From Methanomassiliicoccales archaeon (GTDB lineage: Archaea > Thermoplasmatota > Thermoplasmata > RBG-16-68-12 > SOIM01), in the NCBI GenBank assembly GCA_030593885.1, contig JAUVGH010000002.1, positions 21,922 to 85,921 on the forward strand: a stretch of DNA of 64,000 bases, written 5' to 3'. The position numbers were made by a program, and so were the translations under genes. How positions within the stretch are numbered: the first letter of the stretch is position 1; each line of letters starts with the position of its first letter. This document shows positions 1 through 64,000 of this stretch, piece by piece. The notes under the pieces were generated by a model. It was not told the DNA's origin and did not search any database. It saw only the letters and a list, made by a program, of their open reading frames with translations.

Positions 1-97
1 TAACGACGACAGATGGGTCCGTAATCGGTGATTTCACCATAATGCCGGATTTTCGTTCTCCATTCTCGGTAACCCATGCTATTCCTCACGAAGACCT

Positions 98-2881
98 TCA
101 ACCCAACAAGGCCTTCACTTCACTGACCGCAACTTCAACAGCCTTATTAATCTCTTCGGAACGGGGACCGCCTCCTTGAGCGAAGTCCGGCGAACCGCCA
201 GCGCTTCCGCCCAGCACTTCGGCCGCCTTCCTGGCGACCTCCAGGGCGTCCAGATCAACGTCGGAACTCCTCGAGACCACCACGGTTCCACCGCCGGTTC
301 CGCTGGCCAGGATGCCGACCATCTGCCCCTTGGACGCGATCTCCTTCGCCAATGCCCTGAGACCGCCCATGTCCAGATCAGATACGTCCACAATGATAGA
401 GACGTCCCCGACCTTATCGGCGCCTTCAAGCAGGTCTTCGAACTTGGAGCTGGCCTCCTCACCCTTCACCTTCTCCACCTTCTTCCTCAAGGACTTCCAT
501 TCCGTGAAGAACCTCTCCACGGTCTTCGGCAGTTGAGATGGAGATACATTGACGATGCCACTTGCTTCCTTCAAGAGCGCTTCCTGTTTCTGGACGTGCC
601 TTATGGCGGGAATTCCCGCAACGAACTCGATCCTCTCCACACCGTCCTGGATGCCAGTTCTTCGAATTATCTTGATGAGCCCTATCTGACTTGTGTTTGT
701 GCAGTGCGTGCCCCCGCAACCCTGGACATCGAAGTCCCCGATCTGGATGACCCGGACGGTCTTCTGGACCGGAACACCGCCCTGATAGAGCGCAAAACCG
801 TACTTCTTCTCCGCCTCCTTTCGGTCCATTTCGGTTACAGTGACTGGTACGCCCTGCAGAACCTTCTCGTTGGCGATCATCTCGATCTTTGCGAGCTCCT
901 CCTTGTTGATCGTTTTGAAATGTGAGATGTCTATCCTTCCGTGTTCCGACGTCTTCAATGCCCCGGCCTGCCAGACGTGATCTCCCAGGACCTTTCTCGC
1001 CGAGCCGAGAAGAACGTGTGTTGCGGTGTGGTGCCTCATCAACGCCTTGCGTCTCGGCACGTTGAGCTTCCCGCGGACCTTCGTCCCTTTTGGAATGTCA
1101 GACTCGATCTGGTGGAGGATCACCTTGCCTATCTTCTCAGCCTTCTGGACCTTGATCTCGTTGCCATCGACGACGAGAACTCCCATGTCGGATTCTTGTC
1201 CACCACCTTCCGGATAGAAAGCGGTCGCGTCCAGAGCGACCTTCCCGTTCTGCGAGAATATCACCTCCGCATCGAACTCCATCATGTTCGGGTCTTGATA
1301 GTACAGCATCTCGGTGGCGGGCAGGTCCAGCTCTTCCTCGGCCTCCACCTCGGTCGTCTGTTCTTCATGTTTCCTTGCCAGGAGCGCATGAAATTCATCG
1401 GGGATCTCAATCGGGGATCCGAGTTCCTGTCCCATCTTCTGAACGACGGTGGGGTGCAGCCCATGGGCGTCATAGAGGTCCACCAGATCATCAGTGGTGA
1501 TGGGTCCCTTCTCCAGCCTTGTTTCCACCAACCTCTTACCCTTCTTGAGAGTATCCTCATATTTCCTGGTCTCGATCTGTATTATCTCGGATATTACGTC
1601 CTTCTTGCCGTAGTTCAGAATGTCATCGAAGACCTTTAGATGGATTTCGACAAGATCTGCCAGTGAGATGTCGACCTCGAGGTCCTGAAGCGCCCTGAGC
1701 GTCTTTCTGAGCAGTAACCGGGCAAGATAACCTTCTTTGATGTTGGACGGGACTATCCCATCACTGAGCATCAGTGCGACCGTCCTGGAATGGTCTGCGA
1801 CGACGAAGACTTTCTCCATGCTTTCCAGGAAATCAAAGAGTTCCTCAGAACTGAGATCGAACCCATTGGCGTGCACAGCATCGGCGACCCGGCTCCTTAG
1901 CTCAAGGACCTTGCTCCTGGTGCCAACATCGACCAGAGCGCTTAGGACGGCGTGTGTCTCCAAGGCGGACTTGTAGGCCTTGTCCTTCATCTTCTCGGAA
2001 ATGCCGGCGGCACCGTAGATGGGAGCCAGGACATTTGAATAAATCGCATCGTATATCGTGGACGAGCCCAAAGAGGCCCAGACCATTCTCTCCAGACCGT
2101 ATCCGGTGTCAACCACGTTAAGTGCCAAGGGAGAGTACTTCTCCCCTTCGAGATCGATGTCCCCCTTGTTGTCCCGCTTCATGTTCATGAAGACTAGGGT
2201 GGCAACCTCCAGACCTCCGACAATCACTTCCAGCGAAGGTCCCGCGTTCCCACCACCGATCCATGGCTCCTCCTTGTAGATTAGGTCTTCCTCGTTCGCT
2301 TCCAGGTCCTTGGTGAAGAGCTCGTGACAGTAGCTGACCGTCTCCTCCTTCCAGTAGATCGGTTTCTCCTTGCTGTTGAAGACGTGATGGGCCATCATCT
2401 CGAAACTGGTCGTGTGCTTCCCGGTCTTTCCGACCGAGTCCACGTCCACTATCCGGATGCATGGCTGTGATATGGCGAGAGGGTTCGCGGGAGGGTCCAC
2501 CAGACCGGATGTAACATGAGGTTGAAAGTCAAAGATGGATGCGCTGACCAGCAGAACGTCGTCCCTCCACCGGGGGATGATCGGATACCTGTCCACCTTC
2601 TCGTGCCCCCTTTGTTCAAAGAAATCCAGGAAGATGGTTCTCATCTCCTTCATTCCAAGTCCGCTCTTCAACAAGGGCGTGCCGATGAAGGTGAAGGGCT
2701 TGCACGGAGTGTCCCCGCAGTTGTTCTCCTCTGTCAGGCTCCAGAAGGCGGAACCGCAGGTGTCGCATATCTTCCGAGTGTGTCCATTATCCTGGAAAAA
2801 ACGCAAGCGGTATTCCTCTTCAAACACACGCTCATCATTAAGACAAATGCATATAAATCTATCCGATTTGGCCACTGCCAT
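98..2881 (-). CDS. alaS: Alanine--tRNA ligase (archaeal type, 927 aa)
   Basis: Full-length 927-aa ORF. It has class II aaRS catalytic motifs, an editing-domain HxxxH...CGGTH motif and a C-terminal DHHA1-like region, as expected for AlaRS. Confidence 0.93.
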   Translation of the reverse strand: MAVAKSDRFICICLNDERVFEEEYRLRFFQDNGHTRKICDTCGSAFWSLTEENNCGDTPCKPFTFIGTPLLKSGLGMKEMRTIFLDFFEQRGHEKVDRYPIIPRWRDDVLLVSASIFDFQPHVTSGLVDPPANPLAISQPCIRIVDVDSVGKTGKHTTSFEMMAHHVFNSKEKPIYWKEETVSYCHELFTKDLEANEEDLIYKEEPWIGGGNAGPSLEVIVGGLEVATLVFMNMKRDNKGDIDLEGEKYSPLALNVVDTGYGLERMVWASLGSSTIYDAIYSNVLAPIYGAAGISEKMKDKAYKSALETHAVLSALVDVGTRSKVLELRSRVADAVHANGFDLSSEELFDFLESMEKVFVVADHSRTVALMLSDGIVPSNIKEGYLARLLLRKTLRALQDLEVDISLADLVEIHLKVFDDILNYGKKDVISEIIQIETRKYEDTLKKGKRLVETRLEKGPITTDDLVDLYDAHGLHPTVVQKMGQELGSPIEIPDEFHALLARKHEEQTTEVEAEEELDLPATEMLYYQDPNMMEFDAEVIFSQNGKVALDATAFYPEGGGQESDMGVLVVDGNEIKVQKAEKIGKVILHQIESDIPKGTKVRGKLNVPRRKALMRHHTATHVLLGSARKVLGDHVWQAGALKTSEHGRIDISHFKTINKEELAKIEMIANEKVLQGVPVTVTEMDRKEAEKKYGFALYQGGVPVQKTVRVIQIGDFDVQGCGGTHCTNTSQIGLIKIIRRTGIQDGVERIEFVAGIPAIRHVQKQEALLKEASGIVNVSPSQLPKTVERFFTEWKSLRKKVEKVKGEEASSKFEDLLEGADKVGDVSIIVDVSDLDMGGLRALAKEIASKGQMVGILASGTGGGTVVVSRSSDVDLDALEVARKAAEVLGGSAGGSPDFAQGGGPRSEEINKAVEVAVSEVKALLG

Positions 2882-2918
2882 AGGTTTAAATATGGACGCC
2901 CTGGTTCTTTTCTGAGGA

Positions 2919-5390
2919 TTGGTGGATATGGATGATAATTCGCTTTCGAAGTGGGCTTCCTGCTTCTTGGCCGCGCTCTTCTTCGTTTCTGTTTTTTCGA
3001 CGGCGACCTATGATGGGGGGAGAGGACCGAGTGCATATCTGACGCCCCCAGAGGGTCCTATGGCTGATGAACCCGTGACCTTCACCAACGTCTCGGATCA
3101 GGTTGGGTTCTCCGGAGTGAGAGGGAGAAGGTTCTCTTGGGCAGACTATGATAACGACGGGGACCAGGACCTTCTAATCAACGGCAAGAGGCTCTTCCGG
3201 AACAATGGGGCTCCAGGCTGGAGTTTCACTGATGTCACAACCGATGCGGGGCTTTACGGCTCTGTCTCCAGCGGCGCATGGGCGGATTACGACAACGATG
3301 GATGGTTGGATTTCTACGCCACCGCGGGAATAGGAAGTGAGGACATCCTGTGGCACAACAACGGTGACGGGACCTTTCAGAATGTGACGTATGCTGCAGG
3401 GAACGTGCTGGACAATCTTCCATCGGTATCCGCGGGCTGGGGAGATTACGATGCTGACGGCTTCGTGGACCTATATGTAGCGAATTACGAGTTGGATTAT
3501 GTGGGAATGATGGACATCCTGTGGCACAACAACGGGGATGGGACGTTCGAGAACGTGACCGTGGCTGCAGGAATCGATGACTACACGAATCCCCGTCATG
3601 GGAGAGGAGTTGCTTGGGGCGATTACGATAACGACGGAGACCTTGACATCTACATCTCGAACTACCGGTTGGTGCCCAACTATCTCTGGGAGAACAACGG
3701 TGACGGGACCTTCACTGATAGAGCTTCAGATCGGGGCGTGGAGGGAGATAGGACCCTCTACTCCGGAAACTGGTACTGGGGCCATACGATCGGTTCCGCC
3801 TGGGGGGACATTGACAACGATGGCGACCTTGACCTGTTCACCGCGAACCTCGTGCACAAGGACAACAAATGGCCCAATGTGAGGGGGCTGTTCTGCGACG
3901 ACTCCAAGTTCTACCAGAACAATGGTTCCGCCGAGAACTACAACTTCTATGATATCAGGGATCAGGCGGGGATACCAAAAATACCAGCAGGGGAAACAAT
4001 GTACGACCCGGCTTCTGGCTTGACCTATTACAGGGATGAACTGTATTCAAGTCCCGCCTTTGCGGATTATGACAACGATGGGGACCTGGACCTGTTCGTC
4101 ACTCAGGTGTACTATCTTTCCCACGGCGACTCCCACCTCTTCAGGAACAATGGGAACTCAACATTCACGAACGTCACCGACCAAGCTGGGGTCAAGGTGT
4201 GGAACTCTTGGGGAACGGCCTGGGCGGACTATGACAACGACGGGGATATGGACTTCGTGGTGGAAGGCTCCAGCTATCCGAATCCGTTCTATGAGGTGAG
4301 GCTTTACAGGAACGACGGGACACCCAACAAATGGTTGAAGATCAATCTCAGAGGTTGCTGGAGCAATTGGGCTGGTATTGGTGCAAGGGTCACGGTGACC
4401 AACGGAACTGTCACGCAGATGAGAGAAGTTGAAGGAGGCACTGGGACTGGCTCATCACAGAACTCGATACCTGTCGAGTTCGGGTTCGATGACTACTCTG
4501 GAACGGTCGACATACATGTCAGATGGCCCAATGGTCTTGTTCAGGATATCCTTGGAGTGACATTGAACCAGACATTGGATGTGACGGAGATCAGCTGCCT
4601 CGCCGCACCGACCGCCACTTCTGCAGGGCTATCAGGGACCACCGACCAGGATGTCCAGGTGATCTGGACACCATCGGTCGACGAGGGGTCGCCCTATTTC
4701 GATCATTATGCGATCTACAGAGGCACAACATACGACAAGAAAGGACAGGGATACCAGTTCATCGGTACAGCTCCAGCGGGGACCGCTGACTTCATTGACG
4801 CGGGGATCGGACATGGAGATCCCACCACATACTTCTATTATGTTCAGGTCAACAGCACGACTGGCTTCGGCGCCAGGAGCACGACGCAGGCGGTCAAGTA
4901 CACCAGGTATCTCGAAACGGGAGCCAATCTGGTCTCGATGCCTGTTCTCACTTCGGATTCATCATTGAGCTCAGTTCTCAATACGCTGACATGGGACAAG
5001 GCATGGACCTACGACGCTTCTGATATGGTTGATCCCTGGAAGGCGTTCGATGCTGCGAAGCCATTCAACGACCTTCTGTCGACCAACCCCACTCAGGGTC
5101 TGTGGGTGAACATCATTGCACCAGACTACTACACGATCGCCGGCACGGTCCCCACCAGAACGGACATCGCTCTTTCCGCAGGCTGGAACCTGATTGGATT
5201 CCCGGGATTCACCGGCACATATTCCGTCAATGACCTGATGGCGAGCACTGGAGCTGATAGAGTGGAGAGCTTCAACCAGACAAGTGCGCCTTACCATCTC
5301 CAGGCACTGAGCGGTTCATACAACCTTCTGGCCGGCCAGGCATATTGGATCAATGTCCCAACTGCCACCACTTTGACGGTAGAGAACTGA
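2919..5390 (+). CDS. Secreted FG-GAP/VCBS-repeat protein with ASPIC/UnbV-like domain, FN3 domain and shared C-terminal tandem module
   Basis: N-terminal hydrophobic signal. Repeated 'W(A/G)DYDNDGDxD' Ca-binding FG-GAP-like repeats, then an UnbV/ASPIC-like stretch (GTGSSQNS...VRWPNG), an FN3-like region and a C-terminal 158-aa module (4914-5387) shared with three neighbouring proteins. Confidence 0.8.
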   Translation: MVDMDDNSLSKWASCFLAALFFVSVFSTATYDGGRGPSAYLTPPEGPMADEPVTFTNVSDQVGFSGVRGRRFSWADYDNDGDQDLLINGKRLFRNNGAPGWSFTDVTTDAGLYGSVSSGAWADYDNDGWLDFYATAGIGSEDILWHNNGDGTFQNVTYAAGNVLDNLPSVSAGWGDYDADGFVDLYVANYELDYVGMMDILWHNNGDGTFENVTVAAGIDDYTNPRHGRGVAWGDYDNDGDLDIYISNYRLVPNYLWENNGDGTFTDRASDRGVEGDRTLYSGNWYWGHTIGSAWGDIDNDGDLDLFTANLVHKDNKWPNVRGLFCDDSKFYQNNGSAENYNFYDIRDQAGIPKIPAGETMYDPASGLTYYRDELYSSPAFADYDNDGDLDLFVTQVYYLSHGDSHLFRNNGNSTFTNVTDQAGVKVWNSWGTAWADYDNDGDMDFVVEGSSYPNPFYEVRLYRNDGTPNKWLKINLRGCWSNWAGIGARVTVTNGTVTQMREVEGGTGTGSSQNSIPVEFGFDDYSGTVDIHVRWPNGLVQDILGVTLNQTLDVTEISCLAAPTATSAGLSGTTDQDVQVIWTPSVDEGSPYFDHYAIYRGTTYDKKGQGYQFIGTAPAGTADFIDAGIGHGDPTTYFYYVQVNSTTGFGARSTTQAVKYTRYLETGANLVSMPVLTSDSSLSSVLNTLTWDKAWTYDASDMVDPWKAFDAAKPFNDLLSTNPTQGLWVNIIAPDYYTIAGTVPTRTDIALSAGWNLIGFPGFTGTYSVNDLMASTGADRVESFNQTSAPYHLQALSGSYNLLAGQAYWINVPTATTLTVEN

Positions 5391-5435
5391 GATTGAGCGC
5401 AAAACCCAAAATGAATATATCATTGAAATGACCTT

Positions 5436-6584
5436 ATGGTGATATACATGAAATCCAGAGGGAACGCCATGTGGGCAAAACTGTCAGCCGTTCTTCTTGC
5501 GTCGCTTGTTGTAGGTGTAGCATTCAGCGCGTTCCTTCCCGTCAGGGTGACCGCTGCAGAGGGCGAACCCAGGAAGGTGATGCTGGAGCTGATGACGGCC
5601 ACCTGGTGCGCATCATGTCCATACGCTGACGAGGCAGCGGATGATCTTTCAAGGGACTACGGACCAGAGAGATTCACCGTTCTGCAGTATCATGTTTCAC
5701 TCGATGGCCTGGACACTGTGGAAACCAACGAGAGACGCGACGATTACAATGCAGGACAGACCGGTCTCCCGGCGGCTTGGTTCGATGGGACAGAAGGCGT
5801 TCATTCGGTAGGAAGTCAGGAGGTCAAGTTCTTCTACGACCTGTACAAGGAGAAGATCGATGAGAGGTTAGACAGCCCCAGCCCGATCTCCATATCCCTG
5901 ATGCTGTCTGAATCATCGGGAGAGCTCACGGTCTCGGCTTCATTCGCGAAGTTGAGGACTATACTGGTGCCGGACACCATCCACGCGAGATTCGTCCTGT
6001 TTGAGAATTCGGTTCAGTACAACGCGATACTCTACAACTACGTGGTCAGGGACGTCGAGCTGAAGGATTTCCATTATGATGCACTGCCATACTCCGAGCC
6101 GGTGACTTTTGGGATCGAGTCGGGATGGGATTCCTCCAAGATGGGGGTTGCTGTTTACGTTCAAGCGGAGACGAATGGTGAGGTTCTCCAGTCCGCGAGT
6201 GGGGTTATTGGACCTGAGCCATCGGTCACGATCACTACCGACATAGACGGCAAGGAGATATCGGGCCCAACAACGATTGAGGGAACTGCCTCCGGTGACG
6301 TCGCATGGGTCGAGGTCAGGATTGATGATCAGCAATACACGATCGCAGATGGAACGACCTCCTGGAGCTTCGATCTGGACCCCAGTCAACTCTCGGCTGG
6401 AACGCACACGTTGAAGGTCAGAGCATACTCGAATTCACTGATCTATTCTGATATTGTGGAAGCGGAGTTTGAGACCACAAGCGACCTCTTGCTGTACATA
6501 CTGGTGGTCGTGATCATAGCAGTCGTCTTATTGGTCGCCGCACTCGTGGTCCGGAAGAGAGGGAAGGAAGTATCAGACATCTAG
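5436..6584 (+). CDS. Membrane-anchored extracytoplasmic protein with thioredoxin-like WCxxC domain (start may be 5448 or 5469)
   Basis: Signal/TM at the N-terminus. 'LELMTATWCASCPY' is a thioredoxin-like active-site motif (Cys codons at 5607-5609 and 5616-5618). C-terminal hydrophobic helix plus RKRGK tail acts as a TM anchor. The N-terminal ~250 aa are homologous to the start of the 7896..10469 protein. A TATA-like 'aatgaatatatcatt' lies upstream at ~5410. Confidence 0.6.
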   Translation: MVIYMKSRGNAMWAKLSAVLLASLVVGVAFSAFLPVRVTAAEGEPRKVMLELMTATWCASCPYADEAADDLSRDYGPERFTVLQYHVSLDGLDTVETNERRDDYNAGQTGLPAAWFDGTEGVHSVGSQEVKFFYDLYKEKIDERLDSPSPISISLMLSESSGELTVSASFAKLRTILVPDTIHARFVLFENSVQYNAILYNYVVRDVELKDFHYDALPYSEPVTFGIESGWDSSKMGVAVYVQAETNGEVLQSASGVIGPEPSVTITTDIDGKEISGPTTIEGTASGDVAWVEVRIDDQQYTIADGTTSWSFDLDPSQLSAGTHTLKVRAYSNSLIYSDIVEAEFETTSDLLLYILVVVIIAVVLLVAALVVRKRGKEVSDI

Positions 6585-6650
6585 GTCTAGTCTTGTTCTT
6601 GCCCTCAACTGCCAAACATATTTATTCGAAGTCAATCTTATCACCCTACT

Positions 6651-7781
6651 ATGAGGATATCAATGCAACTCAAATCGGTGGCGATCTGCATTCTAGTCGT
6701 CAGCGCCATCGTTCCTTTGGCCGCAACCATCGTCCTCGCACAGGACGTCACGCCTCCTGAGATACTCGATGTAACGCTAACTCCGAAGTACCCTCAAGAA
6801 GCTGATTCGCACGTATTCACCGCAAGAATCATCGATTCTGAGAGCGCCATACAGGTTGTTGAGTTGGCCTATTGCCCACTGGGCCAGGCCTGCCTGTTCA
6901 CAGAGATGTTCGATCTTGATATGGACGATATCTACGACGCTACGGTAGGTCCGTTCATGACTGGTGACGTTTATGATTACTTCATTTCAACCAGGGACAC
7001 CGAGAGTAACTTGAACCAAACAGAAATCACCTGGGTTAAGGTCGCCGCTGACATAACCTTCGATTTCCAGCTGAGTGCCAGCATGATTGTGCAGGGCAAG
7101 AGCCTATGGGCAAACGGCACGGCGTTGTACGATGACAACACGACGACACCTGTGGAGACCTCAGACGTCGGCCTTACGATAGATGGAACGTCCGTAGATG
7201 TTACTGGCACCACCGACGACAAAGGAAATTTCAGCATCCCTTTCACCGCACCTGAGACTGCCGACGACTATGAGGTGAATGTCACGGTCACTAACAGATC
7301 TTTGTCCAATTACAGTCTGGCTCCTCTCAACACAACCCTGCCAGGAGACGCTGACGGGGACGGTCTCACTGATGATGAAGAGATTGCGCTTGGCACTGAT
7401 CCTCAGGATGCGGACACAGATGATGACGGACTGGACGATTATGAGGAAGTCAACGCGGGCGATGACGGTTACACAACCAACGCGACCAACAGCGATACGG
7501 ACGGGGACGGGCTCAATGACTGGGAAGAGATCAACGAAGGAGAGGACACTTTCCTCACTGACCCGACGAACGAGGACACGGACGGGGACGGAGCCACGGA
7601 CTCAGAGGACTGGGACCCTACCGACTCGAGCGTCCAGGAGGAACCTAAAGAAGAGGACCTGACCTGGATGTATTTGATGATCGTCGTAATCGTGGTCGTT
7701 GTTATTGTATTGGCTGTCTTACTTATGCGAAGAAGGTCTGGCGCAGAAACATTAGAACCTGAGGAAGAAGATTCATCCTAG
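6651..7781 (+). CDS. Secreted protein with thrombospondin type-3-like Ca-binding repeats (DxDxDGxxDxxE) and C-terminal TM anchor
   Basis: Signal peptide. Run of 'DADGDGLTDDEE / DTDDDGLDDYEE / DTDGDGLNDWEE / DTDGDGATDSED' repeats. C-terminal hydrophobic helix followed by RRRS. Confidence 0.7.
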   Translation: MRISMQLKSVAICILVVSAIVPLAATIVLAQDVTPPEILDVTLTPKYPQEADSHVFTARIIDSESAIQVVELAYCPLGQACLFTEMFDLDMDDIYDATVGPFMTGDVYDYFISTRDTESNLNQTEITWVKVAADITFDFQLSASMIVQGKSLWANGTALYDDNTTTPVETSDVGLTIDGTSVDVTGTTDDKGNFSIPFTAPETADDYEVNVTVTNRSLSNYSLAPLNTTLPGDADGDGLTDDEEIALGTDPQDADTDDDGLDDYEEVNAGDDGYTTNATNSDTDGDGLNDWEEINEGEDTFLTDPTNEDTDGDGATDSEDWDPTDSSVQEEPKEEDLTWMYLMIVVIVVVVIVLAVLLMRRRSGAETLEPEEEDSS

Positions 7782-7840
7782 CCCTGCTGATTCTCTCTCG
7801 ATACCAGAATGTTATCAACTGGACTGAAGTTCCCGCAAAA

Positions 7841-7850
7841 TACTATATAT
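7841..7850 (+). promoter_or_regulatory. Archaeal TATA box (tactatatat) with a purine-rich BRE-like element upstream, serving the 7896 gene. A Shine-Dalgarno 'aggaggt' lies at 7884-7890.
   Basis: AT-rich TATA-like octamer ~45 bp upstream of the ATG at 7896. Strong SD 6 nt upstream of the ATG. Confidence 0.4.
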
Positions 7851-7895
7851 GTTATATGGTATAGTCTACATATCTGGAGGCAAGGAGGTCCATCC

Positions 7896-10469
7896 ATGAG
7901 ATGGGGTTTCAAAAAGATGTGGGCTATCATCATAGTCTTTGCAATGTTCGGCATTGCATTTGTGGGCGTGGCAACTGAGAACGAGAATAACGCTGTTTCT
8001 TTGAACGACTCTGTTACAACTACGTTTTCGAACGAGGGGACCAGAGGTCCTGGTGCACCCAGAGTGGTGTTGATGGAACGCTTCACCAATGTTGGATGCG
8101 GTCCATGTGCGCCGGCGAGCATCAGGGAGGATCAATTCATCCAGGACCATAGTGTCGATGACCTGGCCGTGATCAAGTATCACATGTATTGGCCGGATGG
8201 AAACGACCCTATGTACCTCATGAACACCCAACCCCAACTGGATAGAAGGGACTTCTATGGAACGATCGGGTTCGTGCCCTATTCGATAGTGGACGGTCTT
8301 CTCCTGTCGGACGATGCCCAGCAGAATGGGAACTATCCGATCACTTACAGCCTCTACCAGAGGTTCTACGATCAGAGAAGAGCATTACTGAGCCCGTTCA
8401 CGGTAGATGTGGATGGTGTTCTCGGAGCTACCATGGGTACGGTTTCGGTCAACGTGACTGCAGTGGATACAGTTCCGGTTGGTGCCTTGAAGGTCAGATT
8501 GGCGCTGTATTTCAATGACGTGGAATATGCCACTTCACCGGGCAGCAATGGGGAGAAGAGGTTCGGATTCGTCTTCATGGACTTCATCCCGGACATCGAC
8601 GGAATGGACCTGACGATCTCGATGGGACAGACCGTGAACTTCATCCAGACATTCACTATCCCCACCGAGATACCGGCAGGCGGGGGAGATCCGGCAGTAC
8701 CGGTGGAGAGAGCTCAGCTGGGAGTGGTTGCTATGGTCCAGGACGAGGTCACGAGAGAGGTCCACCAGGCAGGTGTCCTCTCATTCACCGACCTGTCCAT
8801 TAATCCGATGGGGATACTGACAACCCCGTTGAACCCGAATCTAGGGGACTTGGTCGGCATTTCCGCAAGGGTCGTTAACAACGGTGAAGACATCAGCAAC
8901 GCATATGTCACTGCATACATCGATCAGGTTGGGGGAGATCCCATCGGTCCTCCGATATCCACGGGTCCGATGTTCAAGGGTCAGATGAAGATAGTCGGCC
9001 TCGGGGCATGGGACACCACGGGACAGCCGGGGGTCAGGAAGGTGGTCGCCAAAGTGGACATCGACGGTGACTACTACGAGTCCGACGAGGTGAACAACGT
9101 TGTCACCAAGGACGTGAACGTGGCAGCCCAGTTCGATGTCGGCATTTCCCAGATAGGTCCGTTCAATGAAGGGATGATGTATCCCATGAGCAACTACTCG
9201 TTGGACGGGAGCATAAAGAACTTCGGACAAAACGCGATGGGAGATTTCGATGTGGACATACAGCTGTACCAGCTCGGCCTGCCTGATGTTCCTGTTTCGA
9301 CCTTCATGGATGATATGGAAGGAGGCATTGGAGGTTGGACCGAGAGCGGCGGGAGTTGGGCGTATGGAGCCCCATCACCGGCACCCGGAGCGCATTCGGG
9401 AGCTAGTGTCTGGGCAACTGTGCTCACCGGCAATTACCCGTCAAATACGGTCGATTGGCTGTATTCCCCGATAGTGAGCATACCGTCGAGCGCAAGTTCC
9501 GCGAGCCTGAGCTTCTGGAACTTCTATTCGTTCCAGTTTGCGTCAAAACCACCCAATGATGTGCACTACGATTGCGGGAACTTGTGGATATCCACAGACA
9601 TGGGTGTCACATGGGAGATGGTGGAACATTTCAAGGCCAACAATGGTGCTTGGAATCAGGAGACATACGATCTGACTTCATATGTCGGGCAATCAGTGAG
9701 ATTCGCCTTTGAACTCGCTGCAGATGGAAGCGGAGGCCAATTGGGATGGTACATAGATGACTTCGAGGTGACCTCAATGGTTCCGACGGAGACACTGGTC
9801 TGGAACACGACAACCAGGATGTCGACCATCCTTGCATCTGGCGGAGTTGATTCGCTCATTTGGAACCAGAAGATCATCACTGGAGGCCCACACAAGCTAT
9901 ACGTATGGACGCCTCTTGGAGGAGATCAGAACCCTGACAACGACCTGAGCACACTGACATTCGACATCGATGACACCAAGTGGAGGAACGTGGTGACCCC
10001 CGTAGCGTCACTGGTTTCGTCCCCCTTGACACTCACCGAGACCAACATCGCGAACATTGTTGCACCTTCAGCGCCTGCCTTGACCTCGGTCAGGACCTAC
10101 GACGCAGTAACAGGCACGTGGTTGGGATACGATCCGGCCAAGCCCGCCAACAGCCTTTCGGCAGTGGATCACAGGATGGGCATGTGGGTAACGAATCCTT
10201 CAGGTGGATACATAGACTTCACCGGAACGATACCGGGCATAACTGTTGACATACAGCTTGAAATCGGGTGGAACCTCATAGGATATCCATCAATGACGGA
10301 CAGGACCGTCGCAGACGCTCTGTCCACGATCACATACGAAAGGATAGAAGGGTTCGATGCGACAGGACCGTATCATCTGAGGGAACTGACTGGCAGCGAT
10401 TGGATGACGGCTGGACAGGGCTACTGGATACACGTATCCTCGCAACAGATGTGGTCAGTGAACGCTTAG
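7896..10469 (+). CDS. Secreted multidomain protein: thioredoxin-like CxxC domain, CARDB-like domain, choice-of-anchor-J/MAM-like domain, and the shared C-terminal tandem module
   Basis: The ORF track starts at 7809, but the SD-preceded ATG at 7896 (MRWGFKKMWAIIIVFAMFGIA, TM/signal) is more plausible. 'NVGCGPCAP' is a Trx-like motif (Cys codon at 8097). A CARDB-like region follows ('VVAKVDIDGDYYESDEVNNV'), then a choice-of-anchor-J/MAM-like region ('GGWTESGG...LWISTDMGVTWE...GWYIDDFEV'). The C-terminal module is at 9990-10466. Confidence 0.75.
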   Translation: MRWGFKKMWAIIIVFAMFGIAFVGVATENENNAVSLNDSVTTTFSNEGTRGPGAPRVVLMERFTNVGCGPCAPASIREDQFIQDHSVDDLAVIKYHMYWPDGNDPMYLMNTQPQLDRRDFYGTIGFVPYSIVDGLLLSDDAQQNGNYPITYSLYQRFYDQRRALLSPFTVDVDGVLGATMGTVSVNVTAVDTVPVGALKVRLALYFNDVEYATSPGSNGEKRFGFVFMDFIPDIDGMDLTISMGQTVNFIQTFTIPTEIPAGGGDPAVPVERAQLGVVAMVQDEVTREVHQAGVLSFTDLSINPMGILTTPLNPNLGDLVGISARVVNNGEDISNAYVTAYIDQVGGDPIGPPISTGPMFKGQMKIVGLGAWDTTGQPGVRKVVAKVDIDGDYYESDEVNNVVTKDVNVAAQFDVGISQIGPFNEGMMYPMSNYSLDGSIKNFGQNAMGDFDVDIQLYQLGLPDVPVSTFMDDMEGGIGGWTESGGSWAYGAPSPAPGAHSGASVWATVLTGNYPSNTVDWLYSPIVSIPSSASSASLSFWNFYSFQFASKPPNDVHYDCGNLWISTDMGVTWEMVEHFKANNGAWNQETYDLTSYVGQSVRFAFELAADGSGGQLGWYIDDFEVTSMVPTETLVWNTTTRMSTILASGGVDSLIWNQKIITGGPHKLYVWTPLGGDQNPDNDLSTLTFDIDDTKWRNVVTPVASLVSSPLTLTETNIANIVAPSAPALTSVRTYDAVTGTWLGYDPAKPANSLSAVDHRMGMWVTNPSGGYIDFTGTIPGITVDIQLEIGWNLIGYPSMTDRTVADALSTITYERIEGFDATGPYHLRELTGSDWMTAGQGYWIHVSSQQMWSVNA

Positions 10470-10531
10470 GTTGACCTGGGCTTCACCCTATTCTCCTTTT
10501 ATTGTACAACCACAGTTGAAACAAGGTACCC

Positions 10532-11914
10532 TCAAATGGGAGCTTTCTCCAACTGGCTGCCCACAATCTCGTTGGCAAGTTCCAGGAACTCCTCCTCGGT
10601 ACCGTTGGGTATGGTCGCTCCGGCAGCGATGTTGTGACCGCCTCCAACGCCTTCGAACTTCTCGCATGCTGTCTTCATTACGTGTGATAGATCCAGGCCC
10701 TTGGCCACAAGCTCCCTGGTCCCTCTGGCCGAGACTTTCACACCTTCATCTGAATTGGCAAAAGCGAAGAGTGGAACGCTGTTGTCCAGGTCACCCGACC
10801 CGAGAAGCATCCCGGCCGTTATTCCGATGACGCTGTCCTGGATCCTGCTCCCTCCATGAAAGTATTGTATGTGTTCTAGCCTCTCGATTCCTACTTCTTT
10901 GGCGACCCTGAGGGAGCTTACCAGAGCCCCTCTATGTCCTTTCAGAAGCATCATGGCGGAGTCAAGAGCCTCTTCCCTATCGCCCCTACAAAGGGCAAAT
11001 CCCACGTCCGCCTTCTCATATCTTCCGCATGAATTGAGCAGGGTCGCGAACTCCTTTGCCTCATGAAGCTCTGTTCCCTGTTCTTCCTTTGGAAAGAGGT
11101 AGACCTCACCCATCAACCTGTCTGCGGCGTCGGGATCCTGACCTGATGCAAGGACTATCTTCTTCAGTTCCGACAGAATCTTGTCCTTTTCCCATGGTTT
11201 GAGATCGACCCAGCTTCGGAATCCCTTGTCCTTTCTCAACTGGAGCCCCAGGCTGAACAGGAATTCCTTGCAAGCATTCCAATCACCTGAGAGCCCAGGG
11301 ACAAGCGGGTCATTGGCATATTGCAGCAACTTGACGAGAGGTCTCGTTTCCCGACCGAAGAATCTTGCGTCAGTTCTCCAATCCAGAACTCCCGCTCTGA
11401 GACCATCTTCCATTATCGTCCTGTTCGTACCCACAAGCCTCAGATTGGCCTGGTCCTGCATGTCCCCGACCGCACCGAGTATCGCAAGGGACGCGAGGTC
11501 CTTGTTCGCTTTCTCAAGTGCTACGGCAACCAGGTAAGCTGCTCCAGCTCCCGAGATGTCGAGGGCGCCGTCCCGTCCGACCCGATGCGGGTTGACCTCG
11601 GGAATCCTGTCCTGGTTGACGAATGAAGGTACATGGTGATCTGTGATGACGGCATCCATCCCGGACAGCATCTCAAGACTGCCACTGCCCAGATCGGTGA
11701 GCCACACGAGCTCCTTGTTCTCATCCTTCAGGCCCTCAACGACCTTCTCATCCAGGTTCTTGACGAAAACGACGGAATAATCCACACCAATCCCATCAAG
11801 CGCATGCGATGCGATTCCAGCCGCCGCTATTCCATCAGCATCGATGTGCGAACATATCTTCACTTCGGAACAAGTGCGGACCTTCTCCGCGACAGTTTTC
11901 GCCTTGGAGTGCAT
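10532..11914 (-). CDS. DHH-family phosphoesterase (RecJ-like DHH/DHHA1 protein)
   Basis: DHH motifs (HIDADG, ITDHHVP) and a C-terminal DHHA1-like GGGH motif. The ORF-track N-terminal extension to 12118 is rejected. The likely start is the ATG at 11914 (MHSKAKTVAEKV...). Confidence 0.8.
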   Translation of the reverse strand: MHSKAKTVAEKVRTCSEVKICSHIDADGIAAAGIASHALDGIGVDYSVVFVKNLDEKVVEGLKDENKELVWLTDLGSGSLEMLSGMDAVITDHHVPSFVNQDRIPEVNPHRVGRDGALDISGAGAAYLVAVALEKANKDLASLAILGAVGDMQDQANLRLVGTNRTIMEDGLRAGVLDWRTDARFFGRETRPLVKLLQYANDPLVPGLSGDWNACKEFLFSLGLQLRKDKGFRSWVDLKPWEKDKILSELKKIVLASGQDPDAADRLMGEVYLFPKEEQGTELHEAKEFATLLNSCGRYEKADVGFALCRGDREEALDSAMMLLKGHRGALVSSLRVAKEVGIERLEHIQYFHGGSRIQDSVIGITAGMLLGSGDLDNSVPLFAFANSDEGVKVSARGTRELVAKGLDLSHVMKTACEKFEGVGGGHNIAAGATIPNGTEEEFLELANEIVGSQLEKAPI

Positions 11915-12186
11915 CTCTACCTGTAATACGATTTGGGAATAAAAGAATGCGCATATCGTCGGGAAGACCTCGCAGTCAGTCCATATATTAAGAACTCTTA
12001 TATATGCATAAGTCCATTGAAACGCTATAAATCTAGGAGACCGAGGAGAGGGGAGAGACTTACTTGCGACTGCAAGATAGATTTCAGCCTCAATGGATAG
12101 ATGTGTAACCCTACACAATCTTAGCCATGCTTCTCAGTCTTTTGGGGTTTAACGCGCAGTACGAGTGATACCTAAGAGGTGAAAAA

Positions 12187-15100
12187 ATGAGGCGGGGTAG
12201 TAAAGTGGTCACAGCCCTCGACAAGATCAAGTCGACGGTCATGGTGACGTTGCTAGTCCTTGGAACGTTCGTTTTGGCGGTAAGTGTACCTGGTGAGGAA
12301 CCACCAGACATACCAGGCTGGCCGAACGACGGCGACTGGATTAACTATACGTATCGAGGAGAGAGAATTAGGGATTGGGAAGACAAGCCCTATGAGAACG
12401 ACCCGACACATGGGATAGCCAATGTCCAGCCGAAGGCGGTTGACATCGCATCTGGAGTTGACAAGAGTGGGGGAAATGCCGCATCTAATCCGGGCAACTA
12501 CACTTCTGTTCAATACCTATATGATGATGTTGACGGTGATAGCGACGGCTGTTCCGATATCGATGACGACTGGCTCTTCCTCAGGCAGAGAATTGCCGGG
12601 GATCCCAGACACGGTGGACAGTACGCGTACAAAGCGTACCACTGGGACATATTGCTGGAAGTTGACGGTGACCAGTGGAGCGAGTTCGTGGTCGACCTGA
12701 ACGGTGGAAATGGGTACTACAAGTTCGGAACCGTAGGTGTGTACTACAGCGACACTGACGACTACGAGTATGATCCAGATAATGATTGGGTCTGGCTCCA
12801 GCCAGCGACCGGGAAGAAGAACTTGTTCACCAACGCCCGGCTCATTGACTATGATGACGATGATGATGATAACGACCAATGGTGGATCGAGTACAAGGTT
12901 CCGATAACAGCCTTCACGGATCGGGACGATAACCAGCTGCTCTGTGCGGACACCGACTTCCTTCTGTTTTTCAGCACCTCTGCCTCAGCAACAAACCCTC
13001 TGCAGAAGGATTGGATGGGAGAGTTCGTTTTCGGTGAGCCGGCCAATATCACGGTTGTCAAGACAGTGGAGGAGGACATAGTAAAGCCGGGAGATACTCT
13101 TCACTACAAGATCTATTACAACAACACTGGAGAGTTCAATGCGGGCAATGTGTGGATCAACGATACGATACCTGACTACACGACGTTCAAAGAATCGAAT
13201 CCCAACTACAATTCGAGTTCTGGACAGACATACAGATGGCATTTCACGGACGTTGAACCTGGGAATCACACCATCTATCTGAATGTGACAGTGGACACGG
13301 ATGTGCCAGATGGCGAGGTACTTCGGAACGTTGCAGTTCTGAACTACACGGACACCGATGACAACGAGCTACCTGGCTCAGAGGATGAGACCGAGAATCC
13401 TGTTGCAGGCCCTTTCTTGAAGATGGCAAAGGAAGTTGATGTCGCAACTGCCGACCCAGGCGATGTGCTGCATTATGAGATCATCATGCAGAACACTGGA
13501 GGCGGTGGGGCGTACAACGTTACAGTAAACGATACCATACCTGAGCATACCACTTTCGATAGTTCATATCCAGACTATGATTCGGTAGATGGCAGAACCT
13601 ACACATTCATCATAGACAAGATTGCTGGAAAGACAAACTTCACCATTTTCCTGAACGTGACCGTTGATGCCTACACAGATGATGGGACGGTACTTGTCAA
13701 CTATGCGACAGCAGACTATAGGGACGCGAATGGCAACGTGTATGAAAGACTCTATGACTGGGCCAATGTGACGGTGACCGCTCCCATAATGGACGTCACA
13801 AAGATCGCTGATGTTACAACCGCTGACCCGGGCGATGAGATCACGTACACGCTCACCTATGACAACACTGGCACTGGCCAGGCTTCAGATGTGGTGATTG
13901 AGGACACGATACCGGAGCACACAACATTCGTCAGCTCCACACCCAATTACGACGAGGTTGATGGCAGAACCTACACCTGGAATATCGGTCTGGTCGATGG
14001 AGGAGATTCCGGAACCATTGCAATCACTGTCAAGGTTGACGCAGGAACAGCTAATGGTACGATTCTGACCAATGATGTCACTCTGGACTACGATGACGCT
14101 AACGGGAATCCGTACCCACAGGAAACTGACTCTGTGGATGTAACAGTGATCGCTCCTATTCTAACCCTTTCGAAGACGGCGAGCGTCGCCGAGGCCAACC
14201 CTGGAGACACGATAACGTACTCCATAAATTACGAGAACACTGGAAGCGGCAAAGCCACGAACGTATACGTCAACGACACGATTCCCAACGAGGTGACGTT
14301 CGTCACTTCATCGCCTGCATATACCAGCAAGAGCGGGAACACTTACATCTGGGCAATCGGTGACGTATGCGCTGGATGCAGCGGCATCATAACCATACAG
14401 GTCACGGTAAACGCGGCCGTTCCTGACGAAACGGTGATGAGGAACACAGTCACCCTGGACTACTCAGATGCAAATGGAAATCCGTACGCACAACTGTCCG
14501 ACTATGTGGACGTGACCGTCACAGCGCCAATAATGACTATAACGAAGGTCGCTGACGTTGGGACGGCGGACCCAGGAGATGAGATTACTTACACCCTCAC
14601 CTACGAGAACACAGGCACTGGCGATGCAGGAGGAGTGATCGTAAAGGACACCATACCCACAGACACGATATTCGTTAGTTCGAACCCTGCATACTCCAGC
14701 AAGACTGGAAATACATACACATGGAACGTTGGAACTGTGACAGCAGGCAGCAGCGGAACAATCACGATAGTGGTCAAGGTCAAGGCTGGAATAGCTGATG
14801 AGACGGTCCTTCTCAATACGGCAGTCCTGTACTACGAAGACGTCAACGGCAATCCATATCCGACCAAGGAAGACACTGCTGAAGTGACCGTAACCTCACC
14901 GATCATGACAGTTTCGAAGACGGCTGACGTCACGACCGCGGACCCAGGGGACGAGATAAACTACACCCTAAGCTACGATAACACAGGAACCGGAAACGCC
15001 AAGAACGTCAAGATAATCGATACTTTGCCGAGTGATGTGACATTCGTTACCTCCTATCCGGCATACAGCAGCGCCAGCGGGAACGTCTACACATGGAATG

Positions 15101-18100
15101 TTGGAGACGTTTGCGCAGGTTGCGGAGGAGAGATATACGTCATCGTCGAAGTGAACGCAGGAGTGGCTGATGGCTCAGTGCTCAGGAACTACGTCAAGAT
15201 GGAGTACACCGATAACAATGGCAATTCCCTGCCAGATGAGACCGACTACGTGGACGTGACAGTCACCGCACCTGTGATGACGATAACGAAGACAGCCGAT
15301 GTGACCACTGCTGATCCTGACGACCAAGTGGTCTACACGCTCTTCTACGAGAACACCGGTACGGGGGACGCCACCAATGTTGTGGTGAAGGACACCATTC
15401 CGAGCGAGGTGGATTTTGTCAGCTCAACGCCGACCTATGACAGCCAGAGCGGCAATGTCTACACGTGGAACGTAGGAGATGTTGGTGCTGGCGAGAACGG
15501 TACCATAACCATCACGGTCAAGGTCAAGGCCTACACACCAGACAAGACAGTGATTACGAACTATGTGACCTTGGACTACGATGATGCCAATGGAAATCCG
15601 ATTCCTCAAGAGAGCGACAGCGTCGATGTTACAATCACCGCACCGGTGATGACGATCTCAAAGACGGCGGATGTATCAGAGGCAGATCCGGGCGACGAGA
15701 TAACATACACGATAACCTACACCAACTCCGGAACTGGTCTGGCAACAGATGTTGTCGTCACTGACACCATACCGGCGGACACAACATTCGTCAGCTCAAC
15801 GCCAACATACGATAGCCAGAGCGGGAACACATACACGTGGAACGTCGGGGATGTCTCAGCCGGAAGTTCTGGGATAATAACAGTTGTGGTCAAGGTCAAG
15901 GCGGGAACGCCTGACGAGACCGTCCTCACGAACACGGTCACCCTGGATTACGACGATGCCAATGGCAATCCACAAGCCCAACAGAACGACAGCGTCGATG
16001 TTACGGTCACCGCACCGATTATGACAGTCAGCAAGGTCGCGGACGTGGCAACAGCGGATCCAAGTGACCAGATCACCTACACGATTGAATACAAGAACAC
16101 CGGAAGCGGGGACGCGACCAATGTGAAGGTAGTTGATACGATACCGGCAGACACTACTGCTGTCAGTGCGACACCCATGTGGGACTCGTCTTCCGGAGAT
16201 GATTTCACCTGGAACATCGGAAGCGTGTCAGCAAGAGGGTCTGGAACGATCACCTTTGTGGTCAAGGTCGACGTTGGAACCCCGGACGGAACACTGCTCA
16301 GGAACTGGGCCACTCTTTCATACGCAGACGCCAACGGGAACGGACTCCCAGATGAGAAGGACTACGCAGATGTCACTGTCACGGCACCCATCATGACGAT
16401 CAGCAAGATAGCGGATGTCTCAACCGCCGATCCGTCGGACATCATAACATACACGCTGACCTACGAGAACAATGGCAATGGTGAAGCGACCAATGTCTGG
16501 GTCAACGACACCATACCCGCAGACACAGACTTCGTCAGCTCAACACCAGGATACACAAGCATGAGCGGGAACACCTACACATGGTTCATCGCAAGTGTTG
16601 CAGCCAATTCAGACGGAACGATAACGGTGAAGGTCAAGGTCAAGGTCGGAACACCTGACGGAACGGTTCTCAGGAACACGGTCACCCTGGACTACGGTGA
16701 TGCCAACGGAAATCCACAGGGCCAAGAGAGCGACTACGTTGATGTCCTGGTCACAGCACCAATATTCAGCTTCAGCAAGACAGCAGATGTCGTGGAGGCC
16801 GACCCAGGCGATTGGATCAACTACACCCTCTACTACAAGAACACTGGAACCGGAGACGCCACGAACGTGTACATCAACGACACGATACCGTCCGATACAA
16901 CGCTAGAGAGCACCAGCCCAGCTTACACATCCTCCTCAGGGGACACGTACATATGGAATCTGGGAACGGTGACGGCGGGCGAGGAAGGCAACATCATAAT
17001 CACGGTCACCGTCGATGCCTTCACACCAGACGGCACATTGCTGAGGAATACTGCCACTCTTGACTACTCGGACGCGAGCGGCAATCCCTATCCACAGATG
17101 GATGACTACGCCGACGTCACAGTGACCGGTCCTGAGATGACTATCAGAAAGGTCGCGGATGTGACAACGGCTGATCCAGGAGATGACATCACCTACACTA
17201 TTACATACAAGAACAACGGAGCTGGAACGGCGACCGATGTCGTCGTTGAGGACACAATACCGGCAGATACAGTGTTCGTCAGCTCAACGCCAACTTATGA
17301 TAGCCAAAGCGGGAACACTTACACCTGGTTAATCGGTGACGTGTGCGGCGGATGCGACGGCACCATAGAGATCGTGGTAAGGGTAAAGGCTGGAACGCCT
17401 GACAAGACCGTTCTCACAAACACGGTCACACTCAACTACGACGATGCGAACGGAAATCCACAATCAGAGGAAAACGATAGTGTGAATGTCGTGGTGACCG
17501 CACCGGTGATGACCATCAGCAAGGTGGCAGACGTTACGACAGCGGATCCAGATGATGAGATAACCTACACGATAACATACAAGAACACCGGAACCGGAGA
17601 GGCAACGAACATCTACATAAACGACACCATTCCGCCGGATACGACATACGTCAGTTCCAATCCCACCTACACCAGCGCCAGCGGGGATACATACACATGG
17701 TTCATAGCATCCCTCGGAGCAGGCCAGAGCGGGACCATAGAGCTGGTCGTCAAGGTCGATGTCGGTGTGCCCGACAAGACCCTCCTGAGGAATCAGGTAA
17801 CACTTGACTACGCAGACGCCAACGAGAACCCACTGCCCAGGCAGTCCGACAAGGCGGATGTCACCGTCACGGCGCCCGTGTTCACCTTCAGCAAGAAGGC
17901 TGATGTCAGCACGGCAGACCCGGGCGATGAAATCGTTTACACCATCGAATACGAGAACACTGGGACTGGAGAGGCGACCGACGTATATGTCAATGACACA
18001 ATACCAGATGATGTCGACTTCGTTAGTTCTAACCCAGCCTATACGAGCGTGAGCGGAAACACGTACACGTGGTTTATGGCGAGCGTTGCAGCAGGAACTG

Positions 18101-21100
18101 GTGGGACGATAACCATTGTGGTGGAAGTCAAAGCCGGAATTCCGGATGAAACGCTTCTGCGTAACACCGCCACGCTTGACTACTCGGATGCCAACGGCAA
18201 TCCATATCCACAGATGAAGGACTGCGCAGATGTCAGGGTCACTGCACCCATTATGACCATAACCAAAACGGCCGACGTCAGTACGGCCGATCCCGACGAT
18301 GAGATCACCTACACCCTCGCATACGAGAACAAGGGGACTGGTGAGGCAACCGATGTATACATCAACGATACCATTCCCGCAGATGTGGATTGGGTCAGCT
18401 CCAATCCTGGATACACGAGCGTTAGCGGCCTTACCTACACATGGTTCTTCGCCAGCCTTGGAGCGGGTACGAGCGGAACCATAACGATAGTGGTGAAGGT
18501 CAAGGTGGGTACGCCTGATGGCACAATCCTGACCAACGATGTCACACTCGATTACTCGGACGCAAACGGCAATCCGTTGCCCCAGGAGAGCGACAGTGTG
18601 AATGTCAAGGTGACCGCCCCGATAGTGACAATCGCAAAGACGGCAGACGTGTCAACAGCCGATCCAGGAGATGAGATAACCTACACAATATACTACAAGA
18701 ATACCGGAACTGGGGAGGCAACTGACCTCTACATCAACGATACGATACCGACAGACACCGAATACGTGAGTTCGAGCCCCGTCTACGATGAAGTGAACGG
18801 TCTAACATATACATGGAAGATCGCAAGCCTCGCGGCGGGTGCCGACGGAACAATAACCCTCGTGGTGAAGGTCAAGGTCGGGACACCTGACGAGACGCTC
18901 TTGAGGAACAGGGTGACGCTCGACTATTCGGATGCGAACGGGAATCCATATCCGCAGAAGGATGACACGGAAGATGTCGTCGTGACCGCACCGGTCATGG
19001 CCATCAACAAGGTAGCGAACGTGGCTACGGCTGACCCAGGCGATTTCGTAAACTACACAATCTCGTACGAGAACAGCGGCACAGGCATCGCAACGAACGT
19101 ATGGATAAACGATACCATACCTGCAGATACCACCTTCAAGGAATCCACACCAAACTATGACTCGGTCTCAGGGGACACGTACACCTGGTTCTTCTCAACA
19201 GTGGCTGCGAAGTCCAGCGGGGAGATCCACATCAAGGTGCAGGTGGATGCCGGAACAGATGACGGCACGATCCTCAGGAACACGGTCACCATGGACTACG
19301 CGGATGCCAACGAGAACCCGTACACCCAACTCTCCGATTACGTGGACGTTCTCGTGACAGCTCCGGTATTGAACCTGACCAAGTCGGCAGACGTCTCGAC
19401 AGCAGACCCAAGCGATACGATAACATACACGGTGGAGTTCGAGAACTCCGGCACCGGGAATGCCACGGACGTGTACGTCAATGACACCATTCCAACGGAT
19501 GTGGAGTTTGTCAGCTCCAATCCAGTCTATCTATCGAAGTCTGGGAACACGTACACTTGGTACTGGGCGGTGGTAGCGGCAAACACCACGGTCACAATAA
19601 CCATTGTTGTGAAGGTCAAGACCTACACGCCAGACGAGACGGTTCTGCACAACATAGCGACACTGGACTACGCTGACGCCAACGGCAACCCATACCCGAC
19701 TGAGATGGCATGGGCAGACGTGACAGTCACCGCTCCCATTCTGGAGATCACGAAGACGGCGGACGTGACAACCGCCGATCCAGGAGATGAGATAACCTAC
19801 ACAATATACTACAAGAATACCGGAACTGGAGAGGCAACTGACGTCTATATCAACGACACGATACCTGATGACGTGGACTTCGTGAGTTCAAGTCCGAACT
19901 ACACGAGCGTCAGCGGGAAGACCTACACATGGTTCTTCTCCAGCTTGGGAGCCGGAGTGGATGGAACCATAACCATTACAGTTGAGGTCAAGGTCGGCAC
20001 GCCGGATGAAACACTGCTCAGGAACCTGGGGACACTTGACTTCTCCGATGCTAACGGCAACCCATATCCGAGGCTCAGAGATTACGCAGATGTTGATGTA
20101 ACCGCACCAGTCATGGAGTTCTCCAAGACGGCGGACGTGGCTACCGCAGACCCAGACGATGAGATCACCTACACATTGACATACAAGAACATTGGAACAG
20201 GAGTGGCAACGAACGTCAAGATAACAGACACCATACCCGGCGACGTTGTGTTCGTGAGCTCGACTCCGAACTACACCAGTGTCAGTGGGAACACATATAC
20301 CTGGGACATTGGAACACTAAATCCAGGCGACAGCGGGACCATCACGATAGTTGTCAGGGTCGAAGTTGGCACGCCAGACGAGACTCTGCTCAGAAACTTC
20401 GCCACGCTCGACTACTCGGACGCCAATGAGAACCCGTACGAACAGATGAAGGACTATGCGGATGTCGACGTGACCGCGCCTGTCATGGAATTCTCCAAGA
20501 CTGCAGACGTTACGACAGCGGATCCAGATGATGAGATAACCTACACTATCACCTACAAGAACACAGGAACCGGAGTGGCAACGAACGTCAAGATAACAGA
20601 CACCATTCCAGGAGATGTTGTGTTCATATCCTCGACCCCGAATTACACGTCGGTATCTGGCAATACGTACACCTGGGACATAGGAACTCTGAATCCAGGA
20701 GACAGTGGGACCATAACCATAGTGGTGAAGGTCAAGGTTGGCACGCCGGACGAGACCTTGCTACGCAACGTGGCAATCCTGTACTACTCGGACGCCAACG
20801 AGAATCCGTACACGCCGATTGAGGATCATGCAGATGTCGATGTGACGGCACCTGTTATGAGATTCTCCAAGACAGCGGACGTGACGACTGCCGATCCAGA
20901 CGATGAGATCACCTATACAATAACATACGAGAACGTGGGAACCGGAGACGCAGCCAACGTGAAGGTCACCGACACAATACCAGCTGATGTTACCTTCGTT
21001 AGCTCGACACCGACATATACGTCGGTATCTGGCAATACGTACACCTGGGACATTGGAACGGTGACAGCTGGCTCTAGCGGTACCATCACAATAACCGTCA

Positions 21101-24100
21101 AGGTAAAGGTGGGCACGCCGGACGAGACCTTGCTACGCAACGTGGCAATCCTGTACTACTCGGATGCCAATGAGAATCCGTACACACCAATTCAGGACAC
21201 AGCTGACGTGACAGTCACAGCGCCTGTCATGGAGTTCTCCAAGACGGCTGATGTCACAACAGCAGATCCAGACGATGAAATCACTTACACGATATCCTAC
21301 GAGAACGTTGGGACCGGAGTCGCCAAGAACGTAAAGATAACCGACACCATACCAGCCGATGTTATCTTCGTGAGCTCGACTCCGAACTACACCAGCGTCA
21401 GTGGGAACACATATACATGGGACATTGGGACTCTTAATCCAGGAGATAGTGGGACCATAACGATAGTGGTGAAGGTCAAGGTGGGAACGCCTGACAAGAC
21501 CCTGCTGAGGAATGTGGCCACACTGGACTACTCGGACGCTAACGAGAACCCGTACGACCAGATGACCGACCACGTGGATGTGACCGTCACAGCGCCTGTC
21601 ATGGAGTTCTCGAAGTCAGCGGACGTTACTACCGCAGACCCTGACGACCCGATCGTGTACACCATAACGTACGAGAACGTCGGGACAGGAGACGCGTCCA
21701 ACGTGAAGATCACAGACACCATACCAGCCGATGTTGTGTTCGTGAGCTCGACCCCGGCCTACACCAGCGTCAGTGGGAACACGTACACGTGGGACATTGG
21801 GACCCTGGCCGCTGGCAGCGGAGGAACAATCACCATCAACGTGAAGGTGAAGGTCGGAACACCTGATGAGACCCTGCTGGAGAACGTGGCGACACTCTAC
21901 TACGCCGACGCGAACGGCAACGACTACACTCCCTTGACAGACAACGCGTTCGTTAAGGTCACAGCACCAGTGATGGAATTCTCCAAGACAGCGGACGTAT
22001 CAACTGCAAACCCAAGCAGTCTGATAACCTACACCATAACCTACAAGAACATTGGAACCGGAGACGCCACGAGTGTCCTGATCAGTGATGAGATACCGGA
22101 GGATGTGGAGTATGTCTCTTCAACGCCCACGTACACCATGAAAGTGAATCTGACATACATCTGGAACATCGGAGACGTTGCCGCGGGAACGGGAGGAAGC
22201 ATCACCTTGGTCGTCAAGGTGAAGGCCTACACACCCGACAAGACGCTGCTCCACAACGTGGCCACCCTTTACTATGAGGATGCGAACGGCAACGGCTACA
22301 CCCCAATCGAAGACCACGCGGACGTCATAGTGACCGCACCTGATATGAGGTTGGTGAAGAGCACAGACGTGACAACTGCAGATCCAGGCGACGAGTTTGT
22401 CTACACGATCCACTACGCGAATGTTGGAACGGGAGTGGCGACACACGTGACAATCGTCGACACCATACCGGCTGACACGACCTTCATATCTTCGACGCCT
22501 GCTCCGGACAGCGTTGTCGGCAACGTGTACACCTGGTACATCGGAACCGTGAATCCAGGCGATTCTGGAGACATCTTCATAACCGTTAGAGTGAACCTCT
22601 TCACACCTGACAAGACACTGCTGCGAAACGTGGTCACGCTGGACTATGACGACGCGAACAGCAACCCATACCCGACGCTGAGAGACAGCGTTGATGTCAA
22701 GGTGACCGCTCCTGTCATGGAGTTCTCCAAGTTCGCAAACGTATCCACTGCTGATCCCGGTGACCTGATAACCTACACTATCACTTACGACAACGTCGGC
22801 ACTGGCAAGGCAACCGAAGTGAAGATCACAGACACTCTGCCTGTGGGGGTGGAGCTGGTCTCCGCCACGCCATGGTACACCTCGGTATCCAACAGGACCT
22901 ACACGTGGGACATCGGCGACCTCGGGCCTGGCGAAGGAGGTACCATAATCATTGTCGTCAAGGTGACGATAGGAACGGCGGACAGGACTTTGCTGCACAA
23001 CTCGGCGACCCTGTACTACGCGGACGCCAACGGAAATGACTACCCACCCATGGAGGACAGCGCGGATGTGACCGTAACAGCACCTGTCATGACCTTCTCC
23101 AAGTCGGCAGATGCCACTACGGCTGATCCAGGCGACCAGATAACCTACACCCTGACCTACAAGAACATCGGCACAGGCTGGGCATCATTGGTTGTGATTG
23201 TGGATACTATTCCTGATGATGTGGTCTTTGTCAGCTCTAGCCCGATGTATGACAGTGTCAGCGGCACTGAGTATACCTGGAATCTGGGCGACGTCGCACC
23301 TGGCACTGGCGGAACCATAACGATCATCGTGAAGGTCAAGGTGGGCACACCAGATGAGACACTCTTGCACAACGAGGCGACTCTGGACTACTCTGATGCC
23401 AATGGGAACTTCATCGAGAGATTGAGCGATTATGCGGACATCACAGTGACCGCGCCCATAGTGCGCATCACCAAGTCGGCTGACGTCTCAGAGGCTGACC
23501 CAGGTGACATGATCATCTACACGATAACCTACGAGAACGTCGGAACGGGCTGGGCAACGCTCGTAGAGATCGTGGACACCATACCTGCAGAAACCACATT
23601 GGTCGCCACCAATCCACGGTACACCAGTATGAGTGGGAATGATTACGTCTGGTCCATTGGCAATCTGGCTCCTGGCGACGGTGGCACCATTGAGATCAAG
23701 GTCATTGTGAATCCTGGTACGCCGGACAAGACCTTGTTGCATAATGTGGTCACTTTGGATTGGGCAGACCGCAACGGGAATTACTATCCGCAGTTGAGCG
23801 ACTACGCAGACGTTATTGTCACAGCACCTGTGATGACCCTTGAGAAGTCCGCGGGAGACACTGAAATTGCCGCATACGTGGTGGCAGACTTCAGGCTGAG
23901 AATCGCCGGAGAAAAGTGGCACGATGTGAGACTCAACCTCTACAGCGGCAACCAGTCAGTGAGATTCGCGTCAATCACACGATATCCGGGCTCTCCCGAC
24001 GACCAATCCGTCACCCTGTATGACGTGAAGATAAATCTCCTTGCCAACTTCACGGCCGTCATCGAATACACACCATCGGACGACCCGATCAACGGCCAAA

Positions 24101-25860
24101 TCTGGGGTGACAATCCCTGCTGGCTCATCCTCACCTTCCCGGATGGGAAGGATATCAGGCTATTCCACAACTTCAATGTGAGGCATAACGAGACTTGGAT
24201 ATGGGTCATCGACGATTGGGCTAAGATCCTAAGGCACGCGCCAATAATCTACGAAGCAACCATTCCATACACGATCAACTACGAGAACATAGGGACGGGC
24301 GACGCCACCGGTGTGGTCGTCACGGACACCCTCCCGGTCGGCAGCGTGATCCTTGATTACAATCCGCTATACGACTCGTGCGTGGACAATGTGTGCACCT
24401 GGAACATCGGTGATGTCGCTTCAGGAGAAAGCGGCACCATAACGATCAACATCAGCTACGTCTTCGATATCGACGGCGAGGAGTTGATCAACGAGGTCAC
24501 ACTGGACTACTCGGATGCAAACGGCAACTTCATTGAGCAACTCTACGCTTCCGCGTCTTCAACCCTCATCAAGCCTGAGCTTTGGAGTTCACCCAAGGAC
24601 TACTATGGCGGCGAGTCAGGACCGATATTCACGTCTGGTACGAACATCCCGCCTGAGGCGGTCATCAGCTCTCCTGTTGATGGTTCCTACCACTATGTCG
24701 AGGATATGATCCTGTTCGATGGATCCGCCAGCTCTGACGATGTGTGGATAATGTCCTACCTTTGGGACTTCGGAGATGGGGGTGTAAGCACTGATGTCAA
24801 TCCACAGCATATGTACGCCATGGCTGGAATATACGCGGTCAGGCTGACCGTTACCGATGACATGGGAGACGTCTCCACCGCCTATGTGCTCCTTATCATC
24901 AGAGAGAAGAGCCTGAGCGCAGTCATCGAGCAACCTACCAAAGAGATTATCGCTGAGGGGACGACCCTAGAATTCTCGGGCAGAGCGGTATACGAAGGTT
25001 ACCAGGATGTGTTCTACTGCACCTGGGACTTCGGAGATGGAGCCATCTCAGAGGGCTGCACAACAACGCATCTCTACGGCAATCAGGGCACGTACACCAT
25101 CACACTGACGGTGTTCGATGTGTTTGGCCATACGTCTTCTGATTCCACGGATATAACCGTGCTCAACGTCAGGCCGCAGGTCAAGGTTGCGAAGAAGATG
25201 CATGGAGCCGAGGGAACCCCGATGTACTTCACCGCAGCTGTGACCGATAAGGGGACGGACGACCTCACTCTGACCTGGGACATGGGAGACGGGACGGTTG
25301 TTGTTGGCAATGACTTCTACTACACCTACCTGGACGATGGGAAGTACGTGGTGAGATTGACAGTGGATGATGGGGACGGTGGAGTTGTGGTCAAGATCAT
25401 CACGGCGACCATACAGAACCTCAATCCGAAGGCATCTTTCGACGGCAACAAGCTCGGACACGTGCACGAACCTGTGTACCTATCGGCCGGCGTTTCGGAC
25501 GCAGGAGCGCAGGACACGTTCTCATTTGTCTGGGACATGGGCGACGGGACGATCATCGAGGGGACTCACGAACCAGTTCACATCTACCATCAGAGCGGCA
25601 TCTACATGGTGACGCTGACTGTGACCGACGAGGACGGTGCGCAGGGAGTCTCAGTTCTGAAGGTGCATGTGATCGAGACACTGGATTCGACGGTGAACCG
25701 CCCAACGTCATGGAAGGACACCGCGACCCCGATGGTAATCACGGCAGACGGGAAGATCGCCGACGACTTCATGCCACTTGCAGCTCTTGTGCTGGTGATC
25801 CTGAGCACGCTCGCACTGGCTGCTGGTACATACGTCTGGTACAACTCAAAGAAAGAGTAA
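12187..25860 (+). CDS. Giant cell-surface protein (4557 aa): signal/TM, N-terminal Asp-rich domain, about 30 tandem DUF11 (conserved repeat domain) units, 4 PKD domains, C-terminal TM anchor
   Basis: Uninterrupted 13.7 kb ORF. SD 'aggtga' sits before the ATG. The ~123-aa unit 'APVMTISKTADVTTADPGDEITYTITYKNTGTGxATNV..DTIP...FVSS.P.Y.S.SGNTYTW.IG...G.SGTITI.VKVK.GTPD.T.L.N..TLDY.DANGNPY' repeats about 30 times. PKD-like 'WDFGDG...TVTD' occurs four times near the C-terminus. Final hydrophobic helix plus 'NSKKE' tail. Confidence 0.9.
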   Translation: MRRGSKVVTALDKIKSTVMVTLLVLGTFVLAVSVPGEEPPDIPGWPNDGDWINYTYRGERIRDWEDKPYENDPTHGIANVQPKAVDIASGVDKSGGNAASNPGNYTSVQYLYDDVDGDSDGCSDIDDDWLFLRQRIAGDPRHGGQYAYKAYHWDILLEVDGDQWSEFVVDLNGGNGYYKFGTVGVYYSDTDDYEYDPDNDWVWLQPATGKKNLFTNARLIDYDDDDDDNDQWWIEYKVPITAFTDRDDNQLLCADTDFLLFFSTSASATNPLQKDWMGEFVFGEPANITVVKTVEEDIVKPGDTLHYKIYYNNTGEFNAGNVWINDTIPDYTTFKESNPNYNSSSGQTYRWHFTDVEPGNHTIYLNVTVDTDVPDGEVLRNVAVLNYTDTDDNELPGSEDETENPVAGPFLKMAKEVDVATADPGDVLHYEIIMQNTGGGGAYNVTVNDTIPEHTTFDSSYPDYDSVDGRTYTFIIDKIAGKTNFTIFLNVTVDAYTDDGTVLVNYATADYRDANGNVYERLYDWANVTVTAPIMDVTKIADVTTADPGDEITYTLTYDNTGTGQASDVVIEDTIPEHTTFVSSTPNYDEVDGRTYTWNIGLVDGGDSGTIAITVKVDAGTANGTILTNDVTLDYDDANGNPYPQETDSVDVTVIAPILTLSKTASVAEANPGDTITYSINYENTGSGKATNVYVNDTIPNEVTFVTSSPAYTSKSGNTYIWAIGDVCAGCSGIITIQVTVNAAVPDETVMRNTVTLDYSDANGNPYAQLSDYVDVTVTAPIMTITKVADVGTADPGDEITYTLTYENTGTGDAGGVIVKDTIPTDTIFVSSNPAYSSKTGNTYTWNVGTVTAGSSGTITIVVKVKAGIADETVLLNTAVLYYEDVNGNPYPTKEDTAEVTVTSPIMTVSKTADVTTADPGDEINYTLSYDNTGTGNAKNVKIIDTLPSDVTFVTSYPAYSSASGNVYTWNVGDVCAGCGGEIYVIVEVNAGVADGSVLRNYVKMEYTDNNGNSLPDETDYVDVTVTAPVMTITKTADVTTADPDDQVVYTLFYENTGTGDATNVVVKDTIPSEVDFVSSTPTYDSQSGNVYTWNVGDVGAGENGTITITVKVKAYTPDKTVITNYVTLDYDDANGNPIPQESDSVDVTITAPVMTISKTADVSEADPGDEITYTITYTNSGTGLATDVVVTDTIPADTTFVSSTPTYDSQSGNTYTWNVGDVSAGSSGIITVVVKVKAGTPDETVLTNTVTLDYDDANGNPQAQQNDSVDVTVTAPIMTVSKVADVATADPSDQITYTIEYKNTGSGDATNVKVVDTIPADTTAVSATPMWDSSSGDDFTWNIGSVSARGSGTITFVVKVDVGTPDGTLLRNWATLSYADANGNGLPDEKDYADVTVTAPIMTISKIADVSTADPSDIITYTLTYENNGNGEATNVWVNDTIPADTDFVSSTPGYTSMSGNTYTWFIASVAANSDGTITVKVKVKVGTPDGTVLRNTVTLDYGDANGNPQGQESDYVDVLVTAPIFSFSKTADVVEADPGDWINYTLYYKNTGTGDATNVYINDTIPSDTTLESTSPAYTSSSGDTYIWNLGTVTAGEEGNIIITVTVDAFTPDGTLLRNTATLDYSDASGNPYPQMDDYADVTVTGPEMTIRKVADVTTADPGDDITYTITYKNNGAGTATDVVVEDTIPADTVFVSSTPTYDSQSGNTYTWLIGDVCGGCDGTIEIVVRVKAGTPDKTVLTNTVTLNYDDANGNPQSEENDSVNVVVTAPVMTISKVADVTTADPDDEITYTITYKNTGTGEATNIYINDTIPPDTTYVSSNPTYTSASGDTYTWFIASLGAGQSGTIELVVKVDVGVPDKTLLRNQVTLDYADANENPLPRQSDKADVTVTAPVFTFSKKADVSTADPGDEIVYTIEYENTGTGEATDVYVNDTIPDDVDFVSSNPAYTSVSGNTYTWFMASVAAGTGGTITIVVEVKAGIPDETLLRNTATLDYSDANGNPYPQMKDCADVRVTAPIMTITKTADVSTADPDDEITYTLAYENKGTGEATDVYINDTIPADVDWVSSNPGYTSVSGLTYTWFFASLGAGTSGTITIVVKVKVGTPDGTILTNDVTLDYSDANGNPLPQESDSVNVKVTAPIVTIAKTADVSTADPGDEITYTIYYKNTGTGEATDLYINDTIPTDTEYVSSSPVYDEVNGLTYTWKIASLAAGADGTITLVVKVKVGTPDETLLRNRVTLDYSDANGNPYPQKDDTEDVVVTAPVMAINKVANVATADPGDFVNYTISYENSGTGIATNVWINDTIPADTTFKESTPNYDSVSGDTYTWFFSTVAAKSSGEIHIKVQVDAGTDDGTILRNTVTMDYADANENPYTQLSDYVDVLVTAPVLNLTKSADVSTADPSDTITYTVEFENSGTGNATDVYVNDTIPTDVEFVSSNPVYLSKSGNTYTWYWAVVAANTTVTITIVVKVKTYTPDETVLHNIATLDYADANGNPYPTEMAWADVTVTAPILEITKTADVTTADPGDEITYTIYYKNTGTGEATDVYINDTIPDDVDFVSSSPNYTSVSGKTYTWFFSSLGAGVDGTITITVEVKVGTPDETLLRNLGTLDFSDANGNPYPRLRDYADVDVTAPVMEFSKTADVATADPDDEITYTLTYKNIGTGVATNVKITDTIPGDVVFVSSTPNYTSVSGNTYTWDIGTLNPGDSGTITIVVRVEVGTPDETLLRNFATLDYSDANENPYEQMKDYADVDVTAPVMEFSKTADVTTADPDDEITYTITYKNTGTGVATNVKITDTIPGDVVFISSTPNYTSVSGNTYTWDIGTLNPGDSGTITIVVKVKVGTPDETLLRNVAILYYSDANENPYTPIEDHADVDVTAPVMRFSKTADVTTADPDDEITYTITYENVGTGDAANVKVTDTIPADVTFVSSTPTYTSVSGNTYTWDIGTVTAGSSGTITITVKVKVGTPDETLLRNVAILYYSDANENPYTPIQDTADVTVTAPVMEFSKTADVTTADPDDEITYTISYENVGTGVAKNVKITDTIPADVIFVSSTPNYTSVSGNTYTWDIGTLNPGDSGTITIVVKVKVGTPDKTLLRNVATLDYSDANENPYDQMTDHVDVTVTAPVMEFSKSADVTTADPDDPIVYTITYENVGTGDASNVKITDTIPADVVFVSSTPAYTSVSGNTYTWDIGTLAAGSGGTITINVKVKVGTPDETLLENVATLYYADANGNDYTPLTDNAFVKVTAPVMEFSKTADVSTANPSSLITYTITYKNIGTGDATSVLISDEIPEDVEYVSSTPTYTMKVNLTYIWNIGDVAAGTGGSITLVVKVKAYTPDKTLLHNVATLYYEDANGNGYTPIEDHADVIVTAPDMRLVKSTDVTTADPGDEFVYTIHYANVGTGVATHVTIVDTIPADTTFISSTPAPDSVVGNVYTWYIGTVNPGDSGDIFITVRVNLFTPDKTLLRNVVTLDYDDANSNPYPTLRDSVDVKVTAPVMEFSKFANVSTADPGDLITYTITYDNVGTGKATEVKITDTLPVGVELVSATPWYTSVSNRTYTWDIGDLGPGEGGTIIIVVKVTIGTADRTLLHNSATLYYADANGNDYPPMEDSADVTVTAPVMTFSKSADATTADPGDQITYTLTYKNIGTGWASLVVIVDTIPDDVVFVSSSPMYDSVSGTEYTWNLGDVAPGTGGTITIIVKVKVGTPDETLLHNEATLDYSDANGNFIERLSDYADITVTAPIVRITKSADVSEADPGDMIIYTITYENVGTGWATLVEIVDTIPAETTLVATNPRYTSMSGNDYVWSIGNLAPGDGGTIEIKVIVNPGTPDKTLLHNVVTLDWADRNGNYYPQLSDYADVIVTAPVMTLEKSAGDTEIAAYVVADFRLRIAGEKWHDVRLNLYSGNQSVRFASITRYPGSPDDQSVTLYDVKINLLANFTAVIEYTPSDDPINGQIWGDNPCWLILTFPDGKDIRLFHNFNVRHNETWIWVIDDWAKILRHAPIIYEATIPYTINYENIGTGDATGVVVTDTLPVGSVILDYNPLYDSCVDNVCTWNIGDVASGESGTITINISYVFDIDGEELINEVTLDYSDANGNFIEQLYASASSTLIKPELWSSPKDYYGGESGPIFTSGTNIPPEAVISSPVDGSYHYVEDMILFDGSASSDDVWIMSYLWDFGDGGVSTDVNPQHMYAMAGIYAVRLTVTDDMGDVSTAYVLLIIREKSLSAVIEQPTKEIIAEGTTLEFSGRAVYEGYQDVFYCTWDFGDGAISEGCTTTHLYGNQGTYTITLTVFDVFGHTSSDSTDITVLNVRPQVKVAKKMHGAEGTPMYFTAAVTDKGTDDLTLTWDMGDGTVVVGNDFYYTYLDDGKYVVRLTVDDGDGGVVVKIITATIQNLNPKASFDGNKLGHVHEPVYLSAGVSDAGAQDTFSFVWDMGDGTIIEGTHEPVHIYHQSGIYMVTLTVTDEDGAQGVSVLKVHVIETLDSTVNRPTSWKDTATPMVITADGKIADDFMPLAALVLVILSTLALAAGTYVWYNSKKE
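13047..24560 (+). repeat. Tandem array of about 30 in-frame ~369-bp coding repeats (DUF11 units) inside the giant gene. Central copies (about 20050-21600) are near-identical at the nucleotide level.
   Basis: Recurrent nucleotide strings (e.g. 'gatccagatgatgagataacctacac', 'ggcaatacgtacacctgggacat') and near-identical successive protein units. Confidence 0.85.
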
Positions 25861-25868
25861 TCGACTCT

Positions 25869-25895
25869 CCAACAACCAACCCTTTTCCCTTTTTT
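25869..25895 (+). terminator. Oligo-T tract (cccttttcccttttttcat) immediately 3' of the giant gene; archaeal-type terminator
   Basis: Pyrimidine/T-rich run within 35 nt of the stop codon. Confidence 0.35.
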
Positions 25896-26018
25896 CATAT
25901 GCACAGCGGGAGCCAGCGTCCTTTCCCTGAATCTTCGCCGTACGAAGCCTGTTTATAGAAAATTACCAATAATACGATATCAATAGATGGATTGACACTG
26001 GGGTAACAGTGCTGGTGG

Positions 26019-29000
26019 TTGATGTTGGGCAGAAATAGGGGAGCAACTAGGATTCTAGCTATAGCCATAGTCCTCATTCTGCCGGTCCTTGGGGTCATGG
26101 ATCTGAGCAGGAGCAATCTGTGGACTCTCGAGGAGACCTTCGAAAGCACATTCGATCTGATGTATGCAGCGATGGGATTCACGTGGACCACCCAGACGAT
26201 CGATACGAGGGGGAGCATGGGGCCGTACACGTCCTTGGAGCTTGATTCCAACGAGCTGCCCCACATCAGTTATTACGATGAGACCAACGGTGACCTGAGA
26301 TATGTTGATCGATTTGGCAGTGGATGGTTGATAACCATAGTAGACAGCGCCGGAGATGTCGGGTTGTACACGTCCCTGGCATTGGACCAGTTCGACCGTC
26401 CCCACATCAGCTACTACAAGAAGAGCACAGGGGACCTGAAATATGCCTACCACGACGGGAACGCCTTCCAGATCACCACCGTGGACCATCTCAGGAACAC
26501 TGGATTGTTCACATCCATGGTGCTGGATTCCAGCGACACGCCATACATCAGCTACTACGAGAAGGACCTGGGGGCGCTGAAGTTCGCAGTTCTTAATGGG
26601 ACCGATTGGGAAACATACTATCTAGACGACGTGGGAGATGTGGGCCTCTACACCTCAATCGCTCTGGACCCGGATGAGAATCCCAGTATCAGCTATTACG
26701 ACAAGACCCGTGGTGATCTGAAGCTCATAAGGTTCAACGGCACCGCTTGGCAAACTCCGAGAATCATAGATGCCGGCGGTGACGTCGGATTGTATGCCTC
26801 ACTGGCAATAGGCAACAACGGGGTACCGCACATAAGTTACTTCGACAAGACCAAAGGTGACCTGAAGTTCGCCGTTGCCCAGCAATGGTTCATGGACATC
26901 AAGACGATCTCCTCTGCTGGCGTCAGGGGGATGTACACATCCTTGGTCCTGGGTTCCGACGGTCTGGCCCACATAAGCTACTACGATAAGACGAACGGGG
27001 ACCTGAGGTACGCATTTGGAATGGGCTTCGACTGGCAGGATATGGACGTTCACATGGACGGGGACACCGGCCTCTACACTTCCATAGAGGTCAATTCAGA
27101 GAACCGTCCTCTCATCAGCTACGTCGGGCCGTCCTTCGAAGGGTCCGCCGACCCGGCTGTGGGCGTGGACTGCGATAGGGGTGACAGCTGTTCTTACGTT
27201 CACATGGTCTGGGTGGAGACATATCAGACCTCTAGGAACGCCTACCAGCGAGTATACTACCAGAGGAGCGATGACAAGGGGAAGACCTGGGACATGGATA
27301 TTCGTCCAATCTCGGGTGAATGGAGACATTTCGCCAGTTTTCCCAATATGCTGATGTCCGGCCCGCCTGTGATTTCGGTCATCGGGAAGACAATCCATGT
27401 CATCTGGGCCCATGAGTTCACAGTAGGGTTCGCCAGCAGGGGCGGGATATTCTACCAGCGCAGCGATGACAACGGGGACACCTGGCTTCCCAGCGAGGTT
27501 CGAGTCGATGATGTCCCCTCTTCTGCTCCATCCCCAGCGCTCCCTGAGTCCGTTTCCATGTACGCCGACGAGGACTACATCAACGTGGTCTGGATGTCCG
27601 ACCTGAAGATCTATAGCACGCGTTCACTTGTGAGCGAGGCCCGCACTTCAAGTGGATGGGTCACGGAGTTCGGGAAACACAGTTCTGTGGTCGCTGACGT
27701 GAGCGGAAGAACCTTCATAGCCTCGTTCGACGAGAGCAGAGGGGATCTTCTGATATCTGCATCCGGAGGTTTCGGAGAGTTCGATACCGAGGTAATCGAC
27801 TGGACGGGGATCGTGGGCCAGCACACGTCAATCGCCCTGGGACCCGGCACCTATCCCTACCCCAGCATTGCGTATTACGATGAAACAAATGGAGACTTGA
27901 GATTCGCAGAGTGGAACGGGTCACATTGGCTGATCAGCACTGTGGACTCGGTCGACGACGTGGGACATTACGCTTCTTTGAAGATTGATTCCAATGCGCT
28001 TGCCCATATTGCATATTACGATCTAACGAAGGGAGAGCTCAGATACGCCAGATGGGACGGGATGTCATGGCTTCTGGATATCGTGGACGACTTCGGGGAC
28101 GTCGGGCAGTACGCATCGTTGGACCTGGATCGAGATGATCTTCCATCCATCAGCTATTACAATGCCACCGGAAAGGAACTGAAGTTCACCAGCTGGAACG
28201 GCACCGCCTGGAACAATGAGATGGTGGACGATTCCGCAGACGTCGGCAAGTACTCCTCTCTTGCGGTGGATTCGGAACATCATCCTCACATCAGCTATTA
28301 TGATGAGACCAACAAGCATGTCAAGTACGCGTTCCACAACGGGACGGCCTGGGAGATCGAGCTCGCAGATGGTACGGACCTGGTGGGAGAATACACATCC
28401 ATCGCGTTGGAATCTGGGAATGTTCCGTTCATTAGCTATTATGACATGGGGAACACAAACCTCAAGCTGACTCGCAAATCACCATCTGGCTGGATGTCCG
28501 AGGTCCTGGACGATGATGGGAACGTCGGCAAGTACACATCGGTAGCCACAGACATGTTCAATGAAGTTTACATCAGCTATTATGACGAGACCAACCAGAG
28601 ACTCAAGTTGTACAGCACCAGCCTCGGATGGCGCCGACAGGCAGTGCAAAGGGACGAGATGATCTCATATCCGCTCTACGGCGAGGCCAGGGATAAGTAC
28701 CGGACCGCGTCCACACCAGACATTGATGGTGATGAAGGAAGGGTGCATGTGGTCTATTCTGAGAGCATATCGCCGAAAGGGGACCTCAAGTTCGCTCAAT
28801 GGAACGGGACCCAGTGGAGGACCGAGACCATCGATGAAGAGGGAATGGTGGGGATGGACACCAGCTTGGTCGTCGATTCTTTCGACCGACCCCACATCTG
28901 TTACTTCGACCAGTCCAATACCCGACTGAAATACACCCACTGGACCGGTACCGAATGGCAGATAGAGGTGGTGGACGATGGCATTGATGTGGGACGGGAA

Positions 29001-31271
29001 TGCTCGATTGCACTTGACTCCAAGGACCAGGTCCACATTACTTACCAGGATGTGGGGAACGGACCTCTGAAGTACGCCAAGAAGTTGGACGGTGTATGGA
29101 ATGTCGGGATAGTCGGGGATGTGGCTCCTGCAGCAGGCTGGTACAACTCGCTGGCCATTGACAGCAACGATCAACCCCACGTGGCTTACCTCAGCTGGGC
29201 CAGCTTCGCAATCAAGTACACATACTTCGATGGGAAGAAGTGGACGTTCATTCATGTGGACAGCAAGGGATGGAAACAGGTCTCTTTGGCGCTTGATTCC
29301 AACGATCAGCCTCACTTGGCGTACAACGACAGGACCGAACTTGGTGCGAAGTACACTTACTGGGATGGTTCCACCTGGGTGATGCAGATTGTCGACGATT
29401 CCTCTCCTTGGGTGGGCACATACGCGAATCTGGCATTGACCGAGGATGACAAGCCGGTAATGTCGTATTATGATGAGACCCGAGGCGATCTGAAGTTCGC
29501 CAGACCCGAGTATCCGGCTTCGAACACGGCCAAAGTGGACTTCGTCCACAGCGTCGGGATGTACAATTCATTGGAGTTGGATGACTTCGGGGCAGCCCAC
29601 ATCAGCTACTACGACAATGAAGCGGGCGAGCTGAGGTATGCAAAATGGGTACCTGGGGGCTTCAGTGTGGAAACGGTGGATGCATCTGGGGACGTGGGTA
29701 TGTACACCTCTCTTGAGTTGAATTCTCTTGGCTATCCGATGATCTCGTACTATGACGAATCGGGCGGAAATGGGTTGTTCCACACGGAAGGTGCAACAGA
29801 CGGGAGCGAGGCGTGGACGGAAGATGTCCAATTGAACGAGAGAGTCAAGAGGGACATAGGATCGCCTGAAGTAGAGGTCGAGAAGAAGACGGTCCACGTG
29901 GTCTGGGACGAGTTCAATCTGTACTCGAGACAGTCCAACATCTTCTACAAGAGGAGCAATGACAACGGAACGGCCTGGCCGTATCCAGATATCGCCATCA
30001 ATGATGATACGACCACTGGACAGATATTCAGTCAGAATCCCAGCATGCAGGTGAACGGTGCGACCATCGAGGTTGCGTGGGAACGCAGCGTGAGCGTGGG
30101 GATAGGACTGTCCAATGAGGAATTGATATATGACATTAACAGGGCGAACGGAGGCCCTTCTGGCTGGGGTCCGGACCGAGTAGTGTCCCCCAATCCGCCG
30201 ATCTTCCCGCGATTCAAGGCGTACCAGGCGTCCATGAGGACGGTTGGCAACGACAGGCACATGGTCTGGATATTCTGGGGCGGGGTCACGGTACAAGAGA
30301 TCGAGTACTTCGGGATATCGGATGATCTGTTGGAAGTCGGAGACTTGACCGAGGGCAGGAAGGGGGCCTCCAGCGTTTTCGTGATAGACCCATTGACCCT
30401 CAGGAATGAGATAATCGTGGTGGGAGGCAAGAACCAATCTGGATTCCTGGACAGGGTCACGAAGGTCGATGCGAGGACCGGGGCCGAACAGGATTACTGC
30501 AACCTCCCAACTGGTCTGGCCTATACGTCGGTTGTCTGGGACGACAAGGATTCGGTGTTCATCTTCGGAGGACTTTCGAGCACTGGAGCTGAGGCGAGTA
30601 TTCTGAGAGTGAATCTGTCGACCGCGGTCCCAGGAGACATGTGCACGGACACAGGGTTTACACTTGCTTCTGGGAGATACGGCACTTCAGCAGTTTACGA
30701 TGAATCGACCGATACCGCGTACGTGTTCGGGGGTACAGATGGTGCTGGGACATACTCCGCGGAGATAGTGAAATGGCCCAGATTGGGCGTGCCAGTAGGT
30801 TTCGGTATTCTGCCTTCCGAGAGGGCTTTCACTTCGGCAGTCTGGGATCACGATAGAAACAAGGCTTTCGTTTTCGGAGGCCTGGGTCAATTGGGACATC
30901 TGGACGAGATAGTTGAGTTCAGGGACGTTGGTGTACCAGATGTTGCCGTTCTTTCCAATGCTAAGCTGCCAACGGCAAGGTCCGCCACGTCAGCTGCATA
31001 CGACGGAACTTACGCATACATCATCGGCGGCGTATCGAACACCGGAGCCATCTCCGAGATCGTCAGGTTCAACCCGAGAGGCGACTGGACGGCAGGCGTG
31101 ATATTGGCCTGTACTGAGCTCCCTCAAGGACTGGAGAACGCATCGGCATCGATGTCAGCAAGCGCCAGATCGCACATCGGCGGGATATTCGTGGTGGGCG
31201 GTGAGAACGAGACTGCCATCATGTTAGATGTCTGGAGCTATAAGCCGGCCTACTGGGGGTACCTCGACTAG
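26019..31271 (+). CDS. Secreted 1750-aa repeat protein: about 25 copies of a ~45-aa 'HISYYDxTNGDLKYA...W....VD..GDVGxYTSLAxD' repeat, 3 BNR/Asp-box motifs, C-terminal Kelch-like repeats
   Basis: N-terminal TM/signal. Highly regular 45-aa periodicity through aa 60-1230. Asp-boxes 'RSDDKGKTW', 'RSDDNGDTW', 'RSNDNGTAW'. Kelch-like 'FIFGG/YVFGG/FVFGG/YIIGG' blades at the C-terminus. Confidence 0.85.
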   Translation: MMLGRNRGATRILAIAIVLILPVLGVMDLSRSNLWTLEETFESTFDLMYAAMGFTWTTQTIDTRGSMGPYTSLELDSNELPHISYYDETNGDLRYVDRFGSGWLITIVDSAGDVGLYTSLALDQFDRPHISYYKKSTGDLKYAYHDGNAFQITTVDHLRNTGLFTSMVLDSSDTPYISYYEKDLGALKFAVLNGTDWETYYLDDVGDVGLYTSIALDPDENPSISYYDKTRGDLKLIRFNGTAWQTPRIIDAGGDVGLYASLAIGNNGVPHISYFDKTKGDLKFAVAQQWFMDIKTISSAGVRGMYTSLVLGSDGLAHISYYDKTNGDLRYAFGMGFDWQDMDVHMDGDTGLYTSIEVNSENRPLISYVGPSFEGSADPAVGVDCDRGDSCSYVHMVWVETYQTSRNAYQRVYYQRSDDKGKTWDMDIRPISGEWRHFASFPNMLMSGPPVISVIGKTIHVIWAHEFTVGFASRGGIFYQRSDDNGDTWLPSEVRVDDVPSSAPSPALPESVSMYADEDYINVVWMSDLKIYSTRSLVSEARTSSGWVTEFGKHSSVVADVSGRTFIASFDESRGDLLISASGGFGEFDTEVIDWTGIVGQHTSIALGPGTYPYPSIAYYDETNGDLRFAEWNGSHWLISTVDSVDDVGHYASLKIDSNALAHIAYYDLTKGELRYARWDGMSWLLDIVDDFGDVGQYASLDLDRDDLPSISYYNATGKELKFTSWNGTAWNNEMVDDSADVGKYSSLAVDSEHHPHISYYDETNKHVKYAFHNGTAWEIELADGTDLVGEYTSIALESGNVPFISYYDMGNTNLKLTRKSPSGWMSEVLDDDGNVGKYTSVATDMFNEVYISYYDETNQRLKLYSTSLGWRRQAVQRDEMISYPLYGEARDKYRTASTPDIDGDEGRVHVVYSESISPKGDLKFAQWNGTQWRTETIDEEGMVGMDTSLVVDSFDRPHICYFDQSNTRLKYTHWTGTEWQIEVVDDGIDVGRECSIALDSKDQVHITYQDVGNGPLKYAKKLDGVWNVGIVGDVAPAAGWYNSLAIDSNDQPHVAYLSWASFAIKYTYFDGKKWTFIHVDSKGWKQVSLALDSNDQPHLAYNDRTELGAKYTYWDGSTWVMQIVDDSSPWVGTYANLALTEDDKPVMSYYDETRGDLKFARPEYPASNTAKVDFVHSVGMYNSLELDDFGAAHISYYDNEAGELRYAKWVPGGFSVETVDASGDVGMYTSLELNSLGYPMISYYDESGGNGLFHTEGATDGSEAWTEDVQLNERVKRDIGSPEVEVEKKTVHVVWDEFNLYSRQSNIFYKRSNDNGTAWPYPDIAINDDTTTGQIFSQNPSMQVNGATIEVAWERSVSVGIGLSNEELIYDINRANGGPSGWGPDRVVSPNPPIFPRFKAYQASMRTVGNDRHMVWIFWGGVTVQEIEYFGISDDLLEVGDLTEGRKGASSVFVIDPLTLRNEIIVVGGKNQSGFLDRVTKVDARTGAEQDYCNLPTGLAYTSVVWDDKDSVFIFGGLSSTGAEASILRVNLSTAVPGDMCTDTGFTLASGRYGTSAVYDESTDTAYVFGGTDGAGTYSAEIVKWPRLGVPVGFGILPSERAFTSAVWDHDRNKAFVFGGLGQLGHLDEIVEFRDVGVPDVAVLSNAKLPTARSATSAAYDGTYAYIIGGVSNTGAISEIVRFNPRGDWTAGVILACTELPQGLENASASMSASARSHIGGIFVVGGENETAIMLDVWSYKPAYWGYLD

Positions 31272-31282
31272 AGAGTGAATTC

Positions 31283-33424
31283 ATGGAATCTCACAGGAAG
31301 AACAAGACACGCAACTTCGCAAGAGGGGCAGCCCTGTTCATATCCACGTTCATTCTCTTGATGAGCTTTGTCGTCATCGGCCCAGCGACCGAGGTTCAGG
31401 CTGGAAAGATGGTCCGCGGAATAATCTTCTTCGACACGAACTGGACCCTGGCCGACAGCCCCATATGGGTGGAGGGGAGCATCCTGTTGCCCCAGGGAGT
31501 CAACTTGACCATAGAGCCAGGGGTGGAGATCAGATTCAACGGGAACTTCACAATGTGGGTGAACGGCAACTTCACATCTCTCGGGACATCGGCCAACAAG
31601 ATTGTGTTCAAGTCCAACAGCACCACGCCAGGATACAACGACTGGTTCAAGATAAGGGCGAATGTGACCAGCAGGTTCGAGGTTTCCCACACTCAATTCC
31701 AGAACGCCTTCTCGGCTATCGAACTCATGGGAAGGGACGGGGACTCTTTCACGAACCTCTCGTTCGAGGATTCGTTCATTGGCATTGCAGCACTCTGGTC
31801 ATCTGGCGTCTCGGTAACGAACAGTTCGTTCACGGATGTCTATCACGGTCTCAAACTGACCAACAGCAGCAACATGGTGAAGAACAACGTGTTCACTGGA
31901 GGGAGAATAGCGACAGACATCTCATGCAACGACGTGGTCAAATTCTGTATAGACAACGTGGTCGAGGGGAATGATTTCTCTGACATGGAAGGTGGAGTGT
32001 ATCTTAGATCCGATTCACAGTGGACTGAGCTCTCAAAAAACAGAATCCACAACAATACATTCCTAGATGTGGACGGACCGATATCCATCTATAACACCGT
32101 GGGTGCCTCAGAGAAGAACGTCATTGAGAACAACTCCATGGAAGCTGGCGGATACGGGGTCTTCCTTACGGGCACGGCGAACAACACGGTTCAAGGTAAC
32201 GACATCACCGGTTTCAGGGAGAGCGTTAGTCTCTACGGAGCAGAACAGAACCTGGTGACCAGGAATGTGATGTCCAGAGGATTAGACGGTATCGTCGTGA
32301 GGGACGGGAACATTGGAAACGAGATATCATTCAACAACATTGTCTCACTAACTGGCTGCGGTGTGGCATTGGTACAAGGAACATCCGACAACCTGATACA
32401 TCACAACAATCTGCTTGACAGCGGCTATAACGGATGCGATCCTGGACTGGGCAATCGATGGGACAACGGCTATCCTTCAGGGGGGAACTTTTGGTCGGAC
32501 TATACGGGTCCAGATGCATTCAACGGGCCCAACCAGGACATACCCGGGGCAGATGCGGTCGGGGACACACCTTACGATACGAGAGGGAGTGGCAGGGACA
32601 ACTATCCACTGCTATGGATGCCGTTCGAAAACATCCCGCTCACGAAACTCAGCGCAGAACTGACCGGACAGAACTTCGAGAACGTCACCATCTCATGGGA
32701 CCTTACCTGGCCCAATGGAAATGTATCTCTGAACATCACCAGGTTTGACGTCTTCAGATCGGATTTATATGAGGAGAGTAGGTCTGGATATCAACTTCTG
32801 GCCTCTTTATCGAATGACACTTTTGAATACGTGGATCTAAAAGCCGGGGAAGGGAATGCCTCCAACTACTTCTACTACGTTTGCGCGGTCAACAAGACGA
32901 GCGTCTCTCACTGCAGCTTGGACCAAGTTGGCAAGTTCACGCGCGCACTGGACACAGGATGGAGCTTGATCTCGGTACCTCTGATCCCGAACGACGCAAG
33001 GACGGCAAATGTGCTGCAAACGACCGCCTTCGACCAGGTGCTCACTTACGATGCGAGGGATTTCGATGACCACTGGAAGGGATATTCTCTGATGAAAATG
33101 CACAACGATATGCCAGAGATGGATGTGTTCAAGGGTTACTGGATCCATGCTATGAGCGACTCCAACCTGACTGTCGCGGGACTGGTACCGACCGTTACCA
33201 GGATACATCACGCCACCGGCTGGAACCTGGTGGGCTACCCGTCCTTCACGAACTTGACGTTCGAATCTGCCTTGGAAGGAAAGCTCTGGGATTCTGCTGA
33301 GGGCTTCGACAATTCATCGATTCCATTCCACTTGAAAGAGTTGTCCGGATTGGACATGATGACTGCTGGCCATGGATATTGGATAAACTTCTCGACCGGT
33401 GGGGTTTGGACGGTTAGGAACTAA
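31283..33424 (+). CDS. Secreted right-handed beta-helix (NosD/pectate-lyase-like) protein with FN3 domain and shared C-terminal tandem module
   Basis: Signal peptide. Parallel beta-helix repeat signatures (N..F.....GI.L..S..N.I.NN), a 'GGNFWSDYTGPDAFNGPNQDIPGADAVGDTPYD' motif, FN3-like region, and the C-terminal module at 32945-33421. Confidence 0.85.
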   Translation: MESHRKNKTRNFARGAALFISTFILLMSFVVIGPATEVQAGKMVRGIIFFDTNWTLADSPIWVEGSILLPQGVNLTIEPGVEIRFNGNFTMWVNGNFTSLGTSANKIVFKSNSTTPGYNDWFKIRANVTSRFEVSHTQFQNAFSAIELMGRDGDSFTNLSFEDSFIGIAALWSSGVSVTNSSFTDVYHGLKLTNSSNMVKNNVFTGGRIATDISCNDVVKFCIDNVVEGNDFSDMEGGVYLRSDSQWTELSKNRIHNNTFLDVDGPISIYNTVGASEKNVIENNSMEAGGYGVFLTGTANNTVQGNDITGFRESVSLYGAEQNLVTRNVMSRGLDGIVVRDGNIGNEISFNNIVSLTGCGVALVQGTSDNLIHHNNLLDSGYNGCDPGLGNRWDNGYPSGGNFWSDYTGPDAFNGPNQDIPGADAVGDTPYDTRGSGRDNYPLLWMPFENIPLTKLSAELTGQNFENVTISWDLTWPNGNVSLNITRFDVFRSDLYEESRSGYQLLASLSNDTFEYVDLKAGEGNASNYFYYVCAVNKTSVSHCSLDQVGKFTRALDTGWSLISVPLIPNDARTANVLQTTAFDQVLTYDARDFDDHWKGYSLMKMHNDMPEMDVFKGYWIHAMSDSNLTVAGLVPTVTRIHHATGWNLVGYPSFTNLTFESALEGKLWDSAEGFDNSSIPFHLKELSGLDMMTAGHGYWINFSTGGVWTVRN

Positions 33425-33459
33425 CCTGAAGCACATGGATCTGGGAATAATGCTTCCAA

Positions 33460-33696
33460 TCAATCCCCAGCGTACAGAAACTCGTCTATCTCTTCGCTAA
33501 GGCGGGCGTTCTTCTTGCCGAAGTGTTCAGGTTTCATATCCAGCAAACTCAAGTTCCCCTTCCGATCTCTTCTTTCTTCCAGCCAAAACCCAATCGCTTG
33601 AGTGACTGCGGTTCCGACTGTGATTCCCTCGAGAGCAGCTCTGGCCTTGAGTCGTCTAAAAGCCTTCTCATCCAAGTTTCGGATTGTGACATCCAT
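33460..33696 (-). CDS. Ribbon-helix-helix DNA-binding protein (FitA/VapB-like antitoxin-type), orphan
   Basis: 'MDVTIRNLDEKAFRRLKARAALEGITVGTAVTQAIGFWLEE' matches the RHH antitoxin N-terminus. The ORF-track extension to 33813 is rejected in favour of the internal ATG at 33696. No cognate toxin is adjacent. Confidence 0.5.
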   Translation of the reverse strand: MDVTIRNLDEKAFRRLKARAALEGITVGTAVTQAIGFWLEERRDRKGNLSLLDMKPEHFGKKNARLSEEIDEFLYAGD

Positions 33697-33780
33697 CAAA
33701 TCACCGTAGATTGACGTGTGTAACGATATGCTTGTGACTCCTCTCGTTGTCCACATTGGCAAAATGTCATCAGAGCACTT

Positions 33781-33902
33781 AACGATTCCCATCGGGAATG
33801 GACCCGCTGACACTTCTTCTGGCCGCTTCCGTTTTTACTCTGATTGGCGTGATTGCAGGGATCGCTACGGTACTCTTCCCGGGACTTGGTAGAATTTCCT
33901 AG
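33781..33902 (+). pseudogene. Truncated, diverged duplicate of the tctA 5' end (upstream leader plus first ~33 codons; MDPLTLLLAASVFTLIGVIAGIATVLFPGLGRIS*)
   Basis: 33781-33886 is ~87% identical to 37267-37372. The first 60 nt are ~95% identical ('aacgattcccatcgggaatggacccgctgacacttctt...'). Confidence 0.6.
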
Positions 33903-36451
33903 TACCCGACGAACGTGAACTTCGACGAAGGACCATCTATCGAAATCTGGTATCCTTCACCTTGAAGGACATCTACGTCATAGACTCCCTGAGGCATCTC
34001 TTTTGCGTGATACTTCCATTCGCCGAACGTTGAATACGCCATGCCGGCAACGTCGGGAATCGCATCACAGTACCAGTCCAAGGAGTTGTTCTCAACGGGC
34101 TTCAACGGGAGGGCAAATGTATCCGAGCCCCACGAATAAACGATTGACATGACGCCGACGCTGTAGGTGCTCGACCCCCGCCAGTTCACATCCCTGACCG
34201 GAACAACAAGGTAATACCACTGAGCGCCGGTCGCCAGCGCGTCTGTGTGCACGGCGGTCGCCCTGGGCAGCCCAGTGGCGGGGACGGTGGCCAGAAGGAA
34301 GTAGTCAGTCCCGGGATATCCTCTCAGACCCTCTGGTGTCATGGAGTAGTAGACTTGATATGTTCCGTTCGGCGGCTCGAATCCGGCTATCTCGCTCCAC
34401 TCAATGACCACATCGCTTCCTTTTATCGTGGCTGTGATCTCCCTGGCGGTCGTTGCCGGGTCGAATCCTCCAAGCGGATAAGGAGGCCATTCACCGAAAT
34501 CTATCATCGAGGCGGGAAGACCAGTGAAGGTGAAGGCGGTTGGAGCGCTGAATGAGACCGAGTACCCCTCGCCGAGAATCATCGCGCGATCGGGGTCTCC
34601 ATCTCCCGGAACCGACAGCCACTTTCCGTCCTCAAGGTAGCTGACGGAGAGGGCTCCTGTCGAGGACGAGAAAGCACTCAGGTTGCTTACCCAGCCGACG
34701 GATGAGTAGTTGACCCATGGATATGGACTGAGAGGAAGGGAGAACGTGGACATGCCCGCGGGGAACTCGTAGGTCCACTTGCCAGCAGTATTGCTGGTCG
34801 CGCTGCTCCTGTTGAGGGTGGAATTGTGCGCTCTCATGACGTAGTATTTTGTGCCAGGAGTGGCCGCGGCACCGGGTATTGTCCAGGACGTTACATTGCC
34901 TACGTCGACGTGCGACGAGAAGTCGAATTCAGTCTGACTGTCCGCAACGTACAGGAAGTAAGAGTCGGCCATGGGCGATCGTCGCCAGCTCAGAACGATG
35001 TCCGCGCCCACGGCCTTCGCCGTCAGCTCGCGCGGAACACCTGGCGCGGGGACGGAGTAGAACGGGTAGAAGTCCTTCCCCTTGGTCGGGATATAGTACG
35101 GCGTGTCCCCGAACCCGTCGGGCCCCGGTATGTCCTGGTTTATCCCTTTGAAGAGGTCGTCTCCCACGTAGTCCGACCAGTGGTTCCCCCCGGATGGATA
35201 CAAGTCGTTCCAGAACGAGCCGTCGGACGAGTCTGATGCCTGCATCCCGTTGTACATGATCCAGTTGTGGTAGACCCTGTGCCCCTGTCCGTCCTCCAGT
35301 CGTATCCCTTCCGCGTTCGCCTCGACCGTGTTGTTGAACACATTCACGAAGCGGGAATCTTCCACCCTCAGACCGATTCTGTTGCCGACCAAGGCATTGT
35401 CTCTGATGATCGTGGACTGAGTCATGTAAACCTCGATCCCCCAGTGTCTGCTGTCCGACACGTGGTTGCCCGCAATCACATTCCCCACGCCGCCGGACAT
35501 GCTACCATCGTCAAAGATTCCCATGCTGTTGTCATGCAGCCGGTTGTTCAGCACAAGCGTGCCACTGCTGCGGTATAGAAATATCCCAAAGGTGCACCTA
35601 CTGATGTCGTTCTCCGTGATGCTCAGTGAGCCTCCAATCACATGGACACCTGCGTAGAACCCATCGATTACGTTCCCATGGATCCTGACATTGGCACCAG
35701 GGTGGACCTCGATTCCGTCGAAGCTGATGGGCGAATGTATGGTGTTGAAGGAGAATTCTCCGAATTCGATCTTCCACGCCTCAATCCCGTCGCCTTCAGA
35801 GGCCACTATCCTGCTCTTCGTGATGATGACCCTCCTCGCGTCACCGATGTTGACAGTGGATCGAGGGCTGAGAATATCGACCTGTTCCAGAACGAGGTCG
35901 CCGCGCATTCCCGCCCCCATGGTCCCCTTATACACGGTTCCATTCACCATGGTCGCGTTGCGGGCGAAGATCGAGCCGTCTAACCGCGCCACAAGTTGCC
36001 ACGGCAACGACGGCAGTGGAGTGACGTTCCAGGTCATCAAGACAGGTTCAGTAACAGTACCGCGGATATCCAATGTGCCAAAAACGGTGATGGTGGCGTT
36101 TAAGTCCAGAAACTGGTTGAACTGTACCTCGACGCCCGGTCCGATCGTGAGGGCCGCGCCCGATAAAATAGTCATTCCCTCCTCGACCCAGTATGGATTT
36201 CCCGTGGCGTTCCAGGTGATGTTGCCTGTGATGATTCCACCCACTCGCGTCCCGGTCAGGCGGTACGGTGGGGAGTCCGCGGCGGGCTCTTCGGATAGCA
36301 AGGAGGACAGGGGCGAGGAGATGGCGGTGAGGAGCAGGAGAGCGCACACCACAATGATAGGCAGCACTCCCTTTCTCGCACTGGGACGTGTGTCACTGCT
36401 CATGTTCGCCCTCTCCATTCGGAGTGCATGCGCATTCCCTCGAATGACCAA
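33899..36451 (-). CDS. Secreted beta-helix (NosD-like) paralog with two FN3-like domains and two copies of the shared C-terminal module (likely start 36418 or 36403)
   Basis: Paralog of 31283..33424, sharing the beta-helix and the 'GGNHWSDYVGDDLFKGINQDIPGPDGFGDTPYY' motif. TM/signal after an internal Met. C-terminal 281 aa (33902-34744) contain module-FN3-module. Confidence 0.8.
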   Translation of the reverse strand: MVIRGNAHALRMERANMSSDTRPSARKGVLPIIVVCALLLLTAISSPLSSLLSEEPAADSPPYRLTGTRVGGIITGNITWNATGNPYWVEEGMTILSGAALTIGPGVEVQFNQFLDLNATITVFGTLDIRGTVTEPVLMTWNVTPLPSLPWQLVARLDGSIFARNATMVNGTVYKGTMGAGMRGDLVLEQVDILSPRSTVNIGDARRVIITKSRIVASEGDGIEAWKIEFGEFSFNTIHSPISFDGIEVHPGANVRIHGNVIDGFYAGVHVIGGSLSITENDISRCTFGIFLYRSSGTLVLNNRLHDNSMGIFDDGSMSGGVGNVIAGNHVSDSRHWGIEVYMTQSTIIRDNALVGNRIGLRVEDSRFVNVFNNTVEANAEGIRLEDGQGHRVYHNWIMYNGMQASDSSDGSFWNDLYPSGGNHWSDYVGDDLFKGINQDIPGPDGFGDTPYYIPTKGKDFYPFYSVPAPGVPRELTAKAVGADIVLSWRRSPMADSYFLYVADSQTEFDFSSHVDVGNVTSWTIPGAAATPGTKYYVMRAHNSTLNRSSATSNTAGKWTYEFPAGMSTFSLPLSPYPWVNYSSVGWVSNLSAFSSSTGALSVSYLEDGKWLSVPGDGDPDRAMILGEGYSVSFSAPTAFTFTGLPASMIDFGEWPPYPLGGFDPATTAREITATIKGSDVVIEWSEIAGFEPPNGTYQVYYSMTPEGLRGYPGTDYFLLATVPATGLPRATAVHTDALATGAQWYYLVVPVRDVNWRGSSTYSVGVMSIVYSWGSDTFALPLKPVENNSLDWYCDAIPDVAGMAYSTFGEWKYHAKEMPQGVYDVDVLQGEGYQISIDGPSSKFTFVGY

Positions 36452-36510
36452 TAGGTTGGACTGTCTTTAAATCTATGCCCGCTTCTAAGGGTTTCCGCCT
36501 CTAGAGGATC

Positions 36511-37011
36511 TCAGACCAGCCCGATACCGTGCACTTTGGAGTCACTGTCGAAACAGTAAGGGACAGTTACCGTTATGCTCGCGAACCACGTGATGCCGAG
36601 CGTGTCGTACTCGTCCACGGGATCCGTCCTGAGGAGCAACGCGGAGGAGCCGGCGGCGTTACCCCCTGTCGAGGGCGGCAGGTTGGTATCTTCATAGTCT
36701 GAGTCCGTCTCCCACGTATAGTTGACCTTGAAGTAGTGGTAAGCCTCTGGACTCCTCGCAGACCTGTTGTCGTACCAAGTCACGTTGAACCAGATATCGA
36801 TCTGGTCGTCTTCGTCGATATCCAAGGAGGTGGGAACCACCACGAACCAAACGTCGGCGCTACAGGAATGCGCTTCAGTGTTCCCGCCCGACGACGCTCC
36901 GAATATTGTTGCTGCTCTGGCCACCTGGGGCAAGAACATGAGGACGCTCACTACCAATGCGAAGCTCACATATCTAAACACAGTCTTTTTCATTTTTCCA
37001 GTTCTTCTCAT
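36511..37011 (-). CDS. Small secreted protein, unknown function (likely start at 36993, MKKTVFRYVSFALVV...)
   Basis: Signal peptide with 'ARA' cleavage-like site. Trp/Asp-rich. No recognisable family. Confidence 0.45.
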   Translation of the reverse strand: MRRTGKMKKTVFRYVSFALVVSVLMFLPQVARAATIFGASSGGNTEAHSCSADVWFVVVPTSLDIDEDDQIDIWFNVTWYDNRSARSPEAYHYFKVNYTWETDSDYEDTNLPPSTGGNAAGSSALLLRTDPVDEYDTLGITWFASITVTVPYCFDSDSKVHGIGLV

Positions 37012-37283
37012 CTTTCATCACCTCCTCTTTGCGACCTCTGGAACCTCTCCTCGGCGTTGGGTGATGCCATCTCACGGATCCCTCTACGAGGCCATTCTCG
37101 AAATCATCTGTTTCTGATTTTAATAGAAGTAGACTCATACTTAAGGCCCAGCACATACAGTTTCACGAGAATCCAGACTAAAGTCACCGACAGGAGGAGA
37201 TTTGAAGTCCAGTCACTAGGAGCATTGGTAAATGGAGTAACCCAACAAAGCGTTATGAGAACACCCAACGATTCCCATCGGGA

Positions 37284-38975
37284 ATGGACCCGCTGACACT
37301 TCTTTTGGCCGCTTCTGTTTTTACTTTGATCGGTGTGATTGCCGGAATTGCCACCGGGCTCATTCCGGGACTGCACGTGAACAACGTGGCCCTCGCCTCA
37401 ATAGCTCTTCAGGGTTCTTTGATCTCTCTGGCGATTTTCCTCTTCGGTTGGGCCGATCCGACACTGGAAGAACTGCTGCTCATAGTCTCCACACTCATAA
37501 TCGGCAATGTTGTGACGCACACTTTCTTAGACTTCATCCCTTCCGTCTTTCTGGGCGCTCCAGAGGGTGACACAGCTCTCTCGGTGCTTCCCGGGCACAG
37601 GATGCTCTTGAAGGGACTCGGTTACGAAGCGGTGAAGCTCTCCGCATTCGGGAGCTTGATGTCGGTCTTCCTGGCCTTGTGCATGATCATCCCGCTTAGA
37701 TTGGTGATGGGGTCCCCCATATTCGCGTACGAGAAACTCCAGGGCGTGATCTTCTTCATTCTTCTGATAGTCGTGATGATGTTGGTGCTGACCGAGAGAG
37801 GGGAGAAGAAGACCTCCAGGTTGAGCAGGCCCTACCTATCATGCCACGTTCCAGATGGCATAATCCTCTCGGAAGACGAGGAATTGGAGGAACTGACAGC
37901 ATTCGAGCCAACAAGAATCGATCAGCTGAAAGGGCACATGAGTAAGGCAGTGATTGTTGACGGGGTCGTCGCAGAGCAGACAGATCAGCAGAGCTTCGTT
38001 TTGGCACAAGGTGATTCCAGTGTACGAGTCTATACGGATGGGAGAACCCAATTAGATGTGGGCGCGGAGGTTAAGGTCTTCGGGATCGTGAAAGGGAAGC
38101 TGTCATTGTTGAGCCATCTGCAGCCGAAGGTTCTTGCACTTGGAGTCTTCCTCCTCGCAGGAATCCTGGGATTCATCATTCTCGCCACTCCAGGATTCGC
38201 ACAGAACAATTGGTATCCCATTCCTCAACTCGTCATAGACAGCAGCATGGTCGCGTTCTTTCCATTGTTCACAGGGCTTTTCGGGATCTCTACGCTCCTA
38301 ATATCATTGAACGACCAACCATCCATTCCTCCCCAGGAGATAGACGGCGACCCTCCCAAGATAGAGGGCTGGAGGAAGACCAGGGCGGTGATGTCGGGCA
38401 CAGTGGCCGGAACTTTCGTTGGGTGGTTTCCGGGAATCAGTGCCGCCTCTGCAACAGTGATCGCAAAGCTCCTTGGAGGAGGTGAACCGAAGAAGGTCGA
38501 CTCCTTGGAAAGCAACAAGGAGTTCATGATAGCTATATCCGGCGTTAACACCGCAACGGGCATATTCACCATCCTAGCCCTGTTCGTCATTCTAAAGGCC
38601 AGAAGCGGCGCTATGAACGCTGTTAAACTGATGATAGGGAAGAACATAGTCCCGTGGGAACCCCTCCAGAATGTGCCTTTACAGATGTCCCTGATGCTGT
38701 TCTCGGTGCTGCTGGCTGCGATAGTCGCTTACGGTCTCACCCACGTCATGGGGAAGATGTTCGCGAGGAGGTTCTCTAGAGTCCCCTACAAGAAGCTGGT
38801 GATCGGGGTCCTGTCCTACCTGGTCATCATGATATTCCTGTTCTCGGGACCGCTAGGACTGGTGGTCGGCGGTGTGGCCACCTGTATTGGGATGATACCT
38901 CCTCTGATCGGGGTAAAAAGGGTGCACCTGATGGGTTGTTTGATACTGCCGATAATGACGTTCTTCTTGAGCTAA
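37284..38975 (+). CDS. TctA-family (DUF112) tripartite-tricarboxylate-type membrane permease, with an internal ~100-aa soluble insertion
   Basis: N-terminal 'GLIPGLHVNNVA' TctA signature and multiple TM helices. A hydrophilic insert lies around aa 190-290. Confidence 0.55.
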   Translation: MDPLTLLLAASVFTLIGVIAGIATGLIPGLHVNNVALASIALQGSLISLAIFLFGWADPTLEELLLIVSTLIIGNVVTHTFLDFIPSVFLGAPEGDTALSVLPGHRMLLKGLGYEAVKLSAFGSLMSVFLALCMIIPLRLVMGSPIFAYEKLQGVIFFILLIVVMMLVLTERGEKKTSRLSRPYLSCHVPDGIILSEDEELEELTAFEPTRIDQLKGHMSKAVIVDGVVAEQTDQQSFVLAQGDSSVRVYTDGRTQLDVGAEVKVFGIVKGKLSLLSHLQPKVLALGVFLLAGILGFIILATPGFAQNNWYPIPQLVIDSSMVAFFPLFTGLFGISTLLISLNDQPSIPPQEIDGDPPKIEGWRKTRAVMSGTVAGTFVGWFPGISAASATVIAKLLGGGEPKKVDSLESNKEFMIAISGVNTATGIFTILALFVILKARSGAMNAVKLMIGKNIVPWEPLQNVPLQMSLMLFSVLLAAIVAYGLTHVMGKMFARRFSRVPYKKLVIGVLSYLVIMIFLFSGPLGLVVGGVATCIGMIPPLIGVKRVHLMGCLILPIMTFFLS

Positions 38976-39016
38976 CTTGCATCTAACTGGAAGTCAAACA
39001 GTATTAAGTAGGGACG

Positions 39017-39412
39017 ATGGAATTCTGTGGAGCAATGCCAGTGAGAGCAACCATCAAAGTCACAGGAGACCTGTGTGACACTTCCTATCGGAGCCTTGTG
39101 CGAAGAGTTGCTCAAGATCTGAATCTCAAAGGATATGTGGAAGCAGAATCGTATGATGAAGTAAGAATAGTATGTGAGGGTGAGAAGAAGGCTGTCGAGA
39201 ATCTTTGTAGAAGAATCAGGATAAAAGACGATTCTGTGGAGGTCGAAAGCGTAAGGAAGAAGTTCGACCGTCCCAAGGGAGATTTCAAGGTATTCGAGGT
39301 GAAGGTTGGTGACGCTTTGTTTGAAGTCTTCATGGGAAATGTCACAATGCAGAAGGGGTTGAGGCGCCTAAGCCGAGCGTTCGATAGAATCATAGAAGGC
39401 GGAGAGCAGTAA
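39017..39412 (+). CDS. acyP: Acylphosphatase-like protein
   Basis: 'VRATIKVTGDL...YVEAESYDEVRIVCEGE...V..F' resembles the acylphosphatase fold signature. The start may be the internal Met at codon 7. Confidence 0.55.
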   Translation: MEFCGAMPVRATIKVTGDLCDTSYRSLVRRVAQDLNLKGYVEAESYDEVRIVCEGEKKAVENLCRRIRIKDDSVEVESVRKKFDRPKGDFKVFEVKVGDALFEVFMGNVTMQKGLRRLSRAFDRIIEGGEQ

Positions 39413-39521
39413 CTGAGAGAAAAAACCAACTTGACAGCGTGAATGGTTTGATTAGTCTGACACAAATCAATTCCATTGAATCTCTCAGAATGATGGCGCA
39501 CGTCAGCTAATTAGTCAATTA

Positions 39522-40871
39522 CTACGGAACGAGCCTAGATCTATCCCTCGGGAACAGAACAGTTTCTCTTATGTTCGATATCCCAAGCATATTCTGTATG
39601 AAACGTTCGATACCAAGACCGAACCCTCCGTGCGAGGGCATCCCGTATCTAAAAGCGTTGAGATAGAACTCGAAGTCTTCCAGTGCCAAGTTGTTCTCTT
39701 TCATCTGCTCGACCAGGACATCGTACCGATGCTCCCTCTGACCGCCCGAGACCAGTTCAAGACCGGCATAGCCAAGATCGAAATATCCCGTCAATGATGG
39801 ATCCTCAGCTTTCCTCATTGCATAGAAGGTGCCGCCCTTGATCGCAGTTGGGAAATCCGTGATGAAGTAGAAATCGATGCCGTGCCTCTCCTTCATGACC
39901 TCTCCTATGAGCTTCTCGCCGACAGTGTCCAGATCCTCTTCCGGTGACAATCCCTCACCCTTCTCCTTGAGGATGTCGACGCACTGGGCATGTGTGATTC
40001 TTCTGAATGGGATCTCAGGCGTCCCAAGGTCGATTCCCAGCAGGCCCAGCTCGAATGATGCGTTCTCCTTCACGAACGCGACGGTGTCCCTCACGAGCTC
40101 CTGGATGCAGTCCATAACGTCCTCGGACGATTTGATGAAAGCTATCTCCACATCCAGAGAAGTGAACTCCGCGATGTGTCTCACGGTGTCCGATTTCTCA
40201 GCCCTGTATGCCGGGGCGATCTCGTAGATCCTCTCGAAGCCGGTCGCCATCAGCATCTGTTTGTACAATTGTGGGCTCTGCGCCAGATAGGCGTCCGTAC
40301 CAAAGTACTGGATTGGGAAAAGTGTAGAACCGCCCTCAGCGCCGGCTGCGACAATCTTGGGGGTATGAACCTCTATGAACTTCTCCTTGCTGAAGTATCC
40401 CCTAATACCTTCGAGCAAAGCGGACCTTACTTTGAATATCGCATTGTGTTCCGGTTTTCTCAGGTCCATAAAACGGTTATCCAGCCTGGTGTCCAGATCC
40501 GCTCCCACCTTGTCGGCGACCCCTAGAGGCAGTGGGGTAGCGGCCTCGCTCAGGACCTCGAACTGTGAAGGTAGAATCTCAAAGCCGAGCTTCGCCTCCT
40601 TGTTCTCCTGGACCTTGCCTTCGACAACTATGACAGATTCCCTTGACAGCGATGTTAGCGATTTGAAAAGCTCCTCGTTCTCCTTCTTCAAAGCCGTGAC
40701 CTGAAGAACGCCATCTCTCCCCCTGAGTTGAATGAACGCGATGCCGCCAAGATTCCTTGTGTCCTCGATCCAGCCGCCCAACCTGACCGTTCCACCATAC
40801 TTGGATTCGTCTATCTCAGAAAGGTGGGTCAGCGCTCTCCATCCGTACTCCAGGGTCATCCATTGCGCCAT
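39522..40871 (-). CDS. aspS: Aspartate--tRNA ligase (archaeal/eukaryal type)
   Basis: N-terminal OB anticodon-binding domain and class II motifs ('FRAEKS', 'GGQREHR...GMPSHGGFGLGIERF'). Confidence 0.92.
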   Translation of the reverse strand: MAQWMTLEYGWRALTHLSEIDESKYGGTVRLGGWIEDTRNLGGIAFIQLRGRDGVLQVTALKKENEELFKSLTSLSRESVIVVEGKVQENKEAKLGFEILPSQFEVLSEAATPLPLGVADKVGADLDTRLDNRFMDLRKPEHNAIFKVRSALLEGIRGYFSKEKFIEVHTPKIVAAGAEGGSTLFPIQYFGTDAYLAQSPQLYKQMLMATGFERIYEIAPAYRAEKSDTVRHIAEFTSLDVEIAFIKSSEDVMDCIQELVRDTVAFVKENASFELGLLGIDLGTPEIPFRRITHAQCVDILKEKGEGLSPEEDLDTVGEKLIGEVMKERHGIDFYFITDFPTAIKGGTFYAMRKAEDPSLTGYFDLGYAGLELVSGGQREHRYDVLVEQMKENNLALEDFEFYLNAFRYGMPSHGGFGLGIERFIQNMLGISNIRETVLFPRDRSRLVP

Positions 40872-40896
40872 AGGAAAGGAGATATAAAAACTCTGA

Positions 40897-42084
40897 CTAG
40901 AGCAGGTCAGCGAACTCCTCTACCAGCTCTGGATGCTTCGCCTCGATGACCTTGAGGATGTTGTAGACGTTGAGCTTCTCCACGCCGACCTCGGCCAGCG
41001 TTGCAATGATCTTGTCGAAGGTCTCGTTGGAAAGAGTGACAAGTTTCTCCTTGGCCATCCAGTCCCGGTACAATCTCTCCTCGATCTGTGCCCTCCATCC
41101 CCTCTCGTACTCCTGAAGGCGTTCAGCTGAGAAGTCCTTCTCTTCAGCGCATTTGGCCAGGACCTCGCCTGCGACCTTGCCGGCCCTGCATGCGTTGGCG
41201 ATTCCGCCCCCGGTGATCGCGTCTATCATCCTCGCCGCGTCGCCCACCAGGATCAAGCCGTCCGTCACGGTCTGGTCAAGGGGAGCGGATATGGAAACCG
41301 CGCCACAGACCATGTCCAGGATCTTACCGTTCTTGAACCTCTCGTCGCTCTCAATGTACATGTCCAGATACTTCTTCGGGTCGCCCTTCTCCCTCACCTT
41401 GGAGAGCTGCATACCCAGGCCGACGTTGGCAGTGTCCTTGCCCTTTGGGAAGACCCAGACGTAACCGCCCGGGGCTTCAGTGCCAAGAATGAACTCGCAG
41501 TAATTGGGATCCGGATTAATGTCGGTCATCCTGTACTGGAAGCATGTGGTGATGTCCTTTGCCTTCAGTGTGGTATCTATTCCACCCCATCGACCGACCT
41601 GTGATTCGAAACCATCGGCGCCAACGACGCATCCCGCCTTGACGTCGAACCTCTTGCCCATCTGGTCCACCCGAACACCGGTGACCTTCCCGTTGTCCTT
41701 GAGGAGTCCAACCACGGTTGACTTGAGCATTATCTCGGCTCCGGCCTTGGCGGCATGCCTTGCCAGAGCCTTGTCGAACAGGTCCCTCTCTATGACAGTG
41801 CCAACCTCTTCACCGGCATGTCTCTCGTCTATGCAGAACTCGGTACCGTTCGGTGAAACGATCTTTGCGCCTTCGACCTCGTATGCGATCCATTTCTTGT
41901 CCAGAGGAATACCAACGCTCTCGATCCAGTACCTGGCGATGCCTTCGCCGCATCTCACTGGAGAGCCGATCTCCTGCCTCTTCTCGATCATCAGAACGCT
42001 CGCGCCGTTCTCGGCAGCGAACTTCGCTGTGATGCTTCCCGCCGGACCCGCGCCAACGATAACAACATCGTATTCCAGCGTCAT
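40897..42084 (-). CDS. Geranylgeranyl reductase (digeranylgeranylglycerophospholipid reductase)
   Basis: FAD-binding 'YDVVIVGAGPAGS' at the likely start Met (codon 21 of the listed ORF). GGR-family sequence throughout. 4-nt overlap with the upstream ferredoxin gene. Confidence 0.85.
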   Translation of the reverse strand: MTLEYDVVIVGAGPAGSITAKFAAENGASVLMIEKRQEIGSPVRCGEGIARYWIESVGIPLDKKWIAYEVEGAKIVSPNGTEFCIDERHAGEEVGTVIERDLFDKALARHAAKAGAEIMLKSTVVGLLKDNGKVTGVRVDQMGKRFDVKAGCVVGADGFESQVGRWGGIDTTLKAKDITTCFQYRMTDINPDPNYCEFILGTEAPGGYVWVFPKGKDTANVGLGMQLSKVREKGDPKKYLDMYIESDERFKNGKILDMVCGAVSISAPLDQTVTDGLILVGDAARMIDAITGGGIANACRAGKVAGEVLAKCAEEKDFSAERLQEYERGWRAQIEERLYRDWMAKEKLVTLSNETFDKIIATLAEVGVEKLNVYNILKVIEAKHPELVEEFADLL

Positions 42085-42305
42085 TCCGCACCCTCCGGCT
42101 TGTCTATCGCCCCGATCGGGCACACGCGAACGCACAGACCGCACCGGTTGCAGCTATCGTCAAACGTGATTATGACCTCGTTCAGGAATATCGAGTTCCT
42201 TGGGCAGGTACCCACGCACGCACCGCAGTGCATGCACAATGAGGTGTCCACCTCCATCAGACCAGAATCAGATACCGTCACTCCCATGCCTCTTCCTCCA
42301 CTCAT
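42081..42305 (-). CDS. 2x[4Fe-4S] ferredoxin, likely the GGR electron donor
   Basis: Two CxxCxxCxxxCP clusters ('CMHCGACVGTCP', 'CNRCGLCVRVCP'). Translationally coupled to GGR. Confidence 0.8.
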   Translation of the reverse strand: MSGGRGMGVTVSDSGLMEVDTSLCMHCGACVGTCPRNSIFLNEVIITFDDSCNRCGLCVRVCPIGAIDKPEGAE

Positions 42306-43893
42306 CGAGAGGTATTGAGAACTTCTTCTCCACCTCTTCCCTGTAGACGGGGCCAGTGTTGTAAGCGCAGAACGGGATTATCTTTCCGTCCGGAGTAGCA
42401 TAATGGATGGCGCATCGTTTCACCCTTTCGATGTCGTAGTTGTACAAGTCCATGAAGTGCATTGCACCGACATAGAACCATTTCCAGGCGAAATCTGCGA
42501 CGCCTGATTTATCGCCGGTGCCAAAGATCTTGATAATCGCTCTTGCGAATGAAGTAGCAGAGAGTTTTTCCGGAGCCAGTTTCTTTTTGAAATTCTTTCT
42601 GAGGATTTTGTACGCCCGTACCCTGGGGAAGTATGCCCTTTTGGATTGGTCGACCTTTTCAGCCAATTCCCACAGATCTTTCATCAGTCCTTCCACATCA
42701 ACGAATCGCGTGATAGGAACAGGATTCCCTTCATCTGGAATATACATGAATGACGCGAGGCCACAGCCTGGATGAGTTGTGAACGATACTTTCGGCTCCT
42801 CATGAATCGCTGAGACGAATTTTGAGATGGGGACAACGAACGGTACCGGAAACCAATCATCCTTCGCCAGCCAACCCACCTGTTCCTCCATTCTTTGGGC
42901 GAGATCTGACAAGGTGAACCTGAGCTTTCGCCTCTCTTCAACACTGACCCTCCCCGAAAGGGAAATCGGCTGGAAATTGACCCCCCGGATGACGTCCCTG
43001 TTCTCCAGGCCGTATCTCAATATGTCACCTATCTGGTCGTCGTTTATTCCCTGGGCCACTGTCGGCACCAGTACTATCGACGGCCGGGGTCTCGGTAGCT
43101 CCCTGATGACCTCCACGACCTTCTTTTTGACCTCCAGAAGGGGTCGTCCCCTGGCCTGGATGTAATTCTCTTCCCTGAGCCCATCGAACTGGAGATATAT
43201 GGTGTGAAGACCAGATTCCCATGCCTTTGCGGCGAACCCTGGTTCCTGAGCGAACTTGAGTCCGTTGGTTGCCACTTGGATCTGAGAGAATCCCATGTCC
43301 CTGGCCATTGCCAGTATCTTGAAGAAATCCGGATGGATCGTGGGTTCCCCGCCGGAGAACTGAACCGCATGAGCTGGCACCGGCTTCTCGTCCCTCAGGG
43401 TCTTCAACATTATGCGGACCTGTTCGAATGTGGGTTCAAAGACGTAACCAGCGTCGTTGGCGTTTGCGAAGCATATGGGACACTTCAGGTTGCATCTGTT
43501 TGTCAGGTCCACGTTGGCCAGGCAGGTGTGGGTGTAATGCAGATTGCACATCCCGCATTCGAAGGGGCAGTTTGTGGCCCCCTCAATCGCCGGGTTCTCG
43601 ATCCCCATTCCATCAAAGGAGAAGCTCTCGGCCTTCCTGTACATGTCTATGTCGGACCAGATGACGTCCTCGAACTCGCCGTGCTCGGCGCATTCCTTCT
43701 TCATCATCAGGGCGCCATCGGATTCGAAGAGAGTCGCTGTTATGATCTGTCTGCACTCCGGGCACAGTGACTGGGTCTCCCTGGGAATGCCCTTTGACCT
43801 CAGCTCGGATACGGTTGCGACTATGTCCATTCCGTTGTAGACCTTCTTAGGTATGGCTTTGTCATCTCGGGCTTTGACTTCTTCCATGCCCAT
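42268..43893 (-). CDS. Large radical SAM protein (541 aa) with N-terminal zinc-ribbon; candidate tetraether-lipid-synthase-like (Tes) enzyme
   Basis: Radical SAM 'CNLKCPIC' (CX3CX2C). N-terminal 'CPECRQ...C..HG'. Size and genomic linkage to GGR-ferredoxin suggest a lipid-modifying rSAM enzyme. The specific function is an inference. Confidence 0.7.
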   Translation of the reverse strand: MGMEEVKARDDKAIPKKVYNGMDIVATVSELRSKGIPRETQSLCPECRQIITATLFESDGALMMKKECAEHGEFEDVIWSDIDMYRKAESFSFDGMGIENPAIEGATNCPFECGMCNLHYTHTCLANVDLTNRCNLKCPICFANANDAGYVFEPTFEQVRIMLKTLRDEKPVPAHAVQFSGGEPTIHPDFFKILAMARDMGFSQIQVATNGLKFAQEPGFAAKAWESGLHTIYLQFDGLREENYIQARGRPLLEVKKKVVEVIRELPRPRPSIVLVPTVAQGINDDQIGDILRYGLENRDVIRGVNFQPISLSGRVSVEERRKLRFTLSDLAQRMEEQVGWLAKDDWFPVPFVVPISKFVSAIHEEPKVSFTTHPGCGLASFMYIPDEGNPVPITRFVDVEGLMKDLWELAEKVDQSKRAYFPRVRAYKILRKNFKKKLAPEKLSATSFARAIIKIFGTGDKSGVADFAWKWFYVGAMHFMDLYNYDIERVKRCAIHYATPDGKIIPFCAYNTGPVYREEVEKKFSIPLDEWRKRHGSDGI

Positions 43894-44008
43894 CCTCCGC
43901 TCCTTAGAATATGGCTAGATGTTTTAAACATTTTGTAGCGATAAGTGCTACAACAAATAGAACTCACATCTAGGTCGTGATTCGCAATACCGATAAGGTT
44001 TTTAGTAT

Positions 44009-45436
44009 ATGGCGTGTTCAAGAGGATTCGAGGAGAATTCCTTGCCTGACACTGTGGTCATAGGTTCAGGGCCTGGCGGTTACGTTGCCGCCATACGGTG
44101 CGCCGAGTACGGACACTCTGTCGCGGTCGTGGAGATGGGGGACATTGGGGGGGTCTGCACGAACACTGGCTGCATTCCCACCAAGACCATGCTCGAAAGC
44201 GCAAGACTCGTGAGGGAGATCAAGAGGGGGGCTAGACACGGCATAACCGTCAGCAATCTGAAGATCGATTTCACCAAGGTCATGAAGCGCAAAGAGTCAG
44301 TCGTTTCCAGAAACTCGAAGGGCATTCAATACCTCCTAGACGACAACAAGGTCGAGACCATACGAGGCAAGGCGTTCATTGTGGACCCAAACCACGTGAG
44401 AGTGGAGACCGAGGACGGTTCAAGGGAACTTGAGGCGAAGTACATCATCATAGCCACTGGATCGAAGGAGAGGCAATTGCCCAACATCCAGATGGACGGG
44501 GACAGGATACTGGGTTCGGAGCAGATGCTGACCATCAATGAGCTGCCATCCTCGCTTCTGATAATCGGTGGGGGTGCGATAGGTGTCGAGTTTGCCCAAG
44601 CGTTCACATCTTTTGGAACAAAGGTGACCATTGTCGAGCTGATGGATAGAATACTCCCCATGGAAGACCCATCGATAGGAAAGGTCATCGCCAGGGTCTT
44701 GAAAAGGCTGCATGTCGACATATTCACAGGGTCCAAGGTGGAGAGTCTGGAAACGACCAGCTCGGGTGTGCTGGCCAAGGTCTCTGGTGAATCCGACCTC
44801 GAGATCGAGGTCGAGAAGGTCCTGCTCTCTGTTGGACGAGTTCCTGCAATTGATAAAGATGTCATCGGGAAGGATGTGGAATATGACAACAGGGGGATCA
44901 AGGTCAACGAGGAGATGCAGACCTCGGTGCCCAACATCTACGCGATAGGTGATGTGACAGGAAAGGTGATGCTGGCCCATGTGGCATCCCAACAGGCAGA
45001 GGTGGCGGCGAACAACATCTGCGGGATAGAATCAAAGATGGATTACACGCTGGTTCCAAGCTGCATCTATACAAGTCCGGAGGTCGCCAGTTTTGGATTG
45101 GGGCAGGAAGATGCGGAGGAGAGATACGGGGACGTCATCGTCGGCGAGTTCCCACTCGTCAGGAGCGGAAGGGCGAGAACGTCCGGGGAGACAGAGGGCT
45201 TCGCCAAGATCATAATGAGGTCAGACACCGAGGAGATACTCGGGGCTCAGATCGTTGCTCCCAGGGCCACGGACATGGTCCAAATCCTTCTACTGGCCAA
45301 GGAGAAAGGAGTTCCGATAAGCGATATAGCCAAGATAATCTACCCCCATCCGACGTTCATTGAGATCATCAGAGAGGCCGCCTTGGAGATGAAGAAGAAG
45401 GAAAAGTGCAGGCAGAACAAGAAGAACAAACAGTGA
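44009..45436 (+). CDS. lpdA: Dihydrolipoyl dehydrogenase (pyridine nucleotide-disulfide oxidoreductase, L-protein type)
   Basis: 'GSGPGGYVAAIR' FAD motif, redox disulfide 'CTNTGCIPTK', an NAD motif, and a C-terminal dimerisation 'HPT' motif. Confidence 0.85.
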   Translation: MACSRGFEENSLPDTVVIGSGPGGYVAAIRCAEYGHSVAVVEMGDIGGVCTNTGCIPTKTMLESARLVREIKRGARHGITVSNLKIDFTKVMKRKESVVSRNSKGIQYLLDDNKVETIRGKAFIVDPNHVRVETEDGSRELEAKYIIIATGSKERQLPNIQMDGDRILGSEQMLTINELPSSLLIIGGGAIGVEFAQAFTSFGTKVTIVELMDRILPMEDPSIGKVIARVLKRLHVDIFTGSKVESLETTSSGVLAKVSGESDLEIEVEKVLLSVGRVPAIDKDVIGKDVEYDNRGIKVNEEMQTSVPNIYAIGDVTGKVMLAHVASQQAEVAANNICGIESKMDYTLVPSCIYTSPEVASFGLGQEDAEERYGDVIVGEFPLVRSGRARTSGETEGFAKIIMRSDTEEILGAQIVAPRATDMVQILLLAKEKGVPISDIAKIIYPHPTFIEIIREAALEMKKKEKCRQNKKNKQ

Positions 45437-45508
45437 TGACTTTTCGAACATTGTTACACCTCCTCAAGAAAACGTTTAATACGCGTTCAGAATTCACACA
45501 AACTGAAG

Positions 45509-46045
45509 ATGTTCGGTCTCTGGGTGGGCCGAGAATCTTCGTTGATCTCGATGAAAACCACCAAAATCGACAAAGTTCTCAGGGAGAAGTTGGGGGCCAA
45601 GGAATTCACTTCAATGCTCACGATGTGCGAGCAGTGCGGCGTGTGCAGCGGGATATGTCCCCTGTCCAAGTTGACAGATTTCAGGGTCAGAAAAATCATC
45701 TTGAGGGCTGGCCTGGGAGACAATGAGGCGATCAAGTCATCTGACCTCTGGCTATGCATGATGTGCTACGCCTGTTTGGAGAGGTGCAGAACCGGCCTGG
45801 AAATACCTGACATCATATCTGTCCTCAGAACGCTTGCCATAGAGGATGGGAATGTTCCGGACAGCACTGTGAAGGTAGCGCAGATGTTCCTGAAGACGGG
45901 ACATGCTTTCCCAATCTCAGGCTTTACGAAGAAGATGAGGAAGGAGTTGGGTCTGGAAGAGATGAAGGTGGACCCGAAGACGATGGAAGAGGTCGGGAAA
46001 CTCGCAGAGAGAACCGGCTTCAAGAAGCTGGTGGAGGGCAAATGA
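45509..46045 (+). CDS. hdrC: Heterodisulfide reductase subunit C-like (2x4Fe-4S)
   Basis: 'CEQCGVCSGICP' and 'CMMCYACLERC' motifs. Confidence 0.75.
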   Translation: MFGLWVGRESSLISMKTTKIDKVLREKLGAKEFTSMLTMCEQCGVCSGICPLSKLTDFRVRKIILRAGLGDNEAIKSSDLWLCMMCYACLERCRTGLEIPDIISVLRTLAIEDGNVPDSTVKVAQMFLKTGHAFPISGFTKKMRKELGLEEMKVDPKTMEEVGKLAERTGFKKLVEGK

Positions 46046-46884
46046 CCGACTACGCCTTCTATCCCGGATGTCTGATATCCACGAGACTTCCCTTTCTGGA
46101 AAAGAGCTCCAAATTGGTCCTGGGTGAACTTGGGGTCGGATTGACAGACCTGAAGGGCACCAACTGCTGCTTCGATCCGATCGTCCTGAAACCAATGGAG
46201 CACGAGGTATGGCTGGTCATGGCGGCAAGGACGTTGACGATAGCGGAAGAGACTGAATTGGACCTGCTGACGCTCTGCAACGGCTGCTTCTGTTCCCTCA
46301 ATGAGGCCAACCTGATACTCAAGAACGACGAGAAGAAGAAGGACAGCGTCAACGAAGCGCTCAAGGAAGTGGACAGGGAGTTCAAGGGTTCGATAGATGT
46401 CCGCCATGTTGTCCAGCTCATTCAGGACATGGGGCAGGAGAGAATCTCAGAGAAGGTCAAGAACGTTCCGAACGGGATCAAGGTCGGCGCCCATCACGGC
46501 TGCCATTTGATACGACCCAGGGAGTTCGCTCAGATAGACGACAAGAGAAGGCCCACGGTGTTGGACGACCTGGTGTCCTGGGTTGGTGTCGAAACGGTGA
46601 ATCACGCCGAGGACCTCATGTGCTGCGGAGGGGGGCTAATGGGAGTCGACGACAAGACCGGTCAGGTCATGTTGAACTCGATCCTTGACTTAATGAGAGA
46701 TGAAGGAACAACCCACATAGTAACACCCTGTCCCTACTGCTTCGTGCAGTTCGACATCAGGCAGAAGGAGAACTCCATACCGGTGCTGTACCTGCTTGAA
46801 TTGTACGGTCTTGCCATGGGATTCTCAACCGATGAGATGGGGTTCAAACACCACAGAACCAGAACCGAAGACTGGGGTTTTTGA
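46042..46884 (+). CDS. hdrB: Heterodisulfide reductase subunit B-like (CCG domains)
   Basis: CCG-domain cysteine motifs ('CNGC', 'MCCGGG', 'PCPYC'). 4-nt overlap with hdrC. Confidence 0.8.
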   Translation: MTDYAFYPGCLISTRLPFLEKSSKLVLGELGVGLTDLKGTNCCFDPIVLKPMEHEVWLVMAARTLTIAEETELDLLTLCNGCFCSLNEANLILKNDEKKKDSVNEALKEVDREFKGSIDVRHVVQLIQDMGQERISEKVKNVPNGIKVGAHHGCHLIRPREFAQIDDKRRPTVLDDLVSWVGVETVNHAEDLMCCGGGLMGVDDKTGQVMLNSILDLMRDEGTTHIVTPCPYCFVQFDIRQKENSIPVLYLLELYGLAMGFSTDEMGFKHHRTRTEDWGF

Positions 46885-46938
46885 GCATAGCCAGTCATCC
46901 AAATACATTTCCAAAGATTCTTATATCAGTGCATCCTT

Positions 46939-47424
46939 ATGTCGCATACCCTATCCAGAGTGGTAACTATGCCTACTCCATACGAAGTACCTGCGAACCT
47001 ACTCATAGACAAGGTGGCGGAGCGCCTCAAGAAAGAGGGCAAGATCGTCCCTCCCGATTGGAGCAAATACGTCAAGACAGGCGTACACAGAGAGAAATCA
47101 CCGGTCAACCCGGACTGGTGGTACGAGAGAGCTGCCGCTGTCCTGAGAAAGGTCTACATCAAGGGTCCCATAGGGTCGTCCAGGCTCGCCGCGGAGTACG
47201 GTGGAAGGATAGACCGAGGGGCGAAGCCCTACCACGCAAGAAAGGGCAGCAGATCCATTGCCAGGCATTCCCTCAAACAGCTCGAGGAGGCTGGATACTT
47301 GACGAAGCAGGATAGGAAGGGGCGGATCATATCCCCCAGCGGGAGGTCGATGCTGGACATCATCTCGAGGGACATCCTTAAGGAGCTGGTCAAGACCAAC
47401 AAGGACCTCGCAAAGTTCGAGTGA
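46939..47424 (+). CDS. rps19e: 30S ribosomal protein S19e
   Basis: Typical eS19 sequence ('VKTGVHRE..P...DWWY.RAA..LRK.Y'). Confidence 0.9.
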   Translation: MSHTLSRVVTMPTPYEVPANLLIDKVAERLKKEGKIVPPDWSKYVKTGVHREKSPVNPDWWYERAAAVLRKVYIKGPIGSSRLAAEYGGRIDRGAKPYHARKGSRSIARHSLKQLEEAGYLTKQDRKGRIISPSGRSMLDIISRDILKELVKTNKDLAKFE

Positions 47425-47765
47425 GGGTTTTCATGGACGATGAGGAAGAGCTGGAAGCGCTGAGAAGAAGGAAACTGCAGGAACTGCAGATTCACCAGCA
47501 GCAGCGTGAACTGGAAGAGTCTCAATACGCCCAGGTGGAGGCCCAGAAACAGGCCGTCCTCAGGCAGATACTCACGCCCGAGGCCCGGGAGAGGCTGGGG
47601 AGGATTCAGCTCGCATACCCGGACGTGGCGGATAACGTCACCAATCAGCTGATCGTACTGGCGCAGAGCGGAAGGGTTCAAAAGGTAATAGATGATGCAA
47701 CGCTCAGGCAGATACTCAGGAAGATATTACCATCCAAGAGGGAGATAAAGATAGAGAGGCGGTGA
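47421..47765 (+). CDS. PDCD5/TFAR19-family dsDNA-binding protein
   Basis: '[22 protein letters not shown]...[11 protein letters not shown]' matches the conserved archaeal PDCD5-like protein. Overlaps the rps19e stop. Confidence 0.75.
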
Positions 47766-47767
47766 AA

Positions 47768-47923
47768 ATGGCCAAGAACAAGCCCCTGGGCAAGAAGATT
47801 CGGCTCATGAAGGCCACCAAGCAGAACAGGAGGGTCCCGGCATGGGTCATGCAGAGAACGAACAGGCGTTTCCTAAGGCATCCGAAGAGAAGGATGTGGA
47901 GAAGGAGCAAGCTCAAGAAGTGA
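47768..47923 (+). CDS. rpl39e: 50S ribosomal protein L39e (51 aa; below the ORF-track length cutoff)
   Basis: Translates to [51 protein letters not shown], the canonical eL39. Confidence 0.8.
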
Positions 47924-47927
47924 TCCC

Positions 47928-48194
47928 ATGGCAGAAGAGGAAGAGCATATTTTCATAATCCCCCTGAGGGTCACAAAAACCGTGCCGAGGACGAAGAGAA
48001 GCCCCAGGGCCATCAAGGCGATCAAAGATTATATTGTGAAGCACATGAGGGTGGAGAAAGAGGACATCTGGGTGGACCCGATGGTCAACGAGGCGATATG
48101 GAAGAGAGGCATACAGAACCCGCCCAATAAGCTCAGGGTGAAGGCGCTCAAGCTGGAGGAGGGCGAGGTGGAGGTCTCGCTTCCAGAGGAGTGA
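47928..48194 (+). CDS. rpl31e: 50S ribosomal protein L31e
   Basis: eL31 signature 'IPLRV...PR..RS.RAIK.I..Y'. Confidence 0.85.
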   Translation: MAEEEEHIFIIPLRVTKTVPRTKRSPRAIKAIKDYIVKHMRVEKEDIWVDPMVNEAIWKRGIQNPPNKLRVKALKLEEGEVEVSLPEE

Positions 48195-48865
48195 GGAGGA
48201 AGACCTTGTTCGCCAAGATGGATTTCACCGGAAATCCATATGTGGGAGTTTATTGCGCATCCAGCGATGACGTTGCTTTTGTCCCAAACTTCGTGACCAA
48301 GAAGGCCAGGAAGAGGGTCGAGGAAGCGTTACAGGCCGAGACGAGAGTCTTTTCGTTGGGCGGGTCGACGGTGCTGGGGGCGCTGATGTGCCTGAACAAG
48401 AACGGAATCATATTGACCAACTTCGTGACCGAGGAGGAGATTGCGTTATTGAAGGGTCTGAGGGTGGAGATAATATCCCAGAGGAAGCTGAACGCGGTCG
48501 GGAACAACATACTCTGCAACGACAACGGTGCGATCGTCCATCCCAGGTACAAATCGAAATCCATCCAGATAATCGAGGATACTCTAGATGTCGAGGTCGT
48601 AAAGGGAACGGTGGCCGGACTGAAGACGGTCGGCTCGGCTTGCATATCCAACGGAAAGGGCGTCCTTTGTCATCCGTACATCGAGGAGTCTGAATCGAAG
48701 CTCATTGAGGAAGTTCTCAAGGTTCCGGTCTCGTCATCAACGGCCAACTACGGCACACCCCAGATAGGAGCGTGTTTGGTGGCCAACAACAACGGTGCGG
48801 TGGTTGGTACCAGAACAACGCCCATAGAACTGGGCAGGATCGAAGAAGGGCTGCATCTGTATTAG
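48191..48865 (+). CDS. eif6: Translation initiation factor 6
   Basis: Pentameric repeat sequence typical of aIF6 ('GNPYVGVY', 'NNILCNDNGAIVHP', 'SNGKGVLCHP', 'VANNNGAVVG'). Confidence 0.9.
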   Translation: MRRKTLFAKMDFTGNPYVGVYCASSDDVAFVPNFVTKKARKRVEEALQAETRVFSLGGSTVLGALMCLNKNGIILTNFVTEEEIALLKGLRVEIISQRKLNAVGNNILCNDNGAIVHPRYKSKSIQIIEDTLDVEVVKGTVAGLKTVGSACISNGKGVLCHPYIEESESKLIEEVLKVPVSSSTANYGTPQIGACLVANNNGAVVGTRTTPIELGRIEEGLHLY

Positions 48866-49569
48866 AGGCTGAAGACCCAGACCTCCGTATCTTCCGGAAG
48901 GTCCTCTTTTTCGAAGATTATCTCGTTGCCGACCCTTGTCACTGGGGAGTCAACCAGGTCCAGAAAATCACCCAGTGGCCGAATGGAGAGGGACAGTCCC
49001 CCGACGCGGTAATGCATGGGAACGGCTATTCTTGGATCGATCTCAGTGACCAACCTCCACGCGGTCTCCCCGTCGATGGTGAAGACGCTGCCCACCGGAA
49101 TGAAGAGGACGTCGATGGATCCAAGGGCCTCCAACATCCTGTCAGAGAGTGTGTGGCCCAGATCTCCCAAGTGACAGAACGAGACGCCGTCCATTTCGAA
49201 GCGATATATCCTGTTGTTCCCCCTTTTCCTCCCGTCCACAGTGTCGTGATAGGTCTGAAGCGCCCTTGTCCTCACTCCCATGATGGTCTCGTTGACGGTC
49301 GACTCCACGATCAGGGGATTCCCTTCCACCGCCTTCGTGCAGTTGTGATCGAAATGGTCGTGGCTGACCAGGACCATGTCCGCTTCAAGGGACGGACGTG
49401 CTATCCCGATCGACTTCCCGTCGTGAGGATCGGTGACCACGGTGATTCCGTCGTTGACCTCGAAACAAGCGTGTCCATGCCAGACTATTCTCACCTTTCC
49501 ACTCCCCCTGGAACCCCGATGGTCCGAACGATACTTGATCTGTGCTAATCCTCGAATTCTGCTCCGCAT
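48862..49569 (-). CDS. MBL-fold metallo-hydrolase
   Basis: 'VSHDHFDH' metallo-beta-lactamase motif plus downstream His/Asp ligands. Confidence 0.7.
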   Translation of the reverse strand: MRSRIRGLAQIKYRSDHRGSRGSGKVRIVWHGHACFEVNDGITVVTDPHDGKSIGIARPSLEADMVLVSHDHFDHNCTKAVEGNPLIVESTVNETIMGVRTRALQTYHDTVDGRKRGNNRIYRFEMDGVSFCHLGDLGHTLSDRMLEALGSIDVLFIPVGSVFTIDGETAWRLVTEIDPRIAVPMHYRVGGLSLSIRPLGDFLDLVDSPVTRVGNEIIFEKEDLPEDTEVWVFSL

Positions 49570-50513
49570 TCAGGGCATGAGTCCAGGTCCTCCGACAGCG
49601 GCGCGTTGCATACCGGACAGGCCCACTCGAACTCATCGTACGTCTCCTTCTCCGATTCAATGAAGGCCTCGTATACGTGATCTTCCTTCTTCTCCTTTGC
49701 AGGATGCTCGTGGAAGAACGCGACATAAGCGGAGCTGATGCCCAGAACGACAAGAACGGACCCCATTCCCATTCCCACGAACCTGAGGAGATCATCAGAG
49801 GACAGTATCGGGAGAAGAACGTAGCTCAGCACGCCCAAGATGGTGATCAGAGACCAGAACGTCTTGGGAAACCGGTCACCCGGGATCAGCAGCCGGCCTT
49901 TGAGACTTGGAAGCGCATCCCCCAGCTCGCTCTTGGATGACAGCGTCACCCTATTCTTGCGGTCCAGGATGAAATCGAAGAAGATATTGCCTCCAACAAG
50001 GACCAGGATCGTCCCGATGACCATGAGGAACAGGACACTGTACCCGATATCATAATAGAGAGCCGTCAGGATGTAGAAGACTATACCGAAGATCAGTGTG
50101 GAGACCGACAAGGTCAGCTTGGACCTCTCCTTGGCAGAGAAGGCGACCGTGATCAGCTCCTCTTCATCAGAAAGGTGTTCCTCCTCTTGCAGGAACTCCA
50201 GGAGCTCCTCTTGGGCTTCATCGAGCTCTTCCTCCTCCTCTGGCGTGGTCTCTTTCGCCTTCGGCTCTGGGAGGTCGGACCCGAGCGGCACGCCGCGTTC
50301 CATGCCAGGCGCCCACATGGTGGCCTTGAGCCTGTTCTGGAAATCCTCGTCTGTCTTGTCCTTCTTGATCTCGTAGCCGCAGAGAGTGCACCTCTTCAGA
50401 TCCGGACTTATCTTCGAACTGCAGTTGGGACACGTGACCTCTTCTGTCGTGAGCAGGTCCTTCATATCCTCTAGTTCCCGCTCTATGTCGTATTCCTTAT
50501 CATCTTCCCCCAT
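49545..50513 (-). CDS. Zinc-ribbon-containing membrane protein, unknown function
   Basis: N-terminal 'CPNCSSK...CTLCG' ribbon, an acidic linker, 4-5 TM helices, and a second C-terminal 'CPVCNA...CPECG' ribbon. Confidence 0.5.
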   Translation of the reverse strand: MGEDDKEYDIERELEDMKDLLTTEEVTCPNCSSKISPDLKRCTLCGYEIKKDKTDEDFQNRLKATMWAPGMERGVPLGSDLPEPKAKETTPEEEEELDEAQEELLEFLQEEEHLSDEEELITVAFSAKERSKLTLSVSTLIFGIVFYILTALYYDIGYSVLFLMVIGTILVLVGGNIFFDFILDRKNRVTLSSKSELGDALPSLKGRLLIPGDRFPKTFWSLITILGVLSYVLLPILSSDDLLRFVGMGMGSVLVVLGISSAYVAFFHEHPAKEKKEDHVYEAFIESEKETYDEFEWACPVCNAPLSEDLDSCPECGAEFED

Positions 50514-50612
50514 TTTGGTTCAAATGACAAATCAGGTCGCCACCATATAACCATTTCGCAGAGAAGGGTGTCGGAAAGTTCATATACTCCCGGATTTCAT
50601 TAATAGGACGGC

Positions 50613-51758
50613 ATGCGGACTTTGGTCCTTTGTATAGACAGAGATAATGACATCGGAGTGAAAGCTGGCATACCCGGACCCATCATCGGTCGGAGGGACA
50701 ATCTGGATGCGGCCATGAAACTGGGACTTGCCGATCCGGAGGATGCTGACGTCAACACGATGTTCACGGCGATAAGCAGATATGATGATCTCACCAGGAA
50801 CGGTATTGATGCCGAAATCGCGACCCTCTCTGGGGACATCAAGGTCGGAGAGATCTCTGACAGGGAAATCGTAAGGCAGTTGGAAGAGGTGATCGACGAG
50901 GTGAGGCCCGACACTGCTTATCTGATCAGCGATGGAGCCGAAGACGAGTCCGTCTTTCCTCTAATCACATCAAGATTGAAGGTCGACCACGTCAGGCGAG
51001 TCTTCGTGAAACAGCACACGAGCATTGAGAGTGCTGTATCCATAGTTGCGAAGACCCTGAGGGACGAGAAATGGAGGAAACGGTTGTTCACTCCTCTGGG
51101 TTTGGTCCTGCTCCTCTGGGGTTTGTCAGTCTTCGTTGGCATAATCCCGAGCATTATGAAGTTCGGTTGGACGATCGAGGTGGCCAATTCATTCCCACCT
51201 GCCTTGATCCTTGTGGTGTTCGGGGCCTCAGTGCTCTACATAACTTATCCTGGAAGCTTCTCGCTGAAGCGAGGTTTGAGGAGTATCAGAGATTCCTACG
51301 ACGATGCCAAATCATCAGTCATGTCGGGTGATGTGACCATATTCTTCAACATAGTGGCTTGGATTCTCATAATGCTGGGGGTATTCTATGGAATGGACGC
51401 GTCTTCGGGGACGCCAGACTACGTAAAGAAGTTCTTCTTCTTCGTGGGTGGTTTCATCTGGTTGTTCATCTTAGGGATCTATCTGCACGAACTGGGGAAG
51501 ATCATTGTGGTCGTCCTCAAGAAGCGGGAGTTCCCCAAATCGTTCTGGTCGGTCACCATCTTCTTCTTCGTCGTGGCAATAATCATGGGCGGACTGCTGC
51601 TGACCATGTCCGTCGTCTTCGGGTACGCCGAACCGATGGCAAGCCTTCCGATGATTGTGATCACGCTCATAGTGGCCCTTACGGTCCTTGGCCTGGGCAC
51701 CGCTGGCTGGAGAACGCTGGAAAGAAAAGCGCCTCCCGAGGTCGAGTGGCGAAGATAG
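50613..51758 (+). CDS. DUF373-family archaeal membrane protein
   Basis: Soluble N-terminal domain ('LVLCIDRDNDIG') followed by multiple TM helices. Matches the conserved archaeal DUF373 architecture. Confidence 0.5.
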   Translation: MRTLVLCIDRDNDIGVKAGIPGPIIGRRDNLDAAMKLGLADPEDADVNTMFTAISRYDDLTRNGIDAEIATLSGDIKVGEISDREIVRQLEEVIDEVRPDTAYLISDGAEDESVFPLITSRLKVDHVRRVFVKQHTSIESAVSIVAKTLRDEKWRKRLFTPLGLVLLLWGLSVFVGIIPSIMKFGWTIEVANSFPPALILVVFGASVLYITYPGSFSLKRGLRSIRDSYDDAKSSVMSGDVTIFFNIVAWILIMLGVFYGMDASSGTPDYVKKFFFFVGGFIWLFILGIYLHELGKIIVVVLKKREFPKSFWSVTIFFFVVAIIMGGLLLTMSVVFGYAEPMASLPMIVITLIVALTVLGLGTAGWRTLERKAPPEVEWRR

Positions 51759-51776
51759 TCTTCCTGGAGAAGTTCG

Positions 51777-52439
51777 ATGCTCTACGATGAGTGGGAGGAA
51801 TACTACCACCAGATACTGGAGGATTTCGGTTTTGATCAACAGAAGGATGAGCTTAGCGCCAGGTTGCTCTCCAGCAGATTGGTCGGTGAGGAGACCACTC
51901 ACGAGGAGCTGGCAGATCTCATGAGCGGCAGGGTGGTGACGGTCGCAGGCGACGGACCCAACCTGGAAGAAGAGACGGACAAGGCCAAAGGTGTTCTGAT
52001 CTCTGCGGATGAGGCGACAACGTTCCTTCTTGAAAAGGGCCTGGTGCCAGACGTGGTAATGACGGACCTGGATGGCAAGGTGGAGGACCTGGTGAAAGCC
52101 AATGAGAGGGGAGCGATCGTCATCATCCACGCCCACGGGGACAACATGGATGAGATAAGGAAATACGCGGAATGTTTCAAGGGAAAGGTCATGGGAACGA
52201 CACAATCCCTACCTTCTGGCAAGATCCACAACTTCGGGGGCTTCACGGATGGGGATAGAGGCATATTCCTGGCCGATCATTTCGGGGCGACGGAGATCAA
52301 TCTCATCGGTTTCGATTTCGACAATCCCAGGGACAAAGGCAAGAACGTGGAGATCAAGAAGAAGAAACTCAACTGGGCGTATGTTCTGATAAACAAGCTC
52401 CCATCGGAGAAGGTCATTCTTCCCGAGCCATCATCTTGA
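51777..52439 (+). CDS. mptE: MptE-like 6-hydroxymethyl-7,8-dihydropterin pyrophosphokinase (DUF115)
   Basis: 'VVMTDLDG...VIIHAHGDN...GGFTDGDR...FDFDNP' matches the archaeal HPPK/MptE family. Confidence 0.6.
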   Translation: MLYDEWEEYYHQILEDFGFDQQKDELSARLLSSRLVGEETTHEELADLMSGRVVTVAGDGPNLEEETDKAKGVLISADEATTFLLEKGLVPDVVMTDLDGKVEDLVKANERGAIVIIHAHGDNMDEIRKYAECFKGKVMGTTQSLPSGKIHNFGGFTDGDRGIFLADHFGATEINLIGFDFDNPRDKGKNVEIKKKKLNWAYVLINKLPSEKVILPEPSS

Positions 52440-53850
52440 AGCTGAGAATTGGTTTTCTTGCGGCGCCGACCTCGTCCACTCTGCCAACGGCTGTATTGTG
52501 GGGTGCACTGGCTATCGTCTCGTTGTCCTCTTGAAGTATCCCGATGATGGTGTCAGCAAATGCATCCAGCGTCTGCTTGTTCTCTGTCTCGGTGGGTTCG
52601 ATCATCAGGGCTTCCTCAACGATCTGGGGGAAGTATACGGTGGGAGGATGGAAACCGAAGTCCATCAGCCTCTTCGCCAGGTCCCGTGTTGCCAGACCCC
52701 TGTTCTTCAGCTTTGCACCGCTCAGGACGAACTCGTGCTTTCTGAGGTCCTTGAAGGGCATGTCCAGGTGTTTCTTCAGCTTCTCCTTGAGGTAGTTGGA
52801 GTTCAGAACGGACCTGTTGGCGACCTCCTCCAGACCTTCCGACCCGAGCATCTTGATGTAGATGTACGCCCGAAGAAGAACGGCGAAGTTGCCGTAGAAC
52901 GATCTCACCTTTCCGATCGATTTTGGAATGTCGTAGTCCAGGTCGTATTTCTTGCCGTCGAAGCTCACCACTGGGACTGGTAGGTAATCTCTCAACTTGG
53001 GAACGACGCCGATCGGTCCGGAGCCTGGCCCCCCTCCTCCATGCGGAGTGGAGAAGGTCTTGTGGAGGTTGAAATGCACTATGTCGAAGTTCATCTTCCC
53101 GGGTGTGGTCTTTCCCATGATGGCGTTCAGGTTGGCGCCGTCGTAGTAAAGAATGGCACCCTGTTCATGGACGATCTCTGCGATCTCCAGGACATCACTC
53201 TCAAAGATGCCAAGGGTGTTCGGATTGGTGAGCATGAAAGCGGCGGTCCTCTTGTTGACGGCACTTCTAAGGGCATCCAGATCCACGCAGCCGTTCTTGG
53301 ACGGTATCTCGACCACCCTGAAACCCATCATCGAAGCGCTGGCAGGATTGGTTCCGTGCGCCGTATCGGGCAGCACGACCTCGTCCCTTCGTTCGCCTGC
53401 GTCCTCGTGAAAAGCGCGTGCTATGAGCAATCCAGTGAACTCTCCGTGCGCCCCTGCCGCTGGCTGGAGGCTGACGGCGTCCACTCCACCGATCTCCTTC
53501 AACAGCTCCTGGAGCTCGTACATCACCTGAAGGCTGCCCTGGACGGTGTTTGATTCCTGAAGTGGATGGGTCGTCGTTGCCACATCGGTTGATCCGATGT
53601 ACCCTCCTAATTTGGGAGTATATTTCATGGTGCAGGACCCCAGAGGGTAGATCCCTGTATCGACTCCGAAGTTCATCTGAGAAAGCCTGGTATAGTGCCG
53701 GGATACCTCGAACTCCTTGATATTGGGAATGCTCAACTCCTTTCTGGCCAGCCAATCGGGCAGAACGCCTTCCAGGGAGATCTCCTCGTCCCTGGTGTCG
53801 ATCATCTCTTGGACAAGAGGCTCATCATACCTCGCCTGCTGGAAGCTCAA
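52414..53850 (-). CDS. gcvPB: Glycine dehydrogenase (decarboxylating) subunit 2
   Basis: PLP-dependent fold and a GcvPB-family sequence including 'FNLHKTFSTPHGGGGPG'. Confidence 0.9.
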   Translation of the reverse strand: MSFQQARYDEPLVQEMIDTRDEEISLEGVLPDWLARKELSIPNIKEFEVSRHYTRLSQMNFGVDTGIYPLGSCTMKYTPKLGGYIGSTDVATTTHPLQESNTVQGSLQVMYELQELLKEIGGVDAVSLQPAAGAHGEFTGLLIARAFHEDAGERRDEVVLPDTAHGTNPASASMMGFRVVEIPSKNGCVDLDALRSAVNKRTAAFMLTNPNTLGIFESDVLEIAEIVHEQGAILYYDGANLNAIMGKTTPGKMNFDIVHFNLHKTFSTPHGGGGPGSGPIGVVPKLRDYLPVPVVSFDGKKYDLDYDIPKSIGKVRSFYGNFAVLLRAYIYIKMLGSEGLEEVANRSVLNSNYLKEKLKKHLDMPFKDLRKHEFVLSGAKLKNRGLATRDLAKRLMDFGFHPPTVYFPQIVEEALMIEPTETENKQTLDAFADTIIGILQEDNETIASAPHNTAVGRVDEVGAARKPILSFKMMAREE

Positions 53851-55187
53851 CTGAATCCCTCCAGTGCCTTGATGAGGGAATCGCGGTCCACCTTGGTGTG
53901 CATCTCGGTGGTGCAGAATAAGGCGCAGTTCTCGAGCTCCTGGAAGTTGCTGGCCAAGGACAGTCCACCCTGAATCCCCTTCCAGTGGAGGTGTTCGTGG
54001 ACCTTGGCATAGTCCGCTTCAGACCTGACAACGAACTCGTTGAAATGTGTACCGCTGAAGACAGGTGCGGCGAAACCCTCTAACGATCCTATCTCCTTTG
54101 CCAGGTACCTTGATCTGAGGATGTTCTCCTTCGCTACCCTTCTGAGACCGGTCCTTCCCAGTATCGCCACATGAATCGCGAACGCGACCGATCCAAGCGA
54201 TTCGTTGGTGCAGATATTGCTGGTGGCCTTCTCCCTTCTTATGTGCTGTTCCCTGGTCTGCAGGGCCATGGTGAACGCTCTTCGACCGTGGACGTCCTTG
54301 GTGGCTCCGATCATCCTTCCGGGCATTCTCCTGATGTGTTCCTTCCTGCATGCGAAGATACCGACCAGCGGACCGCCGAAGTTCATGGGGTTCCCGAGAA
54401 TCTGGCCTTCTCCGACAACGATGTCCGCACCTAAGTTCCCCGGAGCTTCGGCAACGGCGAGGGATAGAGGATTCGCACCTACGATTAGGAGGACGTCTCC
54501 AATGGCCTCTTTGACCTCCGCGATGTTCTCGAATACGCCGAAGAGGTTGGGCGATTCAAGGTAGACTGCAGATGTCTGGTCATCCAGCTTGGCTTTGAGG
54601 TCCGAGATGTCGATCATCCCAGTATCGCCGTCATACTGAACCTCGTCCACATGAAGCCCGGGACCTTTTGCGTAGTTGTTCAGCACGGATCTCTTCTCCC
54701 AGTGGATCGCCCTTGGGATGAGGATCTTCTTCTTACCGGATATGCGAACGCTCATCAACGCGGCTTCGGCCAGTGCGGTGGAGGCATCATACATGGATGA
54801 GTTGGCTGCGTCCATCCCGGTGAGCTCGCAGACGAAGCTTTGGTACTCGAAGAGGGCCTGGAGCATGCCCTGGCTGATCTCCGGTTGATATGGGGTGTAA
54901 GACGAGTAGAACTCTGATCGGGATATCATCTCGAAAACGGCTGCTGGGATGTAGTGATGGTAGACCCCCGCACCGAGGAAGCTGGGCATTTCACAAGCTG
55001 TTCGGTTCTTGCCGAGGATCTCCATGACGTTCCTTCGGACCTCCTTCTCGGGTAGCCCTTTCTCGATGTTCAAGGGACCTGTACGGACATCGTTGGGAAT
55101 GTCAGAAAAAAGCTCCTCGACGCTCCTCAACCCCAACTCCTCAAGCATCTCAGATTCTTCGGATGCCATGCAACCCACAGAAAACAA
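53847..55187 (-). CDS. gcvPA: Glycine dehydrogenase (decarboxylating) subunit 1
   Basis: GcvPA-family sequence. 4-nt overlap with gcvPB. Confidence 0.9.
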   Translation of the reverse strand: MFSVGCMASEESEMLEELGLRSVEELFSDIPNDVRTGPLNIEKGLPEKEVRRNVMEILGKNRTACEMPSFLGAGVYHHYIPAAVFEMISRSEFYSSYTPYQPEISQGMLQALFEYQSFVCELTGMDAANSSMYDASTALAEAALMSVRISGKKKILIPRAIHWEKRSVLNNYAKGPGLHVDEVQYDGDTGMIDISDLKAKLDDQTSAVYLESPNLFGVFENIAEVKEAIGDVLLIVGANPLSLAVAEAPGNLGADIVVGEGQILGNPMNFGGPLVGIFACRKEHIRRMPGRMIGATKDVHGRRAFTMALQTREQHIRREKATSNICTNESLGSVAFAIHVAILGRTGLRRVAKENILRSRYLAKEIGSLEGFAAPVFSGTHFNEFVVRSEADYAKVHEHLHWKGIQGGLSLASNFQELENCALFCTTEMHTKVDRDSLIKALEGFS

Positions 55188-55219
55188 ATGCGGTCTATTA
55201 ACCTTTGCCCATTCACGTC

Positions 55220-55426
55220 CTAGCCGCCAGAAACAACGGATATCAGTGTAAGGATTTCGCCGTCCGTAAGAGGTTCATCGATGGGTATGGGGCGTTGAAA
55301 TCGGGCCAAGATGATGCTGTCCGGGGTCAGATCAAGAGATTCGACCAACGACATGCCCGTGGCACCTTCTTCGAGCTCGACCTCCTTCGTCTCCTTCGAC
55401 GGTATGAACTGAACTGTGATCTTCAT
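55220..55426 (-). CDS. MoaD/ThiS/SAMP-type ubiquitin-like small protein (ends in GG)
   Basis: 68-aa beta-grasp-like sequence terminating in 'SGG'. Confidence 0.55.
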   Translation of the reverse strand: MKITVQFIPSKETKEVELEEGATGMSLVESLDLTPDSIILARFQRPIPIDEPLTDGEILTLISVVSGG

Positions 55427-55476
55427 CGATACCGATATCGTTATAACTCAACCAGATATTATAATTTGACCCGAAT

Positions 55477-55597
55477 GCCGAGGTAGCTAAGCCCGGTTCA
55501 CGGCGATGGCCTCGAGTGTTGTCCAGACCGTAGAAAAGATGACCGCGACAGCCATTGGTGCTTCTGCACCGCGGGAGTTCGAATCTCCCCCTCGGCG
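55477..55597 (+). tRNA. tRNA-Ser (anticodon CGA) with a 33-nt intron at the canonical 37/38 position (55517-55549)
   Basis: Hand-folded cloverleaf. Acceptor GCCGAGG/CCTCGGC. 3-bp D stem with a GG-containing D loop. Anticodon stem ATGGC/GCCAT with loop CT-CGA-G, then the intron, then A. Long variable arm (GGTGC-TTCT-GCACC). T arm GGGAG-TTCGAAT-CTCCC. Discriminator G73. No encoded CCA. Confidence 0.7.
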
Positions 55598-55809
55598 TTT
55601 AACCAAAGGCTAAGATTCATTTTGCGAACATGCACTACTCGATGAAAGATATGTTTGACCTCCTCATACTGCGTCAAACTCGAGTCTCATGTGTCTAATG
55701 CATGTCCAATCCGGGTGAAGATTATCATATCAGAGAAGTCGTGATGCAAATGTCTTAATAGCTCAAGAGTATTTATGGCTAGAATTTCGCCAGTCGTGGG
55801 GGAGCGTAC

Positions 55810-56313
55810 TTGATAAACAAGAACTATGAGGAAATTGTTCTAAGAGCAAAAGAGGCAGTGCACGATTTGGAGGAGCCTTTCAGGAGCATAGCTTTCAAAG
55901 AAGTATTGAATGATCTGATGAGAGAGTCGGTGGAGTCTCTCCCACCATTGGAGCGTGCTGAAGGAATCGACTCGTCGGGAGGGTTCTTGGAGTCCCACGG
56001 TATTCAGACCTTGAGACAGTTGATAAACCTAACCAAACCACAATCCCATCCTGCCAAGACTCTCGTCATAGCCTACTACTCAATGCAAGCCAAGGGCCTG
56101 GACGTGTTTCAGACGGAGTCCATTATAGATGGATATCGAGAGGCCCTTATGAAACCTCCAACAAACCCAAGCGATATCATCTATAAGAACAAGAAGAAAG
56201 GATTCTTCATGAACATGGAGGATGAAGCTGGAGAATCAGGCTGTAGCATCACTGACCAAGGTATCAAAGAGATAGAAAGCAGGATTACTAAGGCCATGGA
56301 AGAGAAAGATTGA
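55810..56313 (+). CDS. Hypothetical protein, paralog of 57245..57751 (unknown family)
   Basis: C-terminal ~75 aa align with the other paralog ('V.A.Y....G..F.T......Y.EA...PTN.....I...KKG.........G..IT..G...ES'). Confidence 0.5.
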   Translation: MINKNYEEIVLRAKEAVHDLEEPFRSIAFKEVLNDLMRESVESLPPLERAEGIDSSGGFLESHGIQTLRQLINLTKPQSHPAKTLVIAYYSMQAKGLDVFQTESIIDGYREALMKPPTNPSDIIYKNKKKGFFMNMEDEAGESGCSITDQGIKEIESRITKAMEEKD

Positions 56314-56867
56314 ATTGTACGAAATTCCTAGACGATATAATTTGATTGCATTCCATATCCACAGATTGGTCGTAGATTTCTTCTGGAGTATTGCCACATC
56401 ATGAAGACTAGCTGGTTGAAGCATGATTGAAGATGTAACTCTCGATACAGGGAGATCTAAGGGAGCTTTAGTTTAGAATCGCTTCACTATATTTGTGCCA
56501 AACCCTCATCCGTGGTCATATCCGCAGGGGTCCATCCGAATCTCATTGAACATACTTTGAATACTGACACTGGCATAATCTTCACTCATCTATTCCCGCA
56601 ATAGCCAAAGATGTATAGCCCCAAAGAACAGGAGAGAGGCTCTCATTCTAATGAAACTGATTCCGGATTCAGGGATGTTTCATGCACGATGGACAGGTTA
56701 TGTGAATATCTCTCACAAAGTATGTGGAATCCAATTGTGGGTCGGGTCAGAGAAGGACCAGTCCCGAGATCCATTGTTCGTCTCGGCATCACTTTCACTC
56801 AACCCTACCCAAAATGACTTTATATCGTGGATGTGATAATACGTTGTTCAAAACATGAGGCATTAGG

Positions 56868-57248
56868 ATGAACACGAAGAAAATCCAGTCCTTATTCGTT
56901 GATGAAAAGGAAGTCGGCGAGGAAATCCTGTACGAAGCGATTTCGCCCTTCATCAGATTTGGTAAGGAATCCAACAGCGTGATATTTACTCCGGAATACT
57001 ATGAACTCGGGAACCGGGAAAAAGTTCTTGTATACCTACTGGCCCTCAAAGCAGCTGGTTTCCTCGGGCTAACCTCGGTTGGCGAATCTGCCTCCCCAAA
57101 GGCAATCTCAGCGGCGACTGGAGTCACATACAACTCGATCAAGCCTATTCTTTCTGGACTCGCGAAGAACGGTTTGCTGGCAAGAGAGGGTGGTAGGTAC
57201 TCCGTCCCGAATCATAACATCTTGAGGATCAAGGAGATGATGTCTTGA
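56868..57248 (+). CDS. Winged helix-turn-helix transcriptional regulator (MarR/ArsR-like)
   Basis: C-terminal 'PKAISAATGVTYNSIKPILSGLAKNGLLAREGGRYSV' is typical of HTH plus wing. Confidence 0.55.
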   Translation: MNTKKIQSLFVDEKEVGEEILYEAISPFIRFGKESNSVIFTPEYYELGNREKVLVYLLALKAAGFLGLTSVGESASPKAISAATGVTYNSIKPILSGLAKNGLLAREGGRYSVPNHNILRIKEMMS

Positions 57249-57751
57249 ATGAGCGGATTGAAAGAATGAAGAAAGTGGTCTCAGCTGCGAAGGAGGTCTC
57301 CGAATCAATCGAAGAATCTTCCCAGAAGGATGTTGCCCTTGCAGAGGTTCTTCGCAAGATGCTCGACTTGGAGTTCCCCCTTCCAGGAAGGAAGGACATT
57401 GTTGCCGAAACAAGACTCGAAGACACTCCTGCCGTAGTGGAATCCGATGTCTCGAGAATCTCTATCGGAGAATACTTGATAGAGAATGACCTGAAAACCC
57501 ATACGGATATTGTCCTGGCTATGGCGTACTTTCTCCTGAAGAACAGGAATCAGGTTGAATTCACAAGTGCAGATTTGAATGCCCTATACGAGGAGGCTCG
57601 ACATCCGAAGACAAACATCAATCTGGCGATTATCTCTAACATTAAGAAGGGCCTCATGGTTGAGAGAGGAAAGAAGGAGGGGTACAAGCTCTTCTCCATT
57701 TCAATGACTGGAGAAAGATATGTTGAAAGTAATTTCAGTTTTCCAAAGTGA
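57245..57751 (+). CDS. Hypothetical protein, paralog of 55810..56313; translationally coupled to the wHTH gene
   Basis: ATGA overlap with the upstream gene. Paralogy as described for 55810..56313. Confidence 0.5.
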   Translation: MNERIERMKKVVSAAKEVSESIEESSQKDVALAEVLRKMLDLEFPLPGRKDIVAETRLEDTPAVVESDVSRISIGEYLIENDLKTHTDIVLAMAYFLLKNRNQVEFTSADLNALYEEARHPKTNINLAIISNIKKGLMVERGKKEGYKLFSISMTGERYVESNFSFPK

Positions 57752-57763
57752 CGGGGGCTATCT

Positions 57764-58549
57764 TTGACCACATCACCTCTACTAAGGAACGCAGTAGAAT
57801 CTCTCGAACATGGCCTGGATCACTACTCTAGAAACACTGGCCTGGATCGGAAATTCGCGATTCTCCATATAGATCAGGCTATCGAGCTCATACTGAAGGA
57901 AGCAGTACGCTCGCTGGGTCTGTCGATCTACCGTAAGGACAGAAAGACGACCATTGGCCTCCACGAAGCTCTAGATATTCTCCAAGACAATGGTGTTGCT
58001 GTTCAGGAAAGACCAGACCTAGAGCTTCTTCACGATGAGAGAAACAGTATTCAACACACGAATTCCACCCCAGATGAGGATACGACTGTATTCTATGTTG
58101 AGACTGTACTGAGGTTCACTTCTCAATTCCTGCCCAATCAGCTTGGTGCGAATTTAGAGGACATGATGTCCCAGAAGGATTATGAGGAGATCTATGGGAC
58201 ATTCGAGGACAGAGATGTAGAGTCGAAGATGCAATCCCTCCTAGAGTCATCAGCCAAGAACTCAATTCTTGACACGGCTTCATCCATTGTCTCAGCATCG
58301 ATTTGCCTGGAACTCCTCCTGAGACATAGACTCCCAGAGACTATCGAGAATGTCGATCAAATGACCATTGAAGAACTACTTGGGCTAGCCGGTGAAACTG
58401 GAGTGTTGAACGGTGGAAGTCAAGCATTCGCTCGGGATTTGCTAGCTGTCAGGAATAGAGTCATGCATGAGGGGTACAAGCCGTCGACTGGGAACGCAGT
58501 TGACTTCTACCATTTCGTGAAGAGGCTGGTAGAGAAGGATTCTGGCTAG
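57764..58549 (+). CDS. Putative tandem-HEPN RNase-like protein (two R-N-x3-H motifs)
   Basis: 'LLHDERNSIQH' (aa 88-98; nt 58040-58057) and 'LLAVRNRVMHEG' (aa 226-237; nt 58451-58468) both fit the HEPN Rx4-6H motif with the usual Asn after Arg. Predicted alpha-helical. Confidence 0.45.
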   Translation: MTTSPLLRNAVESLEHGLDHYSRNTGLDRKFAILHIDQAIELILKEAVRSLGLSIYRKDRKTTIGLHEALDILQDNGVAVQERPDLELLHDERNSIQHTNSTPDEDTTVFYVETVLRFTSQFLPNQLGANLEDMMSQKDYEEIYGTFEDRDVESKMQSLLESSAKNSILDTASSIVSASICLELLLRHRLPETIENVDQMTIEELLGLAGETGVLNGGSQAFARDLLAVRNRVMHEGYKPSTGNAVDFYHFVKRLVEKDSG

Positions 58550-58925
58550 TCCTTTGGCATTCCGGCCTCTATTCCCGTCCTATGAGGCCTGTAAAAGAAC
58601 ATCCCCAACATTGAGCTAGGATTCTTATGTCAAAGAGGTGCCCTAGCGAAATGGGTTATTAGTCAAACACTCACCTTTGGAGGGGGGGGAGTCGCAGGAT
58701 GATGTGTTTCGGCAAGACAGCTATTGCAGGAGACTAATGTCTCAGAAAACGATGAGGTTATGGGAATGAAGCCAAAGGCATTCGAAATACTCTCGGACCT
58801 TCTCCAGCAGGTAAGAGAGAATCAGCTTAAGAATACGAGATGATTCGAACCTTGGCTATTCATCTCCCCCCGGCGTAATTCCTTCAATGTTCGACCTTCT
58901 CCCAGAATCAAGCTCGAAAAACAAC

Positions 58926-59195
58926 TCAAAACAGCTTGGAGAAGTCATCATAGACGTTCTTTCTGTGTCCAATGAACAACACGATCACTCTGTTCTCTTC
59001 TTCATCAATCTCATATATCGCCCTGTAGTCCCCGATCCTCAAGGTCCGGAAGTCGGAATACCTCAAGCGTTTGCCTCTTCGCTCTGGATGATCCTCCAAT
59101 TCCTCCACTCTGCTCTTAATCCTCGCTCTTAAGTCCTTATCTAACTTGGAAAGAAACCTGGTAGATTTGGGGTGAAGAAGGACCTTGAAACTCAT
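58926..59195 (-). CDS. RelE/ParE-family toxin
   Basis: 89-aa protein with RelE/ParE-like features ('...RIGDYRAIYEIDEEENRVIVLFIGHRKNVY'). 4-nt overlap with the upstream RHH gene. Confidence 0.75.
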   Translation of the reverse strand: MSFKVLLHPKSTRFLSKLDKDLRARIKSRVEELEDHPERRGKRLRYSDFRTLRIGDYRAIYEIDEEENRVIVLFIGHRKNVYDDFSKLF

Positions 59196-59413
59196 TCGAT
59201 TTCCTCAAGAGGCACGAGGATCTCGGGCTTCTCCCTCGCCTCCTTACTCCTTTCGACCAGCATCTGGTAGAACTCGCGTGTCTTCTCACGTTCCTCATAC
59301 AGAGCGACAATCGTCTTGATCGCGTCGCTTCTGCTCTTGAACCTGCCTCTGGACACCCATCGGTCAATGTCCTTCACGAGGTCTTCTGGCATTCTCAGTT
59401 GGACCTGGACCAT
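59192..59413 (-). CDS. Ribbon-helix-helix (CopG-like) antitoxin
   Basis: 'MVQVQLRMPEDLVKDIDRWVSRGRFKSRSDAIKTIV' is an RHH fold. It lies upstream of, and overlaps, the toxin gene. Confidence 0.7.
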   Translation of the reverse strand: MVQVQLRMPEDLVKDIDRWVSRGRFKSRSDAIKTIVALYEEREKTREFYQMLVERSKEAREKPEILVPLEEIE

Positions 59414-59573
59414 TATCTATCACTGTAAACAGAATTGTTTACAAAGTACTTCAACCTTTCTTTGGGGTTCTCACACGTGTAAACAGGAAGCTGGCCCGAG
59501 AAGATCCTGTGGAGAGATATCATTCACAGGTGGACTGGCTTTCGAATCTCCTACACGGCGTTCCAGAAAAGAA

Positions 59574-59762
59574 TCAACCGCCCCACTGCCACTCGGCGTA
59601 TGCAACGACGGCGATCATGAGAATGCCGAAAAGTACGACCAGCTTGGGATTGACCTTGAGGGCCTTCTCGTCCTCTGAATCGAAGTATCTGATCAATCCA
59701 GCCGCGGAATGGAATCCTTCCTTCTTGCTTTCCTTAGGCAATCTCCGACCTCGAGGTGTCAA
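59574..59762 (-). CDS. secG: Preprotein translocase subunit Sec61beta (SecG)
   Basis: 'SAAGLIRYFDSE...' motif plus a single C-terminal TM helix, at the typical ~60 aa size. Confidence 0.7.
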   Translation of the reverse strand: MTPRGRRLPKESKKEGFHSAAGLIRYFDSEDEKALKVNPKLVVLFGILMIAVVAYAEWQWGG

Positions 59763-60036
59763 TTAACGAATGGGATATAAATAGGTTTCGAGGATGATCG
59801 ATGGAAGGGTCTCTGGCACGTGCGGAATGTTGGTTCTGATTCTTGGCTGTGTACATAACCGAAGAATGGCGTGGTGTTGATTGATTTCCAGCCCTTTTTG
59901 GTTACACATATGACCGAAGAATGAGCGTTCTACGAGGGATGCCTTCCAAAAGATAACTAACATCTGGCTACCAATTATGACAACATATAAATACACCCAA
60001 TCTTAATGATACTGCCCCTAAAACCATTGGTACAAC

Positions 60037-60324
60037 ATGCGGAGGAGTACGATGACGGAGGAGAACACAGTATACATTGGAAAAAAGCCGACCATGAACT
60101 ACGTTCTGGCCGTGGTGACACAATTCAACAGTGGTTCGGATGAGGTTGTCATCAAGGCTAGAGGGAGATCGATCAGCAAGGCCGTGGACGTTGCGGAGAT
60201 AACCAGGAACAGGTTCGTGCAGGACGCGGAGTTGACAGACATAAAGATTTCCACGGAAGAGCTGGAGGGAGAGGAAGGCAGGGTAGCAAACGTCTCAAGC
60301 ATCGAGATATTCCTGAAGAAATAA
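60037..60324 (+). CDS. albA: DNA/RNA-binding protein Alba
   Basis: '[49 protein letters not shown]' is the canonical Alba core. Confidence 0.85.
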
Positions 60325-60389
60325 GCGGGACGAGTGCACATTTTTTCGAGTGTTGCATCCAGCATCCGAGTAGCGGAGAGTTTACAGAG

Positions 60390-61628
60390 ATGTCGAACGG
60401 TCTAGGAGAAGTGGTCGAAGCCGCAAAGGAGGCAGAGATAGCGGAGAAGCTCTCGGATAAACCGTTGTGCGACCATTGTCTCGGTAGGCTCTTTGGCAAG
60501 GTTTCGACAGGGCTGGACAACCCGAGCAGAGGCAAGGCGATCAGAAAATCCCTTGGTTTTGAGCTGGGCGACAAGTGCTGGCTGTGCGAGGGACTCTTCG
60601 ATGAGATAGAGAAGTTCAGCGACATGATCGAGGAGGAGCTGGAGAACATAGAGTACGATAGCTTCCTGGTGGGCAGCAAGATAGACCCTGAGATAGAGTC
60701 CAGGGAAGAGAACCTGTGGGTGGAGCTGGACCTGCACAACTTCGAGATAACCAAGGCGGAGATGAACCGGGAGATCGGCAAGATACTCGAACCGAGGACC
60801 GGAAAGGTGGTTGAGTTCAAGAGGCCGGACGTGGTGGCGCTGATGAACACAGCTTTCGATGACGTGGAGCTCACCATAAACCCCATATTCGTCTACGGAA
60901 GGTACAAGAAGTTCGTCAGGGACGTTCCCCAGACCACCTGGTCGTGTCGTTCGTGCTGGGGCGTCGGATGCGAGAAGTGCGACAACACAGGAAAAGAATA
61001 CCAGCACAGCGTGAAGGACCTGATCGGCGAACCGTTCCTAGTAGAAACGGACAGCGAGGACTATTCATTCCACGGAGCCGGCAGGGAGGACGTGGATGTC
61101 AAGATGCTTGGAAGGGGAAGGCCGTTCGTGCTGGAACTCTTGCGTCCGAAGAAGAGGACGATCGACCTGCAGAAGATGCAGAAAGAGGTCAACAGATCAG
61201 AGGCCATCGAGGTCACCGATCTCAAGCCTTCAAGCCGCAAGGAGATTGTGGAACTGAAGTCCGCCAGGTACGCCAAGAGCTACAAGGCGATCGTCGAACT
61301 GGACCAGCCAGTGCCAGAACCAAAACTTAAAGAAGTAGTATCATCATTCAAGGGAGAAGAGATCGCCCAGCAGACGCCAGCGCGGGTCGCCAAGCGAAGA
61401 GCGGACAAGGTACGGAAAAGGACGATACAGGACATAGAAGCGACCTTGCTCGATGACGGAACTGCTGAGATCTACATCAAGGCGGAAGCTGGAACGTACA
61501 TCAAGGAGTTGGTCAACGGAGACGAGGGGAGGACCAGGCCGAGTCTGGCAGAGATGTTAGGGGTAGGTTGCAGAGTCAAGTTTCTTGATGTGATGGATAT
61601 ACACGACGAGGATGGTGAAGATGGTTAG
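60390..61628 (+). CDS. pus10: tRNA pseudouridine synthase Pus10
   Basis: N-terminal zinc ribbon 'LCDHCLGRLFGK...CWLCEGLF', a second 'CRSCWGVGCEKC', a THUMP-like and a PUS catalytic region. Size typical of archaeal Pus10. Confidence 0.75.
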   Translation: MSNGLGEVVEAAKEAEIAEKLSDKPLCDHCLGRLFGKVSTGLDNPSRGKAIRKSLGFELGDKCWLCEGLFDEIEKFSDMIEEELENIEYDSFLVGSKIDPEIESREENLWVELDLHNFEITKAEMNREIGKILEPRTGKVVEFKRPDVVALMNTAFDDVELTINPIFVYGRYKKFVRDVPQTTWSCRSCWGVGCEKCDNTGKEYQHSVKDLIGEPFLVETDSEDYSFHGAGREDVDVKMLGRGRPFVLELLRPKKRTIDLQKMQKEVNRSEAIEVTDLKPSSRKEIVELKSARYAKSYKAIVELDQPVPEPKLKEVVSSFKGEEIAQQTPARVAKRRADKVRKRTIQDIEATLLDDGTAEIYIKAEAGTYIKELVNGDEGRTRPSLAEMLGVGCRVKFLDVMDIHDEDGEDG

Positions 61629-61914
61629 AGCGTCAAAAGGAACAAGGAGAAGGACGAGGCATAAGTTCAGCAAGAAGGCACGGGAAAGAGGACTATCGCC
61701 TATCACAAGGAGCTTCGTCGAGTACTCCGAAGGGGAGAAGGCCAACATCGTCATCGACCCGAGCATACAGAAGGGTCAACCTCATTCACGTTTTCACGGT
61801 CAAACCGGGACAGTGATCGGGACCCAGGGGGGCGCATACCTCCTGAAGGTCAGAATGGGCAACGCCATGAAGACGGTGGTCGTGAGCCCAGAACATTTAA
61901 GGAAGTCGAGGTAG
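61612..61914 (+). CDS. rpl21e: 50S ribosomal protein L21e
   Basis: 'RASKGTRRRTRHKF...' eL21 signature. Confidence 0.85.
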   Translation: MVKMVRASKGTRRRTRHKFSKKARERGLSPITRSFVEYSEGEKANIVIDPSIQKGQPHSRFHGQTGTVIGTQGGAYLLKVRMGNAMKTVVVSPEHLRKSR

Positions 61915-61924
61915 GGGGTTTTTC

Positions 61925-62248
61925 TTGGTTAAAGAAGAGTATCTGTCCCTTGCAGATGTGAAAGAATTGCTTGAGAAGGAAAAGGACAACAGGGAAGAGC
62001 TGATGCCCGAGCAGAAGCTGGCCCTCTCGCACGCCGATGCGTTCGCCAAGCTGTCCAGGACGAAGGTGAAGAAGCTGGTCGCCGAACTCGTCAAGATGGA
62101 CCAGATGTCCGAGCCGAACGCGTACAAGATCGCGGACCTGATGCCGGAGGAACCGGAAGAGGTCAGGGCGATATTCTCCAAGGAGAGGTTCACGCTCACC
62201 AAGGATGAGACCGACCAGGTTCTCAAGCTCGTGAGGAAATATCTTTGA
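61925..62248 (+). CDS. rpoF: DNA-directed RNA polymerase subunit Rpo4/F (probable)
   Basis: ~107-aa helical protein in the conserved archaeal L21e-RpoF-DUF655 gene order. The assignment rests mostly on synteny. Confidence 0.5.
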   Translation: MVKEEYLSLADVKELLEKEKDNREELMPEQKLALSHADAFAKLSRTKVKKLVAELVKMDQMSEPNAYKIADLMPEEPEEVRAIFSKERFTLTKDETDQVLKLVRKYL

Positions 62249-62252
62249 GGCG

Positions 62253-62807
62253 GTGGTTTTGGAAGACTATGCACACATCCTGGATTATTTGCCCCAAGGA
62301 AGAGTTGAGGGCGGCAGGTTCGGCAAGGAGCCGATAGCGTACGCCCTGGGCGAGGACGAGTTCAAGCTGTTCGAGCTGATACCGAAGGAAAATGCCACTA
62401 TGGTGATCGGGGACAGGGTGTACGTCGGGAAAGAGGTCGAGCAGAGGCAGGATATCCTTCATGTAAAGCGGAGGATAAGCTATGACGAGCTTACGAACGC
62501 TGCCCAGAGCGAGCTGATGTTCGTCATCGACAAGGTCGTCAAGGAGAAGGAGGAGAAGTTCGTTACATTCTTCAATCACGCTCAGTCGATCACCACCAGG
62601 TTCCACATGTTGGAGCTGTTGCCTGGTCTGGGCAAGAAGAGCATGTGGTCCATCGTTGAGGAGAGGAGAAGGGGGGATTTCGTCAGTTTTGATAATCTGG
62701 CGAAGAGGGTCGGTTCGATACCTCATCCGGCGAAGTTTGTGGCCAAGAGGATACACTTGGAGATATCGGACCCGGAGCAGAAGTATCATATTTTTGTGGC
62801 GAAGTAG
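62253..62807 (+). CDS. DUF655-family archaeal RNA-binding protein
   Basis: Conserved partner of rpoF. Contains an S1/OB-like N-terminus and a helix-hairpin-helix-like C-terminus ('LELLPGLGKKSMWSIVEERR'). Confidence 0.65.
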   Translation: MVLEDYAHILDYLPQGRVEGGRFGKEPIAYALGEDEFKLFELIPKENATMVIGDRVYVGKEVEQRQDILHVKRRISYDELTNAAQSELMFVIDKVVKEKEEKFVTFFNHAQSITTRFHMLELLPGLGKKSMWSIVEERRRGDFVSFDNLAKRVGSIPHPAKFVAKRIHLEISDPEQKYHIFVAK

Positions 62808-62865
62808 TTCGGCTTGAGGCAAAAGGATTTCATACACGTTTCACCCTACGGATATCCGAGGGATA

Positions 62866-63291
62866 ATGCCAAAACGCGTCGAAAAGATCCGGATTGTCAC
62901 TGACGGAGCATCCAGAGGTAACCCAGGTCCCGCCGCAATCGCTTACGGCATTTACGATGAGAACTGGAATCGCCTGAGAGAGAACAAGGAATACATCGGT
63001 AGTGCCACAAGTAATGAGGCTGAGTACAGGGCCCTTATCGAAGCTCTTGACTGTGCGACGGAGCATTGCAGACAGGAGATTGAACACTACTCCGACAGTG
63101 AGCTGGTCATAAAACACTTGAGTGGAGAGTACAGAGTGAAAGCCAAGAACCTGAAACCTCTCATCGAAGAGGTCTTCAACAAGAGGCAATACTTCAATTC
63201 AGTAACTCACAAGCACTTGCCGAGATCCAACCCGAGAATTCAACGAATAGACAATCTTGTGAATCAAGAGCTGGATGATTTGGGATACTGA
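62866..63291 (+). CDS. rnhA: Ribonuclease HI
   Basis: RNase H type 1 catalytic residues in context ('IVTDGASRGNPGPAAIAYGI', 'TSNEAEYRALIEAL', 'YSDSELVIKH'). Confidence 0.8.
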   Translation: MPKRVEKIRIVTDGASRGNPGPAAIAYGIYDENWNRLRENKEYIGSATSNEAEYRALIEALDCATEHCRQEIEHYSDSELVIKHLSGEYRVKAKNLKPLIEEVFNKRQYFNSVTHKHLPRSNPRIQRIDNLVNQELDDLGY

Positions 63292-63352
63292 CACCAATTA
63301 GCCCTTACATGACTACTGGTGCGGAGGTTGAAACCTGAATTCAAGCGACCTT

Positions 63353-63925
63353 GTGAAAGGTAGACTCATCTTCGATGAGAGGAATGATGAAGTTCTTCGA
63401 AGAAGATGGAGAAGGTTCAAGATCAAAACAATAGGGCTCTCGATATTCCTTGCTGTCATTGTTCTCTTCGTTCTGGTTCTCTTTTGGCATCGTTCTGAAC
63501 AGACTGATTCCTTGTTCGTGTTTCTGATGCTTTGGTCTGCAACCTTCTTAGGCGGCCTCGCCATTATCTCTCTTCTGGTTGGCCTTTGGAGGTCACCACA
63601 CACACTTGTCTTTGAGAATGGAGTAGAGTTCTATGGAGGTCTTCTCTCCAAGAGACAGTTCTTCCGATTTGAATCGATTGAGAAAGTGTATGCTCGAATC
63701 GATGACAATAGTGGAATCAGTATGGATTACATCGTGCTGATTCTCAACAAAGTGGCAAAGAAGAGGCATTTGGTGTTGGGTGAGGGTCACTTCGTTGACA
63801 TCGAGAAACTCTTTGAACTAATCGAGAGTAAGGTGATGGTTGATTTCGAACCGGTGAGAGAAGAGGAACTGGTGAGAACCCTGCGAAAGAGGGGGATCCT
63901 GGGGCGGTTCGAAACGCTCATATAG
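63353..63925 (+). CDS. Hypothetical membrane protein (2 TM helices)
   Basis: Two hydrophobic helices near the N-terminus. No recognisable family. Confidence 0.4.
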   Translation: MKGRLIFDERNDEVLRRRWRRFKIKTIGLSIFLAVIVLFVLVLFWHRSEQTDSLFVFLMLWSATFLGGLAIISLLVGLWRSPHTLVFENGVEFYGGLLSKRQFFRFESIEKVYARIDDNSGISMDYIVLILNKVAKKRHLVLGEGHFVDIEKLFELIESKVMVDFEPVREEELVRTLRKRGILGRFETLI

Positions 63926-64000
63926 TGTGCCAGGGTTACCGCCAAAATCGCGTGAAAGAGTTCACTCATAGAGGATGAACCAGCAAAAGTACTTTCATCC

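Follow-up and report, generated by a model that had tools for sequence, protein, structure and literature searches.

In many immune and toxin systems, e.g., Cas13, Csm6, HepT, RnlA, and RAZR, the executioner is a HEPN ribonuclease. The central mechanistic question is the means by which each HEPN RNase is silenced. In the single-gene systems HEC-08, RAZR, and Ishtar1/2, a zinc-finger or beta-rich sensor is fused to the HEPN, and the catalytic Rx4H motif of HEC-08 and RAZR is needed for defence. By sequence, these systems and the candidates PDC-S19 and PDC-S64 belong to the same HEPN assemblage as a 261-aa protein encoded in the window, i.e., the whole stretch of 64,000 nucleotides of archaeal DNA that was analysed. 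However, this protein carries a second HEPN domain, and a winged-helix protein is encoded by a separate gene upstream. In the type VII system HepT/MntA, a minimal nucleotidyltransferase adjoins the toxin, whereas no NTP_transf_2 or Polbeta domain was found in the four proteins listed below. The partner is a winged-helix protein and no nucleotidyltransferase; therefore, neutralisation by AMPylation is excluded here.

In the type IX retron, the HEPN toxin is kept harmless by a winged-helix protein that blocks it sterically (bioRxiv 10.64898/2026.07.14.738597). The winged helix of Retron-Kva2 lies on the HEPN dimer and blocks the active site, and by analogy the same mechanism is proposed here. 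However, no RT or msDNA gene and no Rfam retron RNA was found in the island, and none of the PADLOC retron models matched the four proteins. The retron HEPN is also without the canonical Rx4-6H motif, which the window protein has. AbiE likewise combines a toxin with a winged-helix partner (AbiEii with the wHTH protein AbiEi), and elsewhere the partner domain of the present family is fused to AbiEii. The AbiE toxin is a nucleotidyltransferase, whereas the protein here is a HEPN, and the partner proteins have no reported AbiEi match. Cas13 and Csx1 (MJ1666) have two HEPN domains per chain, and one composite RNase site may be formed here too. The first-pass annotation had drawn a comparison with Cas13 and Csm6, which holds as an analogy only. 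Unlike Cas13, Csm6, and Csx1, the window protein has only 261 aa, without CARF, crRNA, CRISPR array, or full-length PDB match; no CRISPR-like repeat array, Rfam CRISPR repeat, CARF domain, or guide RNA was found in the window. The combination of genes matches no curated PADLOC, Pfam, NCBIfam, or PHROGs system, as had been suspected. Neither the pairing of the partner with HEPN nor small tandem-HEPN proteins were found in the literature searched, the coverage of which was incomplete, so this absence is not proof.

The four proteins of the cassette and its vicinity are encoded as follows.

56868..57248, + strand: 126-aa putative winged-helix protein, gene 1 of the operon (sub-threshold HTH matches)
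57245..57751, + strand: 168-aa partner protein, proposed cognate antitoxin or regulator, gene 2 of the operon
57764..58549, + strand: 261-aa tandem-HEPN protein, predicted RNase effector, after the 168-aa gene
55810..56313, + strand: 167-aa distant paralog of the partner family, 554 nt from the operon (BLASTP)

All four ORFs were recovered as the first-pass annotation had placed them. The 12-nt gap it gave between the end of the partner gene and the HEPN gene, which starts with TTG at 57764, was correct. However, its ATGA overlap is actually a TTGA junction, in which the TGA stop of the 126-aa gene (57246-57248) overlaps the TTG start of the partner gene at 57245. The partner gene has a second possible in-frame start, ATG 57266, which was chosen by NCBI and gives a 161-aa form.

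In the 126-aa protein, residues ~53-119 showed sub-threshold but concordant HTH matches, i.e., TrmB (0.008), HTH_Crp_2 (0.014), and Rrf2 (0.056). The HTH-type matches in PHROGs were weak (MarR E=0.0014). An orthologue with 43% identity was found at the same position in L007-L009. Judged from its sequence, the protein is probably of the winged-helix type.

The proteins of 55810-56313 and 57245-57751 had been described as paralogs of an unknown family. They are indeed related, albeit distantly (BLASTP E=1e-5, with 27% identity across 83 aa), and both match third-party members of the family better than each other. The 55810-56313 protein is closer to L007_161 (E=1.5e-11) and L004_185 (E=7e-10). 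It is composed of a helical N-terminus and a C-terminal winged helix, and it aligns over the C-terminal domain in alignment A2. The 168-aa protein begins with a helical hairpin; residues 47-69 form a disordered linker, and residues 74-163 fold as a winged helix at the C-terminus. Members of the partner family, of ~160 aa, likewise end in a winged helix, which is joined by a disordered linker to an N-terminus that varies. The family that had been called unknown is therefore a winged-helix family. It has no entry in Pfam, NCBIfam, PADLOC, or PHROGs, and both window paralogs were queried there without a match. A word-indexed homologue search found few members, whereas an exhaustive profile search gave 2,311 clusters. 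The partner domain was found fused to the AbiEii toxin (P0078 and P0155), to a Ymh-type HEPN (P0122), to a HEPN-like N-terminus (P0134), and to a wHTH of the 126-aa type (P0186 and P0087). Such fusions are rare.

The 261-aa protein consists of two HEPN domains and nothing else in the AF2 model, which has a pLDDT of 93 and a pTM of 0.88. Its domains and motifs are as follows.

57764..58147, + strand: N-terminal HEPN domain, residues 1-128
58217..58546, + strand: C-terminal HEPN domain, residues 152-261
58040-58057, + strand: N-domain motif R93-N-S-I-Q-H98, closing helix 3 (helix 83-99)
58451-58468, + strand: C-domain motif R230-N-R-V-M-H235, closing helix 3 (helix 217-236)

HEPN domains are recognized by an Rx4-6H motif that closes helix 3, with a polar residue after the R (PMC3710099), and both domains have it. 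The acidic residue of helix 2, typically in E-x3-[KR], was also found in both, i.e., E41-LIL-K45 in the N-domain, invariant in alignment A1, and E183-LLL-R187 in the C-domain. The loose Rx4-6H pattern occurs five times in the protein; therefore, the bare pattern is little proof. However, R93, N94, Q97, and H98 are invariant across 27 homologues, and in the same alignment the second RNxxxH is retained in seven of the eight tandem members, with RSxxxH in the remaining one. The profiles of the N-domain and C-domain were aligned by hhalign at E=1e-4 with the motifs in register. The two R-N-x3-H motifs picked out by the first-pass annotation, R93/H98 and R230/H235, are both present and are the conserved sites. 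Its HEPN fold was also borne out: fold, motif position, and conservation agree that the protein is a true tandem HEPN. With dN/dS values of 0.14 (N-domain) and 0.22 (C-domain), both domains are under purifying selection.

In database searches, residues 6-136 of the N-domain matched PADLOC PDC-S19 and PDC-S64 (E~4e-10). These models have 339-357 residues, and only their positions ~5-180 were covered, by residues 5-164, so the match is not full-length. DUF3644 was matched by 14 of the 27 homologues at E<=0.01 (best 2.6e-8), and the 261-aa protein itself gave no Pfam DUF3644 match at E<=1 and E=0.015 with the PADLOC DUF3644 model. The C-domains of P0003, P0004, and P0038 reached 23-27 bits for DUF4145 against a cut-off of 23.1 (E down to 4e-6); the C-domain of the window protein had no DUF4145 match at E<=1. 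No PDB sequence was matched even at E<=10. Foldseek found nothing significant in the PDB, and a two-domain full-length match was absent. Through the kinship of its N-domain with DUF3644/EC042_2821 and PDC-S19/S64, the effector is therefore placed within a known defence-linked HEPN assemblage.

The operon-like unit, as had been proposed, is conserved across loci. Of the 39 genome loci, 31, from many phyla, have a partner-family gene as the immediate upstream neighbour of the HEPN gene, in the same orientation. The same arrangement was seen in each of the five distinct metagenome contexts and, without exception, in L001-L011. The HEPN family itself is patchy: a scan of species representatives gave these 39 loci, which are spread over unrelated phyla. 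The genes around the pair show no relation from locus to locus, with 140 Pfam families represented in 149 neighbours; therefore, the pair acts as an autonomous two-gene cassette. The partner family is the sole constant companion of the HEPN family and is therefore likely to be its cognate neutraliser or regulator and no bystander. In the classical layout of type II systems, the toxin gene is likewise preceded by that of a DNA-binding antitoxin (PMC3710099). The generic features of such a layout, i.e., a compact bicistron, an upstream DNA-binding partner, and movement independent of the neighbours, were all found.

Split forms of the HEPN gene were also observed. In L052, the partner gene is followed by a 127-aa N-type HEPN gene and then by a separate gene for a 122-aa C-type HEPN-like protein (hhalign 78.6%, E=1.7e-5), and L041 is likewise split. 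These forms support that N-type and C-type domains work together. Single-HEPN relatives have 150-170 aa and no fused sensor domain.

The cassette is placed in a low-GC region, of which the borders and neighbours are as follows.

55476..55598, + strand: tRNA-Ser(CGA) gene, interrupted by a 33-nt intron (ARAGORN with intron option; Rfam tRNA 38.4 bits, E=3e-5)
59541..59562, + strand: direct repeat of the tRNA-Ser 3' end, 19/22 positions, att-like right border (repeat family D1)
58862..58876, + strand: possible second tRNA 3'-end remnant, ATCTCCCCC-CGGCGT, 15/16 positions, weak (local alignment)
58926-59195 and 59192-59413, - strand: ParE toxin and RHH antitoxin, a separate pair in the same island (Pfam)

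The GC content falls from ~0.55 to 0.43-0.48 directly after tRNA-Ser and returns to ~0.53 at 59541..59562. No site in the window resembles the tRNA 3' end more closely than this repeat, whose alignment score of 29 exceeded all 200 shuffles (max 27, z ~4.4). The second-ranked match in the whole window, 58862..58876, had a local score of 25, which is weak against the shuffles (mean 20.5, sd 1.9, max 27). The first-pass annotation spoke of a tRNA island, which was overstated because tRNA-Ser(CGA) is the single tRNA in the window; it is the left border of the low-GC island and probably the integration target. The toxin-antitoxin neighbour that was named beside it was identified as ParE (PF05016, E=4.7e-13) and RHH (PF01402, E=7e-5). 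No integrase gene was recognised within 55.6-59.56 kb. The mobility of the region follows from tRNA-Ser and its 19/22 direct repeat, the low GC, and the adjoining ParE/RHH pair, and the ~4-kb region 55.6-59.56 kb with the cassette is best explained as the remnant of an integrated element at tRNA-Ser. Elsewhere, housekeeping genes make up most of the neighbours and defence genes only a minority; for this reason, a mobile toxin-antitoxin-like cassette fits better than a defence-island resident.

On balance, it is reasonable to consider the locus a toxin-antitoxin-like or abortive-infection-like module, in which a single-chain HEPN RNase would be held by a winged-helix neutraliser and regulator in the remnant of an element. 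The predicted effector (57764-58549) would be a metal-independent HEPN endoribonuclease with a fused diverged DUF3644-like N-domain and DUF4145-like C-domain. Single-HEPN relatives need dimerisation for the active site. In the 261-aa protein, an intramolecular pseudo-dimer of the two domains would stand in for that dimer and most likely form the active site. The partner (57245-57751) would bind and neutralise the RNase via its N-terminal region and linker, and it would autoregulate the operon via its winged helix. Accessory regulators of the same kind may be encoded at 56868-57248 (the 126-aa protein) and 55810-56313 (the paralog). When the partner is released or lost by infection, stress, or loss of the element, the freed RNase would cut cellular or invader RNA and growth would stop.

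It is unlikely, yet worth weighing, that the locus is a regulated single-effector defence gene. The winged-helix proteins would then be only repressors or sensors in the manner of BrxR/CapW, without contact with the RNase, and the tandem HEPN would hold itself inactive until an invader component triggers it directly, in the way of HEC-08, RAZR, and Ishtar. These DUF3644 or DUF4145 HEPN proteins defend alone, the N-domain is DUF3644-like and matches the single-gene candidates PDC-S19 and PDC-S64, and DNA-binding folds are found in all three upstream proteins. Tandem-HEPN loci without a partner gene also occur, i.e., L027 (between recR and recO), L041, and L044; therefore, a tandem HEPN does not always require the partner. 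Two MAGs, L017 and L019, have an intact HEPN gene beside a broken partner ORF; if assembly errors are not the cause, this would be surprising for an antitoxin that is essential. However, the fused zinc-finger or beta-rich sensor of the characterised relatives is missing here and in the single-HEPN relatives. The two genes are almost always adjacent, with junctions that are tight or overlap, and the partner is fused to three toxin types; both findings suit a physically interacting partner better than a repressor. It is far less probable still that a housekeeping HEPN for RNA processing or nucleotide binding lies beside transcription factors by chance. Las1 and MtlR are such non-toxin HEPN proteins (PMC3710099), and housekeeping neighbours are common elsewhere. 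Against this stand the patchy spread over unrelated phyla, a neighbourhood not conserved beyond the pair, the low-GC remnant beside ParE/RHH, and truncated copies (L043, L046, L047, L049, and L050).

Another alternative opposes only the composite site within the favoured module. Possibly, though doubtfully, the protein dimerises via its N-terminal HEPN domains, as its single-HEPN relatives presumably do, and the C-terminal HEPN is a regulatory, substrate-binding, or auto-inhibitory pseudo-enzyme. The R and H are missing from the split C-type protein of L052 and the C-domain of L044; therefore, the second domain may be regulatory and not half of a composite site. In the N-domain tree, single-HEPN forms are nested among tandem forms, which argues that the C-domain is dispensable, and its higher dN/dS indicates faster evolution. 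However, E-x3-R and R-N-x3-H are kept in the C-domain of the window protein and of most tandem homologues, and the pTM is that of a confidently packed two-domain unit.

The cassette follows a familiar toxin-antitoxin or defence theme, and in it a DUF3644-like HEPN is combined with a winged-helix family that is large and uncatalogued. This family stands where a nucleotidyltransferase or a fused sensor would be, and fused, split, and single-domain forms exist. If the partner neutralises the RNase, it would represent a new antitoxin family of archaea and of many phyla of bacteria. The two proteins (261 + 168 aa) would then serve as a compact model for the gating of a single-chain HEPN pair, and they would be one more entry in the sparse annotation of archaeal defence and toxin-antitoxin systems. 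More tentatively, the family may constitute a promiscuous antitoxin or sensor module of a new kind, by which several unrelated toxins are gated, i.e., AbiEii, Ymh HEPN, and this HEPN family. The 261-aa protein might then be a minimal single-chain HEPN pseudo-dimer, an RNase assembled in advance with winged-helix occlusion as its sole control, released perhaps on invader nucleic acid. This would be a previously undescribed abortive-infection system of archaea and bacteria.

Several minor observations were made. The 554-nt gap after 55810-56313 and the other intergenic stretches held no decayed HEPN, partner, or wHTH gene, and no recurrence of them elsewhere was found. An Rfam sR44 C/D-box match at 57233-57290 was dismissed as chance, since its 22 bits fall short of the gathering score of 45 (E=0.077). 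The scan for sigma-70 promoters and terminators was uninformative, as expected with archaeal DNA. The 252-aa protein after the partner genes in L055 and L056 carries RNx5H, but its kinship to the HEPN family was unsupported. No match to the HEPN family was found in sequenced phages, and on plasmids the N-domain gave two matches only, both of them weak, to a hypothetical protein of 273 aa carried by conjugative plasmids. The lack of close phage homologues, like the small share of defence genes among neighbours elsewhere, speaks against the favoured module. In archaea, the winged-helix proteins occur in arrays of two to four paralogs.

The 261-aa protein (57764-58549, +) carries both R-N-x3-H motifs proposed in the first-pass annotation, i.e., R93/H98 in the N-domain (residues 1-128) and R230/H235 in the C-domain (residues 152-261). 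The looser Rx4-6H pattern has five matches in this protein, so by itself it is weak proof. The suggested HEPN identity was supported for both domains by predicted fold, motif position, and conservation. The AlphaFold2 model, built on a 27-sequence alignment, showed pLDDT 93 and pTM 0.88. In each domain helix 2 carries E-x3-[KR], i.e., E41/K45 and E183/R187, respectively, and helix 3 ends in the R-N-x3-H motif, which is exactly the geometry of HEPN active sites (HEPN census, PMC3710099). E41, K45, R93, N94, Q97, and H98 were invariant across the 27 homologues. Of the eight tandem proteins in this alignment, seven retained the second RNxxxH motif and one showed RSxxxH. The profiles of the two domains aligned with each other with motifs in register (hhalign E=1e-4). 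The closest Pfam families were DUF3644 for the N-domain type (14/27 members) and DUF4145 for the C-domain type. The PADLOC candidate single-gene systems PDC-S19 and PDC-S64 matched the N-domain only (E~4e-10), and Foldseek found no full-length two-domain counterpart in PDB. Against an 88%-identical variant, dN/dS was 0.14 in the N-domain and 0.22 in the C-domain; therefore, selection maintains both domains. Every sequence and structural criterion places this protein in the HEPN superfamily.

The ORF listing confirmed all of the ORF coordinates annotated earlier. The gene of the 126-aa protein (56868-57248, +) and that of the 168-aa protein (57245-57751) overlap, but not by ATGA as had been described: the junction is TTGA, where the 126-aa stop overlaps a TTG start. 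An alternative in-frame ATG start lies 21 nt downstream of this TTG. The 12-nt spacer before the 261-aa gene was correct, and this gene also starts with TTG. In the 88%-identical variant, the partner gene is likewise followed by a 12-nt spacer and a TTG start, and the identical four-gene arrangement was found on three independent metagenome contigs. A TATA-like TTTATAT lies approximately 46-52 nt upstream of the ATG of the 126-aa gene (56868). The 167-aa gene is separated from the operon by a 554-nt low-GC non-coding gap (56314-56867), in which no HEPN, partner, or wHTH relics were detectable and which did not recur elsewhere. Across the 126-aa/168-aa junction (57233-57290), a weak Rfam hit to sR44, an archaeal C/D-box sRNA, was rejected as chance (22 bits vs gathering 45, E=0.077).

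The 167-aa (55810-56313) and 168-aa proteins, previously called paralogs, are indeed related (E=1e-5), but distantly; the 167-aa protein matched other members of the family at E 1e-11 to 1e-9. Their description as an unknown family holds in that neither matched Pfam, NCBIfam, PADLOC, or PHROGs, but the fold is recognizable as that of a winged-helix partner family. An exhaustive profile search assigned 2,311 clusters to this family (E<=1e-3), of which 857 reached E<=1e-10; most of the proteins are 130-170 aa long. In the 126-aa protein, concordant HTH matches, all sub-threshold, covered residues 53-119. A 43%-identical orthologue occupies the equivalent operon position in the metagenome loci L007-L009, which look archaeal, with HerA/NurA/Mre11 neighbours. 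The extra 126-aa-type gene and extra partner paralogs were restricted to L001-L005 and L007-L009, all of them metagenome loci.

Among metagenome homologues of the HEPN gene, a partner-family gene was directly upstream in 5/5 distinct contexts. A pattern scan of species-representative genomes gave 39 loci, mostly in bacterial MAGs (Acidobacteriota, Verrucomicrobiota, Proteobacteria, Planctomycetota, and others), and an HMM scan of their ORFs showed that in 31 of them the adjacent upstream gene, in the same orientation, is the partner. Loci without a partner mostly held truncated HEPN copies. The flanking ORFs, two nearest per side, were mostly housekeeping genes, with a few R-M, PDC-S19, PDC-S41, RT, or mad matches; 140 different Pfam families were counted among 149 ORFs, and the neighbours were otherwise unrelated between loci. 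Therefore, like a toxin-antitoxin module, the pair acts as a mobile, autonomous cassette and is not a permanent resident of defence islands. On E. coli plasmid pEc631_2 (L051, NZ_CP040265.1 9144-9965), a 273-aa hypothetical protein has an N-terminal HEPN of weak similarity (34% over 99 aa). This protein is present on two conjugative plasmids, with an AIPR-family abortive-infection gene located a few genes away.

Fusions were sought among the partner-family matches, and fused long proteins were rare. The partner domain was fused to an AbiEii nucleotidyltransferase toxin (P0078, P0155), a Ymh-type HEPN (PF09509; P0122), a HEPN-like N-terminus (P0134), or a 126-aa-type wHTH (P0186, P0087). In locus L052 the partner is followed by a 127-aa N-type HEPN and a separate 122-aa protein, which matches the C-type domain by hhalign (78.6%, E=1.7e-5) and has lost R/H; L041 is also split. 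In a quick neighbour-joining tree of N-domains, an archaeal single-HEPN group was nested among tandem forms, so the second domain was lost or gained more than once. A related cassette in two further loci (L055 837-2950, L056 112-2547) consists of a 126-aa-type wHTH, a partner, a second partner paralog, and a 252-257-aa protein with an R-N-x5-H motif, unrelated to the 261-aa HEPN protein; an HNH protein is next in L056. Because this unrelated protein follows it, the winged-helix cassette may serve other effectors too.

The best-supported reading of the cassette is a toxin-antitoxin-like or abortive-infection-like module. The HEPN RNase, predicted to be a single-chain pseudo-dimer, would be the effector, and the co-translated winged-helix partner would keep it in check and autoregulate the operon. 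Encoding the neutraliser upstream follows the classical order (PMC3710099). A direct precedent for the proposed neutralisation comes from type IX retrons, where the active site of the HEPN is encircled by a winged-helix protein that relieves toxicity (bioRxiv 10.64898/2026.07.14.738597). Alternatively, the winged-helix proteins may act purely as regulators, since the partner is absent beside three tandem-HEPN genes, i.e., L027 (between recR and recO), L041, and L044, and two MAGs have a broken partner ORF with an intact HEPN. The second HEPN domain may also be regulatory and non-catalytic, since R/H is missing from some C-type domains.

HEC-08, RAZR, and Ishtar, N-domain-type relatives, are experimentally validated, Rx4H-dependent defence RNases. 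They have fused sensor domains and no partner gene, whereas the present cassette has a separate winged-helix partner gene. HepT/MntA (no nucleotidyltransferase), CRISPR-associated HEPN (no array or CARF), and retrons (no RT) were ruled out. The combination had been left unmatched to any described system, and this stands: no PADLOC model was matched full-length by the 261-aa protein, and no description of the HEPN dyad, the partner family, or their pairing was found in the searchable literature, of incomplete coverage. The small HEPN dyad architecture (DUF3644-like plus DUF4145-like), the large uncatalogued partner family, and the tight HEPN-partner pairing spanning bacteria and archaea are new.

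The window is of archaeal origin, and the genes around the cassette include Alba, Pus10, ribosomal protein L21e, Rpb4/RpoF, Sec61-beta, SAMP2, and an intron-containing tRNA. GC is 0.43-0.48 across approximately 55.6-59.6 kb, against 0.52-0.57 on either side. The following features mark this stretch.

55476-55598: tRNA-Ser(CGA), 33-nt intron, bordering the low-GC stretch on its left (Rfam 38.4 bits, gathering score 29; ARAGORN with introns allowed)
58862-58876: weaker second copy of the tRNA-Ser 3' end (score 25, inside the shuffle range)
59541-59562: direct repeat of the tRNA-Ser 3' end, 22 nt, 19/22 identical (alignment score 29)

This tRNA gene, the sole one of the window, was matched at 55477-55597 in a 14-kb Rfam 'evalue' scan but escaped both the whole-window 'gathering' scan and default ARAGORN, because the intron and speed filters conceal it. 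The 59541-59562 repeat was the top match to the tRNA 3' end window-wide and exceeded all 200 shuffles (max 27). The degenerate copies, approximately 3.3 kb and 3.96 kb downstream of the tRNA gene, suggest one or two successive integrations at tRNA-Ser. Together with low GC and the tRNA at the left edge, they suggest that the ~4-kb stretch with the four genes described above and the ParE/RHH pair is what remains of one or two elements that inserted there. None of its ORFs was recognised as an integrase gene. The ParE/RHH pair (58926-59413, -) sits between the two 3'-end remnants. A ParE-family toxin pair also adjoins the tandem-HEPN cassette in an unrelated metagenome locus (L005, 10-479), which could be coincidence or a common toxin-antitoxin island.

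Elsewhere in the window, strong AT skew (0.2-0.28) was seen in two giant ORFs, one of 4,557 aa (12187-25860, +) and one of 1,750 aa (26019-31271, +). They probably encode large repeat-rich proteins; in the larger, a 372-nt (124-aa) repeat is present in 5.3 tandem copies at 20084-22072.
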